Counted from the first letter of the stretch, positions 1-64,000 are shown. The stretch: 64,000 nucleotides of DNA from Microbacterium sp. (GCA_029239635.1 JARBUN010000013.1:12667-76666); one strand, 5' to 3'. Numbers and translations are program-made. The notes: generated by a model from the letters alone, not told the origin.

Positions 1-92
1 CGCGGCCGCGCACGTGCCCCGGGCAGAAGATGTCGCTCTGCGGCAGCCCTTCCTGCGTTTCCCGTCTTCTGCGGATTCACGACGCGGGGGTG

Positions 93-842
93 TCAGCGGC
101 TCCTCGGAAGCTGATCCACCCACTCCGCGTAGGTCTGGCGGCCCTGCGAGGCGTCCGGCGACCCCCGGAGCCGGCCCGAGCTCATGGCCGCACCCATCGA
201 CCCCGGAAGCGGGATCTCGACCACCGGCCGACGGCTTCCCCGTCGTGAAAGGAGCGTTCGGACCATGTCGGCGAGGATCTCGTCGCGCGGCCCGACCAGA
301 TCGGGCGCATCGCCCGCGGGTCCGGCCTCGGCGAGGTCCACCAGCGCCTCGGCCACCTCGGCGGCGGCGATGGGGCGGACGCGGGCACGGGGAGCCACGA
401 CGAGCGGACCCATCGACCCGCGCTCGACGGTCTGCACGGCGAACTCGTGGAACTGCGCGGCGCGCAGGAGCGTCCAGGGCAGCACTCCCGCGCGGACCGC
501 GCGTTCCTGCTCCCCCTTCGCTCCGTAGTACGAGGACGTGACGCCGTCGATACCGACGATGGAGAGCGCCACGAGGTGCGAGACTCCGGCCGCGGCGCCG
601 GCCGATTGCAGGGTGCGAGACACCGCGAGGAAGTACTCGGTCGCCTTCCTGCGAGAGAGCGTCTGGATGCCGCTCACGTCGATGATCGTCTCCACGCCGG
701 CGAGCGTCTGCGCGGACAGCCCCTTCGTCAGATCGTGCCCCGTCGACCGGGTCAGGGAGACGACCTCGTGTCCCCGGGCCTGAGCGAGCCGACGCACGTG
801 TGACCCGACGATGCCCGTCGCACCGCTGATGGCGACCTTCAT
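93..842 (-). CDS. NAD(P)-binding Rossmann-fold protein (atypical SDR/NmrA-like)
   Basis: MKVAISGATGIVG Rossmann motif, YYGAK, WTLLRAAQFHEF; ATG at 842 preceded by GGAGG. Confidence 0.85.
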   Translation of the reverse strand: MKVAISGATGIVGSHVRRLAQARGHEVVSLTRSTGHDLTKGLSAQTLAGVETIIDVSGIQTLSRRKATEYFLAVSRTLQSAGAAAGVSHLVALSIVGIDGVTSSYYGAKGEQERAVRAGVLPWTLLRAAQFHEFAVQTVERGSMGPLVVAPRARVRPIAAAEVAEALVDLAEAGPAGDAPDLVGPRDEILADMVRTLLSRRGSRRPVVEIPLPGSMGAAMSSGRLRGSPDASQGRQTYAEWVDQLPRSR

Positions 843-948
843 GGCTTCCTCCCCTGGCACACCCCGCGCGTGGCCCTCGCTCAGAGTGGCACGTCGGAAT
901 CGACCGGTTCCGGGGATTCCTCGAGGGTGGACGAATCACCGCCACAAC

Positions 949-1069
949 AAATCACGAAAAGATAACGCCGCCCTCTTCCCTTCCGTTATCTCACCGTTAT
1001 AGAGTGCTCGCACGGTAGTTGTTTTGCTGTGGCAGCTACCGACATGTGATTGCAGGACACTCTGGTGCA
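949..1069 (+). repeat. Direct repeat copy 1 (~121 bp; promoter plus structured RNA)
   Basis: Matches 1813-1934 except for one substitution and a 1-nt indel. Confidence 0.97.
960..1005 (+). promoter_or_regulatory. Putative promoter/operator: inverted repeat AGATAACG..CGTTATCT, direct repeat CCGTTAT at 11-bp spacing, -10 TAGAGT
   Basis: Motifs read directly from the sequence; AT-rich island in GC-rich DNA; retained in repeat copy 2. Confidence 0.55.
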
Positions 1070-1112
1070 GAGATGGGCCGGTCGAGATTCCTCGGCCGGC
1101 CCTTCGTCGTTT
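1012..1112 (+). ncRNA. Candidate small RNA or attenuated leader RNA (~100 nt)
   Basis: Starts ~6 nt after a TANNNT -10; hairpin CGGUAGUUGU-(UUUGCUGUG)-GCAGCUACCG at 1013-1041; ends in a terminator. Confidence 0.5.
1075..1112 (+). terminator. Intrinsic terminator
   Basis: 12-bp stem GGGCCGGTCGAG/CTCGGCCGGCCC, loop ATTC, tail TTCGTCGTTT. Confidence 0.7.
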
Positions 1113-1163
1113 CCACCGCCGCTTCTGACACCGAATCATCGGGCGAGGCAGCAGGATGAGGGG

Positions 1164-1784
1164 GTGAACGATGCAGACCTCACCGAACCCGACGGACGCC
1201 TCGTGCTGGTGCGGCACGGCGAGACCGAATGGAGCCGCACCGGCCGCCACACCGGACTCACCGACATCCCCCTCACCGAGACGGGTGCGTACAAGGCCGA
1301 GCTCGCGGGGACGCTCCTCGCGACCCGGCGGTTCGATCTGGTCCTGACGAGTCCCCTGCAGCGCGCGGTCGAGACCGCCTCCCGCGCCGGCTTCCCCGAC
1401 GCGCGGCCCGAGCCGCGACTCGTCGAGTGGGACTACGGCGCCTTCGAAGGCCTCACCACTCCCGAGATCATCGAGCAGCTGGGGCGCCCCTGGACGATCT
1501 GGCAGGCGGGCGCTCCGGCCGGGGCCACTCCCGGCGAGAGCATCGAGCAGGTCACCGCGCGGGCGGCATCCCTCCTCGACGACCTTCGCCCGCGCCTGCG
1601 CAGCGGCGAACAGATCCTCGTGTTCTCGCATGCGCACTTCCTGCGCGCGCTCGCGGGAGTGTGGCTCGGCCTCACCGCGGCGGGCGGGCGCTACTTCGTG
1701 CTGGGCACCTCGGCCGTGAGCGAGCTCGGCTTCGAGCACGGCAACGCCGTCATCACGCAGTGGAACCACGTGCGTGGGCGCTGA
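1164..1784 (+). CDS. Histidine phosphatase (phosphoglycerate mutase family)
   Basis: LVRHGETEWS, SPLQRA, EWDYG and FSHAH motifs; GTG start after GAGGGG. Confidence 0.92.
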   Translation: MNDADLTEPDGRLVLVRHGETEWSRTGRHTGLTDIPLTETGAYKAELAGTLLATRRFDLVLTSPLQRAVETASRAGFPDARPEPRLVEWDYGAFEGLTTPEIIEQLGRPWTIWQAGAPAGATPGESIEQVTARAASLLDDLRPRLRSGEQILVFSHAHFLRALAGVWLGLTAAGGRYFVLGTSAVSELGFEHGNAVITQWNHVRGR

Positions 1785-1812
1785 TCGAGCACCCCGACGA
1801 GGCGCGGATCCG

Positions 1813-1934
1813 AAATCACGAAAAGATAACGCCGACCTCTTCCCTTCCGTTATCTCACCGTTATAGAGTGCTCGCACGGTAGTTGTTTTGCTGTGGCAGC
1901 TACCGACATGTGATTGCAGGACACTCTTGGTGCA
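1813..1934 (+). repeat. Direct repeat copy 2 (no terminator; runs straight into the MarR gene)
   Basis: Near-identical to 949-1069. Confidence 0.97.
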
Positions 1935-2343
1935 CCAGGCTTGGGAGAGCCTTTTCCGGGCCCAGCACGAGGTGTTCGAAGAGCTGCGGACGGACTTCGA
2001 CGGCTCGGAACTGACGCAGGCCGAGTACGACGTGCTCCTCACCGTCACCCGCGCTCCCGACATGACCGCGCGCCTCCGCGACGTCACGGGCAACATGCTG
2101 ATCAGCCAGCCGAGCGTCTCCCGCCTCGTCGAGCGCATGGTCGCGCGCGGGCTGCTCACCAAATGCGCCGATCCCGACGACGGTCGCGGCTCTCTCGTGA
2201 CCGCGACCGAAGAGGGCGCCGTGGTGTTCCGCCGCCTCGCCGCGGCCCACGGGCGCTCGATCGCGAACCGCATGGCCCGCCTCGACGACGACGAGCTGGC
2301 GCAGCTGCACGCGCTGACGGCGAAGCTCCGCGACCCCGCTTGA
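1927..2343 (+). CDS. MarR family transcriptional regulator (N-terminus possibly truncated)
   Basis: AWESLFRAQ, LTQAEYDVL, SQPSVSRLVERM and DPDDGRG winged-HTH motifs; start uncertain (TTG 1927 or GTG 1930, inside the repeat). Confidence 0.88.
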   Translation: MVHQAWESLFRAQHEVFEELRTDFDGSELTQAEYDVLLTVTRAPDMTARLRDVTGNMLISQPSVSRLVERMVARGLLTKCADPDDGRGSLVTATEEGAVVFRRLAAAHGRSIANRMARLDDDELAQLHALTAKLRDPA

Positions 2344-2452
2344 GCCGTCGGCATCCGCCGAACCCGCACGCGCTCACCGAGCCCGTACACAGTGGTCCGC
2401 AATCGCGTGCGGGCTCCGCACGCGCGTGCTGTTCTGCGCCGCCCGGCCCGGG

Positions 2453-3949
2453 TCAGCACTCGATGACGTTGACCGCGAGGCCGCCCTCGCTCGTCTCCTT
2501 GTACTTCGTCGACATGTCGATGCCGGTCTGACGCATCGTCTCGACGACGGCATCCAGCGATACGTAGTGCGACCCGTCTCCGCGCAGCGCGAGCCGGGCC
2601 GCCGTCACGGCCGTCGAGGCGGCGATCGCGTTGCGCTCGATGCACGGGATCTGCACGAGCCCGCCCACCGGGTCGCACGTGAGTCCGAGGTGGTGTTCCA
2701 TCGCGATCTCGGCGGCGTTCTCGATCTGCCGGTTCGTGCCGCCCATCACCGCGGTCAGGCCGCCCGCGGCCATCGCGCAGGCGGAGCCGACCTCGGCTTG
2801 GCACCCGCCCTCGGCACCCGAGATCGACGCGTTGGCCTTGAACAGCGAGCCGAGCGCCGTCGCCGTCAGCAGGAAGCGCCGGATGCCACGGCGTCGGTTC
2901 GCCTCCGCCACGTCGCCGTCGTCCCACCCCGAGACCTCGCCCCGTGTGACGGCGTGCCCGTCGTAGCCGAGCAGAGCACTGCCAACGAGCTCGCCGTAGG
3001 GCGTGACGGCATTGCCGGCCCCGAGACCGGAGTCCGCGAGGAACCGCCACCAGTACATCGCCACGGCCGGGAGGATGCCCGCGGCCCCGTTCGTCGGCGC
3101 CGTCACGACGCGCCCTCCGGCGGCGTTCTCCTCGTTCACCGCGAGCGCGAACGCGCCGAGCCACTCCCCCGGCAGTTCGCGGTGCCCCTCGGCTTCGATG
3201 GCCTCGAGCTGCTCCCGGATCACCGAGGCGCGACGCTTCACCTTCAGGATGCCGGGAAGCACCCCGTCGTGCGCGAGTCCCGCGTTCACGCAGGCGGCCA
3301 TGGCATCCCAGATCCGGTCGAGGCCCGCGGCGATCTCCTCGTCGGATCGCAGCGCCTCTTCGTTGCGGCGCGCGGCCTCGGCGATCGTGATGCCCTGCTC
3401 GTCGCACAGCGCGATCAGGGTCGCTGCATCGTCGAACGCGAGGGGGAACGGCGCGGCCGAGACGCGCGGAGGCTCGCCCTCGCGCCGGATGAACCCGCCG
3501 CCGATGGAGTAGAAGGTCTCGTCGGCCAGAACCCCGCCGTCGGCATCGCGCGCGACGAGCGTCATGGCGTTCGGGTGGCCGGGCAGGCGCGTGCGCGGAG
3601 CGAGCACCACGTCGTCCTTCGAGAACGCGATCTCGTGGTCGCCGGCGAGGGCGAGCGCGCGCCCCTCGGGCCAGTCCGACCACGCCCGGCGCACGGCATC
3701 CGGATCCACCGTCTCGGGGTGCAGGCCCTGGAGCCCGGCGACCACCGCATCGGGGGTGCCGTGACCGATGCCCGTCGCGCCGAGCGATCCGTACAACGCG
3801 CAGGAGACGGATGCCACGCGCCCCAGCCGTCCGTCGGAACGAAGGCGGGTCGCGAAGTCGGCGGCGGCCCGCATGGGTCCGACCGTATGGGAGCTCGAGG
3901 GTCCTACACCGATGGAGAACAGCTCGAACGCCGAAACGTAGGCGCTCAT
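2453..3949 (-). CDS. sdaA: L-serine ammonia-lyase (Fe-S dependent)
   Basis: GVGPSSSHTVGPM, VTAPTNGAAG, GCQAEVGSA, CDPVGGLVQIPCIERN, KYKETSEGGLA. Confidence 0.97.
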   Translation of the reverse strand: MSAYVSAFELFSIGVGPSSSHTVGPMRAAADFATRLRSDGRLGRVASVSCALYGSLGATGIGHGTPDAVVAGLQGLHPETVDPDAVRRAWSDWPEGRALALAGDHEIAFSKDDVVLAPRTRLPGHPNAMTLVARDADGGVLADETFYSIGGGFIRREGEPPRVSAAPFPLAFDDAATLIALCDEQGITIAEAARRNEEALRSDEEIAAGLDRIWDAMAACVNAGLAHDGVLPGILKVKRRASVIREQLEAIEAEGHRELPGEWLGAFALAVNEENAAGGRVVTAPTNGAAGILPAVAMYWWRFLADSGLGAGNAVTPYGELVGSALLGYDGHAVTRGEVSGWDDGDVAEANRRRGIRRFLLTATALGSLFKANASISGAEGGCQAEVGSACAMAAGGLTAVMGGTNRQIENAAEIAMEHHLGLTCDPVGGLVQIPCIERNAIAASTAVTAARLALRGDGSHYVSLDAVVETMRQTGIDMSTKYKETSEGGLAVNVIEC

Positions 3950-4106
3950 GCCCCCAGCGTACGTGGCGCCCCCGACATCGCGCGGCTACGCCCTCGCAAC
4001 CGCTGCGCCACGCCCGGGATGCACTCCGTTCCAGGCCGATTAGACGTCTCCGCCGGTCGCGGCTATGCTGGACCACGGCCTGCGCGCCGTTTCGCGCGGA
4101 GGCCCT

Positions 4107-4179
4107 GCGCCCGTAGCTCAATGGATAGAGCATCTGACTACGGATCAGAAGGTTAGGGGTTCGAGTCCCTTCGGGCGCA
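4107..4179 (+). tRNA. tRNA-Arg (anticodon ACG)
   Basis: Cloverleaf: acceptor GCGCCCG/CGGGCGC, D-arm TAGCTCAATGGATAGAGC, anticodon arm TCTGA-CTACGGA-TCAGA, T-arm GGTTCGAGTCC. Confidence 0.97.
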
Positions 4180-4198
4180 CACTGTGTTGAGACAGTGA

Positions 4199-4243
4199 AA
4201 GGCCCGGCCGGAAGAAATTCCGAGCCGGGCCTTGTCTCATTTC
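4199..4243 (+). terminator. Hairpin/terminator after the tRNA
   Basis: AAGGCCCGG...CCGGGCCTT inverted repeat followed by GTCTCATTT. Confidence 0.55.
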
Positions 4244-4327
4244 CGGGCAGCGATGATCCACCGTGCCGCTGCCAGGTGTGTACTCGAGTACAGGTCGCAA
4301 CGCGCCGGACGGACGTAGCGTCGAAGG

Positions 4328-5299
4328 GTGCCCCCTCCGCCTCCACCCCGGCACTCGCTTCGTCCTCTCGACGACGAGCGCGAGCGGGCGGGCTTCGCGT
4401 CCACGCGGTCGCGTCGCTTCGAGATCGTGGACGGCCGCTATCCCCATCCCGCGGTGTCTCTCGGCTGGCGCCACCACAACCTCGCCGATCGAGACAGGCT
4501 CAGGGCGGCGGTGACGACCGCGATCTCCGAGGGCGGTGAGCCGCTCCTCGTCACGTGGTCCGCCGATCCCGGCGCCGGTCAGGTGACCGCGCTGGTCCCG
4601 GCGCCGGCGAACCCCGCGTGGTTGGTCAGACTGCTCCACGCGGCCGCGGAACAGGGCGTCGGCCCGCCCGTCTCCGCGATCGTCGGCGACGAAGGCGCCG
4701 TGGCGTCCGCGGGGTCGGCTCTGGATGCCGTCGCCTTCACCGGCGCACGATTGACTCCGTCTCCGGTGCGGAGCGTCCTGCATCGACGCACGAGAGACGG
4801 CGTGACGCGAACCACCATCACGGGGATCGACCCGGCGCTGCGTTTCGGCGGGCCGGCGGCGGCGCTGGCCTTCCGTGCCGCGGCAGAGGGCCCGAATCCT
4901 CTTCTCCCGTCAATCGTCGGCCGATCGGGGCTCACCGCGACGATACGGGTCATCCGCGGACTGCAGGACGGTGTCTCCACCGTCACCTGGATGGTGGATG
5001 CCCCGGAACGCGCCGGCCTCCTCGCGCTCGAGGCGGTGCTGGATGCAGGTGCCCTCGGCTTCCGCGTCGAGCCCGACATGCTGTCCGTCTCACGCGAGTC
5101 CCTCCTCGCGGAGCTCCACGGCCACCGGCACTCTCCCGTGGAGTTCGCCCGCGCGCTGACGCGCTACGAGACGCTCGGCTGGGACGGCGATCTCGTCCGA
5201 GACCCTCGATCCGCTCTCGCAAGCGTGTCCGCCGCCCAGGTGGGCGAAGCGATCTCGGGACTGTTGAAGCCGGTCGTCGACGTGCTGGGCCGGACCTGA
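4328..5299 (+). CDS. Hypothetical protein, weakly resembling an inactive M16 (insulinase) peptidase C-terminal half
   Basis: Protein-like composition; C-terminus 'ALASVSAAQVGEAI' recalls M16 C-termini; no HxxEH motif; start uncertain. Confidence 0.55.
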   Translation: MPPPPPPRHSLRPLDDERERAGFASTRSRRFEIVDGRYPHPAVSLGWRHHNLADRDRLRAAVTTAISEGGEPLLVTWSADPGAGQVTALVPAPANPAWLVRLLHAAAEQGVGPPVSAIVGDEGAVASAGSALDAVAFTGARLTPSPVRSVLHRRTRDGVTRTTITGIDPALRFGGPAAALAFRAAAEGPNPLLPSIVGRSGLTATIRVIRGLQDGVSTVTWMVDAPERAGLLALEAVLDAGALGFRVEPDMLSVSRESLLAELHGHRHSPVEFARALTRYETLGWDGDLVRDPRSALASVSAAQVGEAISGLLKPVVDVLGRT

Positions 5300-5300
5300 C

Positions 5301-5984
5301 TCACTCGCGCGGGCGGAAGTGCGGATCGTCGGTGATGGTCACGAGCCCGCGCGCGATCGCCGTGACGAGGATCTGCACGCGGTCGCGCACGCCGAGCTTC
5401 TCCATGATCTTCACGAAGCGCGCCTTGATCGTGGACTCGGTCACGAAGAGGTGCTGCGCCATCTCCCGGTTGCTCAGGCCGTCGGCGAGCAGCGCGATGA
5501 CCTCGAGCTCTTTCTCGGTGAGGACGCTCATCAGCGCCTCATCCGGCTCGAGGGTGGCGGGCGTGGACTCCTCGAGGCCACGGACGACGTGCCGCGTCAC
5601 GTCGGGCGACAACACGGACTCTCCCGCGGCGACGGCGTGGACGGCGGCGACGATGTCCTTCGGGAGCGCGTCTTTGACGAGATAGCCCGACGCGCCCGCC
5701 CGGAGGAGATCCACGACGTACCGATCGGTCGAGAACGTGCTGAGGCCGAGGATGGCGATCTCGGGGAACTCCGCGTGGATCTGCGCGGTCGCCCGCACAC
5801 CGTCCATGATCGGCATCTGCATGTCCATGAGGATGACGTCGGGCCGGAGGGCGCTCGCCTGCGCCACGGCGACCTGGCCGTTGGCTGCTTCGCCCACGAT
5901 CTCGAGACTCGGATCGGACCCCACGTAGTCCCGCAGGATCTCGCGCGTGATCGCCTCGTCGTCCACGAGCAGCACCCGGATCAC
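5301..5984 (-). CDS. NarL/LuxR family response regulator
   Basis: IRVLLVDD, DVILMDMQMP, GASGYLVKD, LTEKELEV...GLSNREMA HTH; GTGA overlap with the kinase stop. Confidence 0.95.
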   Translation of the reverse strand: MIRVLLVDDEAITREILRDYVGSDPSLEIVGEAANGQVAVAQASALRPDVILMDMQMPIMDGVRATAQIHAEFPEIAILGLSTFSTDRYVVDLLRAGASGYLVKDALPKDIVAAVHAVAAGESVLSPDVTRHVVRGLEESTPATLEPDEALMSVLTEKELEVIALLADGLSNREMAQHLFVTESTIKARFVKIMEKLGVRDRVQILVTAIARGLVTITDDPHFRPRE

Positions 5985-7228
5985 GGTGTCTCCTCCGTGA
6001 CCTTCATGGGCTGTAGCGCCCGCTCGAGCGGAAGAGTCATGATGGTTCGCCATTTTCCTTCGCTCATTCCGCTGGTGACCGATCCCCCGAAGACCTCGCT
6101 GCGCGCGCGCATCGCCTCGAGGCCCGTCGTCGTCGACGAGAGGGGGCTCGTGGATGCGGGCGCATCGACCGTGCTGACGATCACCGCGTCGGACCCGACG
6201 GTCATCGTCATCTCCACGGGCTGCGAGGGATCCGCGTGCTTGAGCACGTTCGTGCCCAGCTCGCGGATCGTGCGCCGCAGGGCCTGTCGCAGGCTCGCGG
6301 GGACACGGGCGAGTTCGCCTTCGAGGGTGAACACGACGTCGAAGCCCGCGCGCTGCAGGGCGTCCGCCACCCCCTCGAGGTCATGCGCGAGGCCGACCGC
6401 GCTCGTCGTCTCCCCCGACAGTTCCGGGGAGCCGAGGAGGTCGGCCTCGTCAGAGGGGGCCGACTGGACGGCGTCGCTCTTGAGCAGCAGCACGAGACTG
6501 CGGAGGTCGGTCAGCGCCTGCTGGGCCGAGTCGCCGATCCCCTCGATGATCTGCGCCGTCTTGCTCGGGTCCTGGACGAGCTGCGCGCGACGCGCCTGCA
6601 TCGCGATGATCGTCACGTCGTGGGCGACGATGTCGTGCAGCTCGTACGCCAGCGTCATGCGCTCGTCGGCACGGATACGCGCCTGCTGTTCGCGGAGCGA
6701 ACGGATCTGAGCGGCGCTGCGATCGTTGCGTCGACCGTAGACGCCGAGGCCGAGTCCCGCGCCGGCCGCGACGATCATGATCAGGAGGACGACGAGAACG
6801 GTCGAGATGGTGAGCTCGGTCGGGTGGACGACCATGGACAGCGACATCAGGACGATGCTCGCGGGGGCGAAGACCAGAGCGACCCGGAGGGGGAGCATCA
6901 TCGCGCACAAGCCCAGCGTGATGGCCGTGGGGAACGTCATCTGCGCGATCTGATACTCGGTGCCCACGGTGGCGAGCGCGGCGAGCAGGCCGACGATCGC
7001 GAGCAGTAGCGTCACGGCGGCCGGCACCGCACCGACGAGCAGGGCGAGAAGTGGCAGACAGGGGACGACGAGGAACACCCAGCCGATGGGTGTCGCGAGG
7101 TCCAGCTCTCCCGCGCTGATGTCGACGGCGATCAGCGCAGCCGTCACCGCGATGAGCAGAACGCGGGCGATCCACTTTCCGGGCAGGGGCTTGACCTCGG
7201 TGAACCACGGGGGTGGACGTCCTACCAC
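5981..7228 (-). CDS. Membrane sensor histidine kinase (HisKA_3)
   Basis: ~5 TM helices, ERMTLAYELHDIVAH H-box, ELGTNVLKHA N-box, GLEAMRAR; start approximate. Confidence 0.92.
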   Translation of the reverse strand: MVGRPPPWFTEVKPLPGKWIARVLLIAVTAALIAVDISAGELDLATPIGWVFLVVPCLPLLALLVGAVPAAVTLLLAIVGLLAALATVGTEYQIAQMTFPTAITLGLCAMMLPLRVALVFAPASIVLMSLSMVVHPTELTISTVLVVLLIMIVAAGAGLGLGVYGRRNDRSAAQIRSLREQQARIRADERMTLAYELHDIVAHDVTIIAMQARRAQLVQDPSKTAQIIEGIGDSAQQALTDLRSLVLLLKSDAVQSAPSDEADLLGSPELSGETTSAVGLAHDLEGVADALQRAGFDVVFTLEGELARVPASLRQALRRTIRELGTNVLKHADPSQPVEMTMTVGSDAVIVSTVDAPASTSPLSSTTTGLEAMRARSEVFGGSVTSGMSEGKWRTIMTLPLERALQPMKVTEETP

Positions 7229-7392
7229 GTGGCCACCCTAACCGGCGGGCTCGGTCCGACATGAACTTTCGACCACACTCTTCGCCGTCCGGCTGAGGTG
7301 TGTCCTTTCGTATATGCCGGCCCTTCGCGGCAGCCGACAGGGTCGGATCAAGCGCTTCCGACAACCGCCGGAAACTCCTCGAAGGGTCTCTC

Positions 7393-7560
7393 ATGCTCAC
7401 TTCCGCCGCCGTCACCGCCACCCTCGTCCTCGCCCTCTCCGGATCGCCCGCGGCAGCTCCCGCCCCCGTTCCCGCCGCCGTCTCGGCCGTCTCGGCGGAC
7501 GCTTCGCAGGCGTACCTCCCGCTGAACTTCTGGTGCGCGTTCCTCCGCATGTGCAAGTGA
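7393..7560 (+). CDS. Small secreted peptide (55 aa) with C-terminal NFWCAFLRMCK; candidate signalling/inducer peptide
   Basis: Signal-peptide-like N-terminus MLTSAAVTATLVLALSGSPAAA; GAAGGG upstream; high GC3; first gene of the RiPP operon. Confidence 0.75.
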   Translation: MLTSAAVTATLVLALSGSPAAAPAPVPAAVSAVSADASQAYLPLNFWCAFLRMCK

Positions 7561-7600
7561 CCATCGCCATCCCTCCCCGACGGAAGAGAGACGTCTGCCC

Positions 7601-9559
7601 ATGAGCGCGACCATCGTCACCCCGGCACCGGTCCGGCGCGAAACCCTCGACGCAGCGGACCGCGCTCGGCCTTTCCTCCGCCGGGACACCTTCTACGCCG
7701 AAGCGGACGACGGAGTCCAGTTCGCCTCCGCTGGGCCGGCCTTCCACCTGAGCGGACGCGGTTCCTTCCCGGTCTTCGAGCGGATCGCGCCGTTCCTCGA
7801 CGGTCAGGTGTCCCGCGCGGAGTTGCGCGCAGCTCTCGGCCCCGTGCACTGGCCGGTCGTCGAGCGGATCCTCGGCCATCTCGCCGAGCGCGGCTTCCTC
7901 CGCTGGATCGCCCAGGAGGACGTCGACACGGTCGGGGAGGACGACCGCACCGCCTACGCCGAGCAGATCGCGTTCCTCGCGCAGTACACCGACACCCCCC
8001 ACGCTTCGTTCGCGATGTTCCGCGATGCGCCCGTCTCTCTCGTCGGGCAGTGCCCGCTCGGTGACGCCGTCGTCCAGAACCTCGCGGCGAACGGGCACCG
8101 CGACCTGACCGTCGTCGACACGTCCGAAGCGGGCCCGCTCTCGGACGATGCCCGTGACGCGGTCCACCTGCTGATCCTGCCCACGGCCGAGGCCTACGCG
8201 TGGTTCGCGCGGCATCGGGGGCAGCTGGATCCCGCGCGGTGCCTGCTCGTCCTCCCCGTCGGCGACCGGCTGTGGGTCCTGCCCCACGCGTGGCGTGCGG
8301 ACGCCCACGCCGCGCCGGACTGGAAGGATGCCGTCATCGCGCTCGAGGGGGCCGGGGTCGCCCCCGCCCTCGAAACGCTGTTCGCCGCGGCGGAGGAAGG
8401 CCTCACCCCGCTGCAGGGTCGCGCCGCATCGGTGCAGGTCCAGCGGATGCTGGGTGCTCTGCTCTCGTACGAGATCTTCAAGGGTCTCACCGGGGCTCTC
8501 GCCCCCGAGACCGAGGCAGGTGCCATCTCGCTCGACGCGACCACCGGCGAGACCGTGGCGCACCGCATTCTTCCCAGCACGCAGCGCAGCCGCGTGACGT
8601 CCGCACCCGCGTCCTCCCCGACGAAGAAGGCCACGAGCCTCACACCCGACGACTCTCGACCGGACGATTACGGACGGTGGGAGCGTCTCGTCGGTTCCCT
8701 CACCATGCCGATCACGGGGTTCGCGGACGAGCACCTGATCCAGCTCCCCCTGAAGGTCGCCGTCGCGACGACGAGCGAGGGCGCCGCGGTCCGGGCACCG
8801 AGCCTCTGGACCCTCGCCGACGCGCGGAGCGAGGCGATCGCCCGCGTGTACGAGGAGCTCGTCGCGAGCCTCGAACCGCCCCGTCCGCTCCTGCCGTTCA
8901 CGTCGTTCGACGGCGAGAGGGCCGAAATCGACGCGGCGCGGATCTTCCGCCGTTCTCGCGCGAATGCGGCCGGGCGCTATGAGCGTTCCGCCGCCGCGGT
9001 CGGTGTCGCCCTCACCGAGGGGGATGCCGTGCTCCGGGCGCTCTTCAAGGCGGCCACCGAGCACCTCCTGCTGCAGCACGTGTCCGAGCCCGCCGGGGCC
9101 GTGCTGTCCGCCGCTCCCGAAGGCACCGTCCTCACCTTCCTCGCCGATGCCTCCGCCGGCTCGGGCGACCTCGGGTACATCGCCCTCGGGTCGCTCGCCG
9201 TCGCCGGGACGACGCTCGAGGTCCACGTGGTGATCGCGACGCTCGCCGTGGACGACCGCCTGCTGTGGCACGTCGCGGCCGGAGACAGCGCCGCAGCCGC
9301 CGCCGCCACCGCGGCGACCGAGGTGATCGCCCTCGGCCAGTACGACGATGCGGGGGCGAGGACACCGTCGATGGAGATCTGGCCCGGCATCGACCCTCGC
9401 GCCCTCGTCGCCGCGGAGACCCCGGAAACCGCGGAGACCGCGGAGACCGCGGAAGCCGTGACGCGCACGACGCGGGCACGGGTGGTCGCCGCGTCCCTTC
9501 GCGCCCCCGTGCTCACCGCCGCCGACCTCCACGCCGCCGCCGCGGTCGTGCTCGGATGA
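7601..9559 (+). CDS. TOMM/ocin-ThiF-like leader-peptide-binding protein (RRE plus E1-like plus degenerate YcaO-like region)
   Basis: RPFLRRDTFY...PFLDGQ RRE; YAEQIAFLAQY; SYEIFKGLTG; ERLVGSLT...QLPLKV docking-like segment. Confidence 0.8.
   Translation: MSATIVTPAPVRRETLDAADRARPFLRRDTFYAEADDGVQFASAGPAFHLSGRGSFPVFERIAPFLDGQVSRAELRAALGPVHWPVVERILGHLAERGFLRWIAQEDVDTVGEDDRTAYAEQIAFLAQYTDTPHASFAMFRDAPVSLVGQCPLGDAVVQNLAANGHRDLTVVDTSEAGPLSDDARDAVHLLILPTAEAYAWFARHRGQLDPARCLLVLPVGDRLWVLPHAWRADAHAAPDWKDAVIALEGAGVAPALETLFAAAEEGLTPLQGRAASVQVQRMLGALLSYEIFKGLTGALAPETEAGAISLDATTGETVAHRILPSTQRSRVTSAPASSPTKKATSLTPDDSRPDDYGRWERLVGSLTMPITGFADEHLIQLPLKVAVATTSEGAAVRAPSLWTLADARSEAIARVYEELVASLEPPRPLLPFTSFDGERAEIDAARIFRRSRANAAGRYERSAAAVGVALTEGDAVLRALFKAATEHLLLQHVSEPAGAVLSAAPEGTVLTFLADASAGSGDLGYIALGSLAVAGTTLEVHVVIATLAVDDRLLWHVAAGDSAAAAAATAATEVIALGQYDDAGARTPSMEIWPGIDPRALVAAETPETAETAETAEAVTRTTRARVVAASLRAPVLTAADLHAAAAVVLG
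9412..9457 (+). repeat. In-frame 9-bp tandem repeat encoding (AET)n
   Basis: GCGGAGACC-like units give AAETPETAETAETAEA. Confidence 0.7.
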
Positions 9560-11199
9560 CGGGACGGACCGTGAAGCTGCTGACATCCGACCGCTACGTG
9601 CTCGCCCCCGCGCCGCACCACTGCACCGAGTGCGCCCGCAAGCGCCTCGGCGACATGGATGACTTCCAGCTCCGCAGTCCCGCGGACCGGCGCCGATCGG
9701 TGAGCGCCGCCGCGACGAACCCCTTCCTCTCGATCTTCGTCGACGCTTTCGTCCCGGATCTCACGACCGTCGACGAGCGTTACACGGCCATCGGCGTGCA
9801 CGATCTGCGCGTGCACCACGGTGAGGTCGTGGACGCGGCGCACTGTCCGCACGCCCGCGCCTCGGTCGTCGTGCCGCGGGAGCGCGGCGACGGGTACCGC
9901 CCCTATCCGCTCGCGGGATATTTCGCGACGGCCCCGGAGGCGCCCGAGCTGTGCAACCCGGTGACGGGGGTCCTGTCGGCTCACGCGACGGACGACGTCG
10001 CTTCGCTCGTGACCGCGAAGGTCTCGGGGTTCACGATGTCGCACGGCGAGCACGGCCCCTACGTCCGCGCGTGGGGCGGGCACTGCGAGAGCTATGCACG
10101 ATCGCGGTGGGTCGGGCTGGTCGAGGGCATCGAGCGCATCTGCTGCGCCGAGCCGTCTCCGGCGGACCTGTGGGGCGCGGTCCCCGAGGGCGTGCGCGAG
10201 ATCGGGCTGGACGAGTTCGGAGTGGATGCCGCGTCCTGGCGGATCCCCCACCCCGTCGTCGGCACGTGGACCCTCGGCCGGGACCTGGTCACGGGAGAAC
10301 CCGTCGCCCTACCGACACGGACCGTCTTCTACGAGGCACCGATCGCCGATCCGGTCTACGTCCAGGACTCGTCCAGCGGGTGCGCGGCCGGAGGCAGCGA
10401 CGCCGAAGCCACGCTGTTCGGTCTGCTCGAAGTCGTCGAACGCGATGCCTTCCTCCTTGCCTGGTACGGCGACCTCCCGCTCCGGGAGATCCGCACCGAC
10501 AGCATCCGCGACGAGGAGTCCCGCCATTACCTGCAGCGGCTGAGACTCGTCGGACGCACCGTGCGCTTCCTCGACGCGACGGTCGGGGTCGGCATCCCGA
10601 CCGTCGTCGCGGTGTGCGACACGGCATCCGGGGGCGTCTGCCTGGGCGCGGGGTCGCACCCCGACCCGGAACGCGCGCTGAAATCGGCGCTCGTCGAAGT
10701 GGCATCCGATTTCCAGGTCATCGAGACCCGCGTTCATCAGCGACGCAACGAGCTCGAGGACATGCTGCGGGACCCCGACGGCGTCCGCGGCGTCGAAGAC
10801 CACGCCGACCTGTACGGGCTGCCCGGCGCCCGCGAATGGCTGACCACGTGGGCGCACACTCCGACCCCCGTATCGACGCAGGTCGCGCTCGCGGAGCTGC
10901 GTCGGAACGCCGCCGCGGGCGCCGGCGTCGAGACGGACCTGGATCTCGTCGTCGAAGCGATCGCCGCCGCGGGGTTCTCGCCCCTCGTCGTCGACGTCGG
11001 CTCGAGCCTGTCCCGCCGCTACGGGTTCAGCTGCGTCAAGGCGGTCGTCCCGGGCCTGCTGCCCATCGATTTCGGGTGGTCGAACCAGCGCGCGCTGCGC
11101 ATGCCGCGCCTCCGCGAGCAGAGCGAGCGCTGGCTACGGCAGCACGGCGGTGCCGACGAGACCTTCCTGCCGCACCAGCGCCCCCACCCGTTTCCTTGA
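9556..11199 (+). CDS. YcaO cyclodehydratase (azoline-forming)
   Basis: N-terminal CTEC, VEGIERIC, SSGCAAG...LLEVVERDAFL ATP-binding motifs, C-terminal PHPFP; ATGA overlap. Confidence 0.92.
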   Translation: MTGRTVKLLTSDRYVLAPAPHHCTECARKRLGDMDDFQLRSPADRRRSVSAAATNPFLSIFVDAFVPDLTTVDERYTAIGVHDLRVHHGEVVDAAHCPHARASVVVPRERGDGYRPYPLAGYFATAPEAPELCNPVTGVLSAHATDDVASLVTAKVSGFTMSHGEHGPYVRAWGGHCESYARSRWVGLVEGIERICCAEPSPADLWGAVPEGVREIGLDEFGVDAASWRIPHPVVGTWTLGRDLVTGEPVALPTRTVFYEAPIADPVYVQDSSSGCAAGGSDAEATLFGLLEVVERDAFLLAWYGDLPLREIRTDSIRDEESRHYLQRLRLVGRTVRFLDATVGVGIPTVVAVCDTASGGVCLGAGSHPDPERALKSALVEVASDFQVIETRVHQRRNELEDMLRDPDGVRGVEDHADLYGLPGAREWLTTWAHTPTPVSTQVALAELRRNAAAGAGVETDLDLVVEAIAAAGFSPLVVDVGSSLSRRYGFSCVKAVVPGLLPIDFGWSNQRALRMPRLREQSERWLRQHGGADETFLPHQRPHPFP

Positions 11200-11214
11200 G
11201 CCGGAGAACCTGAC

Positions 11215-12747
11215 ATGTCGATTCACGCTTGGCCCGGCGTCCTCCCGGGGACGGCAGCCGTCCGTTACGCGCACCTCATCCTCGATCGCGTGCGGGACGG
11301 GATGCCGAACGACGACTGGAAGGTCGACTGGACGAACGCCCCCCTCACGGTGGCCGACTACCGAGACGCGCCGCTGCGCCTCATGGATGCCGACGAGTCG
11401 ACCGACGTCGACGGAGCCGCGCCCCGTGCTCTCAGCCGCACGATCGCCGCGGTCTGTCTGAGCGCCTACGGCATCACGGGTCCGCGACTCAACGTCAACC
11501 TCAACGACCGCCCCGAGGTCCACGCGCGGGTCGCGAACGTCAAGTGGGGACGCGGAGCCGCATCGGGCGGGGGCCGTTACGGCATCGACCTCTATCTCGT
11601 CCACGGCGGAGACGACGCACTGGACGCGGGTGTCTATCACTTCAGCGTGATCGCCAACGGGTGGGAGCAGCTGCAGCGCCACGACCGCACCCGCGAGGTC
11701 CGCGGCATCCAGAGCTACGTCCGCGAGGCGCGGTCGTACCTCGTGGCGACCGTCAACTTCTGGCGCTCGGCGTTCAAGTACAGCGATTTGGCCTACCAAG
11801 CGACGGCGATGGACGTCGGAACGTTCTTCGGTGCGCAGTGGGAGACCCTCGGCGACGACGTCGCGGGCACGTGGGACATGGAGGTCGACGAGACGGGTCT
11901 CGCCGCCCTGCTCGGCATCGATCCCCGGGATCAGGGCGTGTACGCCGTGCAAGCGTGGGGGCCGATCCCGGCAGGAGCGGCGCGCGAGGTCGTCGTGCCG
12001 GCGCCTCCGCCGGTCGCGGCGTTCCGTCGCGACCGCGCGGTCGTCCGCTTCCCCACCGCGACCGCTCTCCAGGACGACATGCGCCGGGAGAGCCCGGATG
12101 TGTCGGCACGGACGAAGCTCGCGATCGTCCCCGACACCACCGTCCCCGACGACGCGGGCCGCCGTCGCCTCGCCGCCCGGGAGACGAGCTTCGGTCGCTT
12201 CAGCGGAGAGTCCATCACCGAGGACGCGCTCGACCGGATCGTCGCTCGCGGCCGATCCGCCGCCCACGCCCTCACCGGCGGGGCTCCCCACGCGCCCGCG
12301 CTCTCGTTCCTCATCTACGCCCACCGGGTCGAGGGGCTCGAACCGGCCTTGTACCTCGACGACGAAGAGGGGCGTCGTCGCCTCGACGACGGCGATCAGT
12401 CGTCGTTCCTCGAGAGCACGTACTTCCTGCACAACTACATGGGGCGGCGCGCCGCGTGCACTCTCATCGTGTGTGCCGCCGTGATCGACGCCGCTCGCAC
12501 GCGCGGCGTGCGTGGATACCGCGTGACGAACGCGGTCGTCGGCGCCGCGTGCCAGGCGCTGCTCACCGACGCGAACGCCGTCGGAGTCGCCACGGGCACC
12601 GCCCTCGGATTCGACGCCGCCGCCCACGCGCGGCACGCCGGGATCGATCCACGGGAGAGCACCCCGATGCTCATGATCATGCTGGGGGTCGACACCCCGG
12701 GCTCGGGACGCGTGCGCGCCGACATGACGGCCGAGGTGGCGTCGTGA
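11215..12747 (+). CDS. SagB-type FMN-dependent azoline dehydrogenase (tandem nitroreductase domains)
   Basis: RGAASGGGRY, GVYHF, FWRSAFKYSDLAY; second domain RETSFGRF...RGYRV...TALGFD. Confidence 0.9.
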   Translation: MSIHAWPGVLPGTAAVRYAHLILDRVRDGMPNDDWKVDWTNAPLTVADYRDAPLRLMDADESTDVDGAAPRALSRTIAAVCLSAYGITGPRLNVNLNDRPEVHARVANVKWGRGAASGGGRYGIDLYLVHGGDDALDAGVYHFSVIANGWEQLQRHDRTREVRGIQSYVREARSYLVATVNFWRSAFKYSDLAYQATAMDVGTFFGAQWETLGDDVAGTWDMEVDETGLAALLGIDPRDQGVYAVQAWGPIPAGAAREVVVPAPPPVAAFRRDRAVVRFPTATALQDDMRRESPDVSARTKLAIVPDTTVPDDAGRRRLAARETSFGRFSGESITEDALDRIVARGRSAAHALTGGAPHAPALSFLIYAHRVEGLEPALYLDDEEGRRRLDDGDQSSFLESTYFLHNYMGRRAACTLIVCAAVIDAARTRGVRGYRVTNAVVGAACQALLTDANAVGVATGTALGFDAAAHARHAGIDPRESTPMLMIMLGVDTPGSGRVRADMTAEVAS

Positions 12748-15410
12748 GCGCGGCCGTGGACGCTCGGTGGCAGCTGAGATTCGGGGGGTTGCCGGCATCC
12801 GTCGTCCGCGAGCTGGAAGACCCGGCGCACCGCGACAGCTTCGGAGCCTTCTGGGATGCCTCTCGGCACCTGTCCGCGGCGAAGCAGGCCGTGAGCGACG
12901 CCCTGCACGGCCTCATCTCCGCGCGGCGGGAGGCGGGGGCGGAGACCGCGACGCTCGTCGCCCTCCGTCGCGCCCTGTTCAAGCAGGACGCCGACGCGGT
13001 CGAGCGTCGCCTCGCGGCCCTCACCCCGCTCGAGCGAGACGGCGTGCTCGACCGCCTCGGGGAGCATGCGGAGCCGCTGCGGGCATGGCTGGCGCACGAG
13101 CGCCGGCACCGCGAGGACTTCGACGAGATGCTCGCCGGGCAGCGCACACGGCTCTGGGAACAGGTGGCGCAGCACGGCTTCCTTCCGGGTCTCGCCCTCT
13201 CGGCCCCCGACCTCGTCGCCGAGGTCGACCGGTACGGCCGGGAGCTCGCGGCGCAGGGACGGGTCGACAAGCGGGGCAAGCGCGTCGAACGCTCGCTCGT
13301 GTCGTACGTGACCCGAGCGGCGGCGAAGACGACGCCGTTCTCCTCCCTCGGTCCTGTCGCCTTTCCCGGTGCGACACCGCGCTCGAGCGCCGAGGAGGGC
13401 CGCTTCGCGCGCTCCCGCTGGTCGGTGTATCCGCTCGCCCGCGTGCTGTCGGCGATCGCCGAGGACGCGGACCTCGTCGCGGGAGTCTCACTCCGCCGCA
13501 GCCCGTACGTCCGGCGACAGGATGCCGCGACCCTCGTCGACCGTGCGACCTGGACGTTCTCCGAGGTCGACACCCGCGACGACTACGCGGCGTGCGTCGA
13601 ATCCCGCGTGCGCCTTCCCGCGGAGGGCGTCCTCGCCGCGGTCGACGAGATCATGGACCGGCTCGGGGACGACACGACGTGGGGTGCGCTGACGGACGAG
13701 CTCGTCGACTCGGCGGGTCTCGACCATGACCGCGCCTCGGACCTCGTCGCCAGCCTCGTTCGGCTCGGCGTCCTCGTCGCCCCCGCACTGACGATCGACG
13801 CGTTCGACGCGGACGCCTTCGACACCACTCTGGAGCAGATCGCCGGCGGCGGCTCGCGCGCCGAAGAGATCGCCGTCGCTCTGCGCCGCTATCGGGACGA
13901 CGCCGCCGCCACGGTCGACGTCGTCGATCCCCGCGAGCGCGCCGCGCACGTCCAACGGCTCCGCGGGCTGGTCGCGGACATCTACGCCACCGCGGGAATC
14001 ATCGCCGAGCCGCCGCGATCGGTCGTCTACGAAGACGTCGTCTTCCCCGCGTCCGGCTCGAGTCTCGCGGAGCCGCTGGCGACCTCGGCATCCGGTGCCG
14101 ATGCTCTTCTGGCCTTCGTCGATCTGCTCGACACGAGTCACGTGAAGCGCGATCTCCTCACCGGCTATTACCGCCACCTCCGCGAGGCCGGAGAGGAAGT
14201 CGACGATGTCGCCGCGTTCCTGCGAGGTTTCGACGTCGACCTGCTCGAGTCGTTCGAGGGCTACGTCCTCTCCGACATCGCCGACGACGAGCTCGAGACC
14301 GACCCGTGGCTCCGCTGGGGCGGCGCGTGGCGACGCGAAGCGGCCCGCCGTGAGCTGCTGTCGGTCCTCCTCCGCCACCAGCGCGCCGTCCCCTTCGACG
14401 GCATCGACATCGCGGCCGAACTGGACGCGCCGCCGGTCGACCTCGAGGCGGAGGCGCGCCGGATCTCCGCGACGACCTCGCGTCTGACGGCGCCGTTCCG
14501 TCACCTCAATCTCCTCCTCCAGCACGACGTCGCGTCGGGGGTCACCGTGATGAACGACTGCTTCGGCGGGGTCGGCTTCTCGGTCTCCCGCTTCTCCCAC
14601 GTCATGTCCGAGCCGGCGTCGGAACTCACCGACGACGTCGAACGGGCCGCCGAGACCGCGGGCGTGCGGCTCGTGGAGATCAGCGGCGGAACCGTCTTCT
14701 CGAATCTGAACCTGCACGCCCCCGTACTGCTCGTCCGCTTGGCGGTGCCGGGCGACCCGGTGCGACCGGGAGACTCCGGCATCCGGCTCGACGACCTCGC
14801 GGTGCGATGGTCGGACGCCCACGAGCGGGTCATGCTCGTCGAACGGGCCACGGGGATGATCGTCCACCCGGAGTACGCGGGCTACCTGGTGCCGGCGGCG
14901 ACGCCTCGCCTGCATCAGTCGCTGTCCCTGCTGACCCCCTCGGCGAGCCTGAGCTCGAAGCCCGCGGATCTGCTGCGGGTCGTCCCGGAGGCCGGCACGG
15001 TCGTCGTGCGCCGCCGCATGAGCATCGGCGACGTCGTCGTGGTGCGCGCGGCCGCCCTCCTCCGCGGCTCCGACGTGCCGACACACGATCCGCTCACGCG
15101 CGAGGGAAACCTCGCGTGGCAGCGCTTCTGGGCGCGCCACGCGCTTCCGCCCCGCGCGTACGTGCGCGTGCTCCACGGGACTCCCGGTCGACGGGCGAAG
15201 CCGTTCTTCCTCGACGTGACGCTCGCGCTGTGCCTGTCGAACCTGCACAGCCAGATGAGGGATGCCGAGGACCAGACGGTCCTCGAGATCACCGAGGCGC
15301 TGCCCGACCCCCACGGCGCGGCCGAACGAGGCGACGGATCCCCCCGTGTCGCCGAGGCGATGGCGGGCGTCAGCATCATCGACCGATCGACCTGGAAGGA
15401 AAGCGTATGA
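12744..15410 (+). CDS. LanB-type dehydratase, glutamylation domain (split LanB)
   Basis: YVTRAAAKTTPFSSLG, VYED, FSRF-like, NLNLH, KPFFLD and EALPDP motifs; GTGA overlap; 888 aa. Confidence 0.9.
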   Translation: MSAAVDARWQLRFGGLPASVVRELEDPAHRDSFGAFWDASRHLSAAKQAVSDALHGLISARREAGAETATLVALRRALFKQDADAVERRLAALTPLERDGVLDRLGEHAEPLRAWLAHERRHREDFDEMLAGQRTRLWEQVAQHGFLPGLALSAPDLVAEVDRYGRELAAQGRVDKRGKRVERSLVSYVTRAAAKTTPFSSLGPVAFPGATPRSSAEEGRFARSRWSVYPLARVLSAIAEDADLVAGVSLRRSPYVRRQDAATLVDRATWTFSEVDTRDDYAACVESRVRLPAEGVLAAVDEIMDRLGDDTTWGALTDELVDSAGLDHDRASDLVASLVRLGVLVAPALTIDAFDADAFDTTLEQIAGGGSRAEEIAVALRRYRDDAAATVDVVDPRERAAHVQRLRGLVADIYATAGIIAEPPRSVVYEDVVFPASGSSLAEPLATSASGADALLAFVDLLDTSHVKRDLLTGYYRHLREAGEEVDDVAAFLRGFDVDLLESFEGYVLSDIADDELETDPWLRWGGAWRREAARRELLSVLLRHQRAVPFDGIDIAAELDAPPVDLEAEARRISATTSRLTAPFRHLNLLLQHDVASGVTVMNDCFGGVGFSVSRFSHVMSEPASELTDDVERAAETAGVRLVEISGGTVFSNLNLHAPVLLVRLAVPGDPVRPGDSGIRLDDLAVRWSDAHERVMLVERATGMIVHPEYAGYLVPAATPRLHQSLSLLTPSASLSSKPADLLRVVPEAGTVVVRRRMSIGDVVVVRAAALLRGSDVPTHDPLTREGNLAWQRFWARHALPPRAYVRVLHGTPGRRAKPFFLDVTLALCLSNLHSQMRDAEDQTVLEITEALPDPHGAAERGDGSPRVAEAMAGVSIIDRSTWKESV

Positions 15411-16468
15411 GCGCCGTGATCCCCCTCCCCCACAGCCCCGGGGCGACCCGCGTGGACGACGAGGACGCACGCTGGGTGTCCTTCCACGTCTTCTACGGCG
15501 GTTCTCCCGACATCCTGCTGACCGAGTGTCTGATCCCCCTCGCCGACGCGCTCGTGCGCGACGGGGTCGTCCGCGACTGGTTCTACATCAACTACTGGCT
15601 CGAGGGCAGCCATGTCCGGCTGCGGCTGCGCGTTCCTCGCGAACGCACCGACGCCGCTCTCGACAGCCTCGTGCTCCCCGCCGTCGAGAGCTATCTCGCG
15701 CGCAAACCCTCGATGCATCCGATGCTCGAGCTCGCCGACAACGGCTTCTACGAGCGACTCTTCGTCGGGGAGTTCACGGATGCCGATCGCCCGCGCCACT
15801 TCGACGACGACGGCGTCCCGCTCTTCCGGCCCAACAACTCGATCGAGCGGCGCGACTACGAACGGGAGACCTTCCGCTACGGCGGCCCGGAGTGCATGAT
15901 GCTCGCGGAGGAGCACTTCGTCGCCTCGACGCGCCTCGCGTGCGACGTGATGGGCGGAGGGAACCAGAACGTCCGGAGCCTCCTGCTGGGCATCGCCTCG
16001 CAGCTCAGCTTCGTGACCGCCTGCACGCTGCTGCGTGACCGCGATCTCGTCGCCGATTTCTTCGTCGCGTATCACCACCGATGGGCCTCCGGCTACGCCG
16101 AAGAGACCCCCTACGCCACCGAGAAGGGGCGCCGCACTCACGCCCTGACCGCCGTCAACCTCCGCCGCCGTCTCCTCCCGCTCCTCGACCGCCTCGTCGC
16201 CGACGACCTGGAGGGGATGCCGCAGCGGCTCCGCGACTGGGCGCAGACGAACCGCCGCGTGCGCGCGGGATTGGACGAGCTGTTCGACAGGGACGTCCTC
16301 CGCTTCGACTACCAGGACGGACGGCGGGCGCCGGAGTCGCCGTCGGCGGCGGCGTGGTCGCTGTGCCACTCGCTCATCCACATGACCAACAACCGCATGA
16401 TGGTGTCGGTCGCCGACGAGGCCTTCATCGCGTACCAGATCGCCGAAGCGATGGGGACGCCGGCATGA
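15407..16468 (+). CDS. Glutamate elimination protein (Lant_dehydr_C / thiopeptide-type biosynthesis protein)
   Basis: WVSFHVFY, WFYINYWLEGSHVRLR, YERETFRYGG, HMTNNRM...DEAFIAY. Confidence 0.9.
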   Translation: MSAVIPLPHSPGATRVDDEDARWVSFHVFYGGSPDILLTECLIPLADALVRDGVVRDWFYINYWLEGSHVRLRLRVPRERTDAALDSLVLPAVESYLARKPSMHPMLELADNGFYERLFVGEFTDADRPRHFDDDGVPLFRPNNSIERRDYERETFRYGGPECMMLAEEHFVASTRLACDVMGGGNQNVRSLLLGIASQLSFVTACTLLRDRDLVADFFVAYHHRWASGYAEETPYATEKGRRTHALTAVNLRRRLLPLLDRLVADDLEGMPQRLRDWAQTNRRVRAGLDELFDRDVLRFDYQDGRRAPESPSAAAWSLCHSLIHMTNNRMMVSVADEAFIAYQIAEAMGTPA

Positions 16469-17580
16469 GCGGCGAGACGCCCACGCCGGTGCTGCCCGAC
16501 ACCGCCCCGTGGCGCCCCCTGGTCGCCCCGGGCGTGCAGGTGGGTCCGGCCCGGTGGAACGGCGAGCAGCTGAAGAGCGACGCGTCCGTCGCCGGGCAGA
16601 ACCGCATCCTGCGTCTCGGTCTGCGGGAGCGACTGATCCTCGACGCGATCGACGGGCGGCGGACGGTGGCGGAGATCCACACGTCCCTGACCGATCAGGG
16701 GCTCCCCGCTCCTGCCGAGGTCGTCGTGGCATCCCTGAACCGGTTCCTCGCCTTCGGACTCGTCGAGCGCCCGTTCACCGTGGCGGCCCCGACGATCGAG
16801 GCACTCGACACGCGAGCCGAGATCGCCGCCGAGAACCTTTCCGAGGTGTGGGCCACGGGAGCCCGTTCCGGTCGGGCGTCGCGGGTGCGGTCGGCGCTCG
16901 CGTCGTGGCCGTCGTTCGTCGTCGCACTCGTGATCGGCGCCGCCGCCACGGTCCTGGCCGCGACGGCATGGCCTGCCGCCGTGATCGCGGTGACGCACCT
17001 CACGAACCCTCTGTGGCTCGTGCCCGCCGCCGTGCTCGCGGTGGTCTGGAACCTCGGGGTCACCCTCGCGCACGAAGGGGCTCACATGAGCACCTTCCGC
17101 GCGCTCTCCGGGCGGAGCGCGCGCCTGTCGGTGACGCGCCTCGGCGTCGTCCCGATGATCAACACCCAGCTCGACGGTGTCGGTCTGCTCGATCCGGGGC
17201 GGAAGGTGCGCGTCGTCGCGAGCGGCCCGCTCGTCTCGCTGCTCGCGCTCCTCGTGCCGTGGACCGTCTTCGTCCTCGCCCCCGGGGGCAGCGTCCTCGA
17301 GCTCTTCGCCGCCGCGTCGCTCCTCCTCGACCTCGCGGTCGTCGGCCTCGCCCTGTCGTTCTTCCCCAACACCGACGGCAGTCGACTCCTCGAGGCGGTG
17401 GCATCCGTCGATCAGATCCAGGCTGTCGCCTTCCGCACCATCTCCCGGCGCTACCGCCTGCCTCGCGCGCTCCCGCTGCTCACCCGCGTCGCGGTCCGCG
17501 TCTATCCAGTCTTGCTCTCAGCGACCGTCCTGGCGGTGCTGCTGGCGGGAGTGCTCGTCGTCCGGCTGGCACTGAGCTGA
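16465..17580 (+). CDS. RRE(PqqD-like)-M50 membrane metallopeptidase fusion
   Basis: N-terminal ILDAIDGRRTVAEI winged helix; TM helices with HEGAH, SGPLVS and FPNTDG site-2 protease motifs. Confidence 0.82.
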   Translation: MSGETPTPVLPDTAPWRPLVAPGVQVGPARWNGEQLKSDASVAGQNRILRLGLRERLILDAIDGRRTVAEIHTSLTDQGLPAPAEVVVASLNRFLAFGLVERPFTVAAPTIEALDTRAEIAAENLSEVWATGARSGRASRVRSALASWPSFVVALVIGAAATVLAATAWPAAVIAVTHLTNPLWLVPAAVLAVVWNLGVTLAHEGAHMSTFRALSGRSARLSVTRLGVVPMINTQLDGVGLLDPGRKVRVVASGPLVSLLALLVPWTVFVLAPGGSVLELFAAASLLLDLAVVGLALSFFPNTDGSRLLEAVASVDQIQAVAFRTISRRYRLPRALPLLTRVAVRVYPVLLSATVLAVLLAGVLVVRLALS

Positions 17581-17619
17581 GTCGCACCCGCGGCTCGGCA
17601 CACCTTCGAAAGGGAAATC

Positions 17620-17805
17620 ATGAACAACCTGTCATCGCTCGCCGTCGAACTGGACGCCTTCGAGGTCGACACCCTCGAGGTCAAGGACTACGTCGACTAC
17701 TCCGAAATGGCGTTCGGCTCCACGTGTTCGTCGTCCTCGTCGTCGTCCTGCTCGTCGACGTGCACCTCGTGCTGCACCTCGACGTCGTCGTGCGCCACGG
17801 CCTGA
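17620..17805 (+). CDS. RiPP precursor peptide 1 (acidic leader plus Ser/Thr/Cys core)
   Basis: Leader MNNLSSLAVELDAFEVDTLEVKDYVDYSEMAFG, core STCSSSSSSSCSSTCTSCCTSTSSCATA; GAAAGGG RBS. Confidence 0.95.
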   Translation: MNNLSSLAVELDAFEVDTLEVKDYVDYSEMAFGSTCSSSSSSSCSSTCTSCCTSTSSCATA

Positions 17806-17834
17806 CCCCGGGCTGATCCCCGCTTCACCCCACT

Positions 17835-17873
17835 TGCGGTGCTGGGGCGAGCATCCCTCGTCCCAGCACCGCA
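17835..17873 (+). other. 17-bp stem-loop after precursor 1 (mRNA stabiliser or leaky terminator)
   Basis: TGCGGTGCTGGGGCGAG-CATCC-CTCGTCCCAGCACCGCA; no U-tract. Confidence 0.7.
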
Positions 17874-17892
17874 TCACCTGAAGGAGAGCATC

Positions 17893-18807
17893 GTGAACCC
17901 ATCGGATCCGTGGGCGGTGGACGTCTCGGACGTCTCGCTGGCCATCCGCGGCAAGAACATCCTGTCCGGCGTCGACCTCAAGGTGGCCGCCGGCACCTTC
18001 CACGGCATCATCGGCCCCAACGGCGCGGGGAAGTCGACCCTGTTCGACGTCATCCTCGGATTCCGAGCCCCGACCTCGGGCAGCGTCCGCGTCCTCGGCA
18101 AGCCGACGCGTCCCCGCGATGTCGAGCTGTACCGCCAGGTCGGGGTGCAGCCGCAGCGGACGGCCTTCTTCCCCAAGCTGAACGCGCTGGAGCACCTCAC
18201 GGCGCTGGCCCACATCTACGGGATGGGCGCCTCGCGCATCACCACGCTCATGGAGGCCCTCGATCTCACGCGCCACGCCGCAACGCGCACCGAGAAGCTC
18301 TCCGGCGGCGAGCGCCAACGGCTCGCGATCGCCTCGGCGCTCGTCCATCAGCCGCGCGTCCTCTTCCTCGACGAGCCGACGGCCGGGCTCGACCCCACGG
18401 CGCGGCACAACCTCGTCGAGATGCTGCGCTCCGGGGAGTTCCGAGACATGACCACCATCTACACGACGCACTACCTCGAAGAGGCCTCGCGCCTGTGCGA
18501 TGTCGTGTCGATCCTCGATCGCGGCCGGGTGCTCGTGACCAAGTCGCCCAACGAGCTCGTGTACGAGACGGGGAGCGAGACGTCCATCCTGCTGCCGGCC
18601 GCCGTGCACCAGGCCGACCTCGTCGCTCGGCTCGACGCGATCACGACGGTCGACGTCGATTCGGCGGGGCTGCGCGTGCGCACGCGCGAGGTCGGACGCG
18701 CCTTCGAAGCCCTCGCGGCCGCGGGCATCGACATGACCAACTCGCAGGTCACGAGCGGGTCCCTCGAGGACGCGTTCATGGCATACACCGGACGGAGCTT
18801 CGAATGA
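17893..18807 (+). CDS. ABC exporter ATP-binding subunit
   Basis: GPNGAGKST, LSGGERQR, LFLDEPT, TTHYLEEA; GTG after AAGGAG. Confidence 0.95.
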   Translation: MNPSDPWAVDVSDVSLAIRGKNILSGVDLKVAAGTFHGIIGPNGAGKSTLFDVILGFRAPTSGSVRVLGKPTRPRDVELYRQVGVQPQRTAFFPKLNALEHLTALAHIYGMGASRITTLMEALDLTRHAATRTEKLSGGERQRLAIASALVHQPRVLFLDEPTAGLDPTARHNLVEMLRSGEFRDMTTIYTTHYLEEASRLCDVVSILDRGRVLVTKSPNELVYETGSETSILLPAAVHQADLVARLDAITTVDVDSAGLRVRTREVGRAFEALAAAGIDMTNSQVTSGSLEDAFMAYTGRSFE

Positions 18808-19550
18808 CCACGGCGACCACCACGCTCTCGCGTGTCATGTTCAAGGCGGATCTCCGCGATTTCGCCACCCTGTTCTTCACCTTCGTGTTCCCGGCGGGCC
18901 TTCTCGTCGGCCTCGTCCTCGGGATGGGACAGATCCCCTCGCCGCACGGTGGCGACTCGGTCAACGAGATCTCGTCGAACGTGGTCGCCTTCGGCATCGC
19001 GTTCGTCGCGGTCTTCGCGGGTGCTCAGCACATCTCGGCGTGGCGCGAGAACGGCATGCTCAACGTGCTGCGATCCGCTCCGGTCGGGTCGGGGCACGTC
19101 CTCGCGGCGCAAGCGGCCGTCGGGGCCATCCTCGCCATCGTCCAGGCCGTGTTCCTCATCGTGATCGCGGTCACTCCCTGGCTGGGGATGCAGCTCGTCC
19201 CGACGGCACCGCTCGGCATCCTCGGAGTCGCCCTCGGTTACTTCTTCTTCTTCGGCCTCGGCGTGATCCTCGCCAATCTCGTCCCCTCGATGACGGCCGT
19301 CACGATGCTCTCGTTGATCGTCGTGATCGGGCTCGGACTCGTGGGCGGAGCGATGATGCCCGTCGAGTATCTGCCGACATGGGTTCAGGACATCGCCCCC
19401 TACACCCCGGTCTTCCACATCAGAGAGGTGCTCACCTTCCTCCTCGTCGGCGTCGGCGACTGGGGCCAGGTCGGAATCTCCAGCGCGTACCTCCTCGTCA
19501 TCGGTGCAGGGCTCTTCCTCGTCGCCCGCAAGACGATGCGTCTGAGCTGA
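18804..19550 (+). CDS. ABC-2 type exporter permease
   Basis: Six hydrophobic segments; WRENGML and LPTWVQDIAPYTP motifs; ATGA overlap. Confidence 0.9.
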   Translation: MTTATTTLSRVMFKADLRDFATLFFTFVFPAGLLVGLVLGMGQIPSPHGGDSVNEISSNVVAFGIAFVAVFAGAQHISAWRENGMLNVLRSAPVGSGHVLAAQAAVGAILAIVQAVFLIVIAVTPWLGMQLVPTAPLGILGVALGYFFFFGLGVILANLVPSMTAVTMLSLIVVIGLGLVGGAMMPVEYLPTWVQDIAPYTPVFHIREVLTFLLVGVGDWGQVGISSAYLLVIGAGLFLVARKTMRLS

Positions 19551-19554
19551 TCCC

Positions 19555-21261
19555 ATGATCGGTCTCGCGCACAGCGCCCCGTCGCGCGACAGCGCCGCGG
19601 TCTGGACCGCGCCGGCAACCGTCGTCGTCGGCGCGGGAGGCATGACCCACGCCGAGCGGGACGCCGTGATCGCCGACCGGTGGTTCCGGGCACGGCCCCA
19701 TGTGCAAGCGCAGGTGGTGTCGCGGTCCGGTGTGCGCAGGGTCGGCGGGCCGGAGGACGGCGAGCTGCTCGGTCGGATCGTGCGCTCTCTCCGTGACTTC
19801 GCGTCGGCCGGTGCGGCCGAGGCGACGAACGTGTGGGAGGTCGACCAGCGTTCGGGACTCATCCGGCACACCGAGTTGATCGAGATCGCGACACCGAGCA
19901 GCGGGTCCGCGGCGCAAGCCCCCCGAGTGGATGCCGTCTCCCTGCGCGAGCGCGATCTCGCCGGCTGGGAGTGGGAGTCGGCGGGTCTCATCGACCCGAT
20001 CGCCGCCCTCCTCGCCCCCGAGGTGACGGATGCCGTGGCGTGCCCGACCCTCGCGCCCGCCTCGGGCGCGACAGCCACCCGGACGCGTGACAGCGCCCGA
20101 CGCCTCACGTGGTCGGGGCAGGGGGAATCGTTCGCGGGTTCTCGGCGCTCCGCCGTCGTCGAGGGAATCGAACGGCTGGTCGGCGGGCAGCAGTTCACCC
20201 CGCGGCATCCGCTGAGGTCGGCGCGGTCGCTCGAGGGGCGTGTGCTGACGCCCCGGGCGTTCGACCCCTACCTCGACGCGGCCTACGGGCACCTCGTCGA
20301 ACGCTTCGACGCCGAGACGCCGCACGAGTGGGTGCCGGGCTCCTCGTTGCGCGACGACGCGCACGTCTGGATTCCTCGCGAACTCGTCTACTACGCCGAG
20401 ATCCCCGAGAACGGACGATGGGCTCTGGGGACGTCCTCGGGGTGCGCGACGGGCAGTTCCCTCGATGAGGCGACGGTCTTCGGTCTGCTCGAGCTCATCG
20501 AGAGAGACACCTTCGTCAACGCCTGGTACGGCGGTATCGATGCCGTGCCGGCCCTGACCGAGGGGTTTCCCGGTGCCGCCGGGATGCTCGCCCGTGTGCG
20601 CCTGCTCGGCTGGCGGATGGAGCTCGGACTCCTGCGCAACGCCTGGAACATCCCCGTCTTCGTCGCCGCCGTCGACACGGGCGAGGTCCGCGCTTTCGGC
20701 GCCGCCGCCCATCTCGACGTCGCGACCGCCGGTCTGCGCGCGATGACCGAAGCGGTCGCCTACGCCCCCGGACGCATCTTAGAAGTCGCCGACAACGCCC
20801 ACAGGGTCGACGAGCTTCGCCGCGACCCGCGCCGCGCGCGGCACATCGAAGACCACCCGTTGCTTCCCGTGCGGGGCGCGCATCCGGCCTACGCCACGAT
20901 GTGCGGGGATCCGCGAGAGGCTCTGCCGCTCGACGAGATCTCTTCGTTCGCGGATGCCGGGACCCGTCTCTTCCGCGAAGGCGACAGCCGTGCGGGGGTC
21001 GACATCCGCGGCATCCGGTCGGCTCTCGTCCGACTCCTCGCCGATGAGGGGATCGAGACCTTCCGGGTCGTCCAGAGCGCCCCCTTCGAGAAGCAGCTCG
21101 GCCTGGAGACGGTGATGACACTCGCCCCCGCCCTGTCGCAACTCGACTTCGGGTGGGAGGCGCAACGCGTCCGCACCTCGACGCGGCCCCTCGACCAGGC
21201 CCGACTGCTCACCGGCCGCCGCCCGTCCGCGCTCCGCGACCTGCCGCACCCGTTCTCATGA
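19555..21261 (+). CDS. Second YcaO-family protein
   Basis: VEGIERL, TSSGCATG...LLELIERDTFVNAWY, LDFGW, C-terminal PHPFS. Confidence 0.9.
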   Translation: MIGLAHSAPSRDSAAVWTAPATVVVGAGGMTHAERDAVIADRWFRARPHVQAQVVSRSGVRRVGGPEDGELLGRIVRSLRDFASAGAAEATNVWEVDQRSGLIRHTELIEIATPSSGSAAQAPRVDAVSLRERDLAGWEWESAGLIDPIAALLAPEVTDAVACPTLAPASGATATRTRDSARRLTWSGQGESFAGSRRSAVVEGIERLVGGQQFTPRHPLRSARSLEGRVLTPRAFDPYLDAAYGHLVERFDAETPHEWVPGSSLRDDAHVWIPRELVYYAEIPENGRWALGTSSGCATGSSLDEATVFGLLELIERDTFVNAWYGGIDAVPALTEGFPGAAGMLARVRLLGWRMELGLLRNAWNIPVFVAAVDTGEVRAFGAAAHLDVATAGLRAMTEAVAYAPGRILEVADNAHRVDELRRDPRRARHIEDHPLLPVRGAHPAYATMCGDPREALPLDEISSFADAGTRLFREGDSRAGVDIRGIRSALVRLLADEGIETFRVVQSAPFEKQLGLETVMTLAPALSQLDFGWEAQRVRTSTRPLDQARLLTGRRPSALRDLPHPFS

Positions 21262-21854
21262 CCCGTTCCCCCGCCTCAGGCCCGGTGCGGAAAGCGCACG
21301 GGACGACCGTCTCGCTTCTGGCATTCGCCGCGCTGTACGTCGTCGCCCTCGCGTGGGCGCCCACCTGGTGGTGGGCGACGGGTGCCGCGGTGCTCGGGGC
21401 CGGGATCGCCCTGGGGGCGTGGTGCCTCGCGCGCCGAGCGCGGCACCCGGCTCGACAGCCGGGTGCCCGCGCGCTCCGGGCTGTCGCCCTGACGTCGTTC
21501 ACCGAAGCCGTCGGACTCACCGCCGCCGTGGCGACGTTCCTGGTCGCCGACCTCCGCTGGCTCGCCCTCCCCCTTCTCCTGACGACGGTGACGGTGCACG
21601 TGGCGAGCCTCGCGGTGGCCTTCCGCCGAGCCGCCGACGCGTGGGCTCTCGGGTGGATCGTGGTGGCGACGGTGATCGCGTGGAGCTGCGGACCGGATGG
21701 AACGGCCTGGGCCTGGCCCGTGTCCGGCGCGCTCGCCGCGGGCATGTGCGTCGGGTACGTCCTCGCCCTCCATTCGGCTCGACGATCGGGTCGCGTGCGC
21801 GCCGACTCGTCGCCTGACGTGTCGGTTCGCGAATCGGCATCCCCTGCGACGTGA
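21258..21854 (+). CDS. Membrane protein of unknown function (possible immunity protein)
   Basis: ~6 TM segments; ATGA-coupled to the second YcaO. Confidence 0.7.
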   Translation: MTRSPASGPVRKAHGTTVSLLAFAALYVVALAWAPTWWWATGAAVLGAGIALGAWCLARRARHPARQPGARALRAVALTSFTEAVGLTAAVATFLVADLRWLALPLLLTTVTVHVASLAVAFRRAADAWALGWIVVATVIAWSCGPDGTAWAWPVSGALAAGMCVGYVLALHSARRSGRVRADSSPDVSVRESASPAT

Positions 21855-21889
21855 CCACGCTCGCAGACCATCCCTGAAAGGAAGACGCA

Positions 21890-22072
21890 ATGAAACTCGC
21901 ATCCCTCGCCGCCGAACTGGACGCCTTCGAGGTCGAGACCCTCGAGGTCAAGGACTTCGTCGACTACTCCGACATGGCCTTCGGCTCGACGTGTTCCTCG
22001 TCGTCGTCGTCCTCGTGCACATCGACGTGCGCCTCGACGTGCGCTTCGACCTCCTCGTGCGCCACGGCGTGA
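21890..22072 (+). CDS. RiPP precursor peptide 2
   Basis: Leader MKLASLAAELDAFEVETLEVKDFVDYSDMAFG, core STCSSSSSSSCTSTCASTCASTSSCATA; paralog of precursor 1; GAAAGGA RBS. Confidence 0.95.
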   Translation: MKLASLAAELDAFEVETLEVKDFVDYSDMAFGSTCSSSSSSSCTSTCASTCASTSSCATA

Positions 22073-22109
22073 TGCCCGCGCGCTGGTGATGTCCGAGCGC
22101 TGACGATCT

Positions 22110-22156
22110 CGCGCGCCGGTGGGGCGGCGGTCGGGCCGTCGTCCTTCCGGCGCGCG
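22110..22156. terminator. Hairpin between convergent operons
   Basis: CGCGCGCCGG...CCGGCGCGCG long GC-rich stem. Confidence 0.6.
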
Positions 22157-22193
22157 GTGGGCGGATGTGGATATCAGGCGACCGTGCGCTCCG

Positions 22194-23258
22194 TCATGAT
22201 GCCGCGAGCACGACGGCGCTCCGGTGGCTCACCTCCGCGGGAGTGCCGCGCGTCACCGTCATCGTGCGCAATCCGGGGTCGATGGTGACGGTGGCGAGGG
22301 TCGCCCATCGGTCTCCGAACACGGCACCGGGGTCCGGAACGCAGCACAGGGCCGCGACGTCTCCGGGGTGAGACACGAGGTACGGCACGAGTGCGTCGGC
22401 CGCGGCGGGCAGAGTCCCCTTCGACACGCGCTCCGTGAGCACTCCGAGCCGCAGTTGGGAGTCGGGATCGTAGATCCCCGACTTCTCGTCGACGGAGAGC
22501 TGCGGATCCAGGAAGTGATTCGTGTGCAGCAGCACGCCGTCCGTCGGGGTGATCACCGCGGCGCCGAGCGGACTGAGCTCGACGATCACCGCACCGTCGG
22601 GGCTGAGGACCGTGATGGCGCTCGACGTGCTCACCGGCGCCGTGCGCAAGACGTCGACCGCCTCTTCGAGCGTGCGCGCTTCGGTCAGCACACGAGCCCC
22701 CACGAGGTGGACCGGAACGCCGTCGGCGCGATCGGCGCGGTGACCCAGGATGTTCAGCAGGATGCCGACACCTGAATCGTTCACCCCCACCTTGCTGAGA
22801 ATGCCGTGCTCCGTGAGCCCGACGAACTCGCGATCGGCGCGCACCCGTTGCAGGTGCCAGCTCTCGCCGAGTTCCTCGTGCCAGTCCCAGGTCTGCGCCC
22901 CGACCGGTCGCCCCGACGCGTTGATGATCGTCGAACACTCGCCGGGCTTCGCCCCTCGGCTTCCCGACAGGATCTCGGTCCGGGCGTTCAGCGCGGCGAT
23001 CTGCCATAGCGGCACCTCGGCCCCCTCGGCCGTTCCGCGCATTTCGGCGGCCAGTTCCGGCGCCCACACTTCGGTCGCGGCGAAGGTGGCATCCGCGCCG
23101 CGCCGCACCTGATCCGGACGGATGCCGCACGTCTCGAACAGGGCGAGGTAGATCCGGATGCCGTCACTCAGGCGATCCTTCAACGCGCGGCCGCGCTGAC
23201 GACCGCGCTCGACGGCGTCGACGGAGTCGATCGAGATCATCGGAATCGTGTCCGTCAT
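22194..23258 (-). CDS. C45 family autoproteolytic Ntn-hydrolase/acyltransferase
   Basis: LNARTEIL...GECST (nucleophilic Cys), QTWDW, GVNDSG, HTNHFLDP. Confidence 0.9.
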   Translation of the reverse strand: MTDTIPMISIDSVDAVERGRQRGRALKDRLSDGIRIYLALFETCGIRPDQVRRGADATFAATEVWAPELAAEMRGTAEGAEVPLWQIAALNARTEILSGSRGAKPGECSTIINASGRPVGAQTWDWHEELGESWHLQRVRADREFVGLTEHGILSKVGVNDSGVGILLNILGHRADRADGVPVHLVGARVLTEARTLEEAVDVLRTAPVSTSSAITVLSPDGAVIVELSPLGAAVITPTDGVLLHTNHFLDPQLSVDEKSGIYDPDSQLRLGVLTERVSKGTLPAAADALVPYLVSHPGDVAALCCVPDPGAVFGDRWATLATVTIDPGLRTMTVTRGTPAEVSHRSAVVLAAS

Positions 23259-24106
23259 TCGGCGACTTCCTCACGGAGGGCGCGGATGACGCCGCGCTGG
23301 GGTTTCCATCCCGGCCGCGGAGCGCAGGCGAGCAGGAGTTGGGTGTACGGATGCCGGGGCCGCGCGAGAACCTCGGCTGTCGCCCCGCGCTCCACGATCC
23401 GGCCTCGCCTCATCACCACGACCTGATCCGCGATGAGCTGAACGACGGAGAGATCGTGGGTGATGAACAGGTACGTCAGGTTCTCGGCGCTTCGCAGCTC
23501 GTCCAGCAGCGCGAGGATCTGCCCCTGAACCGTGACGTCGAGAGCGGCGACCGATTCGTCGAGCACGATCACGTCCGGCTCGGCGGCCAGGGCGCGCGCG
23601 ATCGCGACTCTCTGACGCTGCCCGCCGGAGAGCGCCCCGGGTTTCGCCTGCAGCAACCTCTCGGGGAGCCCCACCTGAGCGAAGAGTTCCACGCAACGCT
23701 GTCGACGCGCGACTCGTCCGAGAGTGGTGTGGACCCGGAGGACCTCGTCGACGGCCGTGCTGACGGGCAGCCGTCGATTCAATGAGCTCTGGGGGTCCTG
23801 GAACACGATCTGGACGGACTTCGCCAGACGTTTGCGCTCCGCCCGTCGAGCGCGCGCGAGGACCGGCCGGTCCGCGACGACGATCCGACCGGCATCCGGC
23901 TTCTCCAGCCCCACGATGCAGCGTGCGAGAGTGGTCTTGCCCGATCCCGACTCGCCGACGACCGCGAGGCAGGATCCTGTTGGCACGGTCAACGAGACGT
24001 CGTCGAGGGCGACGACCGCACGTCCGCGTGAGCGAAACGTCTTCCTCAGGGCGTCGACTCCGATCATGGGAGGACGCGTCGACCCGTCAGCGGGGAAGGT
24101 CATCAT
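23255..24106 (-). CDS. Dpp/Opp ABC transporter ATP-binding subunit (DppF-like)
   Basis: GESGSGKTT, VFQDPQSSLN, LSGGQRQR, PRHPYTQLL. Confidence 0.93.
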   Translation of the reverse strand: MMTFPADGSTRPPMIGVDALRKTFRSRGRAVVALDDVSLTVPTGSCLAVVGESGSGKTTLARCIVGLEKPDAGRIVVADRPVLARARRAERKRLAKSVQIVFQDPQSSLNRRLPVSTAVDEVLRVHTTLGRVARRQRCVELFAQVGLPERLLQAKPGALSGGQRQRVAIARALAAEPDVIVLDESVAALDVTVQGQILALLDELRSAENLTYLFITHDLSVVQLIADQVVVMRRGRIVERGATAEVLARPRHPYTQLLLACAPRPGWKPQRGVIRALREEVAE

Positions 24107-24933
24107 TGCTCCTTCTCGTCCGGCGTTTCGCCCGGCACGGCGGCATCCGGAGTCCCCGTGATGCCCGCGGGCCGCGAATCCATCAGCTGCCGCGTGTATG
24201 CGTGCGCGGGGTTGTCACGTAGCTGGTCCGGGACACCGGTCTCGACGATCTCGCCGTCCTTCATCACGGCGATCCGGTCGCAGACGGCCCCGGCGAGATC
24301 GAGATCGTGGGTGACGAAGAGCAACGCCATCCCGAGTTCGCGTCGACAATCGTCCAGGATCGCCATCACCTCGGCTTGCGTCGTCACATCCAGCGCGGTG
24401 GTGGGCTCGTCGGCGAGCAGAAGCTTCGGTTGCCCGGCGATCGCTCCGGCGATCACGACTCGCTGCAACATCCCGCCCGAGAGCTCGTGCGGGTAGGAGT
24501 TGAGGACGCGGTCGACGTCGTCGAGTCCGACCCGCTCCAACAGCTCAGCCGCGCGCACGCGCGCCGCCGTGACCGACAGTCCCTGCGCGTCGCGCATTCC
24601 CTCTTGGAGATAACGACGAATGGGTGCCACGGGGTTCAGCACGGCGTGCGGGTTCTGGGCGATCATCGCGACGGAACTCGCGCGCATCCTCCGCAGTGGC
24701 TCGCCGCCGAGCGCGAGGACGTCGGCACCGTCGAGCGTGATCACGCCGCCTACGGTGGAGCCGGGCGGCTCGATCCGCAGAAGGCAGCGCAGCGTCATCG
24801 ACTTGCCGCTGCCCGATTCGCCCACGAGGCCGAGTGCCTCGCCACGAGCGACCGAGAGCGACACGTCACGCAGGATGTCGATATGCCCGGCTTCTCCGGT
24901 GATCGAGAGGGTGAGATCGCGAATGTCGAGCAT
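24103..24933 (-). CDS. Dpp/Opp ABC transporter ATP-binding subunit (DppD-like)
   Basis: GESGSGKSM, YPHELSGGMLQR, ADEPTTALD. Confidence 0.93.
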   Translation of the reverse strand: MLDIRDLTLSITGEAGHIDILRDVSLSVARGEALGLVGESGSGKSMTLRCLLRIEPPGSTVGGVITLDGADVLALGGEPLRRMRASSVAMIAQNPHAVLNPVAPIRRYLQEGMRDAQGLSVTAARVRAAELLERVGLDDVDRVLNSYPHELSGGMLQRVVIAGAIAGQPKLLLADEPTTALDVTTQAEVMAILDDCRRELGMALLFVTHDLDLAGAVCDRIAVMKDGEIVETGVPDQLRDNPAHAYTRQLMDSRPAGITGTPDAAVPGETPDEKEQ

Positions 24934-25760
24934 CAGGCCTTCCTCCCCGCCGCGGCGCGTCCGCCGAGTTTGTCGCCCACGTAGCCGAGGGAGGCGACGG
25001 TCAGCACGATGCACAAACCCGCCAGGATGCTCTCGGCGGGATACCCCTTCAGCAGAGACTGCTGACCGTTGGCGACCATGAGCCCCCAGTCCGCCTGGGG
25101 CGGCTGGACGCCCAGCCCGAGGAAAGAAAGGGCTGCGAGCTCGATCATGGCGAATCCGAAGTTGATGGTGGCGCCGGTGACGATCAACGGCGCCACGTTG
25201 GGCAGCAGATGGCGGACGGCGATGGTCGGGCCGGTGATTCCCTGGAGCTCCGGCGACCGGACGTAGGGCAGGTTGCGCTCTCGCAGCGCGGTGCTGCGGA
25301 TGACGCGGGCGGTGTACGGGATGTAGGCGATCGCGAGCGCGAACGCAGCGGTCAGCAGTCCCGGCCCGAAGACGGCGATCGCGAGCATGGCCAGGAGCAG
25401 GTTGGGGAACGCGAACAGCAGGTCGAGCAGGCGGCTCAGGAGGGAGTCGACCGCGCCTCCCCACCACACGCTGGTGAGGGCGATCAGTGTTCCCAGCGCG
25501 GCCGTGACGCAGACGACGATGAGCGGGCCGATCAAGCTGGACCGCGCGCCCCACAGGAGCCGGGAGAAGATGTCGCGCCCGGCCTGATCGGTACCCAGAA
25601 GGTGCGCGGCGCTGGGGCCGAGATACCGCTGCGTGACCGACCCGATGGTCGGGTCGTAGGGGGCGATCAGAGGGGCCGACAGCGCACCCAGGACGACCAG
25701 GAGCAGGATGCCCACAGCCACCATGCCGAGCGGTCCCATCCTGTGGACGAATCGCTTCAT
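24933..25760 (-). CDS. Dpp/Opp ABC transporter permease (DppC-like)
   Basis: HLLGTDQAGRDIFSRL, LSFLGLGVQPP..DWG. Confidence 0.93.
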   Translation of the reverse strand: MKRFVHRMGPLGMVAVGILLLVVLGALSAPLIAPYDPTIGSVTQRYLGPSAAHLLGTDQAGRDIFSRLLWGARSSLIGPLIVVCVTAALGTLIALTSVWWGGAVDSLLSRLLDLLFAFPNLLLAMLAIAVFGPGLLTAAFALAIAYIPYTARVIRSTALRERNLPYVRSPELQGITGPTIAVRHLLPNVAPLIVTGATINFGFAMIELAALSFLGLGVQPPQADWGLMVANGQQSLLKGYPAESILAGLCIVLTVASLGYVGDKLGGRAAAGRKA

Positions 25761-26698
25761 GCGGTGTGCCTCGATCCGACGCGGGGGTCGATGGCTGCGT
25801 AGAGCAGGTCGACCAGAAGGTTGATGATGCCGAATCCGGCCACCAGGACGATCGCGATCGCCTGCACGACGGCGAAGTCCTTGGTCTGCACGGCGGTGAC
25901 GAGAAGCGTTCCCAGTCCGTCGAGTGTGAAGGCGTACTCCACGACGAACGATCCGGCGATGAGGCCGGCGATGTGGACGCCGACGACGGTGCTCACCGGG
26001 AGCATCGAATTGCGCACCAGGTGGCGTCGCATCACGATTCGGGAAGGCACGCCTCGGGCGATGGCCATCACCGCGTGCTCCGAATCCCGCTCGTCTCGGA
26101 TGGCCGTGCGGGTGATGCGCGCCACCACAGCCGCGGAGGGAAGAGCGAGAGCGAGCGCGGGGAGCGTGAGGTGCCAGAGACGATCCGCGAACCCCTCGCC
26201 GGAGCCGAACACGGGGAACCAGCCCAGCCACACGCTGAACACGCTCATCAACAGCAGCGCCGCGAAGAAGGTCGGCACGGCGAAGCCGACGGTGGACCCC
26301 AGGACGACGATCTTGTCGACGACTCCATCACGCACACCGGCGACGATGCCGAGACCGACGCCGAGCACCACGATCAGCACCGCCGCCATGGCGACGAGGG
26401 TGAGGGTGGTCGGCAGGCGGTTGGCGAGCAGGTCGCCGACCTCCTGCCGGTTCGTGAGCGACTGGCCGAAGTCTCCGTGCAGCACCCCCGTGAGCCAGTT
26501 CCAGAAGCGAACGAGGAAGGGGTCGTCCAGCGAGTACTGCCGGCGGATGGCTGCGAGCACCTCCGGGGTGACCGTGCGGCCTTGAACCAGGAAGTTCTCC
26601 GGGCTGCCGGGAGCTGCGTACATGGCCGCGAACACCAGGAAGCTCGAGACGAGAAGCACACCCACCAGGGCGAGCAATCGGCGCAGCACGTACATCAC
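25757..26698 (-). CDS. Dpp/Opp ABC transporter permease (DppB-like)
   Basis: YVLRRL, GDFGQS, RLPTTL, EAA-like loop ARGV...RHLVRNS. Confidence 0.93.
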   Translation of the reverse strand: MMYVLRRLLALVGVLLVSSFLVFAAMYAAPGSPENFLVQGRTVTPEVLAAIRRQYSLDDPFLVRFWNWLTGVLHGDFGQSLTNRQEVGDLLANRLPTTLTLVAMAAVLIVVLGVGLGIVAGVRDGVVDKIVVLGSTVGFAVPTFFAALLLMSVFSVWLGWFPVFGSGEGFADRLWHLTLPALALALPSAAVVARITRTAIRDERDSEHAVMAIARGVPSRIVMRRHLVRNSMLPVSTVVGVHIAGLIAGSFVVEYAFTLDGLGTLLVTAVQTKDFAVVQAIAIVLVAGFGIINLLVDLLYAAIDPRVGSRHTA

Positions 26699-26725
26699 GG
26701 GCGTGACCCCTTCCTCATCGCGGCC

Positions 26726-28360
26726 CTACTTTCCGGAGGCGCCGAGGTCAGCGGCCCAGGGGTAGTACAGGTAGACGAATGACGCCGGCACCCCGGTGAC
26801 CCGGTTGTTCAGGAAGAGTCGCACGGACGGATCGACGATGGGGATCCAGGGCAGGTCCGCGAGGGCGATGTCCTGGATCTCGTTCACGAGGGCGGCACGC
26901 TTGTCATCGTCCGCGGTGGCTGCGGCCTCGCTGAGCAACTCATCGACCTGAGGGTTGCTGTAGTCGTTGTAGTTCTGCGATCCCCCGGTCCCCATGATGG
27001 TGCGCAGGTAGGCCAGCGGGTCCGGGACGTCCATGTAGTTGTTGGTGACGAAAGCATCGCTGCCTTCTCGCGCCGCGGGGTCGGAGAAGAACGCCCCGAA
27101 CTGCGCGCTGGGGACGGCGGACGGCTCCACGGTCAGTCCGATGGCGCGCGCACCGTTGGATATCTCGGAGATGATGTCGGCGTAGTAGGTGCGCTCCGAG
27201 GGGTAGACGATCTTGATGGGCTGACTGACGTCGACGCTCGCGTCCTTCAGGGCTTCCTTCGCCCCCTCGATATCGACGGACGTGGGAGCGAGAGCCTCGC
27301 GACCGGACTGGAAGACCTCGGATCCATAGGCCCATCCGTCGGCCGGGATCAACGAGCGCGACGCCTGGGCCGTCCCCTCGAAGACCGTCTCGGCGATCGC
27401 GTCTCTGTCCGTGGCGAGCATGAGCGCCTTGCGGACAGCGGGATCGGCGAACGCACCGTGACCGGTGCTGATGATGGCGACCAACTGCAGCGAGCGGCCG
27501 AGGTCGAGAGTGCCCTGCGTCGAGCCCTGCAGAGTGCTGAGGGCGCCGAGCGGCACATCGTACGAGCCGTCGATGGCACCGGTGTTCAGAGCGTTGGCGA
27601 TGGCGGCAGAATCGACGATGAAGTTGATGTCGACCTGCGCCGTCTTGGCGGCCTTGTCGGCGTTCCAGTAGGAGTCATTGCGGGTGAGCGAGATGGACTG
27701 CCCCTCGTTCCACTGCCCCACCGAGTAGGGCCCCGTGCACATCACGCCGCCCGCCGGTGTTCCGAAGCTCGCTCCCGCCTTCTCGCGGAAGGCTTGCTCG
27801 ACGACGGTACCGATGGGGGTGACCATGTAGGAGTTGAAGGTCGCGTCGGGCGCGGTGAGCTTGACCGTGACTTCCGCGTCGCCCGTCTGCTCCACGGAGG
27901 CGATGTTGCCGACCACGTCTCCCGCCCAGTAACTGCCCTCTTCCGGGTCGAGGTGGCGCTTGAGGCTGTAGACGACGTCGGCGGCGGTCATCGGCTGCCC
28001 GTCCCAGAAGGTGACGTCCTGGCGCAGCGTGTACACGTACGTCGTCGCGTCGGGGGTGTCGACGCGCTCGGCCAAGTTGGGCTTGATGCTGTAATCGGGC
28101 TGGAGCTGCATCAGGCCTTCGCACAGATTGGCCACCACGGTGTTCTCGGGGTAGTTGAAGGCCTTGATCGGGTCGATCGAACTCGGTTCGCCGAAAGGAA
28201 GGTTCCACGTGGCGAGTTCGAGGTCGCCCGCGGCGGCCGGGGTCGTCACGAGCAGGTCGCTCGTCGAAAGCGTCGGAGCGGTGTTCGTCGCCTGGCCCGT
28301 ACAGCCGGCGAGCGCGAGCCCGGCAGCCACGAACATACCGAGTGCTGCTTTCTTCTTCAT
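26726..28360 (-). CDS. Dpp/Opp ABC transporter substrate-binding lipoprotein (SBP family 5)
   Basis: Lipobox LAGC, LRQDVTFWDG..MTAADVVYS, CTGPY. Confidence 0.93.
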   Translation of the reverse strand: MKKKAALGMFVAAGLALAGCTGQATNTAPTLSTSDLLVTTPAAAGDLELATWNLPFGEPSSIDPIKAFNYPENTVVANLCEGLMQLQPDYSIKPNLAERVDTPDATTYVYTLRQDVTFWDGQPMTAADVVYSLKRHLDPEEGSYWAGDVVGNIASVEQTGDAEVTVKLTAPDATFNSYMVTPIGTVVEQAFREKAGASFGTPAGGVMCTGPYSVGQWNEGQSISLTRNDSYWNADKAAKTAQVDINFIVDSAAIANALNTGAIDGSYDVPLGALSTLQGSTQGTLDLGRSLQLVAIISTGHGAFADPAVRKALMLATDRDAIAETVFEGTAQASRSLIPADGWAYGSEVFQSGREALAPTSVDIEGAKEALKDASVDVSQPIKIVYPSERTYYADIISEISNGARAIGLTVEPSAVPSAQFGAFFSDPAAREGSDAFVTNNYMDVPDPLAYLRTIMGTGGSQNYNDYSNPQVDELLSEAAATADDDKRAALVNEIQDIALADLPWIPIVDPSVRLFLNNRVTGVPASFVYLYYPWAADLGASGK

Positions 28361-28438
28361 TGAGGTCCCCTAGCGTTCGAATGCGGAGCGCCACCCGGAA
28401 CGGGCGTCGAGTGCGATACCCGAGGAACGCTACGCAAC

Positions 28439-28476
28439 CAAAACGTTTTGTTTGTTTCAGAATGAAAACGATTTGG
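28439..28476. promoter_or_regulatory. Two LacI-type operators
   Basis: Perfect palindrome CAAAACGTTTTG (28439-28450) and TGAAAACGATTTGG (28463-28476), between the divergent SBP and LacI genes. Confidence 0.75.
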
Positions 28477-28506
28477 GAGCCGCGTTCACGCGGGTATCCT
28501 GCTCTC

Positions 28507-29556
28507 GTGACGTCAGCAGAGGGGCGACGCCGTGTGACGATCCACGACGTCGCGCGGCGGGCCGGTGTGTCCATCACCACGGTCTCCCACGCGCTGAACG
28601 GCAAAGGAGTCGTCAAAGACAGCACCCGCCAGCACATTGTCGAGATCGCCGCGGAACTGGGTTACAGCGCGGATGCGATCGCCCGCAGTCTCCGCAGCAG
28701 CCGCCTCGGGGTACTGGGGTTGGTCATTCGCCCGCTCGACACCCTCGACTCCTACTCACCGGTCGGGGTCGACTACTTCGTGCGCTTCGCCGGCGCCGCG
28801 GCGGTGGAGGCGCTCGATCGAGGATTCGGTCTCATGCTCGTGCGCGACCCCACCACCCCCAATGTGCCGGGAGTGGCCATGGCCGTGGACGGATACATCA
28901 TCGCCGACCCGGTGGCCCTCGATCCGGTGATCGACCTGCTCAACCGCCACGCCATCCCCTTGGTCACGGTGGGGCGTGACATCGAACGTCCGTCTTTCAC
29001 CGACTGGGTGGGATCGACCTCGACAGCTGACACTCTGGCGGTGATCGCGCATCTCCGAGAGAGAGGCGCACGTCGGATCGCCCTGTTGACGGGCACCGAC
29101 GCGAATGCGTGGAATCGCGACAGCGAGCTCGCCTACCGCAACTGGGCATGCGAACACGGTCAAGAGCCTCTCGTATCGCACTGCGACGAGACGCTGGGCG
29201 AAGAGGGCGGACGCGCGTTCGCCCGCACGCTGGTGGACGCATCCGGGCCGCGAGCGGACGCGGTGTACTGCCTCACCGGGCGCCACGCGGCCGGGCTCGC
29301 GGCCGGCGTGCAGCACGCGGGATTCTCCGTTCCGCGAGACGTGATGATCGTCGCCGGTTCCGACAGCGAGCAGACGCGCCGAAGCACTCCCCCCATCACT
29401 TCGGTCGACCTCGCGCCGGAGGTCACCGCCCGGGCCGCCGTCGACTTCCTCATCAGCCGCCTCGACGGCAACTCCTCGAGACAGCCGCCGCTGATCGAAA
29501 GGGCTCTCCTCGTGCGCGGGTCGACCGCGCGCTCACCGAAGCCGTCCGCGAACTGA
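28507..29556 (+). CDS. LacI family transcriptional regulator
   Basis: VTIHDVARRAGVSITTVSHALNG HTH, VPRDVMIV, PPITSVD; start uncertain (28507 or 28534). Confidence 0.93.
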   Translation: MTSAEGRRRVTIHDVARRAGVSITTVSHALNGKGVVKDSTRQHIVEIAAELGYSADAIARSLRSSRLGVLGLVIRPLDTLDSYSPVGVDYFVRFAGAAAVEALDRGFGLMLVRDPTTPNVPGVAMAVDGYIIADPVALDPVIDLLNRHAIPLVTVGRDIERPSFTDWVGSTSTADTLAVIAHLRERGARRIALLTGTDANAWNRDSELAYRNWACEHGQEPLVSHCDETLGEEGGRAFARTLVDASGPRADAVYCLTGRHAAGLAAGVQHAGFSVPRDVMIVAGSDSEQTRRSTPPITSVDLAPEVTARAAVDFLISRLDGNSSRQPPLIERALLVRGSTARSPKPSAN

Positions 29557-29618
29557 CGAGAGCCCTCCGCCGGCCGGCACGGCCTTCCCCTGACGTCACG
29601 GGCAGAGCCGCGGCGACC

Positions 29619-31871
29619 TCAGACGGTCGTCCGACGCCTCCGCGCCACAAGCACGACGCCGAGGGCGAGCAGCACGCCCGCGAGAGGAAGAAGACCACCC
29701 CACTCCCCCGTGCCGCTCTGGGCGAGCGCGCTCGGGCGTTCCGACGTGGTCGGATTCGGGGATGCCGTCGGCTCCGGCGATCCGGTCGGGTCCGGTGACG
29801 CGGTCGGTTGCGGCGACACCGTCGGACGCGGCGCCGGGTCGTTCATCGCGGCGGTCATCGTCGCGAACCACTGCCACGGCGCGGAAGCGCCGCCCGGGAG
29901 GGCACTCGCGTACTCGTCGCCCCGGACCCCGCCGAAGCGTGGCTCGGCGGCGACGATGTCCTGGAGCGACCGGGCGAGTTCGTCCGGTGAGGTGAGTGCG
30001 CTTCCCGCGGGGCAGAGGCCGGGCGAGGTGGTAGCCGACAGGACCACCTTCTCCGGCGGCATCCCGAGCTGGGCGACCAGCCGGAGGTAATCGTCGCCGG
30101 TGGGGGCGGCATCGCAGGTGAGGCGGAGCGCGAACCACGCCACGTCCTCGCCGCGTGCCGCCGCGACCGCGGGATAGTCGGGAGCCGAGTCGTTCCCCCC
30201 AGCGAAAGCAGCCGCGTCTCCCACCAGAGAAACGGTGGTGAGCGGTCCGAGGTCGCGGCGCAGGGAGTCGAGCAGCCGGACGATCAGAGCCGCGTCGAGT
30301 CCGGTACGAATGTCGAGCTCGAGGGCGTCCAACTTGTTCGTCAGGAGATAGAAGCGAAGGTTCGCGTAGTAGCGGTCGAAGTCGTGGCTCAGCAGAGACC
30401 AGATCGACGCGGACTCCCCGCCGAGGGTCGCGAGGACGGGTATCCCGGCCGCACGCACCGTGGCGAGCTCCGCCCGCGCGTCCGGATCGGTGTCGGCGAA
30501 GAAGGGCTCACCGTTGCGCACGAAGCCCCCGTCCTCCCTCAGGTCGAAGGTGCCGAAGGCGACGGCATCCACTCCCGTGTCCCGGGTGACGAGATCGTCG
30601 AGCGAGACGACCCGCGAGCCGTCCTGCGTGGTCCGGTACAGGGCGATCGTCTTCTTCGCCGAGATGGGTCGCGGGGCGATCGATGAGGCGTCCAGCCGCA
30701 CGACGTCGACCTTCCCGCCCGAGTCGTTCACATGGACGGAGACGCCCGTGGCGGCATCGGTATAGGTGTCGCCGGCGCGGAGCGGAGCGTCGAGAAGTGT
30801 GGTCTCGTCGCGGACATCAGGATGCCGGCCGTCGGCGAACTCGACCTGGACCGGGCCGTCACCGGTGGTGCGCGACACGTCGACGGTGGAGACGAGGATA
30901 CCCTCGCGGGGGATGCCGACGTCCCATTTCTCGGCGCGCCGCGATTCGACGGTCAGGACGCGAGAGGCGCCGAGTCGCACCGCAGCGAGCAGGGTGGGGC
31001 CGTCGGACTGCACCGGCGAGAGCGATACGGTGCGCGTCTCGCCGGGCAGCACGCACGTCACCTGCGCGTCGCTCGCCCAGCCCAGCATCCATCGATGCCA
31101 GGCGAGATAGGCGTGCCCGGGACCGTTCGTCGAGGCCATCAGGTCCCACGGCCCGGTCCATCGCGTCGTCGGTTCGCCGTCGTTCGAGGTGTCGTACAGG
31201 TCGGGCAGGCCGAGGACGTGACCCATCTCGTGCGTCGGCACCCAGTGCCCGCCGCGGCTGAGGTCGAGCTGTCGCATCAGCGACCCGTGCGTGAGCGTGC
31301 GCCCGTCGGCTACCACCTGGTAGTCGTTGCCCGCGTGGGAACGGAACGCGTCGCGCGGGTTCGCGGTCATCCAGACGACCCAGACGACATCGACGTTCGA
31401 GAAGTCCACGACGTCGTCCGCCGCGGCAACGGCGATCGCGAGGTCTCGTTCGCTCTCCTCCCATTCCGCGGACGTCCCGGCCAGGCGCGTCCAGACGGGG
31501 TGGGACTGACGCTGAAGGGTCAGCGCGCCACGCGACGCCTCATCGAGCGCCTTCACCGAGACATCGAACGTCTCCTCGATTCCCGGGATCTCACGATCGT
31601 CCCCCGGCGCGTCGTCGAAGTCGACGTACAGCGTCTGGATCACGGGCGACCCCGACGTGGGGAGCGCGTTCGATGGGAGAGGGAACCCCTCGCGCACCGG
31701 GCTGTCTCCCGCCGGCGCCCGACAGGCCTCGATCTCCGACGTCGGCGAGAGGTCCACCGTCGATGCGGCTGCGGCGGTGCCGGCCGGAACGAGAGCCGTC
31801 GCCGCCACGGCGAGCGTTACAAGAACGGAAAAAAATCGAGAAGGGCGACGGGTCGCTCCCAGGGTCTTCAC
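29619..31871 (-). CDS. Secreted, sortase-anchored M6-like metalloprotease fused to a degenerate GH18 domain
   Basis: Signal peptide; HEMGHVLGLPDLY, WDLM, WHRWMLGW; GH18-like region with DALELDIR; P/T linker; LAQSG plus TM plus RRRR. Confidence 0.8.
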   Translation of the reverse strand: MKTLGATRRPSRFFSVLVTLAVAATALVPAGTAAAASTVDLSPTSEIEACRAPAGDSPVREGFPLPSNALPTSGSPVIQTLYVDFDDAPGDDREIPGIEETFDVSVKALDEASRGALTLQRQSHPVWTRLAGTSAEWEESERDLAIAVAAADDVVDFSNVDVVWVVWMTANPRDAFRSHAGNDYQVVADGRTLTHGSLMRQLDLSRGGHWVPTHEMGHVLGLPDLYDTSNDGEPTTRWTGPWDLMASTNGPGHAYLAWHRWMLGWASDAQVTCVLPGETRTVSLSPVQSDGPTLLAAVRLGASRVLTVESRRAEKWDVGIPREGILVSTVDVSRTTGDGPVQVEFADGRHPDVRDETTLLDAPLRAGDTYTDAATGVSVHVNDSGGKVDVVRLDASSIAPRPISAKKTIALYRTTQDGSRVVSLDDLVTRDTGVDAVAFGTFDLREDGGFVRNGEPFFADTDPDARAELATVRAAGIPVLATLGGESASIWSLLSHDFDRYYANLRFYLLTNKLDALELDIRTGLDAALIVRLLDSLRRDLGPLTTVSLVGDAAAFAGGNDSAPDYPAVAAARGEDVAWFALRLTCDAAPTGDDYLRLVAQLGMPPEKVVLSATTSPGLCPAGSALTSPDELARSLQDIVAAEPRFGGVRGDEYASALPGGASAPWQWFATMTAAMNDPAPRPTVSPQPTASPDPTGSPEPTASPNPTTSERPSALAQSGTGEWGGLLPLAGVLLALGVVLVARRRRTTV

Positions 31872-31944
31872 AGCCGAAGCTTATCGAGGCAGAAGAATGC
31901 ATTCCTCGGATCGCGAAATACGCGGATGCCCACGAGCCGCTGCC

Positions 31945-32229
31945 TCAGTTCCGCTCCCAGTCCCCCACCCACCAGTCGCTGATCGTGGCCAGTGTTTCTC
32001 CGACGGCGAGGTGCGCACGGGTCACGCGCCACGCGTCGAATGCGGCGCGGTCGACGAACGTCCCATCCTCGACGATCACCCGCCCTTTGCGCGTATCGAG
32101 CGACAGCGCGATATCCCACGAAAGGATGCCGGGACCCTCCCCCACCGCACGCAATTCCGCGATTGCCGCCGAAACGTCCGGGTCCGCGACATCGTCGCGG
32201 ACCCGGAACAGAACAACGTGGCGGAACAT
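31945..32229 (-). CDS. Dabb family (stress-responsive alpha/beta barrel) protein
   Basis: MFRHVVLFR N-terminus, 94 aa. Confidence 0.8.
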   Translation of the reverse strand: MFRHVVLFRVRDDVADPDVSAAIAELRAVGEGPGILSWDIALSLDTRKGRVIVEDGTFVDRAAFDAWRVTRAHLAVGETLATISDWWVGDWERN

Positions 32230-33213
32230 CTATTGGCGCAGCGCGCCGACGTGGTCGCGGTACCAGGCGACCGTGCGCTCCATGCCCTCTTCGAGCGAGA
32301 TCTTCGCGGTCCAGCCCGCCTCGGCGAGCTTCGAGACGTCGAGGAGCTTCTGGGGTGTGCCGTCGGGCTTGGAGGTGTCCCACTCGGTCTCACCCTCGAA
32401 CCCGGTGACGCGCGCGATCGTCTCGGCGATCTCGCGGATCGTCACGTCCGAGCCCGTGCCGACGTTGACCTGGTCGGGCCCGTCGTAGTGCTCGAGCAGG
32501 TGCAGGCAGGCGTCGGCCATGTCGTCGGCGTGCAGGAACTCACGCCGCGGCGTGCCCGTCCCCCAGTTGGTGACACTCGGCGCCCCCGCCTGCGCGGCCT
32601 CGTCGTAGCGACGGATCAGCGCGGGCAGCACGTGCGAGCCCTGCGGTGAGAAGTTGTCGTTCGGACCGTAGAGGTTGGTCGGCATCGCGCTGATCCACGG
32701 CAGTCCGTACTGACGACGAACCGCTTGGGTCTGCAGGATGCCGGCGATCTTGGCGATCGCGTACGCGTCGTTCGTCGGCTCGAGGTGGCCCGTGAGGAGC
32801 GAGTCCTCACGGATGGGCTGCTCGGCGAACTTCGGGTAGATGCACGACGATCCGAGGAACAGCACGCGCTCCACGTCGTTGGCGAGGGCTGCATCCAGAA
32901 CATTGACCTGGATACGCATGTTGTCGCTGAGGAAATCGACCGGGTACGTCGAATTCGCCAGGATGCCACCGACTTTCGCCGCAGCCAGCACGAGGTACTT
33001 CGGCTTGATCTCTCCGACGTAGGCGAAGACGGCGTCGCGGTCCTTCAGGTCGAGTTCGCGGGAGGTCTTTCCGACAACATTCTCAAACCCCGCGGATGCC
33101 AGCCTGCGCGAGATCGCCGAGCCGACGAGGCCGCGGTGGCCGGCGACGTAGAACGTCGCGTCGCGATCCAGCTCGTGCGGGGTGAAGCTCACGCCATCGA
33201 CAGCGGTAGTCAC
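32230..33213 (-). CDS. fcl: GDP-L-fucose synthase
   Basis: [49 protein letters not shown]. Confidence 0.96.
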
Positions 33214-34114
33214 GCACGCGCTCCGAGGAGCTCGGCGTTGCTCCACGCGCGAGCTGGCCCGCGCTCACCGAAGGCACCCAGCCGAGTTTATCGGCCGCCT
33301 TGCTGGGGTCGCCGATCAACGCATCGACCTCGGTGGGCCGGAGGTAGCGCTCATCGAATTTGACGAACTCCTGCCAGTCGAGCCCTACGTGCGCGAATGA
33401 CGTTTGGAGGAACTCGCGGATCGTGTATCCCACGCCGGTCGCGAGGACGAAGTCGTCCGGGGTATCGGCCTGCAGCATGCGCCACATCCCCTCGACGTAC
33501 TCGGCCGCGTATCCCCAGTCGCGGATCGAGTCGAGGTTGCCGAGGTAGAGATCCTTCTGCAGTCCGGCCTTGATGCGGGCAACCGCGCGCGTGATTTTCC
33601 GCGTGACGAAGGTCTCGCCGCGACGGGGAGATTCATGATTGAACAGGATGCCGTTCACCGCGAACATGTCGTACGCCTCGCGGTAGTTCTTGGTGATCCA
33701 GTAGCTGTAGAGCTTGGCGGCCGCGTACGGCGACCGCGGGTAGAACGGGGTCTCCTCGTTCTGTGGCGGCGGGGTCGCGCCGTACAGTTCCGACGTCGAT
33801 GCCTGGTAGTACTTCGTGTCGATGCCCAACGAGACGCGCACGTGCGACTGCGCGGCAAGGTTGTAGACCTCGTCGGGATTGATCTCCGACATCAGCGTCA
33901 CGAGTCGTGCCCCGTCGGAAAGGTCGCCGTAATGCAGGAAGAGCTTGGCGTTCGGGTCGTGCGGGTCGACGTAGAGGTGGTCGATGCGGCTGGTGTTGAA
34001 GGTCGAGGCGCGCCGGACAATGCCGTGCACCTCATATCCCTTCGCGAGGAGGAGTTCAGCGAGGTAGGAGCCGTCTTGACCGGTGATGCCGGTGATCAGG
34101 GCACGTTTTGTCAC
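33210..34114 (-). pseudogene. gmd: GDP-mannose 4,6-dehydratase with an internal in-frame deletion and a frameshifting 3' deletion
   Basis: [20 protein letters not shown] and NHESPRR present; AQSHVRVS joins directly to [11 protein letters not shown]; the original end ([11 protein letters not shown]) now lies in another frame and overlaps the fcl start. Confidence 0.8.
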
Positions 34115-34149
34115 GTTTTTCTGCCGTTCGGGAAGCGAGAAAGAGAGAG

Positions 34150-35403
34150 TCACACAGGAGTCTTCACGGCAGCCTCGGCGGTCAGATCCGCGAGCAGACT
34201 ATCGAATCGCTCGATAGCAAATGTTTCATTAAGCACGGTCTCTTTGTAACGTTTGCCGTTCTCGCCGAGCCGGAGGCATTCCTCGGGGTCCGCGGCGAGC
34301 GTGATCGCGCCGTCGAGAAGCGCCTCGGGGTCACCCGCTGGCACGATCATTCCGGCGTCCGCGTTGTGCACTTCCTGGGCCGTGATCCCCAGGGCATCGG
34401 TAGCAGCCAGGACCGGCCGGCCCGAGGTGAAGTACGACGTGAGTTTGCTCGGCACACACATTTCAGCAACGCCTGGCAGCTCGTTCACCAAAAGCACGTC
34501 CGCGGATTGCAGGATCGCCGCGAATGCGTCGTCGTCCAGGGGCGGCATGACTTCCGTCGTCGTCGGTTCCGCCTGGATGCGCTCGACCAGTTGTTCGCGT
34601 TGGGAGCCGTTGCCCACGAGAACGAAACGCACCCGCTCCCCCCGTTGATGGGCCAAACGACCCGCGTCCACGACATGGTGCAGGGCCTGTTTGGCCCCCA
34701 TATTTCCTGTATGCACCACTACCGTCTCGTCCTCGCCCCATCCATACGAGGCACGCACGGCTGCCACATCGACGGGAGGAAGAGGTGGCAGGTGTGTCCA
34801 GTTACGAATGACAGCAACGCGCTCGAGCGCCACACCGAAATCGCTGTGTACGCGGTCCGCAAAGCGATCGTGGATCACGACCACCATTGACGCCGAGCGC
34901 AGCAACCAGCGCTCCAGCCCGCGGATGACGCGTGCCGCCGCGCCGCCCCCCTGACCGATTTCTGTCATCCCAATGCCGTACAGATCCTGCACCCACACCA
35001 CGAAAGGCGTCTTACGGTGCGACAGCAACGAACGCGCGCGAACAAGCACTGATGCGATGAGGGCCGGCGACACCACGACGATGGCCGATGGGCGTCCCCA
35101 ACGGGTGAGGCTCTGTCGAACACCAAACGTCGCTTCGGATATTGCCCGCGGCACCGAAGAGGGGCTCTCCGGAACGTAATGACGCACGCGCAGAACGTCG
35201 ACGCCCGAGATCCGTTCGTTGCGTGACCACTGCCCGTAACCTGGCGTGACCTTCCACTGCGGATAATGAGGGTGCGCGACGACGGCACGGACTTTGTGCC
35301 CCTGCCGCGTCAGCCCCTCCGACATGGCTCCGGTGTACGGAGAAATTCCCGTAGTCTCCGGGGGATAGTTCAGCCCGAAGATGAGCGTTCGCGGAGGGTT
35401 CAC
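34150..35403 (-). CDS. Glycosyltransferase family 4 (WcaI-like)
   Basis: [39 protein letters not shown]. Confidence 0.9.
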
Positions 35404-35458
35404 GGGTCTGAGAATACCTCCGCGACCGTTACGACACAGTTACAAGAGAGGGACCACC

Positions 35459-36025
35459 GTGAGCGACATTCCGGTGATCGATCTTTCGAAGGCACCCGGC
35501 GAGCGTGCGGCCTGGGATCGCCCGGGCTGGCAGGTTTATCTGTGGGCAGTTTTTGAGTTGATATTCATCACAAACCCTTGGCAAATCAGTTCGGGTCTTC
35601 GGATTCGTGTGCTGCGCTCATTCGGGGCCGACATCGGGCACGGTGTCGTCTTTCGACCGAGGACGCGCGTCAAATTTCCGTGGAAGTTGCACATCGGTGA
35701 CCGATCCTGGATCGGCGAGGGTGTCTGGTTCCACAACCAGGACCACGTCCACGTCGGGCACGACGTCGTCATTTCGCAGGAGACCTTCATCACGACGGGA
35801 AGTCACCGCCATCGGGTCGATATGGCCCTGGTCACCAGGCCTGTCGTGATCCGCGAGGGAGCATGGATTACAAGCAGGTGCATGGTCCTGGGGGGCACGA
35901 CAGTGGGACGATCCGCTCTCATTCAGCCGATGTCCGTCATCAGTGGCGACATCGGTGCCGCTGAAGTGTGGGGTGGAGTGCCTGCTCGCCACGTCGGAAC
36001 GCGATTCGAAGGGCTTCGTCAATGA
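35459..36025 (+). CDS. WcaF-like polysaccharide acetyltransferase (hexapeptide repeat)
   Basis: VLRSFGADIG, VKFPWKLHIGD, TTGSH, WGGVPAR. Confidence 0.9.
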   Translation: MSDIPVIDLSKAPGERAAWDRPGWQVYLWAVFELIFITNPWQISSGLRIRVLRSFGADIGHGVVFRPRTRVKFPWKLHIGDRSWIGEGVWFHNQDHVHVGHDVVISQETFITTGSHRHRVDMALVTRPVVIREGAWITSRCMVLGGTTVGRSALIQPMSVISGDIGAAEVWGGVPARHVGTRFEGLRQ

Positions 36026-36861
36026 GCTCGAAGATACCTATCACGGCACTGGTACAAACGAAGAACGAAGAGGTGGGCATCGCCGCGTGTCTCGCGGGCC
36101 TCTCGGACTTCGACGAAGTCATCGTCGTTGATTCGAACAGCACCGACAGAACGGTCCCCCTCGCCCAAGAACACGGTGCCCACGTCGTCAACTTCACATG
36201 GGACGGTAAGTACCCGAAGAAGAAGCAGTGGCAGCTCGAGCACGTTACGACGCGCCATCCTTGGGTCTTCTTCGTCGATGCGGACGAGGTCCCCAGTGAG
36301 CGCCTCAAGGCAGAGCTCGGAGACCTGGTTTCGCGTAAGGACGCGGCCGCAATCGACGTCGATCTGGACTACGTGTTCGCGGGGCGCATCCTCCGCCACG
36401 GTCACCGAGTGACGAAGCGATGTGTAGTCCACCGTGGCCGAGTGCGATTCCCTGAGATGGACGACCTGGGCGCTCCGGGAATGGGGGAGCTCGAAGGGCA
36501 CTACCAACCGCGAGCGAACGGAGTGGTGTTGAAGGCGCGGGGGCGGATTCTCCACAACGACTTAGACCCCGTGTCGAGTTGGTTCTCCCGGCACAATCGT
36601 TACTCCGACTGGGAAGCGCATCTCCGGTCGAACAGCGCGCTGCGCGCCGACATTGCGAAGAAGCGCACGAGAAAGGGACGGATCTTCGACGCCGTACCGT
36701 TCAAGCCTGCACTGTTCTTTCTTTACGCTTACGTGGCGCGGCTCGGTTTCCTCGATGGACGCGCAGGGTTCGACTATGCCGCTGCGCTTGCGATGTACTA
36801 CTGGCAGATCGGCGTTAAGTACCGCGAGCTTCAGCGCAACGCGTCAGCGGCCGCAGAATGA
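36022..36861 (+). CDS. Glycosyltransferase family 2
   Basis: TKNEE, VDSNSTDRT, VDADE, GFLDGRAG. Confidence 0.92.
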   Translation: MSSKIPITALVQTKNEEVGIAACLAGLSDFDEVIVVDSNSTDRTVPLAQEHGAHVVNFTWDGKYPKKKQWQLEHVTTRHPWVFFVDADEVPSERLKAELGDLVSRKDAAAIDVDLDYVFAGRILRHGHRVTKRCVVHRGRVRFPEMDDLGAPGMGELEGHYQPRANGVVLKARGRILHNDLDPVSSWFSRHNRYSDWEAHLRSNSALRADIAKKRTRKGRIFDAVPFKPALFFLYAYVARLGFLDGRAGFDYAAALAMYYWQIGVKYRELQRNASAAAE

Positions 36862-37976
36862 GAGTGCTCCATGTCACCCCGAGCGTCGCTCGCTCGGACG
36901 GCGGGCCGGCAGAGGTCATCCGCGGCCTCCTGCCAGCCCTGCACGGTCGGGGCGTGGTGGCTGACGTTCTCACGACGGACAAGGGGCTTGCTGCAAGCGA
37001 CGACGACCTCACGACGGCTAGTTGGGTCCGTCACGTCGCGAGCACGGGCCCCACGAGTGTCACGTTCGCTCCCCAGCTCGCGTCCGCGATGTCGGACGGT
37101 CTGTCTCAGTACGACGTCGTCCATGTCCACGGGTTCCAGAGCTACCCGGGGACCATGGCAATGCGCATCGCCCGACGCGCCGGAATCCCCTACCTGATCG
37201 AGCCGCATGGCGCCCTGGATCTGTACCACTGGAGGGAGAACGCCCTCCGCAAACGTGCATGGCTGAGGATCGCCGATGCAAAGAACGTCGCCGGTCTGAG
37301 CGGGGCCATCTACTCGAGCGAGCTCGAGAAGCAACAGGCGCTCGCCGTGCTCCCCGACATCAGAGCGTTCCACATGAACCTGGCCGTCGACGAGCAGCTG
37401 TTCGCAATCGATAAGACGACGAAGAACGACGGACCGGCGAAGATCCTTTATCTGGGGCGGCTGACAAAGAAGAAGCGCGTGGACCTCGTCGTCCGCGCGC
37501 TTGCAGAGGCCCCGCTCCGACGGCGGGGGGTACGGTTGTTCATCGCCGGCGGCTCGGACGGCACGATCGAGGATCCCGACGCCCTCGCTCGCGAAATCGG
37601 TGTCGGCGACCGGGTCACCTCGCTCGGACCGGTGGACTCCGCCCGTCGACGGGATCTGCTCGCGGAGTGCGACGTGTTCGTCCTACCGAGCGAAGATGAA
37701 AGCTTCGGGGTGGCGGTCGCGGAGGCCATGGCCGCTGGAGCCCGAGTTGTCACCAGTGAGCACGTAGGCATCGCCGCGCGCGCACGGGAGAATCGCGCGC
37801 TTAGAGTGGCTCGTAACGACCCCGCGAGCATCGCTCAGGCAGTCGTCGACGCTCTTGAGGACACCGAGCTCCCCGGGCGTGCTCGCGAGCACGCCCGGCG
37901 CGAATTCCGTTGGAGCATCGCCGCTGCGCAGGCACAGCACGCATATGAGACCGCCCGCGCGGGAGACATTCGGTGA
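36858..37976 (+). CDS. Glycosyltransferase family 4
   Basis: GGPAEV, PHGAL, LGRLTKKK, PSEDESFGVAVAEAMAAG. Confidence 0.92.
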   Translation: MRVLHVTPSVARSDGGPAEVIRGLLPALHGRGVVADVLTTDKGLAASDDDLTTASWVRHVASTGPTSVTFAPQLASAMSDGLSQYDVVHVHGFQSYPGTMAMRIARRAGIPYLIEPHGALDLYHWRENALRKRAWLRIADAKNVAGLSGAIYSSELEKQQALAVLPDIRAFHMNLAVDEQLFAIDKTTKNDGPAKILYLGRLTKKKRVDLVVRALAEAPLRRRGVRLFIAGGSDGTIEDPDALAREIGVGDRVTSLGPVDSARRRDLLAECDVFVLPSEDESFGVAVAEAMAAGARVVTSEHVGIAARARENRALRVARNDPASIAQAVVDALEDTELPGRAREHARREFRWSIAAAQAQHAYETARAGDIR

Positions 37977-39061
37977 GCGCCCGTCCGTTGGTGGTCGTCA
38001 CACAGCCATACGTGCCTGCCTACCGTGTTCCCCTCTTCGAGAGCGTCCGGGAAAAGCTCTCGGGCCATGGCATCCGGTTCCTCGTCGCCGCCGGGCACCC
38101 TGTCGGTGCCCAAGCTGCCCGCGGCGATCGTGAGAACCCACCATGGCGCGTAGACATCAGATCGAAAGGAATTCACCTCGGCGCGCGGACCGTCGAGTGG
38201 CGCGCACTTCCGTCTGACCTGCAGCCCGACGTCCTGGTCTCCGAACTCGAGGCTCTCAACAACCTTGCGTGGATGAGATCGTTCGGCAGAAAGAAGCTGA
38301 TCCTCTGGGGGCACGGCCGTCCGTACGTCAACGACGCTGGAGCTCTGTCCGATCGAATTGAATGGACACTTGCTCGACGCGCCGATGCAGTCATGACCTA
38401 CGCCGACGGCGGCCGCGAGTACCTGGTGAAGAACGGCAAGCTCAATCCCGAAAGCGTCGTCACCATCGGCAACAGCACCGATTCTGCGTCCCTGCGAGCG
38501 GCGTACAACGCGGTGGGCGCGGCCGAGATGGAGCACCTTCTCATCCGATGGCCACCCGCCCCCCGCGCCTTGTTCGTGGGTGGACTCGATGCCGCCAAGC
38601 GTATCCACTTTCTCGTCGACGCAGCGATCGCGGCGCGTCAGAAGGAGCCGCGGTTCACGCTCCTCGTTGTCGGAATGGGCGAGATGCAGAACGCACTATC
38701 CCGCGCAGGTGATGCGATCGAACACATTCCTGCCGCGCGCGGCGCAGAGCTCGCGCGGTTGGGACATGTCGTCCAAGCGATGTGGATGCCTGGACGTATC
38801 GGCCTCGTGGCGGTCGATGCATTGGCCCTGGGGCTCCCGATCTTCACAACCTCTTACCGCTACCACGCACCAGAGGCCGAGTTCTTACGGGCGGGAGAGC
38901 GAGTAACTCTTCCGGACGAGCCGCAGGCATTTGCGGAGAGAGCCCTCAGTCGGATGGCGGAGCTGCCGATCGGCGATCGAATTCTGCGTTCAGACATCCC
39001 TACGATCGAGTCGGTGTCTCAGAACTTCGCCGACGTCGTCATGAAGGTGCTCGATCGCTAG
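37973..39061 (+). CDS. Glycosyltransferase (GT-B fold)
   Basis: QPYVPAYRVPLF, LWGHG, FVGGLDAAKR, MPGRIGLVAVDAL. Confidence 0.85.
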   Translation: MSARPLVVVTQPYVPAYRVPLFESVREKLSGHGIRFLVAAGHPVGAQAARGDRENPPWRVDIRSKGIHLGARTVEWRALPSDLQPDVLVSELEALNNLAWMRSFGRKKLILWGHGRPYVNDAGALSDRIEWTLARRADAVMTYADGGREYLVKNGKLNPESVVTIGNSTDSASLRAAYNAVGAAEMEHLLIRWPPAPRALFVGGLDAAKRIHFLVDAAIAARQKEPRFTLLVVGMGEMQNALSRAGDAIEHIPAARGAELARLGHVVQAMWMPGRIGLVAVDALALGLPIFTTSYRYHAPEAEFLRAGERVTLPDEPQAFAERALSRMAELPIGDRILRSDIPTIESVSQNFADVVMKVLDR

Positions 39062-39114
39062 CTGCGAGAGCATTGCCCGTACGTCATAACAAGGTCGTGG
39101 ACCTGGTCTGTCGA

Positions 39115-40386
39115 TCACCGCTCTCGCAGCGGGAGGGTCGTTTGCGATTCTCCTGTTGAGGCGATTCGACCGTCCTCGTAACGATGTCCGACGCACAAAG
39201 CCGTGGCGATCAAAATCGGCCAATACGTCGCCCGCTCCATGAAGACGGGGTTGAAGAAACCGAAGCTGATCAGCGCCGCGACCGTGATGAGCGCGTAGGG
39301 CGCGATCGGCGATCGCCTATGCCTCCACAACGCAGGGACTGGCGAGAACACGAATGCGTAGTAGCCGATGGCGAAGAGGATCCCGCCCGCCGTCAGCACG
39401 GTCAGGGGAACGGACACACCTGCTTGGCTCTCGAAACCCGCTCCCGTCAGCGGGTTCCGGAGCAAGAGGTTCAAGGCGCTTTCATTGAGGGTCGACCGGC
39501 CCGCATCGCTGAGGGCCCCCGCGCCGTCCGCGAGACGCGAGTCGGCGAGGACGAGGGGCACGGCGAACCACGCCCCCACCGCGGCGAGGATCAGTACGGG
39601 CCAGGCGATGGAGCGCAAGCGCGAGCGAGCGATGGAGACGATCGTTCCCAACCCGAAAGCCGGAAGACCCACGAGCAAGGCTGCTCGCGACTCGCTGAGC
39701 AATCCTCCCCACAGGATCAGAACGAGGCAGAGCACCCACAGGATCCTGCCGCGCTCCCTGGCGATGAGGAAAAGGCACGGCGCGATCGCCAGGCTGACCG
39801 AGAATGCGAGAGAGTTCGGGTGCGACGCTAAACCGCTGAGCCGTTCGCCTGTTGCCTGCGTCAAGATGCCAGCAAAGGAAACGACGCCGAACGAGACGGC
39901 GAGTGCGGTGAGCCCGTTGAACGCGATGCCGGCGACCCACACCTTCAGAAGTCGTCGGAGGTAGCCGCTACCGAACCACGACTGAAAACTGAGCACGATC
40001 ATCGCCACCGCGAACATGGTCAGGAAGATGCGCAGGAGCATCACCGCATCGAAAGGGGCATCTTTGACGATCGTGTTCCAGGCCGATACGACCGCCGCCG
40101 CGACCAGCGGCACGAGCATCCAGCCACGGACCTCGAGCGACCTTCGATGAAAGAAGGCCGTTGCGACAAGAAGAACGACGGTTACCCCGAGCGCATAATC
40201 GACGACGTTGAAGCCCCCGAATGTCGCGCCTGTCCAGGACGACGAAAACGCCGCGGCGTACGTCACCCATCGCAAAGCAGTCGTGCCACGGACGTCGGTC
40301 TCCAGGTGACGGATGTCATCGTCAGACGGCGGGCGTGTCATCGCGCCCGCGGTCAGCGTCCGATCCCGTTCGCGAGAGTTCATCAT
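39115..40386 (-). CDS. O-antigen ligase/Wzy-type polysaccharide polymerase
   Basis: ~11 TM segments; RLSGLASHPNSLA, SESRAA, NPLTGAG. Confidence 0.8.
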   Translation of the reverse strand: MMNSRERDRTLTAGAMTRPPSDDDIRHLETDVRGTTALRWVTYAAAFSSSWTGATFGGFNVVDYALGVTVVLLVATAFFHRRSLEVRGWMLVPLVAAAVVSAWNTIVKDAPFDAVMLLRIFLTMFAVAMIVLSFQSWFGSGYLRRLLKVWVAGIAFNGLTALAVSFGVVSFAGILTQATGERLSGLASHPNSLAFSVSLAIAPCLFLIARERGRILWVLCLVLILWGGLLSESRAALLVGLPAFGLGTIVSIARSRLRSIAWPVLILAAVGAWFAVPLVLADSRLADGAGALSDAGRSTLNESALNLLLRNPLTGAGFESQAGVSVPLTVLTAGGILFAIGYYAFVFSPVPALWRHRRSPIAPYALITVAALISFGFFNPVFMERATYWPILIATALCVGHRYEDGRIASTGESQTTLPLRER

Positions 40387-40431
40387 CCACCACCTTTCCC
40401 CGAGAAGGACCGCTCAGATTCGCTACAGCGC

Positions 40432-41274
40432 TCAACGCGCTTTCATGCAGCGGTGGCGCACCTCGTCATCCCAATCGCTCGCCGCTTCATCAGCTGAAGC
40501 CTCCCATACGCGCGCATGCGGGCGGTACGCGTCTCCCCCTGTCTGGACCACCATAGGGACGTCCCCGAGGAATGCGCCCCATGCACTGAATGTCGAGCGG
40601 CTGCCGACTATTCCGGCCGCATGTGACATGAAGACCATGTCATCGAGTGCGTTTCGCCCTGTGGACCGGAAGACACCGGGTTCGCGCAGGAGCGGCGCGA
40701 GCTCGATGTCGTCTCCGTCGGAACAGACGAACATGCGAATTCCGGGATGCGCGTCGCGGGCCGCCCTCGCGCGAGCGACGAACCACTCGATCGGGGAACT
40801 CGTGTTGTTCTTCGACACCCCGGATTCGGAAGCCCCGACCCGGGAGAAGTCGCCCAGGCGCACGTGGAACGCGATGTATGGCTCCTGGAGCGGAGGAGAA
40901 ACGACACCGCGGCGGGCATGGGCGAGCAGAAGGTCGCGAAACTCGGGACCACTGATGCTCACACCGTCAAAGTACTTTTCCATACCCCGGACAGTTACGT
41001 AAGGGTGGCTCGAGCTCGATCCGTCGTACGGAACTCCGTGAGCCTTCGCCCAGGTGAGGCGCAGCACCGAGGACAGGCCGGGTGTACGGAAAAGGATCCA
41101 GTACATCCGCTTGTCTCGTTCCCGACGAAGAATCGGGCCGATCTTGAGCTGGAACCATGTGGGCCAGAGGACAACTCGCGATTCTCTGGCGGCGATGTCA
41201 GCGGCACGGAGGAGGGGGAAGAGTTCGTTGCCCAGCCCCGCTCGGCCGATCAGGGGTGCGACGAACATCCTCAC
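40432..41274 (-). CDS. Alpha-1,2-fucosyltransferase-like protein (GT11)
   Basis: GLGNELF, FHVRLGDF, CSD and STFSAWGAFL motifs; same locus as gmd/fcl. Confidence 0.8.
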   Translation of the reverse strand: MRMFVAPLIGRAGLGNELFPLLRAADIAARESRVVLWPTWFQLKIGPILRRERDKRMYWILFRTPGLSSVLRLTWAKAHGVPYDGSSSSHPYVTVRGMEKYFDGVSISGPEFRDLLLAHARRGVVSPPLQEPYIAFHVRLGDFSRVGASESGVSKNNTSSPIEWFVARARAARDAHPGIRMFVCSDGDDIELAPLLREPGVFRSTGRNALDDMVFMSHAAGIVGSRSTFSAWGAFLGDVPMVVQTGGDAYRPHARVWEASADEAASDWDDEVRHRCMKAR

Positions 41275-41786
41275 GGCGCAGATTCCTCTTGGTCGAGCCT
41301 CTTGATCAGACGAGCCGGCACACCCGCATAGAGGCAATTCGCCTCGGTCGAGCGCGTGACGACAGCGCCCGCCGCGATGATGTTACCTTCTGCGACAGAG
41401 ACCCCCGGAAGGATCGTCGCACCACTGCAGATCCACGTTCCGCGCCCGACGGTGATCGCGGCGCTGCGGCCGGGTCCAGCCCTGCGGTGGGACGGTCCGA
41501 CCTCGTGGTCGGACGTGACGAACCGGACGTGATTTCCGACTCGAACCCCGCTCTCAATGCGAATAGGAGCCTGCATGTCGAAGTGGCAGGACTGATTGAT
41601 GAAGACGTCGTCCTCAATCGTGAGGCGCATTTGCGAGTGATAGGTGGAGCCGCCGTACATCAGCACGTTGTCGCCGACGGAGGCGCCTGCGCGCCGCAGG
41701 AGCGCGGGTCGGAAGCGGTGAGGCAGGAGAGAGAGTGCCGCCATCTCTGAGAGCACATCTTGGAACCATTTTCGACCGGGCATCAT
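41271..41786 (-). CDS. Sugar O-acetyltransferase (hexapeptide repeat)
   Basis: TSDH, WICSGATILPGV, AGAVVT, AGVPAR. Confidence 0.9.
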   Translation of the reverse strand: MMPGRKWFQDVLSEMAALSLLPHRFRPALLRRAGASVGDNVLMYGGSTYHSQMRLTIEDDVFINQSCHFDMQAPIRIESGVRVGNHVRFVTSDHEVGPSHRRAGPGRSAAITVGRGTWICSGATILPGVSVAEGNIIAAGAVVTRSTEANCLYAGVPARLIKRLDQEESAP

Positions 41787-43036
41787 GAGTTCCCTTCAGT
41801 GCGGCTCGGCTTGCCGATGCCCCGCAGCGCACCGATCGCGGGCCAGATAGTGATGGTGAAAGCGATGACTTCCGCCAGCAGGTAGGCCCATGCGACACCG
41901 CCGACGCCGAAGGCGATACCCCCAGCGACCATTCCGGAAAGTCCCACAATCGAGGCGACCGTCGCCGCCACCGCGAGGGTCGCCGTCTTCTTGAGAGGAA
42001 CCAAGCAGGCCCGTCCGACCAAGGACGACATGAGCGCCATTCCCATAGCGCCGCCCAAGGAGAAGGAGATCTCGTATGGAACCTCGATCGCCCCGTGCGA
42101 CAGGAGTGCTCCCAGAAGCGGAGCCAGGAAACCGAAGCCGACCAACGTCGCCGCTCCCAGTCCAGCTCCAACACCGATCGTCCGGCGAATACGTGAGAGA
42201 AGCTCCTCGTGCGATCTCGCAGCAGGCACATATCCCTGGGCCACCTGCGTCACCGGAGCAAGCGCAAGGGCTGCAATCCGGAAGAGTCGGTCCGCCATGG
42301 CATACGTCACGACACCGGAACCCGCGAAGTTGGTGACGACGACAAGGGGCGAGTTCTGGTAAAGCGACGTGAGGATGGCGTTCCAGAAGCCAGCGCCTCC
42401 CGCTGCGACGGTGCCGGTGATGTCGCGAACGGCCACGCGCTCGCCGCGGGGGTAGCGCCGGCGGATCGACATCCAGGAAAAAGCGAGAGCACCGAGCTGC
42501 CCGAGAAGCTGGCCGATGACGAACAGCAAGATGTTCGAGGTCGCGAGGATCAGCACGATGCCGATCACGGTTCCCCCCGCTCGCGGAAGGACATCGAGCG
42601 AGTTGAGCTTCGATGGGCGCGACTCCCCGACGAAGAACCATGACGCCGTGAGTCCGCCGATCACCGGCGTCAGCCCAGCGACCAAAGCGGCGGCGGTGGT
42701 CGAGGACCATCCAACGGAGACGAGGATCACGGCGATAGCGACCGCGGCCGCCGGCACAAGGATCAGCGCCCTCGAGATGAGGGAGATGAGGAAGATCCGT
42801 CCGCGTTCAGAATCCGGAGCGGCCGCAACGGCGGCTGGACCGATCACCGGCCAGCCGAAGGCGACGACCGTCGCCGCTATGGAACCCGCAGCCTGTGCGA
42901 CGGCGAGAGCAGACCACGCTGCCGCCCCTGCCACCTGAATCACGACAGGGACACTGACGACACCTACGAGCGCGCTGATGGCGACGGAGAGAAAGTATCC
43001 GGAGCCCGACCTAACGAGATGAGGAGTCTTCACCAT
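41783..43036 (-). CDS. Wzx-type polysaccharide flippase
   Basis: ~12 TM segments, WFFVG, YAMADRL; within the EPS operon. Confidence 0.8.
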   Translation of the reverse strand: MVKTPHLVRSGSGYFLSVAISALVGVVSVPVVIQVAGAAAWSALAVAQAAGSIAATVVAFGWPVIGPAAVAAAPDSERGRIFLISLISRALILVPAAAVAIAVILVSVGWSSTTAAALVAGLTPVIGGLTASWFFVGESRPSKLNSLDVLPRAGGTVIGIVLILATSNILLFVIGQLLGQLGALAFSWMSIRRRYPRGERVAVRDITGTVAAGGAGFWNAILTSLYQNSPLVVVTNFAGSGVVTYAMADRLFRIAALALAPVTQVAQGYVPAARSHEELLSRIRRTIGVGAGLGAATLVGFGFLAPLLGALLSHGAIEVPYEISFSLGGAMGMALMSSLVGRACLVPLKKTATLAVAATVASIVGLSGMVAGGIAFGVGGVAWAYLLAEVIAFTITIWPAIGALRGIGKPSRTEGNS

Positions 43037-43932
43037 TGCCCGCCCTGGGAGGACATCTCCCGCACGACGTGCCGAAGTCTCTCAGGGTCGTCACCCTTCG
43101 CCTTTCGAGCAAAGAACTCGAGGGGTCCACCGATATGTCGCAACTCATCTGGCGACAGATAACGAGTGAGCGAGCGATCGATGTGATGGAGATTCGCGAA
43201 ATCTGCGGTGCGTTTGTCACCCTTGGGCTGTGGCGGCGCCGAGGTGGTTCTCGACGCCCAGTCGCCGCTGTGGATGAGCGTGTGGAAGTAGATCTCATCC
43301 GGGGCGAGCGCGTGGCGGAGAAGGCCGGCGAGGCGCGACCGCGTGCCGACGTCGGACATCATCGACTCCACCGCCGCCGCGGTGAGTGCGGTCCATTGGC
43401 TGCCGGCGACCATCGTGAAGTCAGAGAATTCGCTCTTCTTCTTCGGCGGAGTCACCAGCTGTTTGACTTTGCGCGCGGCGGCCGCCCCGCGACGCCGAAG
43501 TCCCTGAGCACGCGCATCGAACTTGTCGAAATGCCATTCACGGAGTATCCGACGTTCGTTCATCTCGTAACCGTCTAGCAGAAGCCCAGCTCGGCAGTAG
43601 AGCACGCCCGGCCTTTCGGCGAAGAGTGCCTCCAGCTCGGTGAGCGGCCGAATCGGAACGCATTGGCCGGACAGTAACACGATGTAGTCGTCCGGTGATG
43701 TGCATTTTTCCAACGCAACCGCGTAGAGCTTCTCTGTCGCTTCGACGACTGAGAAGCCTCCCCACCTGACGTTTGTTCGGTCTCTGACGTAGGTGATGTT
43801 CTCGGCTAGCGGATACTCGCCCTGATTCGAGGTCGCATCAACGTGAACCACAATTTGATGGGGGCTGAGAGCCTCCGCAGCGACACGGAAAACCCGCGAA
43901 TCGCCATGCGTGAGAACAGCGAAGACCGTCAC
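43030..43932 (-). CDS. Glycosyltransferase family 14 (core-2/I-branching-like)
   Basis: HVD, VRWGGFSVVEA, LLSGQCVPIRP, GSQW, PDEIYFHT, FARK; start approximate. Confidence 0.85.
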   Translation of the reverse strand: MTVFAVLTHGDSRVFRVAAEALSPHQIVVHVDATSNQGEYPLAENITYVRDRTNVRWGGFSVVEATEKLYAVALEKCTSPDDYIVLLSGQCVPIRPLTELEALFAERPGVLYCRAGLLLDGYEMNERRILREWHFDKFDARAQGLRRRGAAAARKVKQLVTPPKKKSEFSDFTMVAGSQWTALTAAAVESMMSDVGTRSRLAGLLRHALAPDEIYFHTLIHSGDWASRTTSAPPQPKGDKRTADFANLHHIDRSLTRYLSPDELRHIGGPLEFFARKAKGDDPERLRHVVREMSSQGGQW

Positions 43933-44197
43933 GGACGAGGGCTCGATCCGACCATCGAACGGGCTACACCAAAACTGAGTCTCCGCACCGGCAGAGTGTT
44001 GATCGGATCGACCGAGAACAACGGGGTGCACTGGACGGTGCGGTGGACTGCCACAGTTCCCCTCGCCCCTTTCGCCCGCGCTGTGTTCCTGCGGGTATCG
44101 GCTGAACACTAACAGCCCGACATGATCCTCAAAATCATCGGCATGTGAACATCCAATTTCGAGCCCGTCGTCACGAGCTCCCCGGAAGCGCGGACTG

Positions 44198-45001
44198 CTA
44201 CGCCAGGATCGTGCCGACAACTGCCAGCACCAGGTAGCTCACGTTGTAGACCACGTGCGTCAGGACTGCGCCCCAGATCCGTCCGCTCAACAGCACGACC
44301 AGACCGCACGCGGCGCCAACGCAGAAAAACTGGATACCGTCCGCCAGCGACAAGGAATTGAAGGCAGCGTGCAAGAGCACGAAGCTGCCAGCCGAGGCGA
44401 GGAGGGCTGTGGTCGCGGCGGCGACAGCACCGACACTTCGCCGGAGCAACTGATAGATACCGACCAGGATCACCGCTCGGAAGAGGAACTCCTCGATCAC
44501 CGGGGCGACGAGGACAGAGGGGACACCGTAGCTCCATACCCAGCCCCACACCGACGAGTCAACGAAGCCCGGGAGGCTGGGGAACGTCGACGAACCCGCT
44601 CCGCTGAGCCACCCCTGCAGAAGGCGCAGACCGCATCCGATTCCCAAACCCCACAGGAGGTCAATCGAGCGCACTCGAAGCAACCCCGCGGGGCGGCTCC
44701 GCCGAAGTGCGACGATCACCGGAAGTCCGAGCCCCACCCACAGCGCCACGGAAGACGCGAGCGGCGCCCATGCACCACCCAACCGGCTCAGCGTCACGCT
44801 CACGACGAGCCCCCCACCGACACCGAAGAGTGCGGCTGTCAGCACGAGATAGTTCCATTTCCGAACCGCCGCGCCGCCTTGTCGCCAATCCAAACGCCGA
44901 CGCCGGCGCCCGCGCGGGCGGTGCGAATCAGCAGAAGCGGCTGACCCGTCGGCGACAAGACTCCCGTCCGTCGGAGTGACATCGCGGGGATTCTCGGACA
45001 C
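44198..45001 (-). CDS. CPBP (Abi/CAAX) family intramembrane glutamic protease
   Basis: APVIEEFLFR, LLHA and THVVYN motifs. Confidence 0.88.
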   Translation of the reverse strand: MSENPRDVTPTDGSLVADGSAASADSHRPRGRRRRRLDWRQGGAAVRKWNYLVLTAALFGVGGGLVVSVTLSRLGGAWAPLASSVALWVGLGLPVIVALRRSRPAGLLRVRSIDLLWGLGIGCGLRLLQGWLSGAGSSTFPSLPGFVDSSVWGWVWSYGVPSVLVAPVIEEFLFRAVILVGIYQLLRRSVGAVAAATTALLASAGSFVLLHAAFNSLSLADGIQFFCVGAACGLVVLLSGRIWGAVLTHVVYNVSYLVLAVVGTILA

Positions 45002-45250
45002 GGGGCAAACCTATCGCCCATGCGCCGCTGACAGAACTCCCCCGACGTGGTCTTTATCCCCTACCTCGGGACTCGATTTTGACGCACGAAGTCCGTCGCG
45101 CGCGTAGGCAGAAGGTGCATTCCGTCGACACGAACAGGAAGTGACGGTTGGGCATGGCCGTTGCAAATCCGGAAACAATAGGTGTGGCACACTGAGTGGG
45201 ATTCTCCGACCTCTGCAACGCAGGTCGACAGCGCGTCTTCGAGAGGCACC

Positions 45251-46774
45251 ATGGAGCTCAGTGATCACATCCGCACCCTGCGCAAGAACTGGCTTCTGAT
45301 CGTCGCGCTGACGTTCTTGGGGTTGGCCGTAGTGGCGGGTTACACGCTGACGCGGACCCCCATCTACGAATCGTCGAGCACCGTGTTCGTCTCGACTCAA
45401 GCGGGAAGCACTGCCGCAGAACTTCAGCAAGGTTCATCCTTTGCCCAGGCGCGCATCAATACCTACGTCGGATTGGCGACGATGCCCGTCGTGCTGGATC
45501 CGGTCATCACGGAACTCGGCCTTCCGACTTCGTCGGATTCCCTCGCGAGCTCCGTCAAGGCATCCGCGAGTCTGAACTCGACGTTGATCACCGTTACCGT
45601 TTCAAACTCCGACGCAGTGCGCGCCGCCGAGATTGCGAACGCTGTCGCCGACAGTCTGGCGACGAAAGTTCCTGAGTTGGAGCCTGAGGCAGGCGACGGG
45701 ACCAGCCCTGTTCGCCTCAGCCGGGTGAAGGACGCCCAGCCAGCAGTGCAGCCGTCGAGCCCGAACGTCGCCCTGAACCTGACGCTCGGCGCCCTCCTCG
45801 GACTCGCAGCCGGCCTAGGCACGGCAGCACTGCGGAGCCGTCTCGATAATCGCGTCCGCACGCCGCGCGACGCCGAGCAGATCACGGGCGCACCGGGGAT
45901 CGGCGCGATCGCCTTCGACACGAAGGCGAAGGATCGCCCGCTCATCGTTCACGCGGATCCGCTGAGCCCGCGTGCCGAATCATTCCGCGCGCTGCGCACG
46001 AACCTGCAGTTCCTGGACATGGGAGGGCGATCAAGTTTCGTCGTAACGAGCTCGGTGCCCAGCGAGGGGAAGTCGACTACGACGATCAACCTCGCCATCG
46101 CGCTGGCCGACGCCGGTAAGCGCGTGGCACTGCTGGACACAGATCTGCGCAAACCAAAGGTGGCAGAGTACCTGAGCATCGAGGGTGGCGCAGGGCTGAC
46201 CGATGTTCTCATCGGGCGAGCGAAGATCAACGACGTCATGCTCGCCTGGGGCGGTCGTAGCCTCTACGTACTGCCCGCAGGGAAGATTCCGCCCAATCCG
46301 AGCGAGCTCCTGGGCTCGCAGCAGATGGGGACACTGCTCCAGATGCTCGAGCGCGATTTCGACGTCGTTCTTTGCGATGCTCCTCCTTTGCTTCCCGTGA
46401 CTGATGCGGCCATCCTCGCGCGCGCCACCAGTGGCGCATTGATGATCGTTTCCGCGGGCCGCACAACCCGCCACCAGCTCACCCTGGCGACGGAAGCGCT
46501 GAACACCGTGGGAGCCAAGCTGGCAGGCTTCGTGATGTCCATGGTGCCGACTCGCGGACCCGACTCGTACTACTCGGCCTACGGCTACGGGTACGGCTAC
46601 CGCTACCGCTACGTCGAGACGGCTCCGGCGAAGAAGAAGACCGCACGTTCGACCGCAGGACAGCGGCGGCGCTCGGGGCGTGCCAGCGACTCGTCCGAGT
46701 CCCCGGCACTGGGAGAACTCGGGTTCTCCTCCCGCCGCACGACCCGCGGGTCCAGCAGAGACACTGATGCGTAA
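45251..46774 (+). CDS. Polysaccharide co-polymerase/tyrosine autokinase (Wzc-like)
   Basis: Wzz-type N-terminus, AESFRALRTN, EGKSTT, DTDLRKP, DAPP, Tyr cluster YYSAYGYGYGY. Confidence 0.93.
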   Translation: MELSDHIRTLRKNWLLIVALTFLGLAVVAGYTLTRTPIYESSSTVFVSTQAGSTAAELQQGSSFAQARINTYVGLATMPVVLDPVITELGLPTSSDSLASSVKASASLNSTLITVTVSNSDAVRAAEIANAVADSLATKVPELEPEAGDGTSPVRLSRVKDAQPAVQPSSPNVALNLTLGALLGLAAGLGTAALRSRLDNRVRTPRDAEQITGAPGIGAIAFDTKAKDRPLIVHADPLSPRAESFRALRTNLQFLDMGGRSSFVVTSSVPSEGKSTTTINLAIALADAGKRVALLDTDLRKPKVAEYLSIEGGAGLTDVLIGRAKINDVMLAWGGRSLYVLPAGKIPPNPSELLGSQQMGTLLQMLERDFDVVLCDAPPLLPVTDAAILARATSGALMIVSAGRTTRHQLTLATEALNTVGAKLAGFVMSMVPTRGPDSYYSAYGYGYGYRYRYVETAPAKKKTARSTAGQRRRSGRASDSSESPALGELGFSSRRTTRGSSRDTDA

Positions 46775-46783
46775 AGCGACGAC

Positions 46784-48604
46784 GTGAGCAACGCGGTTCT
46801 TCCCCGTCCCGCTCAGATCGCGGGTCGCGTCTTCGCGTGGGTCCTTGTCGGCCTCATCCTGACCATACTTCTCGCTGCTGTTTGGGTTGGCGCCCGTGGG
46901 GCCTTGGCCTACCAGCATCTTCTTCGTGTCCAAGCGGAGGTAGGCGCGGGCGCTTCCGCCCTGGCATCCGATCCTGCAAGCGCCGTGCCCGCAATCGCGC
47001 GACTCGCGATGGAAGCTTCAGACGCGCGGCAGCTCACGTCCGACCCGATTTGGAATGCAGCTGAGTCGATCCCCTGGGTCGGGCCTCAGCTCGCCGCGTT
47101 CGGCACGGTTTCCGCCTCCGCCGACGAACTCCTCAGCGGAGCAATCCTTCCGCTCGCGACAGCAGCCAAGGACGTCTCATTTGACGCTCTCCGTCCCGTC
47201 GGCGGCCGTATTGACGCAAGTTCTCTCGCAAACCTCGCCGAGCCCGCGTCCGACGCCGAGACGCGGGCGAGGGAGGCCGCTCATAACGTCGAGGGCATAG
47301 ACCGCACGCCATTGGTAGGGATCGCCGCCTCCGCTGTCGACAAGACCGGGGAGCTCCTCGACCAGTCGGCGACCGCCATTGACACCCTCGCCGGAGCTTC
47401 GCGCCTCCTCCCCGAAATGCTGGGACAAGACGGGGAACGCAACTATCTTCTCCTTGTCCAGAACAACGCCGAATGGCGGTCGTTGGGGGGAATCGCGGGA
47501 ACGGCCATCCTTCTTCACACCGACCAAGGAGGCGTCTCCCTCCTCGACACACAATCAGCGGGCGCGATCGTCCGAGATCTGCGCGAGCCGGTCACCACGT
47601 TGCCGGACGAGGTCGTGGATATTTACGGCACTCGCCCGGGGCGCTACTTCCACAATCTGACCCAGATTCCCGATTTCTCAATCGACGGCCCGCTTGCGCG
47701 CGAGATGTATCGAACGAAGACCGGACTCAATGTAGACGGCGTCATCGCCATCGACCCTGTCCTGCTGTCGTATGTGCTCGAAGCGACGGGACCCGTCACT
47801 CTTCCTTCCGGTGAGCAGCTCAACGCGGGAAATGCTGCCCGCATCCTGATGAATGAGGTGTACTTCCGTTATTCCGACCCATCGGCGCAGGATGCGTTCT
47901 TCGCTGCCGCCTCGGGTTCCGTCTTCCAAGCATTGCTCGACGGCCGGGGATCCGCCCCCTCGCTCATATCGGCGCTCTATCGCGCGGGCGAGCAGCACCG
48001 CCTGCTCATGTGGAGCGCCGACCCCGCCGATCAGGCCATCATCGCCGATTCAACAGTCGCCGGCCCGCTCCCTGTCACCGACGATCGAACGGCCCGCTTC
48101 GGTGTTTACCTGAACGACGGAACCGGGTCGAAGATGAGCTACTACGTCAAGCCTGAGGTGGCCATCGAATGGGGCTCGTGCCAGCCACCCGCGACGACCG
48201 GTCAACGCTCACTCACGCTCAGCCTCACGTTGACGAACGACGCACCGTCAGATGCCGCTACGTCGCTTCCGACATACATCACCGGAGAGGGTGCCTACGG
48301 CACAGCTCCCGGCACAGCGAAGGTCGTCGGCAATCTCTATCTGCCAGAGGGTTTCGAGTTGGTTTCCTCAGCGGTGTCGAACGGAGCCAATTTCGACGAC
48401 GCAACTTTTCAAGGACGACGGGTTCTCACATTTGGCGTAGATCTGACGCCCCAGGCTTCGTCGCGCATCACCGTGGAGGTTCGCGCAATGACCAAAGCGA
48501 CGGAAGCCGAGGCGTACATCACTCCGACCGCAGATTCTGCCTTGGACCCCATCGTCCGCACGTCCTGTGATCCGCCCCGTTCGGGAAGCGCGACGCTGGG
48601 CTGA
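46784..48604 (+). CDS. DUF4012-like membrane-anchored protein
   Basis: YLLLVQNNAEWRSLGG, DGVIAIDP, NDGTGSKMSYY; typical of actinobacterial EPS loci. Confidence 0.8.
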   Translation: MSNAVLPRPAQIAGRVFAWVLVGLILTILLAAVWVGARGALAYQHLLRVQAEVGAGASALASDPASAVPAIARLAMEASDARQLTSDPIWNAAESIPWVGPQLAAFGTVSASADELLSGAILPLATAAKDVSFDALRPVGGRIDASSLANLAEPASDAETRAREAAHNVEGIDRTPLVGIAASAVDKTGELLDQSATAIDTLAGASRLLPEMLGQDGERNYLLLVQNNAEWRSLGGIAGTAILLHTDQGGVSLLDTQSAGAIVRDLREPVTTLPDEVVDIYGTRPGRYFHNLTQIPDFSIDGPLAREMYRTKTGLNVDGVIAIDPVLLSYVLEATGPVTLPSGEQLNAGNAARILMNEVYFRYSDPSAQDAFFAAASGSVFQALLDGRGSAPSLISALYRAGEQHRLLMWSADPADQAIIADSTVAGPLPVTDDRTARFGVYLNDGTGSKMSYYVKPEVAIEWGSCQPPATTGQRSLTLSLTLTNDAPSDAATSLPTYITGEGAYGTAPGTAKVVGNLYLPEGFELVSSAVSNGANFDDATFQGRRVLTFGVDLTPQASSRITVEVRAMTKATEAEAYITPTADSALDPIVRTSCDPPRSGSATLG

Positions 48605-48833
48605 TCGGGGCCGACCGCAGCGATGGGGTCTCACGCCGTTGGGCCTTATCACGTTGCGAAACATTTACCTGAAAGAAATGACGGCGGTTTGCAATTAGGC
48701 GTTCCCTTACGGGATACTCAGGTAAGTCTCAACACGTCACTCTGCTCTTCGTACCTCACGATTCGCGCGCATCGCGCGGGAGGCGAGCGGATCCATCAAC
48801 TCACCGGTCGCCCGGACTTGAAAGCAGGCTCTC

Positions 48834-49376
48834 ATGAAGCGTCGTCTCACTACGGCGGTGGCCTCGGCCTCCGTTGCCGCCGCGCTGCTCCTCGCCGCGC
48901 CCGTCGCCGCTCAGGCGTACGTTCCCACCGGGCCCAACACCGTGACGATCACCGTCACGAACAACGGGCCGGTCCCCGTCCCCGGCTTCCAGCCCGGCAC
49001 GCCCGTCACCTTCACCCTCGTCGGCCGCGGCGTCACCGGCGCCAACATCGCCACGGCGAACCTCCCCGTCACCTCGGCCTCGGTCAACAAGACGGCGGAC
49101 TCGTCGGGTACGGCCACCGCTGTCGTCACCCTCCCCGCCAACCCGAGCGGCACCTACACCCTTGCGGCGTCCGGCGCCCGCGCCGACGGCAACGGCGGCG
49201 GCTCGAACAACGGTGGCGGTAACAACAACGGCGGCACCAACGCTCTCCCCGAGACCGGTGTCAACGGCGAGTCGCTGATGGGCATCTACATCGGTGGCGG
49301 CGCGCTCGTGCTCGCCGGTGCGACGGTCGCGGTCGCCGCGAAGGTTCGTCGCAACCGCGCCGAGAACAAGGCGTAA
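48834..49376 (+). CDS. Small LPXTG sortase-anchored surface protein
   Basis: Signal peptide AAQA, G/N-rich linker, LPETG plus TM plus basic tail; strongly biased codon usage. Confidence 0.88.
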   Translation: MKRRLTTAVASASVAAALLLAAPVAAQAYVPTGPNTVTITVTNNGPVPVPGFQPGTPVTFTLVGRGVTGANIATANLPVTSASVNKTADSSGTATAVVTLPANPSGTYTLAASGARADGNGGGSNNGGGNNNGGTNALPETGVNGESLMGIYIGGGALVLAGATVAVAAKVRRNRAENKA

Positions 49377-49392
49377 GCGCACACACACAGCT

Positions 49393-49436
49393 ACGAGAGA
49401 GCCCCCGTCGACTTCGGTCGACGGGGGCTCTCTCGT
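49393..49436. terminator. Strong (likely bidirectional) terminator
   Basis: 20-bp perfect stem with a TTCG loop between convergent genes. Confidence 0.85.
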
Positions 49437-49439
49437 TCG

Positions 49440-50033
49440 TCACCGCACCACGAAATCCCCGACCCGCGTCACGCCATCCGACAGGTACACCGGCACGACG
49501 ACCGCCCGGCCGGCGCGCTCTTCCTGCCACCGCAGAGCCTCGTCGGGCGACGCGAACTCCCGGCTCGAGCTCGTGGCATCCGCCAGCTCATCGGCATCCA
49601 CGTAACCCTGGTGCCCGTTGGTCGCGACGACGGCGATGAGGTCGGGCTCCTCCCCCGTGCCCGACGAGCCGTAGGTCTGGCCGCGGTCGTTGACCGCGAG
49701 GGGTACGGGCTGGGCATCGAGGAACGTCGCGGTCACACGCCAGCTCTCGCCGGGGCCCGCCGACACCACCACGTCGGAACCGACCGAGTCGAGGGGCACG
49801 TCTATCCACGACACCACGCCCGCGGGATTCGTCGAGAGATCCTCGGCCGTGCCGCCGGGCAGTGTCCACAGGTCAGCCGTCGGCGCCGTTCCCCCCGCCG
49901 CAAGCACGACAGCGCCCACGCCGGCGACGAGGAAGAGCCGCGCTCGGCTGCGCCGTTGCGGAAGCTCCGTCTGCGCGACGAGCTGGCGCTGCCAGCCCGC
50001 ACGGAAGGCGGGATCGATGCGCGGTGCGTTCAT
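49440..50033 (-). CDS. Hypothetical single-TM protein
   Basis: One TM helix, then a conserved-looking GQTYG...PDLIAVVATNG.QGYV...VPVYLSDG region. Confidence 0.65.
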   Translation of the reverse strand: MNAPRIDPAFRAGWQRQLVAQTELPQRRSRARLFLVAGVGAVVLAAGGTAPTADLWTLPGGTAEDLSTNPAGVVSWIDVPLDSVGSDVVVSAGPGESWRVTATFLDAQPVPLAVNDRGQTYGSSGTGEEPDLIAVVATNGHQGYVDADELADATSSSREFASPDEALRWQEERAGRAVVVPVYLSDGVTRVGDFVVR

Positions 50034-50095
50034 GCCATACCCGGGAATGTCCGGCCGGCTTCGTCGTGTGACATTCCGGTCGTACAAAATCGGCG

Positions 50096-50710
50096 TCAAC
50101 GCGCGGCGGACTTCTTCTTCTTGCCGCCCGTGGGATCCGCGTCGGCGGGCTCGGACGCCGCCTTCTCTTTCGCCTTCCGTTTCGCCTGCGAGGCGAGGCG
50201 GGCGAGGTCGACCATGCGCAGCGCGTCCATGCGGGCTCGACGCATGGTGGCGTAGTCGGGATCGGCGTCGGCGGTCATGCCCTCGACATCGAGGCGCTGG
50301 CTCAGGTTGGCCTCGACGTCGCCCCAGGCGGCCATGCGCGCGTCGGCGACCAGCGCGTCGACCCGCGCCGCATCATCGGCGAAGGCCCGCAGCTCTTTGG
50401 CGACACCCCGCGACTGGTTGGCGCGACGGCGCAGATTGCGGGTGTCCCTGTCGCGGTAGTCGTGCGTCCCCGACGAGTCGGAGAACCGCCCCCACGCGCG
50501 CTTGCGCTGGTTCGTCACCCGCTCGGCCGCCTGGTCCTGCTCGTCGGCGAGGGCGCGGAGCGTGGCGCGGGCGAAGTCCGCGAAGACCTCGCTGTCGAAG
50601 TGGCCGCCCCGGGCGATCGTCTCGACCAGGATGCGGTTGCGCACCGTGAGCCGCGCCGCCGCCGTCGCGATCGACAGCCCCTCGGCAATGGCATCCTTTG
50701 TGCGGCCCAC
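50096..50710 (-). CDS. Conserved actinobacterial hypothetical protein
   Basis: Helical 204-aa ORF, GTHDYRDRD motif, GGGAGG RBS. Confidence 0.75.
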   Translation of the reverse strand: MGRTKDAIAEGLSIATAAARLTVRNRILVETIARGGHFDSEVFADFARATLRALADEQDQAAERVTNQRKRAWGRFSDSSGTHDYRDRDTRNLRRRANQSRGVAKELRAFADDAARVDALVADARMAAWGDVEANLSQRLDVEGMTADADPDYATMRRARMDALRMVDLARLASQAKRKAKEKAASEPADADPTGGKKKKSAAR

Positions 50711-50760
50711 GAAACCCTCCCGCTCCAGGTTATCGGTCGGGGCGTTCCGACGAGCCGGTC

Positions 50761-51072
50761 GGCCCGCACGCCCGCGCCGGCGAGAGCCGCGGCGAGGTCG
50801 TCGGGCATCTCGACCGTGCGCGGCGCGGTGTCGAGGGTCAGGTCGACGGTGATGGCATCCCCTCCCGAAAGACCCGTCGCAGCGCGCTTGTCCGACGAGA
50901 AAGGAACGAGGGTCTTGCCCGCCATGGCGCCCAGCGTGCTCGAGAACACGTAACCGTTGACGTCGACGACCACGGCCGCGCGCTTTCCGCCACCCAACCC
51001 CTCGACGACCTCCGCCGGCACCTCGATGCCGGTGTTGTTGCCCATCTGCAGCAGCGTCGTTTCGAATCTCAT
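50761..51072 (-). pseudogene. DUF1905/YdeI-OmpD-associated protein, C-terminally truncated
   Basis: MRFETTLLQMGNNTGIEVP...PRTVEMPDDLAAAL, then an abrupt switch to promoter-like DNA; reads through out of frame to 50515. Confidence 0.6.
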
Positions 51073-51293
51073 GAGCCGATGGTGGCAGACCGCCCGCCGT
51101 ATGGTGACCTATGTAGCGGAGGGCCTCGGAGAGTACTCGGGGGCCTTCTGTCGTTTCCGGGCACAGGCATTTCCGCGAAAGTCCCTACCGGAGAATGTGC
51201 GGCGATGCAAAGCCCAATCCGAACCACCCATTGTCTCCGAAGATGTGACGAAGGCGGCCACGAGGTCGCTGCTAACTCACTGGGAGGTTCACC

Positions 51294-51701
51294 ATGAGCT
51301 CTTCACCCAACCGCCTCGTCGCCACCATCTTCGGCGCCGTCTACCTGCTCGTCGGTCTGCTCGGCTTCGCCGTGACCGGTGGCGTCGGATTCATCTCGAA
51401 CGAGGGCGGTCTGCTCCTCGGCATCTTCGAGGTCAACCCGCTCCACAACATCGCTCACCTCCTGATCGGTGGCGCGCTGCTGGTCGCCGGCCTCGCCAAC
51501 GCCCGCGCGGCCAAGGGCGTCAACACCACCGTCGGTGCCGTCTACCTGCTGCTCGGCATCGTCGGCTTCTTCCTGATGGGCCCCGCGAACATCCTGGCCC
51601 TGAACGTGCCCGACCACTTCCTGCACCTCGCCAGCGCCGTCGTGCTGCTGGGTGTCGGCCTCGGCACCGAGCGCAACGTCCCCCGCACCGCGGCGGTCTG
51701 A
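51294..51701 (+). CDS. DUF4383-like membrane protein
   Basis: FGAVYLLVGLLGF, VNPLHNIAHLLIG, DHFLH. Confidence 0.85.
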   Translation: MSSSPNRLVATIFGAVYLLVGLLGFAVTGGVGFISNEGGLLLGIFEVNPLHNIAHLLIGGALLVAGLANARAAKGVNTTVGAVYLLLGIVGFFLMGPANILALNVPDHFLHLASAVVLLGVGLGTERNVPRTAAV

Positions 51702-51703
51702 GC

Positions 51704-52249
51704 ATGACTGCTGCGACCTTCGTCCGGTCGTGGCCCTCCGTGTTCGCCTGGGGGGCCGGCCTGATCACCGCCGCCCTCGGTGCGGGCGCTCTCACCCGCG
51801 CCGATTCCGGGGCCGTCGCAAGCGGCCTCGGAATCGGCCTGGTGGCCCTCGGACTCGCCGCCCTCGCGTGGGGTGGCGTGGTCCTCTGGGCGGGACGCCT
51901 CGTCGTTCCCGCCCTCGTGCTCGGCGGGAGTCTCGTCACGATCTTCGGTGTCACCGCCCTGCTGTTCGTCGTCCCGGCGCACACCAGTGTGCTCGCGGTG
52001 GCCGCGGCATCCCTTCTCCTCGTGATCGTGGGGGCGAGCGTCGCCGTGCACCTGCGCCACCAGCGCCGTGCCGCGAACGCGACGCGCACCGCGCAGCCGA
52101 TGAGCGTGGTCGGACTCCTCGTCGCCGCCGCCGTCATCGCGGTCGTCGTGACCCCCGCCCTCGGCGCGACGCAGAACGCCGTGCTGCTGCGTCGATGCCG
52201 CGACACCTCGGCGCCCGCGGGGTGCGGCGGTGGCACGCTGGAGAGGTGA
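51704..52249 (+). CDS. Hypothetical membrane protein (C-terminus possibly altered)
   Basis: 5 TM segments; tail after VLLR looks like translated intergenic DNA. Confidence 0.65.
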   Translation: MTAATFVRSWPSVFAWGAGLITAALGAGALTRADSGAVASGLGIGLVALGLAALAWGGVVLWAGRLVVPALVLGGSLVTIFGVTALLFVVPAHTSVLAVAAASLLLVIVGASVAVHLRHQRRAANATRTAQPMSVVGLLVAAAVIAVVVTPALGATQNAVLLRRCRDTSAPAGCGGGTLER

Positions 52250-53157
52250 GCGACTCCCCCTCCCCCGCGCCCGGCTGGATCCCGTCGCTGCGGGGAAAGC
52301 TCCTGGTCGCCCTCGCCGGCGATCCGACCGGCATGGCCCCCTACGTGCGGGCGATCGCCGAGGGAGACGACGCCGGGTACTTCGCCGAGGACGGTCCCGC
52401 GTGGACGGTGCACGCCGGCACGGGGACCCTGGTCGCCGGCATCCGGGCCCTCCTCCTCCAGGCGCTGCACCCGGGCGCTCTCGCCGGCGTGCACGACTGG
52501 TCGCGCTACCGCGAGGATCCACTCGGGCGCCTCACCGGAACCGTCCGCTGGGTCGTCACGCTCACCTACGGTTCACGGACACAGGCGGATGCCGAGACCG
52601 CACGCGTCGGTCGGTTCCACCAGCGCGTGAAAGGCGACTACCGGGCGGGCGACGGGAGCGAGCGCTCCTACTCCGCGGAGGCACCGGACCTCGTGCGCTG
52701 GGTGCACCTCGCCTTCACCGATGCGTTCCTGTCAGGACACGAGGTGTCGCGTCGGCCCATCCCCGGCGGTCCCGACGCCTACGTCGCCGACTGGGCCACC
52801 GCCGGTCGTCTGATGCGCGTCGTCGACCCGCCCCTCACCCGCGCGGCTCTGCACGCCGAACTCGACGGATTCCTCGAGCGCGGCGAACTGCGCCACGACG
52901 AGCGCGTCGACGAGGTCGTGCGGTTCCTGAAGAAGCCGCCGTTCCGCGGGCTCATGGGGGTGTCGTACCGCGTGCTGTTCGCCGCGGCGGTCGCGACGAT
53001 CCCGCCCCGGTTCCGGCGGATGCTCGGCCTGCGCCGGTCGCCCCTTCCCGTGCTGACCGTGACGCGGCTGGTCCTGCGCGTGACCGAGCGGGCACTGGGG
53101 TCGGGTCCGCGCGCGCAGGACATGGCGCGGGAGAGGTTGCGGCGGCTGGGGATGTGA
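52246..53157 (+). CDS. ER-bound oxygenase MpaB/DUF2236 family protein
   Basis: GIRALLLQALHPG..AGV.D.S, HQRVKG, YSA..PDLVRWVH. Confidence 0.88.
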   Translation: MSDSPSPAPGWIPSLRGKLLVALAGDPTGMAPYVRAIAEGDDAGYFAEDGPAWTVHAGTGTLVAGIRALLLQALHPGALAGVHDWSRYREDPLGRLTGTVRWVVTLTYGSRTQADAETARVGRFHQRVKGDYRAGDGSERSYSAEAPDLVRWVHLAFTDAFLSGHEVSRRPIPGGPDAYVADWATAGRLMRVVDPPLTRAALHAELDGFLERGELRHDERVDEVVRFLKKPPFRGLMGVSYRVLFAAAVATIPPRFRRMLGLRRSPLPVLTVTRLVLRVTERALGSGPRAQDMARERLRRLGM

Positions 53158-53179
53158 GGCGGCCTGGCGCGTCTGAGAG

Positions 53180-53420
53180 CGGGCGGCGGGCGGGGCGGCT
53201 TGGGCCGGGTGCGCGCGGCAGGGCGGCGGGGGCCGGGTGCGCGCGGCCGGGGCGCATGCGGCGGGCGGGGCGGTGGGGCCGGGCGCGCGCGGCGGGGCGG
53301 CGGGGGCCGGGTGCGCGCGTCCGGGGCGGCGTGCCGGACTCCGGAGCCGCGCCCGGCCCGCCCGGGCCTCCGCCGGCGCCCGCACCGCACCGCTCTCGCC
53401 GCGGCCGCGCCCGGCCCGCG
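53180..53420. repeat. Extremely GC-rich intergenic repeat tract
   Basis: Four copies of GGGCCGGG(T/C)GCGCGCG at ~53202, 53230, 53276 and 53304, with inverted CGCGCCCGGCCC copies downstream. Confidence 0.75.
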
Positions 53421-53453
53421 GAGCCGTCGTAGCCTGGAAGGACCGGAGGTGCC

Positions 53454-54005
53454 ATGAGCGACGACCCACGTCAGACGGCCGAGCGCTACCGGCTCGACCG
53501 CGAGCTGCGGGAGAGCGGTCTCGAGCCCGAGCCCACCTCGACCGGACCGCAGCGCGGGTCGACCGCGGCCGAGCGCGCCGCGTACGTCGAGACGTCGATC
53601 CAGCAGGCCATCCGCCGCGGAGAGTTCGACAACCTGCCCGGTGCCGGCAAGCCCCTCCCCGACCTCGGTGGGGCGCACGACCCCGACTGGTGGATCCGCC
53701 GCAAGATCGAAGCCGAACAGCTCACCGGTCTCGGCCCCCCGGCGCTCACGCTCCGCGTCGAGTACGCCGAACGCGCGGAGCGGATGGATGCCATCGCCCG
53801 CGAGCCCGACGTCCGCGAGGCGCTGCACGACTTCAACCGGCGCGTCGTCGAGGCGCGGCGGCAGCTGCAGGGCGGCCCGCCGGTGGTGACGCCGACGGTC
53901 GACGTGGAGGCCGAGGTGGCGGCGTGGGCGGAGCGGCGTCGCGCGCGGGAAGAGGCGGCGGCCGTCGCACCGGTGGTGCGGCGACGGTGGTTCCGGCGGG
54001 GCTGA
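53454..54005 (+). CDS. DUF1992 (DnaJ-family-associated) domain protein
   Basis: IQQAIRRGEFDNLPGAGKPL, DPDWWIRRK. Confidence 0.88.
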   Translation: MSDDPRQTAERYRLDRELRESGLEPEPTSTGPQRGSTAAERAAYVETSIQQAIRRGEFDNLPGAGKPLPDLGGAHDPDWWIRRKIEAEQLTGLGPPALTLRVEYAERAERMDAIAREPDVREALHDFNRRVVEARRQLQGGPPVVTPTVDVEAEVAAWAERRRAREEAAAVAPVVRRRWFRRG

Positions 54006-54038
54006 TCCGGGGCGCTGTGCGCGGCCCGCGGCCGCGGG

Positions 54039-54869
54039 TCAGAGCGCGGAAAGGGCCTCCGCCCGCTCCACCAGCGCGCGGGCGCGGGCGCGCGTCGGGG
54101 CGTACGAGCCGTCGACCGGGCCGTCGGGAGTCGCCGACAGGAGCGCCCGGGCGCGCTCGACCTCGTCGGGCGCGGGCGTGAAGCCGGCGTGGGCGCCGGG
54201 GACGGCGGCATCCTGCAACGCCAGAGTGCCGGTGAAGCCCATCGCGACGGAGTGGAGGGCGGCATCCCGCGCCTGATCCACCGGGCCGCACGGACCGTCG
54301 ATGGGACCGGCGATCCCCGCCGCGGCCGAGGCGACGACGAGCTGCGCGCGCGGCCACGACAGCGCGAGGCGATCGGCGGACATGCCGGTGTCGCGGCGGA
54401 AGTCGCCGGTGCCGAAGGCGAGGCGCCGCGTCGCGGGGTGCGCCGCGATCGCGGGGGCCGCGAGCAGGGCCGCGGCCGACTCGATCATCGCGACGATCGG
54501 GACGCCGTCGGGGAGGGATGCCGCGACGTGGGCGACATCGGCGGGGCCGGCGCACATGGCCAGCACGACTCCCGCGAGGCGATCATCGAGCTCGCGTCCC
54601 AGGGCGAGGTCGAGCTCGCCGTCGCGCGTGCCGGCGGCGCTGATGCGCAGCCAGACCGGAGCGTCGGCGGCGGCGCGGCGCGCGCGGTCGCGGCCCTCGG
54701 CCTTGCGCCCGGACGGGAGGCCGTCCTCGAGATCGAGCACGAGCACGTCGGCCGCGGTGTCGAGCTCTCCGGCGAGGGGCGAGCGGAGCATCCAGGTGCG
54801 CGCGAGGTCGACACGCGCGGGGGCGGGGGCGGCCGAAGCCGCCCCCGCCGGAGAGTGCGCCAGGGTCAC
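54039..54869 (-). CDS. HpcH/HpaI aldolase / CitE-like CoA-ester lyase
   Basis: LDLEDG, MIESA, LAFGTGDF, PIDGP. Confidence 0.82.
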   Translation of the reverse strand: MTLAHSPAGAASAAPAPARVDLARTWMLRSPLAGELDTAADVLVLDLEDGLPSGRKAEGRDRARRAAADAPVWLRISAAGTRDGELDLALGRELDDRLAGVVLAMCAGPADVAHVAASLPDGVPIVAMIESAAALLAAPAIAAHPATRRLAFGTGDFRRDTGMSADRLALSWPRAQLVVASAAAGIAGPIDGPCGPVDQARDAALHSVAMGFTGTLALQDAAVPGAHAGFTPAPDEVERARALLSATPDGPVDGSYAPTRARARALVERAEALSAL

Positions 54870-56314
54870 GAGCGACCCCGAGCCGCGGCCTCCGCCTCGG
54901 CCTGAGCGCGGAACGCGTCGAGCGAGGACGTGTCGACCGTGGGGCCGGTGCCCGCGTCGATCGACGCCTGCTCCTTGGCATCCGCTGCCGGCGTCGCCGA
55001 GTGGTCGTGGCCGGTGAGCAGCGACTCGTCGAAGGGGATGTTGCCGGCGAGGACTTCGCGGACGCGCTGGCCGTCGTACTGCTTGGTCCAGACGCCGATC
55101 AGCATGGTCGCCACCGCGTTGCCGGTGAAGTTGGTGACGGCGCGGGCCTCCGACATGAACCGGTCGATGCCGACGATCACGCCGACACCGTCGACCAGGT
55201 CGGGGCGGTAGGCCGAGAGGCCGCCGGCGAGGGTCGCCAGGCCCGCACCGGTGACACCGGCCGCGCCCTTCGAGGCGATGATCATGAAGATCATGAGGCC
55301 GATCTGCTCCCCGATCGACATGGGCGAGCCCATCGCGGTGGCGATGAACAGCGACGCCATCGTGAGGTAGATCGCCGTGCCGTCGAGGTTGAACGAGTAG
55401 CCGGTCGGAACCGTGATGCCGACGACGGGCTTCGAGACACCGAGGTGCTCCATCTTCGCGATCAGTCGGGGCAGAGCCGCCTCGGACGACGAGGTGCCGA
55501 CGATGAGGAGGTACTCACGGCCCAGGTACTTCATGAGCGTGAAGATGTTGACCCGGGTCACGACGTACAGGAGCGTTCCGAGCACCACGGCGATGAAGAG
55601 GAAGCACGTGATGTAGAACGCGCCCATCAGGATGCCGAGGCTGATCACGGCCTGGAATCCGGTCTTTCCGACGACCGCGGCGATCGCGCCGAAGGCACCG
55701 ATCGGGGCCAGCCACAGGATCATGCCGAGAATGCGGAAGACGAGCGCCTGGAAGTTGCGGATTCCCTCGACCATGCGCGCTCCGCGCTCGCCCATTCCCT
55801 GCAGGGCGAAACCCACGAGAAGAGCGATGAACAGCACCTGGAGAATGCTGCCGCCCGTGAATGCGGAGAAGAACGTCGTCGGAATGATGCCGAGGATGAA
55901 GTCCTGGGTCGTGGTCGCCTCGGTCGTCGGGGCGTCGTAGTGGGCGCCCGCGATGCTGAGCCCCTCACCCGGGTGGATGATGTTGCCGACGACGAGGCCG
56001 ATGATCAGCGCGAACGACGACATCACGAGGAAGTAGACCATCGCCAGGCCACCGATCTTGCCGACCGTGGAGGCCTTCGCGATCGAGCCGATGCCCACGA
56101 CGATCGTGCAGAAGATCACCGGGGCGATCATCATCTTGATCAGGCTGACGAAGCCTTTTCCGATCGGCTCGAGGGCCGTCGCGAATGCCGGGGCCGCGAG
56201 GCCGACGATCACGCCGGCGATGACCGCGACGATGACCGAGATGTAGAGCCAATGGTTGCGGTCGATCTTCTTCCGGGGCCGACCGTCACGCGTGGTGCGG
56301 AGTGAGAGTGCCAT
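54866..56314 (-). CDS. dctA: C4-dicarboxylate/cation symporter (DAACS family)
   Basis: LIKMMIAPVIF, TSSSE, GYSFNLDGT, SKGAAGVTGAG, IDRFMSEAR. Confidence 0.93.
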   Translation of the reverse strand: MALSLRTTRDGRPRKKIDRNHWLYISVIVAVIAGVIVGLAAPAFATALEPIGKGFVSLIKMMIAPVIFCTIVVGIGSIAKASTVGKIGGLAMVYFLVMSSFALIIGLVVGNIIHPGEGLSIAGAHYDAPTTEATTTQDFILGIIPTTFFSAFTGGSILQVLFIALLVGFALQGMGERGARMVEGIRNFQALVFRILGMILWLAPIGAFGAIAAVVGKTGFQAVISLGILMGAFYITCFLFIAVVLGTLLYVVTRVNIFTLMKYLGREYLLIVGTSSSEAALPRLIAKMEHLGVSKPVVGITVPTGYSFNLDGTAIYLTMASLFIATAMGSPMSIGEQIGLMIFMIIASKGAAGVTGAGLATLAGGLSAYRPDLVDGVGVIVGIDRFMSEARAVTNFTGNAVATMLIGVWTKQYDGQRVREVLAGNIPFDESLLTGHDHSATPAADAKEQASIDAGTGPTVDTSSLDAFRAQAEAEAAARGRS

Positions 56315-56448
56315 TGGGAGTTCCCCTTTTCTAACGCCGTCGTTGAGTCCGGCGGGGGCGCCGGTCGATGTGACGACTTTGATCGAGGCGAGACGGAGGA
56401 ACCATTTGTGGTCGTATTGTTCACGGCAGGCGCGACGAAGGGTGTGGC

Positions 56449-58047
56449 ATGCGACTGAGCGTGGGTGGGCGGCTGGCGCTCGTCTCTCTCGGCGTCGTCG
56501 TGCTCGTCGCGGGCGTCCTCGCGGTGCTGCTGTCTTTCCAGCTCACCGACTCGGGACAGCGCCAGGCCGAGCAGGTCACCCGGTCGGTCGCCGAGACCCT
56601 CGCCCACGAACCCGATGTCGCCGCCCTCGTCGAGCGACGCGATTCCGACACCCTGCAGCCCATGGTCGAGGCGATCCTGGGCGACGCCGACCTGTCGTTC
56701 GTCACGATCATGACGCCGGACGGCATCCGTCTCACCCACCGGAATCGCTCGGAGATCGGGCAGGAGTACCAGGGTTCGCGCGAGGAGGCCCTCGCCGGGC
56801 AGACCTACACCGAGGTCTACGAGGGGACCCTCGGGCCCTCGGTGCGCACGATCGCACCGATCCGCGAGGGCGGCGACGAGGACGGCCCCATCGTCGGGCT
56901 CGTCTCGGTCGGGGTCACGCTCGGCGCGGTGCAGCAGGACCTCGCCGCCCGCGTGCCGCTGATCGCCGTGGCATCCGCCGCCATCGTCGGTGTCGGCGTG
57001 CTCGGGGCGCTCTACGTGCGGCGCAGTGCGCGCCGCGTGACCGGGTCGTACACCCCCGCCGAGCTGTCGCGGCTCGTCGAGAGCTACGAGACGGTGCTGC
57101 ACTCCCTGCGCGAGGGGCTCGTCGTCACCGACCGCGAGGGCCGGATCGTGCTCTACAACGACGAGGCCGCCGACCTGCTCGGGCTCCCGCCCGCGACGAT
57201 GGGCCAGGTCTCGCTCGACCCGCACGATGTCGACATGGATGCCACCCTGGCCGAGGCCATCTCCACGGGGCGCCGCATGGTCGAGGAGACGGTGGTCAAC
57301 GGCGACCGCGTGCTGCTCGTGAACCAGGAGGACGCGCGCGACCTGAACGGGCGCCGCGCCCCCGAGCGCGGACACGTCATGACCCTGCGCGACCGGTCGG
57401 AGCTGCAGGCGCTGCTCGGCGAGCTCGAGGGCGTGCGCACGCTCAGCGACACCCTGCGCTCGCAGACCCACGAGCACGGCAATCGCCTGCACGCGCTGCT
57501 GGCGCTGCTCGAGCTCGGGCGGATCGATGACGCGCGGCGGTTGATCGTGGCATCCACGGGCGAACGCCAAGAACTCGCCGACCGTCTCGTCTCGGACGAC
57601 GAGGACGCGGTGGTCGTCGCCCTGCTCCTCGGCAAGCTCGACGACGCGGCCGAGCGCGGGGTGCGACTCGACCTCGACGTGTCCGAACCGCGGCCGACCC
57701 TGCCGCTCGCGCCCGCCGAAGCGGTGACCGTCGTCGGCAACCTCGTCGACAACGCCCTGGATGCCGCGGCGGCGGGCACCGAGCCCCGGTGGGTGCGCGC
57801 GGCGCTCACGGACAACGGCAGCGACGTGGTGCTCGAGGTGACCGACAGCGGGGGCGGGTTCGATCCGTCGCTCGCCGACCCCTTCGCCTTCGGGGCGTCG
57901 ACGAAGGCCGCCCACGCTCCCGGCGGACGCGGGGTGGGGTTGGCGCTCGTGCGCGATATCGTGGCCGCCCGGGGTGGGACGCTCCAGGTCACCGCCGACC
58001 CGACAACGGTGCGGGTGTTCCTCCCGTCGGTCGAGGAGGCGTCGTGA
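56449..58047 (+). CDS. CitA/DcuS-like sensor histidine kinase
   Basis: sCache region (GTLGPSVR), PAS, QTHEHGNRLH H-box, GNLVDNA, GRGVGL. Confidence 0.92.
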   Translation: MRLSVGGRLALVSLGVVVLVAGVLAVLLSFQLTDSGQRQAEQVTRSVAETLAHEPDVAALVERRDSDTLQPMVEAILGDADLSFVTIMTPDGIRLTHRNRSEIGQEYQGSREEALAGQTYTEVYEGTLGPSVRTIAPIREGGDEDGPIVGLVSVGVTLGAVQQDLAARVPLIAVASAAIVGVGVLGALYVRRSARRVTGSYTPAELSRLVESYETVLHSLREGLVVTDREGRIVLYNDEAADLLGLPPATMGQVSLDPHDVDMDATLAEAISTGRRMVEETVVNGDRVLLVNQEDARDLNGRRAPERGHVMTLRDRSELQALLGELEGVRTLSDTLRSQTHEHGNRLHALLALLELGRIDDARRLIVASTGERQELADRLVSDDEDAVVVALLLGKLDDAAERGVRLDLDVSEPRPTLPLAPAEAVTVVGNLVDNALDAAAAGTEPRWVRAALTDNGSDVVLEVTDSGGGFDPSLADPFAFGASTKAAHAPGGRGVGLALVRDIVAARGGTLQVTADPTTVRVFLPSVEEAS

Positions 58048-58727
58048 TCCGGGTCCTGGTCGTGGACGACGACGCCCTCGCCCTCGAGCTGCACGCCGCC
58101 TACGTGGAGCGGGTGCCCGGGTTCGAGGTCGCGGGGCACGCGTCGGGCGCGCGGGCCGCGCTCACGGCGCTGGCCGATCCCGAGCGCCGGATCGACCTCG
58201 TGCTGCTCGACATGACCATGCCCGACGGCAATGGCCTCGACGTCGCGCGGCGCGTGCGCGCGGCCGGATCCGGCGTCGACATCATCGCCGTGACGGCGGT
58301 CCGGGATGCCGCGACCGTCCGCGCCGCGGTGTCGATCGGGGTCGTGCAGTACCTGATCAAGCCTTTCGCGTTCGCCGCCTTCCGCGAGCGCCTCGAGGCG
58401 TACCGCGCCTACGTCGAAGGCCTGGACCGCGCGGCGGGAGAGGCCACGCAGTCCGAGGTCGACGCGCTGCTCGGGTCACTGCGCACCGTCACCTCTCCCG
58501 GGCTGCCGAAGGGCTTGAGCGACGAGACGCTGCAGGCCGTCGCGGAGCGCGTGCGGACGGCATCCGGAGCCGTGTCGTCGACCGAGGTGGGCGAGAGCGA
58601 GGGGATGTCCCGGGTCACCGCCCGGCGCTACCTCGAGCACCTCGCCGACGTGGGGCGGGTACGTCGCGAGCCCCGCTACGGCGGCCAGGGCCGGCCCGAG
58701 ATCACGTACGCGTGGGTGCGGGGCTGA
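58044..58727 (+). CDS. CitB/DcuR-like response regulator
   Basis: IRVLVVDDD, LLDMTMPD, YLIKPF, LPKGLS, SRVTARRYLEHL. Confidence 0.93.
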   Translation: MIRVLVVDDDALALELHAAYVERVPGFEVAGHASGARAALTALADPERRIDLVLLDMTMPDGNGLDVARRVRAAGSGVDIIAVTAVRDAATVRAAVSIGVVQYLIKPFAFAAFRERLEAYRAYVEGLDRAAGEATQSEVDALLGSLRTVTSPGLPKGLSDETLQAVAERVRTASGAVSSTEVGESEGMSRVTARRYLEHLADVGRVRREPRYGGQGRPEITYAWVRG

Positions 58728-58739
58728 GCGCGGCTTCTC

Positions 58740-58932
58740 GGGCATGCCGCGGTGTTCGGTGCGGCATCCGGGGGTTCCCTTGTGGTGCGGGGGGGCGCGG
58801 CATCCGGGAGTCCCGTCGCGGCGCTGGAGGCGTGGCATCCGGGGTGGGTGGCGCGATGCTCCGCTCGCAGAATCGGGCGTTTCTCGCAGAATCAGCCGCG
58901 ACATCTGCGAGATCGAGGCGGATCTGCGAGGT
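58740..58932. repeat. REP-like intergenic repeats
   Basis: Three GGCATCCGGG copies about 35 bp apart, then two CTCGCAGAATC and two inverted TCTGCGAG copies. Confidence 0.6.
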
Positions 58933-58961
58933 TCACACGCGCCACGAGGGCGGGACCGCCC

Positions 58962-60047
58962 CTAGAGGGCGAAGGCGGCGCGCACGGCGGCGTTCGTGAC
59001 CTCGCCGGCGCGGACGTTCAGGCCCTTCGCGAGGGCGGGATCAGCGGATGCCGCGGCCTCCCAGCCGGCGTCGGCGATCCGCGTGATGTAGGGCAGCGTG
59101 GCGTTCGACAGCGCCCGCGTGGAGGTGTGCGGGACCGCGCCGGGCATGTTCGCGACGCAGTAGTACAGCGCCTCGTGGACGCGGAAGGTCGGGGCGTCGT
59201 GCGTCGTGGGACGGGAGCCCTCGAAGCATCCACCCTGGTCGATCGCGATGTCGACGAGCACCGCGCCGGGCTTCATCGCGGCGACCATGTCGTCGGTGAC
59301 GAGCTTGGGCGCCGCCGCCCCCGGGATCAGCACCGAGCCGATCACGAGGTCGGCGTCGGCGAGCTGCTCGGCGATCTCGAGGCGGGTCGACGCGCGCGTC
59401 TCGATCGCGCCGCCGAACCGCTCCTCGAGCTGGCGGAGCTTGGGCAGCGAGATGTCGACGATCGTCACGCGGGCACCGAGGCCCAGGGCGTTGGCCGCCG
59501 CGTGCTCCCCCGCGACGCCGCCGCCGATGACGACGACCTTCGCGCGCGGCGTGCCGGGGACACCGCCGGGGAGGAGCCCGCGTCCGCCCGAGGCGCGCAG
59601 CAGGTGGTGCGCGCCCTCGATGATCGACAGGCGCCCGGCGACCTCGCTCATGGGCGCGAGCAGGGGCAGGGCGCGCTCCGCGGTCTGCACGGTCTCGTAC
59701 GCGACGGCGGTGGTGCCGGCGGCGATCAGGGCGTCGGTGAGCGGGCGGTCCGCGGCGAGGTGCAGGTAGGTGAACAGCGTGAGGTCGGGGCGGAGGAACC
59801 CGTACTCGCGAGCGATCGGCTCCTTGACCTTCACGAGGAGCTCGGCGCGCGCCCACGTTTCGTCGGCGGTGGCGACGACCTCGGCTCCGGCGGCGCGGTA
59901 CTGCGCGTCGGAGAACCCGCTGCCTTCCCCGGCGCCGGCCTGCACGAGCACCTCGTGGCCGCGGTGGACGAGCGCGTCGACGCCCGCGGGCGTCATCGCG
60001 ACGCGGTTCTCGTTGTTCTTGATCTCGGTCGGCACGGAGACGCGCAT
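58962..60047 (-). CDS. ald: Alanine dehydrogenase
   Basis: PTEIKNNENRVA, KVKEP, FTYLHLA, PMSEVAGR, DIAIDQGGCFE, YCVANMPGAVP. Confidence 0.97.
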   Translation of the reverse strand: MRVSVPTEIKNNENRVAMTPAGVDALVHRGHEVLVQAGAGEGSGFSDAQYRAAGAEVVATADETWARAELLVKVKEPIAREYGFLRPDLTLFTYLHLAADRPLTDALIAAGTTAVAYETVQTAERALPLLAPMSEVAGRLSIIEGAHHLLRASGGRGLLPGGVPGTPRAKVVVIGGGVAGEHAAANALGLGARVTIVDISLPKLRQLEERFGGAIETRASTRLEIAEQLADADLVIGSVLIPGAAAPKLVTDDMVAAMKPGAVLVDIAIDQGGCFEGSRPTTHDAPTFRVHEALYYCVANMPGAVPHTSTRALSNATLPYITRIADAGWEAAASADPALAKGLNVRAGEVTNAAVRAAFAL

Positions 60048-60202
60048 GGGTTCCTCCTCGAGCGGATGAGCGATGCGGAGAGAATCGCAGAAACGAGCGT
60101 TTCGGTGGCTTTACACCGGTGATTCTTCGAACGGATGCCGATCGTCGCGCGTACTCTCGAACGCGAACGCCCCGAACGCCACGGTCGACCGAAGGATCTG
60201 CG

Positions 60203-60676
60203 ATGCCCGACGACGAGCTGCACCCGCACGACGCCCGTATCATCGCGCTGCTCTCCGCCGACGCGCGCATGACCAACGCCGCGATCGCCGAAGACCTGGG
60301 CGTCGCCGCGTCGACCGCACACGCCCGCCTGCGCTCGCTGGTCGATCGGGGGCTCATCACCGGCTTCCACGCGGCGGTCGATCAGAGCCGCTTGGGTCGG
60401 GGACTCCAGGCGATCGTCGGCGTGACCCTTCGCCCGGGTCAGCGCCAGGAGAGCATCCACGCGTTCGCGCACGAAGTGCGGCGGCATCCGGACGTCATCC
60501 AGTTGTTCTTCCTGGGCGGCGCCGACGACTTCCTCGTGCACATCGCGGTCGACGACTCCTCCGCCGTGCGCCGCTTCGTCGTGGACCACCTCTCCGCGCG
60601 CCACAGCGTGGCCTCCACCCGCACGAGCATCATCTTCGAGTACCACCGGAACGCGGTCGCGGCCGACTTCGACTGA
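60203..60676 (+). CDS. Lrp/AsnC family regulator (AldR-like), divergent from ald
   Basis: DARIIALLSADARMTNAAIA HTH; RAM domain GADDFLVHI...TRTSII. Confidence 0.92.
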   Translation: MPDDELHPHDARIIALLSADARMTNAAIAEDLGVAASTAHARLRSLVDRGLITGFHAAVDQSRLGRGLQAIVGVTLRPGQRQESIHAFAHEVRRHPDVIQLFFLGGADDFLVHIAVDDSSAVRRFVVDHLSARHSVASTRTSIIFEYHRNAVAADFD

Positions 60677-60777
60677 GGGGCGCGAGCGCACCCGCACACG
60701 AGGAACCGCTCGTCAACCCGGCGCCCCCGAAACGCACCTCGCCCCGGCGGCGGCTCATGATGAGAGCCGGGGGAAAG

Positions 60778-61716
60778 ATGCTGTTGTCGATCGGAGTCAT
60801 CGCGATGGGTGTCGGGCTGGCAGCCGGCGTCATCCGCGTGGTCCTGCCGCGAATCGGCGACCCCACGCCGCTCGGGATGTTCCTGCGCCTCGCCTCGGTG
60901 GCGGGAGCGCTGGCCGTGGGCGCCGGGGCGATGTACGTCGTGCGGTTCAGCGGCGGCGAGATCGGCACGCTCGTGGCCGCGGACACCGCCATGATCCTCG
61001 CCGCCTCGCTCCTGTGCGTCGGGTTGTCGAAGCCGCGCGCGGGGCGCAGCGCACCACCGCGCGCGCTGGCCGCCGCCGTCGCCCTCGCCGTCGTGGTCGC
61101 CGTCTCGACGGCGCTGCTCCCCCTCAGCGTGTCGCTCATCGTGAAGGGTGCCGCCCTCCTCCTGGTCAGCGGCGCCACGGCCGCCCTCGCACTGCGCAAC
61201 CGCTCCCTCCCCCAGGCGTCCATGCGGGTGATGGGCGCCACCATGATCATCTACAGCGTGTACGCCGCCCTCCGCATCGTCGTGTTGACGACGCCGGAGT
61301 CGCTCCTGATGCAGACGCTCTTCTCCTCCACCGGGGCGGGCATCGCGGCGGTGGGGACGATGCTGATGACCGGGGTCGCGGTCGGCCTGGTGGGCCGTCC
61401 CGTCGCGCGCCCCGACGACGACGAGGATCGTCGTCGCACCCTCGTCGTCATCGGCGACTGGAAGCTCGCCAACGCCGCCTTCGGGACCGACCGGGTTCTC
61501 GGCCTGCTGCTGGAGCTGCGCCTGGCGGCCCGCGATCTCGACCCCTCCGCCGTAGACGGCCCCCGCGGCGTCGAAGTGGCAACGCCCTCCGCCGTCGCCG
61601 CCCTGCGCGCGCGCATGCGGACGAGCTACGGCTGGCGCCCCGAGGAGACGGAGCTCCTCACGGACGGGTCGGCGCTACGGAGGAAACTCCGGGGGCCAGG
61701 CGCCCCTCCGTCCTGA
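60778..61716 (+). CDS. Hypothetical membrane protein (7 TM plus small cytoplasmic domain)
   Basis: Hydrophobic segments; start uncertain (60757-60778). Confidence 0.65.
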   Translation: MLLSIGVIAMGVGLAAGVIRVVLPRIGDPTPLGMFLRLASVAGALAVGAGAMYVVRFSGGEIGTLVAADTAMILAASLLCVGLSKPRAGRSAPPRALAAAVALAVVVAVSTALLPLSVSLIVKGAALLLVSGATAALALRNRSLPQASMRVMGATMIIYSVYAALRIVVLTTPESLLMQTLFSSTGAGIAAVGTMLMTGVAVGLVGRPVARPDDDEDRRRTLVVIGDWKLANAAFGTDRVLGLLLELRLAARDLDPSAVDGPRGVEVATPSAVAALRARMRTSYGWRPEETELLTDGSALRRKLRGPGAPPS

Positions 61717-61720
61717 TCGG

Positions 61721-62578
61721 TCACTGCCGGGCGAATGACGCCACGAGGCTTCTCGCCGTCGCGGGTTCACGTCCGAGCAGATCCCCGAGCGTCGGCGACA
61801 TTCCGGCGAAGAAGCCTCCGGCCGCCGCGTGGAAGATCCCGAGCGTGAAGCGAGCCGCACCTTCGGGCTGCCCGGCAGCGACGGCGCGGTGCACCCAGTC
61901 ATCGACACCGATCACCTCGAAGCCGACCTCGCGCCCCGAGACCTCCCCCGTCCACCGCGCGAGGTCGGCGAACGTCGGCGCCTCGGTGGCCGTCAGCGTC
62001 ACGGGCCCCTGCCGAACGTCCGCCCGCAGGAGGAGCAGCGCGGCCGCCTCGGCGGCGTCGTCGCGCGACGTCCACGACACCGGCCCCTCGGCGGGGACCG
62101 CCACGACGTCGGTCTGGCGCCACGGGCCGAGCATCCACTCGAGCGTGTGCGCGTAGAACCCGTTGCGCAACGCGGTCCACCGGAGGCCCGAGGCGGCGAG
62201 CAGATCTTCGGTCGCCGCATGGTCCCGCGCGGGAGCGAACGGCGAGTCCGCATGAGCGCCCTGGTGGCTCGTGTAGAAGACGTGGCCGACGCCGGCCGCC
62301 ACGGCGGCGCGGATCGCCGCCGCGTGCAGCCCGACCGCGTCGGCACCCTGGTCGTTCGACGAGACGAGAAGCAACCGATCGGCGCCTTCGAAGGCCTCGG
62401 GGAGCTGCCCGGGATCCGCATAGTCCCCCCGACGGACAGCCACTCCGCGACGGGCGAAGGATTCCGCGCGGGAGGGATCGCGGACGACGACCGTGAGCTC
62501 GGACGGATCGACCTCCCGCAAGAGATGCTCGACCGTGCGGCCGTTCAGGGCGCCTGTTGCGCCGGTGATGGTGATCAT
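61721..62578 (-). CDS. NmrA-like NAD(P)H-binding oxidoreductase
   Basis: ITGATGALN, RGDY, HAATE, LRNGFY. Confidence 0.9.
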   Translation of the reverse strand: MITITGATGALNGRTVEHLLREVDPSELTVVVRDPSRAESFARRGVAVRRGDYADPGQLPEAFEGADRLLLVSSNDQGADAVGLHAAAIRAAVAAGVGHVFYTSHQGAHADSPFAPARDHAATEDLLAASGLRWTALRNGFYAHTLEWMLGPWRQTDVVAVPAEGPVSWTSRDDAAEAAALLLLRADVRQGPVTLTATEAPTFADLARWTGEVSGREVGFEVIGVDDWVHRAVAAGQPEGAARFTLGIFHAAAGGFFAGMSPTLGDLLGREPATARSLVASFARQ

Positions 62579-62593
62579 GGTGAAGCCCTTTTC

Positions 62594-62663
62594 GTTATCA
62601 ATGGAAACAAGAGGAAGCTAACAGTGGTTACCGGCGATAACAAGTCTTTGTTATCGTCGTGAC
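62594..62663. promoter_or_regulatory. Three TetR-type operator palindromes
   Basis: GTTATCaatGGAAAC, GTTACCggcGATAAC and GTTATCgtcGTGAC between the divergent genes. Confidence 0.7.
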
Positions 62664-63386
62664 ATGACCCTCCCTCCGCCCCGGGCCGACGTCCGCGAAC
62701 GGATCGTCGACGCCGCGGCCGACCTCCTCCGGGACGCAGGTTCCCCCGCCGTCACGACGCGCGCCGTCGCCGACCGAGCAGGAATCCAGCCGCCGACCAT
62801 CTACCGGTTGTTCGGAGACAAAGAAGGATTGCTCGACGCCGTCGCCGAGCAGGCGATGGCCCGCTTCAGCGCCGAGAAGGTCGCCTCGCTCTCATCCGCG
62901 AACGCACCGCGAGACCCCGTCGAGGAACTGCGTCAGGGCTGGAGCGAGACGCTGAGGTTCGGTCTCGACAATCCCGATCTCTACGTCATCCTGAGCGATC
63001 CCCGACGCGGTCGCGACTCCCCCGCGCTGGCCGCCGGCATCCGTGCGCTCGAAGAGCGCGTGCGGCGCGTCGCCGCCGCCGGCCGCCTCCGCGTGACCGA
63101 AGCACGCGCCGTCGCCCTCATCCACGCGGCGGGCACCGGGGCCATCCTGTCGCTCATCCCTCAGCCCCCCGGGGAGCGCGACCTCGCTCTCGCCGAGACC
63201 CTCCTCGAGGCCGTGCTGGATCGGATCCTCGACCACGCGGCATCCGCCTCTCCTTCCCCGGACGAAGCCGGTCACCGCACGGCCGCCGTCGCCCTGCGCG
63301 CTGTCGCGTCGGACCTCGACGCGCTCTCCCCCTCGGAACGGGCGCTGCTCGGCGACTGGCTCGACCGCGTCATCGCGACGGACTGA
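62664..63386 (+). CDS. TetR/AcrR family transcriptional regulator
   Basis: TTRAVADRAGIQPPTIYRLFGDKEGLL. Confidence 0.93.
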   Translation: MTLPPPRADVRERIVDAAADLLRDAGSPAVTTRAVADRAGIQPPTIYRLFGDKEGLLDAVAEQAMARFSAEKVASLSSANAPRDPVEELRQGWSETLRFGLDNPDLYVILSDPRRGRDSPALAAGIRALEERVRRVAAAGRLRVTEARAVALIHAAGTGAILSLIPQPPGERDLALAETLLEAVLDRILDHAASASPSPDEAGHRTAAVALRAVASDLDALSPSERALLGDWLDRVIATD

Positions 63387-63421
63387 GGCGGAGCTCGCGG
63401 AGCGACGTCGGCGCGCGGGTG

Positions 63422-64000
63422 TCAGCCCCGCACCGCGGCCGCGATCGCCGCGATGTCGGCGGGTGTCGAGCGGCAGCAGCCGCCGACCAGGCGTGCCCCG
63501 GCCGCGACCCAGTCGGGGGCGGCGTCGGCCAGCGGGGCGGTGGCGCCGCGCCACGTGCGGGTCGCGGCATCCCATTGCTCCCCCGTGTTCGGGTAGGCGA
63601 GAAGAGGGATGCCGGGGGCTTCGGCGAGCGCGGGGAGCACGGTCTCGGGGGCACAGCAGTTGACCCCGACCGCGAGGACGCCGGGCGCGGATGCCGCGGC
63701 GCGCAGTGCCCTCGCGAGGGACCCCGCGGACGCGAAGCCGGTGCTGTCGGCGGACAGGCTGAAGAAGGCGGGGAGCCCCAGACCGTCGAGTTCGAGGGCC
63801 ACCGCTTCGACCTCGAGCTCGGAGGGGATGGTCTCGATCGCGAGCAGGTCGGCGCCGGCGTCGGCGAGGGTGCGGAGGCGTCGGCGGTGCCGGTGCCGCA
63901 GCTCTTCGAGGGTCAGGCCGTACGCGCCGGTGTACTCGCTGCCGTCGGCGCGCAGAGCCCCGATCGGCCCCACGGATGCCGCGACCGCGACGTCGCCGGA
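63422..64000 (-). CDS. mmuM: Homocysteine S-methyltransferase (5' end outside the window)
   Basis: DGSEYTG, LAIETIP, GVNCC, YPN, VGGCC motifs. Confidence 0.88.
   Translation of the reverse strand, partial: SGDVAVAASVGPIGALRADGSEYTGAYGLTLEELRHRHRRRLRTLADAGADLLAIETIPSELEVEAVALELDGLGLPAFFSLSADSTGFASAGSLARALRAAASAPGVLAVGVNCCAPETVLPALAEAPGIPLLAYPNTGEQWDAATRTWRGATAPLADAAPDWVAAGARLVGGCCRSTPADIAAIAAAVRG

What the first reader, a model, noticed from the sequence alone, without database searches (positions are those of the whole stretch)
7601..22072. Complete-looking RiPP cluster for a hyper-modified linear azole/dehydroamino-acid peptide, with no pyridine synthase
Seen: a largely translationally coupled operon of leader-binding/E1-like protein, YcaO, SagB dehydrogenase, LanB glutamylation protein, one elimination protein, RRE-M50 protease, precursor, ABC exporter, second YcaO, membrane protein and second precursor. 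Established: YcaO plus SagB make thiazoles/oxazoles, and split LanB makes Dha/Dhb. Thiopeptides additionally need a TbtD/TclM-type [4+2] enzyme, whereas goadsporin-type linear peptides lack it and carry an N-acetyltransferase. Here there is only one Lant_dehydr_C-like gene (HMTNNR, elimination-type) and no acetyltransferase. Inference: the architecture fits neither class cleanly, so the product may be a new RiPP subclass.
Basis: partly seen in the sequence, partly recalled or inferred. Interest (0 to 1): 0.9.

Follow-up and report, generated by a model that had tools for sequence, protein, structure and literature searches.

The report
Coryneazolisin-like linear azole peptide cluster
This intact 12-gene bacterial operon likely makes a linear peptide packed with azole rings and dehydrated residues; it is a new branch of a family already predicted in 2015 (coryneazolisins), not a new class, though this branch's product appears not to have been isolated.

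Summary
The operon is real and intact: F-type leader-binding protein, YcaO1, SagB, split LanB, RRE-M50 protease, precursor 1, two ABC genes, YcaO2, membrane protein, precursor 2. The single Lant_dehydr_C gene is an elimination enzyme. It keeps the NisB-type Arg/Arg/Arg/His set, has His where TbtD has its catalytic Tyr, and falls on the elimination side of a tree. No pyridine synthase, acetyltransferase or TfuA was found. Cox et al. 2015 described this architecture (two YcaOs, split LanB, no [4+2] enzyme) as 'coryneazolisin'. Loci I fetched with those precursors share gene order, leader (13-15 of 29 identical) and enzyme clades with the window. A very common Streptomyces sister family is probably the spongiicolazolicin family (unverified). 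What differs here: a 28-residue core with 24-26 Ser/Thr/Cys, Cys in a 4-residue register (3-residue in Streptomyces), two precursors and a likely Microbacterium host. My searches found no product for this branch. Verdict: new variant of a known kind; a good isolation target, with the role of YcaO2 (atypical C-terminus) open.

The parts
7601..9559 (+). Ocin-ThiF / TOMM F-type leader-binding protein (652 aa)
   Evidence: TIGR03693 E 1.2e-9 on residues 23-177, below cut-off; Atlas neighbours named thiazole-containing bacteriocin maturation protein, score 0.94; 23% identity over 594 columns to the first gene of a coryneazolisin-type locus
9556..11199 (+). YcaO1 cyclodehydratase (547 aa), canonical Pro-rich end PHPFP
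   Evidence: PF02624 E 4.6e-57; TIGR03604 207.8 bits, cut-off 219.25; ATP/Mg motifs kept
11215..12747 (+). SagB-type FMN azoline dehydrogenase (510 aa)
   Evidence: PF00881 E 2.3e-12, TIGR03605 E 3.7e-17
12744..15410 (+). Split LanB glutamylation protein (888 aa)
   Evidence: Orthologue profile hits TbtB E 2.7e-61 and goadsporin protein 9jhq E 2.9e-32; 9 of 11 members hit PF04738; R12, Y188, R191, K195 invariant
15407..16468 (+). Split LanB glutamate-elimination protein (353 aa), not a pyridine synthase
   Evidence: PF14028 E 2.3e-39; R71, R73, R157, H325 kept; NF045556 85.4 bits against cut-off 325; elimination side of tree
16465..17580 (+). RRE-fused M50 (site-2) membrane metalloprotease (371 aa), likely leader peptidase
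   Evidence: HExxH 203-207 and Asp304; HExxH in 20 of 21 related loci examined; orthologues hit PF02163; weak RRE-type hit NF050149 on residues 43-101
17620..17805 (+). Precursor 1 (61 aa); 28-residue C-terminal tract with 14 Ser, 6 Thr, 6 Cys
   Evidence: NF033400 50.1 bits, cut-off 30; identical in L002; composition
17837..17870 (+). Predicted stem-loop after precursor 1 (possible mRNA-stabilising or attenuating hairpin)
   Evidence: 14-bp hairpin in a fold of 17803-17870; function inferred
17893..18807 (+). ABC exporter ATPase (DrrA-like)
   Evidence: PF00005, TIGR01188
18804..19550 (+). ABC-2 permease
   Evidence: PF12698, PF01061
19555..21261 (+). YcaO2 (568 aa); ATP/Mg motifs kept, ends PHPFS rather than PHPFP
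   Evidence: PF02624 E 1.2e-53; groups with the second YcaO of coryneazolisin-type loci, FastTree support 1.0
21258..21854 (+). Membrane protein (198 aa), possible immunity or export accessory
   Evidence: No Pfam hit; Atlas leads only: putative permease 0.94, cluster with DUF7010 on 15% of members 0.93; tblastn homologue behind YcaO2 in L002, L003, L005, L006
21890..22072 (+). Precursor 2 (60 aa); 28-residue tract with 13 Ser, 6 Thr, 5 Cys
   Evidence: NF033400 39.7 bits; identical in L002
22110..22160 (+). Long G+C-rich hairpin closing the operon (approximate ends)
   Evidence: Fold of 22070-22175, -66.2 kcal/mol with two hairpins; terminator role inferred; not found by the U-tail scan

Best explanation
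The operon likely makes one or two linear, non-macrocyclic peptides in which Cys and some Ser/Thr would become azoles and neighbouring Ser/Thr would become dehydroamino acids; it belongs to the coryneazolisin lineage of two-YcaO, split-LanB clusters. Proposed order (enzyme families shown, each step inferred from family knowledge): (1) the F protein binds the acidic leader and presents the precursor to the YcaOs; (2) YcaO1 and YcaO2 cyclodehydrate Cys/Ser/Thr with ATP, probably dividing residues or positions, and SagB oxidises azolines to azoles; (3) the glutamylation protein transfers Glu from Glu-tRNA to remaining Ser/Thr, and the 353-aa protein eliminates it to give Dha and, being of the anti type, (Z)-Dhb; (4) with no [4+2] enzyme, the RRE-M50 protease removes the leader at the membrane, leaving a 28-mer (cut after Phe-Gly) or about a 35-mer (cut after the D[YF]VD motif); (5) the ABC pair exports the product and the 198-aa membrane protein may protect the cell. 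The 4-residue Cys register predicts repeated Dha-(methyl)oxazole-thiazole-X bis-azole units.
For: Elimination identity: HVRLRLR / YERExxRYGG / HMTNNR align with NisB and MibB. NisB Arg784, Arg786, Arg826 and His961 are the elimination residues (PMC9486935 and PMC4341554 passages). The 12 TbtD-type pyridine synthase rows instead show N-x-x-Y-x-x-x-x-R and no YGG motif. TbtD chain Tyr322 (the catalytic Y319 of PMC12018205 if the chain carries a 3-residue tag, inferred) aligns to the window's His325. Tree: pyridine synthases (18 rows) are split from elimination proteins (40 rows) at SH-aLRT 98; the window sits in a 98-supported 15-row clade with five coryneazolisin-type proteins (quick tree). 28 of 28 family loci hold one such ORF; 4 of 4 thiopeptide control loci hold two. 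Published architecture: PMC4603692 section 26. Same gene order in L052-L056. Leader identity 13-15 of 29, 0 of 2000 shuffles reach the score. YcaO2 and YcaO1 group with their coryneazolisin counterparts, support 1.0 and 0.82. A dedicated M50 protease sits in the slot where thiopeptide clusters have the leader-removing pyridine synthase. Cys register: period 4 in 13 window-type cores (0.66 vs 0.47, 0 of 1000 shuffles), period 3 in 30 Streptomyces-type cores (0.85 vs 0.60, 0 of 1000).
Against: No product has been measured. Foldseek ranks TbtD/PbtD first for the 353-aa model (TMq 0.63-0.67) above NisB, MibB and MadB (0.46-0.52), and sequence searches of the PDB also rank TbtD first. No stand-alone elimination protein appeared among the hits, so the comparison is lopsided, but it does favour the rival. 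NCBI's precursor families and Cox Table S2 label the sister family 'thiopeptide'. The core does not fit the published coryneazolisin core pattern. The genome is 85% complete, so an unlinked pyridine synthase is not excluded. The tree is the quick version, and related cores are not independent, so the shuffle counts overstate significance. YcaO2's non-canonical end is unexplained.
Confidence: 0.75

Rival explanations
1. YcaO2 does not form azolines but carries out a different backbone reaction (amidine ring or macrocycle, or ATP-dependent trimming as MusD does), so the product is cyclic or end-capped without a pyridine synthase.
For: All 12 YcaO2 proteins of the window/coryneazolisin clade end in FS or FA (HPFS, HAFS or HPFA), not FP, and form their own clade (support 1.0), while their YcaO1 partners keep a terminal Pro. 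TIGR03604 score is lower (154.6 vs 207.8). A conserved C-terminal CATA tail is present in the 13 window-type cores, which were selected on that ending. MusD precedent: PMC10885120 passage.
Against: YcaO2 keeps all ATP/Mg motifs and a Pro-His-Pro-Phe end. Its best PDB matches are the azoline-forming TruD and LynD, ahead of MusD. The second YcaO of the Streptomyces sister family ends in canonical PHPFP. Two-YcaO azole-only clusters are known (recalled: berninamycin, sulfomycin).
Confidence: 0.12
2. The 353-aa protein is bifunctional (elimination plus [4+2] cycloaddition), or an unlinked pyridine synthase acts in trans, giving a true thiopeptide.
For: Best structural and PDB sequence matches are TbtD/PbtD. 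NF045556 aligns over profile positions 1-310. The precursors match 'thiazolylpeptide' models and the tract begins with Ser. The genome is 85% complete.
Against: It lacks the TbtD-type Tyr and downstream Arg. Elimination partners of real thiopeptide clusters are as long (312-344 aa) and score as high on a pyridine-synthase profile (70-109 bits in four controls vs 62 for the window; true synthases 518-571). 28 of 28 family loci lack a second such gene, and 3 of 5 related whole genomes hold only one PF14028 match. A dedicated leader protease would be redundant.
Confidence: 0.07
3. Some Cys escape cyclodehydration and add to Dha/Dhb, giving thioether-bridged (lanthionine-like) rings, so the product is partly cyclic.
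For: The core holds 5-6 Cys among 19-20 Ser/Thr, with adjacent Cys-Cys in precursor 1. Nostatin A is an azole/Dha peptide with an internal sulfur bridge (PMC11583998 passage).
Against: No LanC, LanM or radical-SAM family was found in or around the operon. YcaOs generally prefer Cys (recalled).
Confidence: 0.06

Closest known systems
Coryneazolisin clusters (predicted TOMM family, Cox et al. 2015, PMC4603692)
   Same: Two YcaOs, split LanB, no [4+2] enzyme, predicted linear. Gene order F, YcaO1, SagB, LanB-N, LanB-C, M50, precursor ... YcaO2. Homologous leader. Elimination protein and both YcaOs in shared clades. No acetyltransferase in the locus scanned.
   Different: Core is 28 residues with 5-6 Cys and a CATA tail, not 10 Cys/Ser/Thr + Ile + 5-7. 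Enzymes are only about 27-35% identical. ABC genes lie inside the operon, before YcaO2, rather than after it on the other strand. Two precursors and an extra membrane protein. Likely Microbacterium, seen in plant and soil metagenomes, not pathogenic corynebacteria.
Streptomyces/Micromonospora NF033400 family, probably the spongiicolazolicin A/B family (link unverified)
   Same: Same gene order through YcaO2 in 8 of 10 Streptomyces loci fetched, plus L011 and L012. One elimination gene, M50 protease, homologous leader (11-13 identical of 27-28). Spongiicolazolicins are linear azole peptides of 29 and 28 residues (PMC8838263) built of tripeptide blocks (PMC11583998). The common Streptomyces precursor has 29 residues after its DYSD motif and a period-3 Cys register.
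   Different: Separate clade; 21-22-residue Ser/Thr/Cys tract, period 3 rather than 4; YcaO2 ends PHPFP; SARP/NB-ARC regulator and M20 peptidase neighbours. The original paper was not held, so the assignment is inference.
Goadsporin (god cluster)
   Same: YcaO, dehydrogenase and split LanB, no [4+2] enzyme, linear azole/Dha product; the LanB profile hits the goadsporin protein 9jhq.
   Different: No acetyltransferase here (GodH recalled); two YcaOs plus an F protein rather than one fused cyclodehydratase; cluster-encoded M50 protease; leader looks unrelated by eye to the Table S2 goadsporin row.
F-protein-dependent thiopeptides (thiomuracin Tbt; cyclothiazomycin-like control loci L058-L060, name recalled)
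   Same: F protein, YcaO, dehydrogenase, TbtB-like and TbtC-like proteins.
   Different: The class-defining pyridine synthase is absent.
Dehydrazoles (carnazolamide) and nostatin A
   Same: Linear, heavily modified azole + Dha peptides.
   Different: They use a LanM-type dehydratase and nitrile-hydratase-like leaders; here a tRNA-dependent split LanB and a short acidic leader.

Membership tests
Thiopeptide / pyritide | [4+2] pyridine synthase (TbtD/TclM/LazC type) in the cluster | tested here: not met
   One Lant_dehydr_C ORF only, elimination motifs, His at the TbtD Tyr position, NF045556 85 vs cut-off 325
Thiopeptide / pyritide | YcaO/dehydrogenase and split LanB machinery | tested here: met
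Thiopeptide / pyritide | Six-membered N-heterocycle in the product | not testable with these tools
   needs MS/NMR
Coryneazolisin (Cox 2015) | Two YcaO (D) proteins of distinct groups | tested here: met
   YcaO1 and YcaO2 are about 28% identical and each groups with its coryneazolisin counterpart
Coryneazolisin (Cox 2015) | Lanthipeptide-like split dehydratase and no [4+2] protein | tested here: met
Coryneazolisin (Cox 2015) | Leader homologous to the published precursors | tested here: met
   13-15 of 29 identical to leaders of L052-L056, 0 of 2000 shuffles; 3 of these 5 precursors match Table S2 rows letter for letter, read by eye
Coryneazolisin (Cox 2015) | Core of 10 Cys/Ser/Thr, Ile, then 5-7 Cys/Ser/Thr | tested here: not met
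   Window tracts are 28 residues, no Ile, end in CATA; hence filed as a sister variant, not a member
Coryneazolisin (Cox 2015) | One discrete and one C-fused D protein | tested here: inconclusive
   Both YcaOs carry 170-190 residues ahead of PF02624 with no family hit
Goadsporin type | Azole + split-LanB Dha, no macrocyclase | tested here: met
Goadsporin type | N-acetyltransferase (GodH, recalled) in the cluster | tested here: not met
   No GNAT family among 12 operon genes, 55 further ORFs and flanking genes
Spongiicolazolicin | Orthology to the sph cluster and precursor | not testable with these tools
   Primary paper not held; no held paper gave the sequence or gene list; only length and register arguments
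Dehydrazole / proteusin | LanM-type dehydratase and NHLP leader | tested here: not met
   No such families; 33-residue acidic leader
Thioamitide | TfuA partner for YcaO | tested here: not met
   PF07812 0 matches in G000 (85% complete); control genome rings

The most novel reading that the evidence does not exclude
The YcaO2 clade with a Phe-Ser/Phe-Ala C-terminus, shared by this branch and the coryneazolisins, performs a non-azoline backbone reaction (amidine or macrocycle formation, or tail trimming) on a poly-bis-azole/Dha chain, giving a thiopeptide-like scaffold closed without a pyridine synthase: a new RiPP chemotype spread through plant-, skin- and mouth-associated actinobacteria.
Probability: 0.12. 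Interest if true: 0.75.

Novelty: new variant of a known kind. Interest (0 to 1): 0.36.

Why it matters
The cluster gives a compact, intact route, outside the pathogenic corynebacteria, into a family predicted in 2015 and, in the library searched, not mentioned again by name. It makes three open questions testable: how two YcaOs and a split LanB share 24-26 modifiable residues of 28 without competing; whether an RRE-fused M50 protease is the leader peptidase of azole/Dha peptides; and whether Cys spacing (4 here, 3 in Streptomyces) sets the modification pattern. It also shows that a large group labelled 'thiazolylpeptide/thiopeptide' in annotation lacks the class-defining enzyme. It is not a new class of system.

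Tried and rejected
Direct Pfam, NCBIfam and PDB searches with the LanB-like protein found nothing; an orthologue profile resolved it. The idea that the 353-aa length and TbtD-like insert mark a pyridine synthase was rejected: elimination partners in true thiopeptide loci are 312-344 aa and score alike. Thioamide role for YcaO2 rejected: no TfuA found. Complex prediction of M50 protein + precursor 1, both without alignments: no verdict. Expression: no RNA holder listed. Five runs guessed to be RNA were laid. In study P11 contigs cover precursor 1 (17519-17833 in X17; 17534-19654 in X15) and precursor 2; contigs of P13 and P14 end at 17820 and 17847; X16 shows scattered pieces. RNA status is a guess and no silent control stretch was laid, so this is a weak hint only and is not used. 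The promoter scan found 0 sites and 1 terminator-like site, no more than shuffles. Spongiicolazolicin, Cogan 2017 and Bothwell 2019 papers were not held. Cluster-member names did not name a spongiicolazolicin producer. Paper searches with no useful result: YcaO+M50+LanB+RRE+azole 0 papers; Streptomyces core motif 0; Microbacterium+thiopeptide+YcaO+linear azol 1 review, seen as a listing only. MIBiG and antiSMASH were not available. Earlier scan findings: none. The careful tree did not finish; the quick tree is cited, with 12 of 18 LazC-like rows left out.


Full report
Observation. ORF listing and translation confirm twelve + strand genes from 7601 to 22072; 6 of 11 junctions overlap by four bases. 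Pfam and NCBIfam identify two YcaOs, a SagB-type dehydrogenase, one Lant_dehydr_C protein, an ABC ATPase and permease, and two NF033400 precursors above cut-off. The 888-aa protein has no hit on its own, but 9 of 11 orthologues match PF04738 and their profile matches TbtB and a goadsporin protein. The 371-aa protein has HExxH and Asp304, and its orthologues match PF02163. The first gene matches the Ocin-ThiF model weakly over its N-terminus. The closest named locus is Microbacterium testaceum NS220, with 86-98% identical proteins and identical precursors, so the host is likely a Microbacterium. Three DNA runs from separate phyllosphere and plant studies cover the whole stretch.

Elimination enzyme or pyridine synthase. 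The genome (85% complete) has one PF14028 match and one weak NF045556 match, both this gene; tblastn with a true pyridine synthase finds nothing at E 1e-6. For controls I searched 301 genomes of the genus of L012 with NF045556: 97 matched, 10 over cut-off. An alignment of 70 proteins from the fetched loci splits cleanly by motif. The window keeps R71, R73, R157 and H325, which align to NisB's elimination residues (PMC9486935 and PMC4341554 passages); Arg at the 826 position marks the anti-eliminating type. Pyridine synthases have Tyr at the His position; in TbtD this is chain residue 322, which I take to be the catalytic Y319 (PMC12018205 passage) given a three-residue tag. A quick IQ-TREE tree of 58 rows separates 18 pyridine synthases from 40 elimination proteins at SH-aLRT 98. 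28 of 28 family loci (up to 10 kb each side; some cut by contig ends) hold one such gene, and 4 of 4 thiopeptide controls hold two. Against this, an AlphaFold model (pLDDT 84.8) matches TbtD and PbtD best (TMq 0.63-0.67) ahead of full-length LanBs (0.46-0.52). No stand-alone elimination protein was among the hits, and elimination partners of real thiopeptide loci score as high on a pyridine-synthase profile as the window does, so I do not weigh this heavily.

The family. The same gene order occurs in Corynebacterium, Gleimia, Arthrobacter, Actinomyces, Brevibacterium, Bifidobacteriaceae, Actinoplanes and Streptomyces (11 loci). A profile search returned 792 proteins among 7994 candidates; the best 120 include many Streptomyces and Micromonospora entries. 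Within the window's genus it is rare: 4 of 401 genomes have any PF14028 match. PMC4603692 (sections 12 and 26 read whole, other passages, and Table S2 rows) describes 'coryneazolisin' clusters with two D proteins, split dehydratases and no [4+2] protein, predicted not macrocyclic. Six of 251 genomes of the genus of L003 matched the window's profile. Five were fetched. They carry precursors of the published pattern, three matching Table S2 rows letter for letter by eye, and the order F, YcaO1, SagB, LanB-N, LanB-C, M50, precursor, YcaO2. Their leaders are 13-15 of 29 identical to the window's, with 0 of 2000 shuffles as high. Their elimination proteins share a 98-supported clade with the window, and both YcaOs group with the window's. 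The core differs, so I file the window as a sister variant.

The Streptomyces sister family. Cox Table S2 labels it 'Thiopeptide', yet 10 of 10 such loci fetched lack a pyridine synthase. It is probably the spongiicolazolicin family: those peptides are linear, 29 and 28 residues long (PMC8838263 passage), grouped with goadsporin as split-LanB products (PMC10676384 passage) and built of tripeptide blocks (PMC11583998 passage). The common precursor has 29 residues after its DYSD motif and a period-3 Cys register. The primary paper was not held, so this link is inference; its text and supplements could confirm or overturn it.

What is particular here. Both tracts are 28 residues with 26 and 24 Ser/Thr/Cys. 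Among 120 listed precursor homologues (346 found among 7959 candidates), 13 distinct window-type cores show a period-4 (and period-2) Cys register and 30 Streptomyces-type cores a period-3 register, each with 0 of 1000 shuffles as high; the cores are related, so these counts overstate significance. This predicts bis-azole units. All 12 YcaO2 proteins of the window/coryneazolisin clade end in Phe-Ser or Phe-Ala rather than Phe-Pro while keeping the ATP/Mg motifs; the best PDB matches are TruD and LynD. Whether YcaO2 only shares azoline formation or does other chemistry is the main open point. If cleavage follows the inferred Streptomyces pattern, the product would be about 35 residues, not 28.

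Mechanism, with status. Shown: gene identities, catalytic motifs, absence of a [4+2] gene, acetyltransferase and TfuA in what was searched. Inferred from family knowledge: leader binding by the F protein (PMC4603692 passage), azole formation before tRNA-dependent dehydration, leader removal by the M50 protease (M50 precedent in epipeptides and pearlins, PMC10885120 passage), export by the ABC pair. Untested: sites of modification, cut site, activity.

Other papers seen as passages only: PMC7616364, PMC7210931, PMC9247985 (first quarter), PMC10885120 section 10. That no product of this branch is in print rests in an open-access library; subscription journals and MIBiG were not searchable.

Verdict. 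New variant of a known kind; interest 0.36.

Noticed in passing
window 7393-7560 (+), with 5301-6053 (-) and 5981-7228 (-): A 55-aa ORF with a hydrophobic signal-like N-terminus and a C-terminal NFxCxxLxxC motif lies divergent from a HisKA_3 kinase and LuxR-type regulator and ends 40 bp before the RiPP operon. The same three-gene module (kinase 49% identical; 56-aa peptide with the same motif, L073:1112-1282) occurs in G049, which has no PF14028 match. The kinase was found in 2 of 201 genomes of the genus at E 1e-60. Possibly a peptide-signal system recruited to control the operon.
   Followed up: partly
window 22194-29556: A C45 hydrolase, oligopeptide ABC uptake system and LacI regulator lie between precursor 2 and an M6-like peptidase gene (29619-31871); in L002 the M6-like gene follows precursor 2 directly, so this block looks inserted or lost.
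   Followed up: partly
L057 (G116:C23:73700-93699): A second cluster of the same superfamily in the window's genus, with four different Cys-rich precursors, one full YcaO, an M50 protease and no pyridine synthase.
   Followed up: partly
L010:1687-3516: In a Bifidobacteriaceae MAG, YcaO1 is moved ahead of the F gene and inverted while the rest of the order is kept.
   Followed up: no
P0176, P0144, P0152, P0154: Short-core (17-residue) precursors with the window-type leader, one named from Cutibacterium acnes, suggest the branch also occurs on skin; their loci were not fetched.
   Followed up: no
window 9400-9460: A short tandem Glu-Thr-Ala repeat near the C-terminus of the F protein varies in length: an 18-nt in-frame loss in run X7 and a shorter protein in L002 (648 aa).
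   Followed up: no
window 32000-48000: GC falls to 62-66% against about 70% elsewhere, a possible acquired island; not examined.
   Followed up: no
L011, L012, L067, L069: Streptomyces-type clusters are followed by an M20 peptidase gene in all four loci scanned; it could trim the N-terminus and explain 29/28-residue pairs. The window has no such gene.
   Followed up: no

What the first reader, a model, noticed from the sequence alone, without database searches (positions are those of the whole stretch)
17620..22072. Two paralogous precursors with 28-aa cores made almost entirely of Ser/Thr/Cys
Seen: after a conserved AFG, core 1 is STCSSSSSSSCSSTCTSCCTSTSSCATA (14 Ser, 6 Thr, 6 Cys, 2 Ala) and core 2 is STCSSSSSSSCTSTCASTCASTSSCATA. 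They differ at 4 positions (12, 16, 18, 20) and conserve the Ser7 run and Cys 3/11/15/19/25. The leaders share ELDAFEVxTLEVKDxVDYSxMAFG. Established: thiopeptide cores are usually well under 20 aa. Inference: nearly every residue can be cyclised or dehydrated, giving a rigid, almost fully conjugated backbone. The products may be congeners or a two-component pair. The AFG|S cleavage site is inferred.
Basis: partly seen in the sequence, partly recalled or inferred. Interest (0 to 1): 0.8.

Follow-up and report, generated by a model that had tools for sequence, protein, structure and literature searches.

The report
Linear azole-dehydroalanine peptides, not thiopeptides
Two near-identical small genes encode 28-residue Ser/Thr/Cys-rich peptides in a cluster that has azole-forming and dehydrating enzymes but no ring-closing enzyme, so the products are likely heavily modified linear peptides of the goadsporin type rather than the giant thiopeptide antibiotics their database label suggests.

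Summary
They lie in a RiPP cluster with a ThiF-like partner, two YcaOs, a dehydrogenase, a TbtB-like glutamylase, one PF14028 protein, an RRE-fused M50-like peptidase and an ABC exporter. The PF14028 protein is an elimination enzyme, not a pyridine synthase: it has His325/Arg73 like 29 of 29 control elimination proteins, whereas 30 of 30 control pyridine synthases have Tyr there. No pyridine synthase was found in the cluster or the 85%-complete genome. The thiopeptide yardstick therefore fails; the likely product is a linear azole/dehydroamino-acid peptide, a class with 28-30-residue members already known (spongiicolazolicins, nostatin A, carnazolamide). Relatives have 17-33-residue cores built by Ser-run and four-residue-repeat indels, with one to five precursors per locus. 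The two copies differ only at naturally variable sites, so congeners are more likely than a two-component pair. Near-complete modification and cleavage at AFG|S are untested. A sister family occurs in 80 of 401 Streptomyces genomes. Verdict: new variant of a known kind.

The parts
17620..17805 (+). Precursor A1, 61 aa: 33-aa leader ending AFG and 28-aa Ser/Thr/Cys block (17719-17802)
   Evidence: NF033400 50.1 bits and TIGR03892 33.1 bits, both over cut-off
21890..22072 (+). Precursor A2, 60 aa: 32-aa leader and 28-aa block (21986-22069)
   Evidence: NF033400 39.7 bits and TIGR03892 35.1 bits
7601..9559 (+). Ocin-ThiF-like partner protein, 652 aa (likely leader-binding partner of the YcaOs)
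   Evidence: TIGR03693 E=1.2e-9, far below its cut-off; conserved at the head of related clusters
9556..11199 (+). YcaO 1, 547 aa, ends in PHPFP (likely cyclodehydratase)
   Evidence: PF02624 194 bits; TIGR03604 207.8 bits, below cut-off 219; alignment
11215..12747 (+). SagB-like flavin dehydrogenase, 510 aa (likely azoline to azole)
   Evidence: TIGR03605 E=3.7e-17, below cut-off; PF00881
12744..15410 (+). TbtB/GodF-like glutamylation enzyme of a split LanB, 888 aa
   Evidence: the protein alone hits nothing; the family profile hits 6ec7 (TbtB by recall) at E=1.5e-60 and goadsporin protein 9jhq at 1.8e-32; 9 of 10 aligned members hit PF04738, the window's own being the miss
15407..16468 (+). 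Glutamate-elimination enzyme of the split LanB, 353 aa; not a pyridine synthase
   Evidence: PF14028 136.5 bits; Arg73, Arg157, His325 align with NisB Arg786, Arg826, His961; motif table; profile scores; tree
16465..17580 (+). RRE-like domain fused to an M50-like membrane metallopeptidase, 371 aa (likely leader peptidase)
   Evidence: His203-Glu204-x-x-His207 and Asp304 invariant in 8 of 8; 5 of 8 members hit NF041824, the window's own does not; weak profile match to site-2 protease MJ0392, E=0.03; weak fold matches to SpoIVFB, S2P and RREs, none at E<=0.001
17893..18807 (+). ABC transporter ATPase
   Evidence: PF00005; start chosen
18804..19550 (+). ABC-2 permease
   Evidence: PF01061, PF12698
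19555..21261 (+). YcaO 2, 568 aa, ends in PHPFS (likely second cyclodehydratase)
   Evidence: PF02624 183 bits; best solved relatives TruD E=4e-16 and LynD 2e-15, against MJ1094 3e-7; alignment; tree
21258..21854 (+). 198-aa membrane protein of no known family (possible immunity or export accessory)
   Evidence: no Pfam or NCBIfam family; nearest Atlas clusters are unnamed actinobacterial proteins at 0.93-0.94; present in several related loci
5301..7228 (-). Divergently oriented two-component system: LuxR-type regulator 5301-6053 and HisKA_3 kinase 5981-7228 (possible cluster regulator)
   Evidence: a regulator and kinase also flank the Actinomyces oris cluster

Best explanation
The two genes encode precursors that are likely converted into linear azole/dehydroamino-acid peptides of the goadsporin/spongiicolazolicin type, as two congeners of one pathway. 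Inferred steps: the ThiF-like partner binds the acidic leader; the two YcaOs cyclise all Cys and some Ser/Thr, possibly dividing the work by residue type; the dehydrogenase oxidises the rings to thiazoles and (methyl)oxazoles; the split LanB glutamylates and eliminates further Ser/Thr to Dha/Dhb; the RRE-fused M50-like peptidase cuts the leader at the membrane at or a few residues before FG|S; the ABC-2 transporter exports the product. No pyridine macrocycle forms. The core is modular: a fixed head (STC plus a Ser run), a variable number of four-residue x-S-(T/C)-C units and a fixed tail. The x positions and position 23 tolerate Ala/Gly and are probably left unmodified. A rough guess is 12-20 modified residues of 28. 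Most likely role, with low confidence: a secreted competition or signalling molecule acting on neighbouring Gram-positive bacteria. Shown: gene content, motifs, conservation, core variation. Inferred: all chemistry, the cut site and the role.
For: One PF14028 protein in the own genome and one per cluster in 10 of 10 related genomes; extra matches in 3 of them lie elsewhere. At the column of His325: His in 22 of 22 family rows and 29 of 29 partner elimination proteins, Tyr in 30 of 30 pyridine-synthase rows. Arg73: 22 of 22, 29 of 29, against 4 of 30. A profile from those 30 synthases finds only this protein in the own genome, at 47 bits against 162 for the elimination profile. The tree separates the 30 synthases from the other 51 rows, the window protein among them, with support 100. 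NF045556 score 85 against cut-off 325. A peptidase-like gene is conserved directly after the elimination gene, and pyridine synthases eject the leader themselves (PMC7210931). Cores span 17-33 residues, 30 distinct among 96 records, with Ser runs of 3-9 and repeat indels, which fits a linear product better than a fixed ring; natural thiopeptide rings span 26-35 atoms. One to five precursors per locus. Azole plus split-LanB chemistry without a ring is the goadsporin/spongiicolazolicin route (PMC10676384; PMC5303826).
Against: The predicted fold of the 353-aa protein is closer to pyridine synthases (TbtD Z 26.8, 303 aligned, rmsd 3.3) than to LanB elimination domains (Z 19-20, 222-258 aligned), and TbtD is also the best sequence hit among solved structures; no stand-alone elimination protein appears among those hits to compare with. 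The genome is 85% complete. The peptidase assignment rests on motifs and weak matches. The role of the second YcaO is unknown, and its last residue is Ser instead of Pro in all 8 members of this clade. No product of this clade was found in print, and spongiicolazolicins showed no antibacterial activity (PMC8838263), so the proposed role is weak.
Confidence: 0.72

Rival explanations
1. Linear backbone chemistry as above, but the second YcaO adds a different modification after leader removal, such as an amidine ring at the new N-terminus or a macroamidine (klebsazolicin- or bottromycin-like, recalled), so the product is capped or cyclic without a pyridine.
For: Two YcaOs are kept in 17 of 22 family rows; the other five are three truncated loci and two divergent clusters. 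YcaO 2 is on a long branch in this clade and ends in Ser, not Pro. The N-terminal STC is kept in 27 of 30 cores.
Against: YcaO 2's best solved relatives are azoline-forming TruD and LynD. It keeps the PHPF tail, and its Streptomyces counterparts end in PHPFP and keep an N-terminal CxxC region. No amidohydrolase or TfuA-like gene was seen among the cluster ORFs scanned.
Confidence: 0.13
2. The products are thiopeptides with an unusually large ring (for example Ser1 to Ser24, about 68 atoms): the single PF14028 protein does both elimination and cycloaddition, or a pyridine synthase is supplied from elsewhere.
For: Precursors pass the 'thiazolylpeptide' models. The fold is nearest TbtD/PbtD. The tail S-S-C-A-T-A is nearly fixed (29 of 30 cores end in it or a close variant). 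Engineered 62- and 68-membered rings exist.
Against: The SxH motif and Tyr of pyridine synthases are missing in 22 of 22 family rows. No synthase in the own genome or in the related clusters. Core length varies from 17 to 33. A peptidase-like gene is present.
Confidence: 0.05
3. A1 and A2 form an obligate two-component pair whose products act synergistically.
For: Both are conserved unchanged in M. testaceum NS220 and in metagenome loci L053 and L055, and a second copy in the same position occurs in L052 and L057. A2-like cores with Thr18 and Ala20 recur (P0004, P0006).
Against: The cores are 24 of 28 identical and differ at family-variable sites. L003, L006 and L010 run about 5 kb past YcaO 2 and show one precursor; others carry three to five.
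Confidence: 0.06
4. Only part of the Ser/Thr/Cys block survives: the mature product is trimmed to a shorter core, or the cluster is silent in this strain.
For: Shorter natural cores of 17-22 residues exist in the same family.
Against: All cluster genes are intact and 86-100% identical in M. testaceum NS220. The 28-mer is invariant at 19 of 28 positions among 11 distinct 28-mers from several genera.
Confidence: 0.04

Closest known systems
Spongiicolazolicins A/B (Streptomyces sp. CWH03)
   Same: Linear azole-containing RiPPs of 29 and 28 residues (PMC8838263 passages), grouped with goadsporin as azole plus dehydro peptides made with a split LanB (PMC10676384). The Streptomyces sister precursors found here have 60 of 71 Cys on one three-residue register, which fits the tripeptide blocks reported for spongiicolazolicin B (PMC11583998). 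One sister precursor (P0253) carries accessions AWK12401.1 and GBQ02825.1, which I recall as S. spongiicola; no call confirms this.
   Different: The primary paper was not held, so the identity of its precursor is unverified. The window clade has a Ser run and four-residue units instead of a three-residue register, and its Ser/Thr/Cys block is 28 residues against 21-22. If spongiicolazolicins come from the sister family, their cut lies 7-8 residues before the block.
Goadsporin (god cluster)
   Same: YcaO, flavin dehydrogenase and split LanB with no pyridine synthase (PMC5303826 passages); the glutamylase profile matches the goadsporin protein 9jhq at E=1.8e-32.
   Different: Goadsporin has a 19-residue core with 6 azoles and 2 Dha, one YcaO, a peptidase-ABC transporter (GodB) and an N-acetyltransferase (GodH). 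Here: 28 residues, two YcaOs, a ThiF-like partner, an RRE-M50-like peptidase, and no acetyltransferase among the scanned ORFs.
Thiopeptides (thiomuracin, lactazole, cyclothiazomycin and berninamycin types)
   Same: ThiF-like partner, YcaO, dehydrogenase, TbtB-like and TbtC-like genes; acidic leader passing TIGR03892 and NF033400.
   Different: No pyridine synthase, the class-defining enzyme; 29 of the 30 control loci carry two PF14028-like proteins (the other ends near a contig edge), family loci carry one.
Dehydrazoles (carnazolamide) and nostatin A
   Same: 30-residue linear cores with many azoles and dehydro residues: 8 azoles plus 8 Dha from 20 Ser/Thr/Cys in carnazolamide; Dha-azole-X triplets in nostatin A.
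   Different: They use a LanM-type dehydratase and a long nitrile-hydratase-like leader; this cluster uses a tRNA-dependent split LanB and a 32-33-residue leader.
Daptide and epipeptide intramembrane peptidases (M50)
   Same: HExxH membrane peptidase in a RiPP cluster; 5 of 8 family members hit NF041824; M50 enzymes are known in pearlin and epipeptide maturation (PMC10885120 passages).
   Different: All scores are far below the cut-off of 300, the window's own protein does not hit the model, and the rest of the pathway is unrelated.

Membership tests
Thiopeptide | YcaO cyclodehydratase plus flavin dehydrogenase | tested here: met
Thiopeptide | Split LanB: glutamylation and elimination proteins | tested here: met
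Thiopeptide | Pyridine synthase ([4+2] cyclase) | tested here: not met
   NF045556 85 bits against 325; His where 30 of 30 controls have Tyr; no second candidate in the 85%-complete genome; tree
Thiopeptide | Six-membered nitrogen heterocycle closing a macrocycle in the product | not testable with these tools
   needs the isolated compound
Goadsporin-type linear azole/dehydro peptide | Azole-forming YcaO and dehydrogenase with split LanB and no pyridine synthase | tested here: met
   definition from PMC10676384 and PMC5303826
Goadsporin-type linear azole/dehydro peptide | Leader removed by a dedicated peptidase | tested here: inconclusive
   RRE-M50-like gene conserved, with HExxH and Asp304; only weak fold matches; activity untested; a different enzyme from GodB
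Goadsporin-type linear azole/dehydro peptide | Linear mature product with azoles and Dha/Dhb | not testable with these tools
   needs the isolated compound
Spongiicolazolicin family | Precursor and cluster homologous to the spo cluster | tested here: inconclusive
   primary paper not held; the link rests on recalled organism names for two accessions and on the three-residue Cys register
Dehydrazole | LanMbC (DUF4135) dehydratase and nitrile-hydratase-like leader | tested here: not met
   dehydratase is LanB-type; leaders are 32-33 aa; definition
Class I lanthipeptide | LanC cyclase in the cluster | tested here: not met
   no LanC hit among the cluster ORFs scanned against Pfam and NCBIfam
Two-component bacteriocin | Two distinct peptides, both kept and both needed | tested here: inconclusive
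   cores 24 of 28 identical and single-precursor loci exist, which argues against; synergy itself is untested

The most novel reading that the evidence does not exclude
The mature products are almost fully modified 28-mers: 20 or more of the 24-26 Ser/Thr/Cys become azoles or dehydro residues, with two YcaOs dividing Cys from Ser/Thr. That would give a near-continuous conjugated rod whose length nature tunes by adding four-residue units (17-33 residues), the densest azole/dehydro RiPP so far, from a pathway family routinely labelled as thiopeptide in soil, plant-associated and oral Actinobacteria.
Probability: 0.15. Interest if true: 0.7.

Novelty: new variant of a known kind. Interest (0 to 1): 0.42.

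Why it matters
It corrects a label: a widespread cluster family whose precursors are named 'thiazolylpeptide-type bacteriocin' lacks the thiopeptide-defining enzyme. The sister form is in 80 of 401 Streptomyces genomes, and the long-core form is in Microbacterium, Arthrobacter, Corynebacterium, Brevibacterium and oral Actinomyces. The long-core clade is a natural test bed for a question the literature states as open, how YcaO and LanB enzymes share out Ser/Thr residues (PMC10676384): one enzyme set faces a seven-Ser run and repeat units, natural variants mark which positions tolerate Ala/Gly, and two congeners differ by a Cys/Thr swap. It is not categorically new, because 28-30-residue linear azole/dehydro peptides are known.

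Tried and rejected
Dehydrazole: rejected, wrong dehydratase class. Giant thiopeptide: largely rejected although fold searches point to TbtD. The 888-aa protein alone gave no Pfam or PDB hit; only the family profile resolved it. Complex prediction of the peptidase's RRE-like domain with the leader gave no answer (score 0.02, mark 0.32), which is no evidence either way. Expression: no RNA holder is listed. Contigs of two runs from one study (X15, X17), only guessed to be RNA, cover both precursor genes; X19 has cover at both, and X16 and X18 show none over A1. Contig depth cannot rank genes, so expression is not shown. Promoter and terminator scan of 17400-22400: none found. Ten literature searches: five sequence motifs gave 0 papers; searches gave 0; searches gave only papers on other compounds or passing mentions. 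Papers not held: the spongiicolazolicin primary paper, the NisB structure paper, a YcaO review, the thiopeptide bioinformatics survey and two further ids. Supplement searches of PMC11583998 and PMC10676384 gave no spongiicolazolicin sequence; figures are not held. Earlier scan findings: nothing by sequence, words or relatives. The YcaO tree is the quick version and has no functionally labelled rows, so it cannot assign residue selectivity.
Full report
1. Observation. The two ORFs, their 28-residue tails, the composition and the four differences are exactly as described. They are the two most Ser/Thr/Cys-rich frame ends among 34,227 in the own genome, pass two curated precursor models, and match 100% in Microbacterium testaceum NS220, whose whole cluster is 86-100% identical. 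Near-identical DNA (share of words 0.89 or more) is held by 14 runs, 2 of which may be the source; those with a habitat label are soil, phyllosphere or plant metagenomes.

2. Surroundings. From 7601 to 22072 on the + strand lie a ThiF-like partner, YcaO 1, a SagB-like dehydrogenase, an 888-aa protein, a 353-aa PF14028 protein, a 371-aa membrane protein, precursor A1, an ABC ATPase and permease, YcaO 2, a 198-aa membrane protein and precursor A2. A two-component system points the other way upstream. The 888-aa protein gave no hit alone, but its 10-member profile matches 6ec7 (TbtB by recall) at E=1.5e-60 and a goadsporin protein at 1.8e-32, and 9 of 10 members hit PF04738. It is the glutamylation half of a split LanB.

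3. The deciding question. Thiopeptide clusters need two PF14028-type activities, elimination and pyridine synthesis (PMC9247985, parts 1-2 of 4 read). This genome has one such protein, and so does each cluster in 10 of 10 related genomes. Structure alone misleads: the model (pLDDT 85) is nearest TbtD, PbtD and TsrL (Z 23-27) and further from NisB, MibB and MadB (Z 19-20). I therefore built controls. NF045556 matched 122 of 401 Streptomyces genomes, 12 over the cut-off. I fetched all 13 over-cut-off places, 17 full-length sub-cut-off places, 9 family-like places and 1 place from the window's own family. Of the 30 control loci, 29 hold a second PF14028-like protein; the other ends near a contig edge. 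At the column of His325, all 30 synthase rows have Tyr, and all 29 partner rows and all 22 family rows have His; Arg73 is kept in 29 of 29 and 22 of 22 against 4 of 30. Arg157 is less clean: Arg or Lys in 22 of 22 family rows and 23 of 29 partner rows. The 17 sub-cut-off rows are labelled synthases by me, and two of the 22 family rows (L043, L044) are divergent clusters with a different or undetected precursor. Arg73, Arg157 and His325 align with NisB Arg786, Arg826 and His961; that these are the elimination residues, and that SxH and Tyr mark pyridine synthases, is recalled, since the NisB paper was not held. Profiles give 162 bits (elimination) against 47 (synthase), with no other hit in the genome, and the tree puts the protein on the elimination side with support 100. 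The cluster therefore cannot make a pyridine ring by the known route.

4. Leader removal. Pyridine synthases eject the leader themselves (PMC7210931 passages). Here the next gene encodes an RRE-like N-terminal domain and a membrane domain with invariant HExxH and Asp304 in 8 of 8. It aligns weakly with site-2 proteases, and 5 of 8 members hit the daptide intramembrane peptidase model below its cut-off. It is the likely leader peptidase; this is inferred. The cut site is open: Phe-Gly (once Phe-Ala) precedes the block in the clade's cores, while the residue before it is Ala, Val or Leu.

5. The family. Window-clade precursors give 30 distinct cores among 96 records, 17-33 residues long. A few irregular, truncated or frameshifted copies seen do not match the pattern and are not counted. 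Length changes come from the Ser run (3-9) and from gain or loss of four-residue units; Cys spacing of four is the commonest, 35 of 124. Among 11 distinct 28-mers, 19 positions are invariant; 16, 20 and 23 take Ala or Gly, 18 swaps Cys and Thr, 12 and 14 swap Ser and Thr. The two window copies differ at four of these variable sites. Loci carry one (L003, L006, L010), two (window, L002, L052), three to five (L078, L080, L084) or four precursors (Actinomyces oris). This points to congeners. The clade is patchy: 1 of 400 other genomes of the window's family. A sister clade with 21-22-residue blocks and the same enzyme genes is in 80 of 401 Streptomyces genomes at E<=1e-100 (a few of the weakest may be more distant clusters). 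Two YcaOs are kept in 17 of 22 family rows; both keep the motifs I recall as ATP-binding, and YcaO 2 is nearest TruD and LynD.

6. Mechanism. Inferred order, by analogy with goadsporin (PMC5303826 passages) and thiomuracin: azoles first, then glutamylation and elimination, then leader cleavage and export. Characterised analogues are dense but not complete: goadsporin has 8 modified residues of 19, carnazolamide 8 azoles and 8 Dha from 20 Ser/Thr/Cys, nostatin A an unmodified residue in every triplet. With Ala/Gly tolerated at three positions, 12-20 modifications is my guess; near-complete modification stays possible. The biological role is the weakest step: secreted competition or signalling, noting that spongiicolazolicins and carnazolamide showed no antibacterial activity.

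7. Comparison and novelty. It works like goadsporin and the spongiicolazolicins and fails the thiopeptide test on its defining enzyme. Whether the sister clade is the spongiicolazolicin cluster is unresolved: sizes of 29 and 28 residues, the three-residue Cys register and two accessions I recall as S. spongiicola hint so, but the paper was not held. No paper in the library holds any of five motifs from these precursors, and searches found no description of this clade; most subscription papers are outside the library. Papers seen: PMC10676384 parts 1-3 of 7 plus passages and a supplement search; PMC9247985 parts 1-2 of 4; passages only for PMC8838263, PMC10885120, PMC11583998 (plus supplement search), PMC7210931, PMC5303826, PMC8442711, PMC10118248 and PMC7616364. 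Figures and unheld supplements may bear on the spongiicolazolicin link.

8. Verdict. Real feature; new variant of a known kind; interest 0.42.

Noticed in passing
window 7393-7560 (+): A 55-aa ORF with a signal-peptide-like start and a Cys/aromatic C-terminus sits between the two-component system and the cluster; 95% identical in L002 and not found in other loci. It could be a secreted inducer peptide for the kinase.
   Followed up: partly
window 4107-4180 (+): tRNA-Arg. Listed DNA matches to genus relatives stop at about 4200-4250, just past it (160 weaker matches not listed), so the cluster may lie in a variable island next to the tRNA.
   Followed up: partly
L063-L077: Metagenome loci with a short 17-residue core lacking the usual tail (14 records) next to the ABC genes, with no match to the modifying enzymes in the stretches held: possibly a remnant or split cluster.
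   Followed up: no
L087, L088, L089, L104: Precursors with an expanded four-residue repeat, giving 31-33-residue cores.
   Followed up: partly
L078, L080, L081, L084, L106: Tandem arrays of three to five precursor variants; L106 is an Actinomyces oris plasmid record from the oral cavity with four. Some copies in L078 and L081 appear frameshifted.
   Followed up: partly
L010:1690-3345: In a Bifidobacteriaceae genome bin, YcaO 1 is inverted relative to the rest of the cluster.
   Followed up: no
L044: A related Streptomyces cluster with one YcaO, one elimination protein and a different Cys-rich precursor, also without a pyridine synthase.
   Followed up: no
window 22194-28360 (-): A C45-family peptidase/acyltransferase and an oligopeptide ABC importer follow the cluster on the opposite strand; no link to the cluster was tested.
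   Followed up: no
window 33000-49000: A lower-GC stretch (0.61-0.67 against about 0.71 in the cluster), possibly another acquired block.
   Followed up: no
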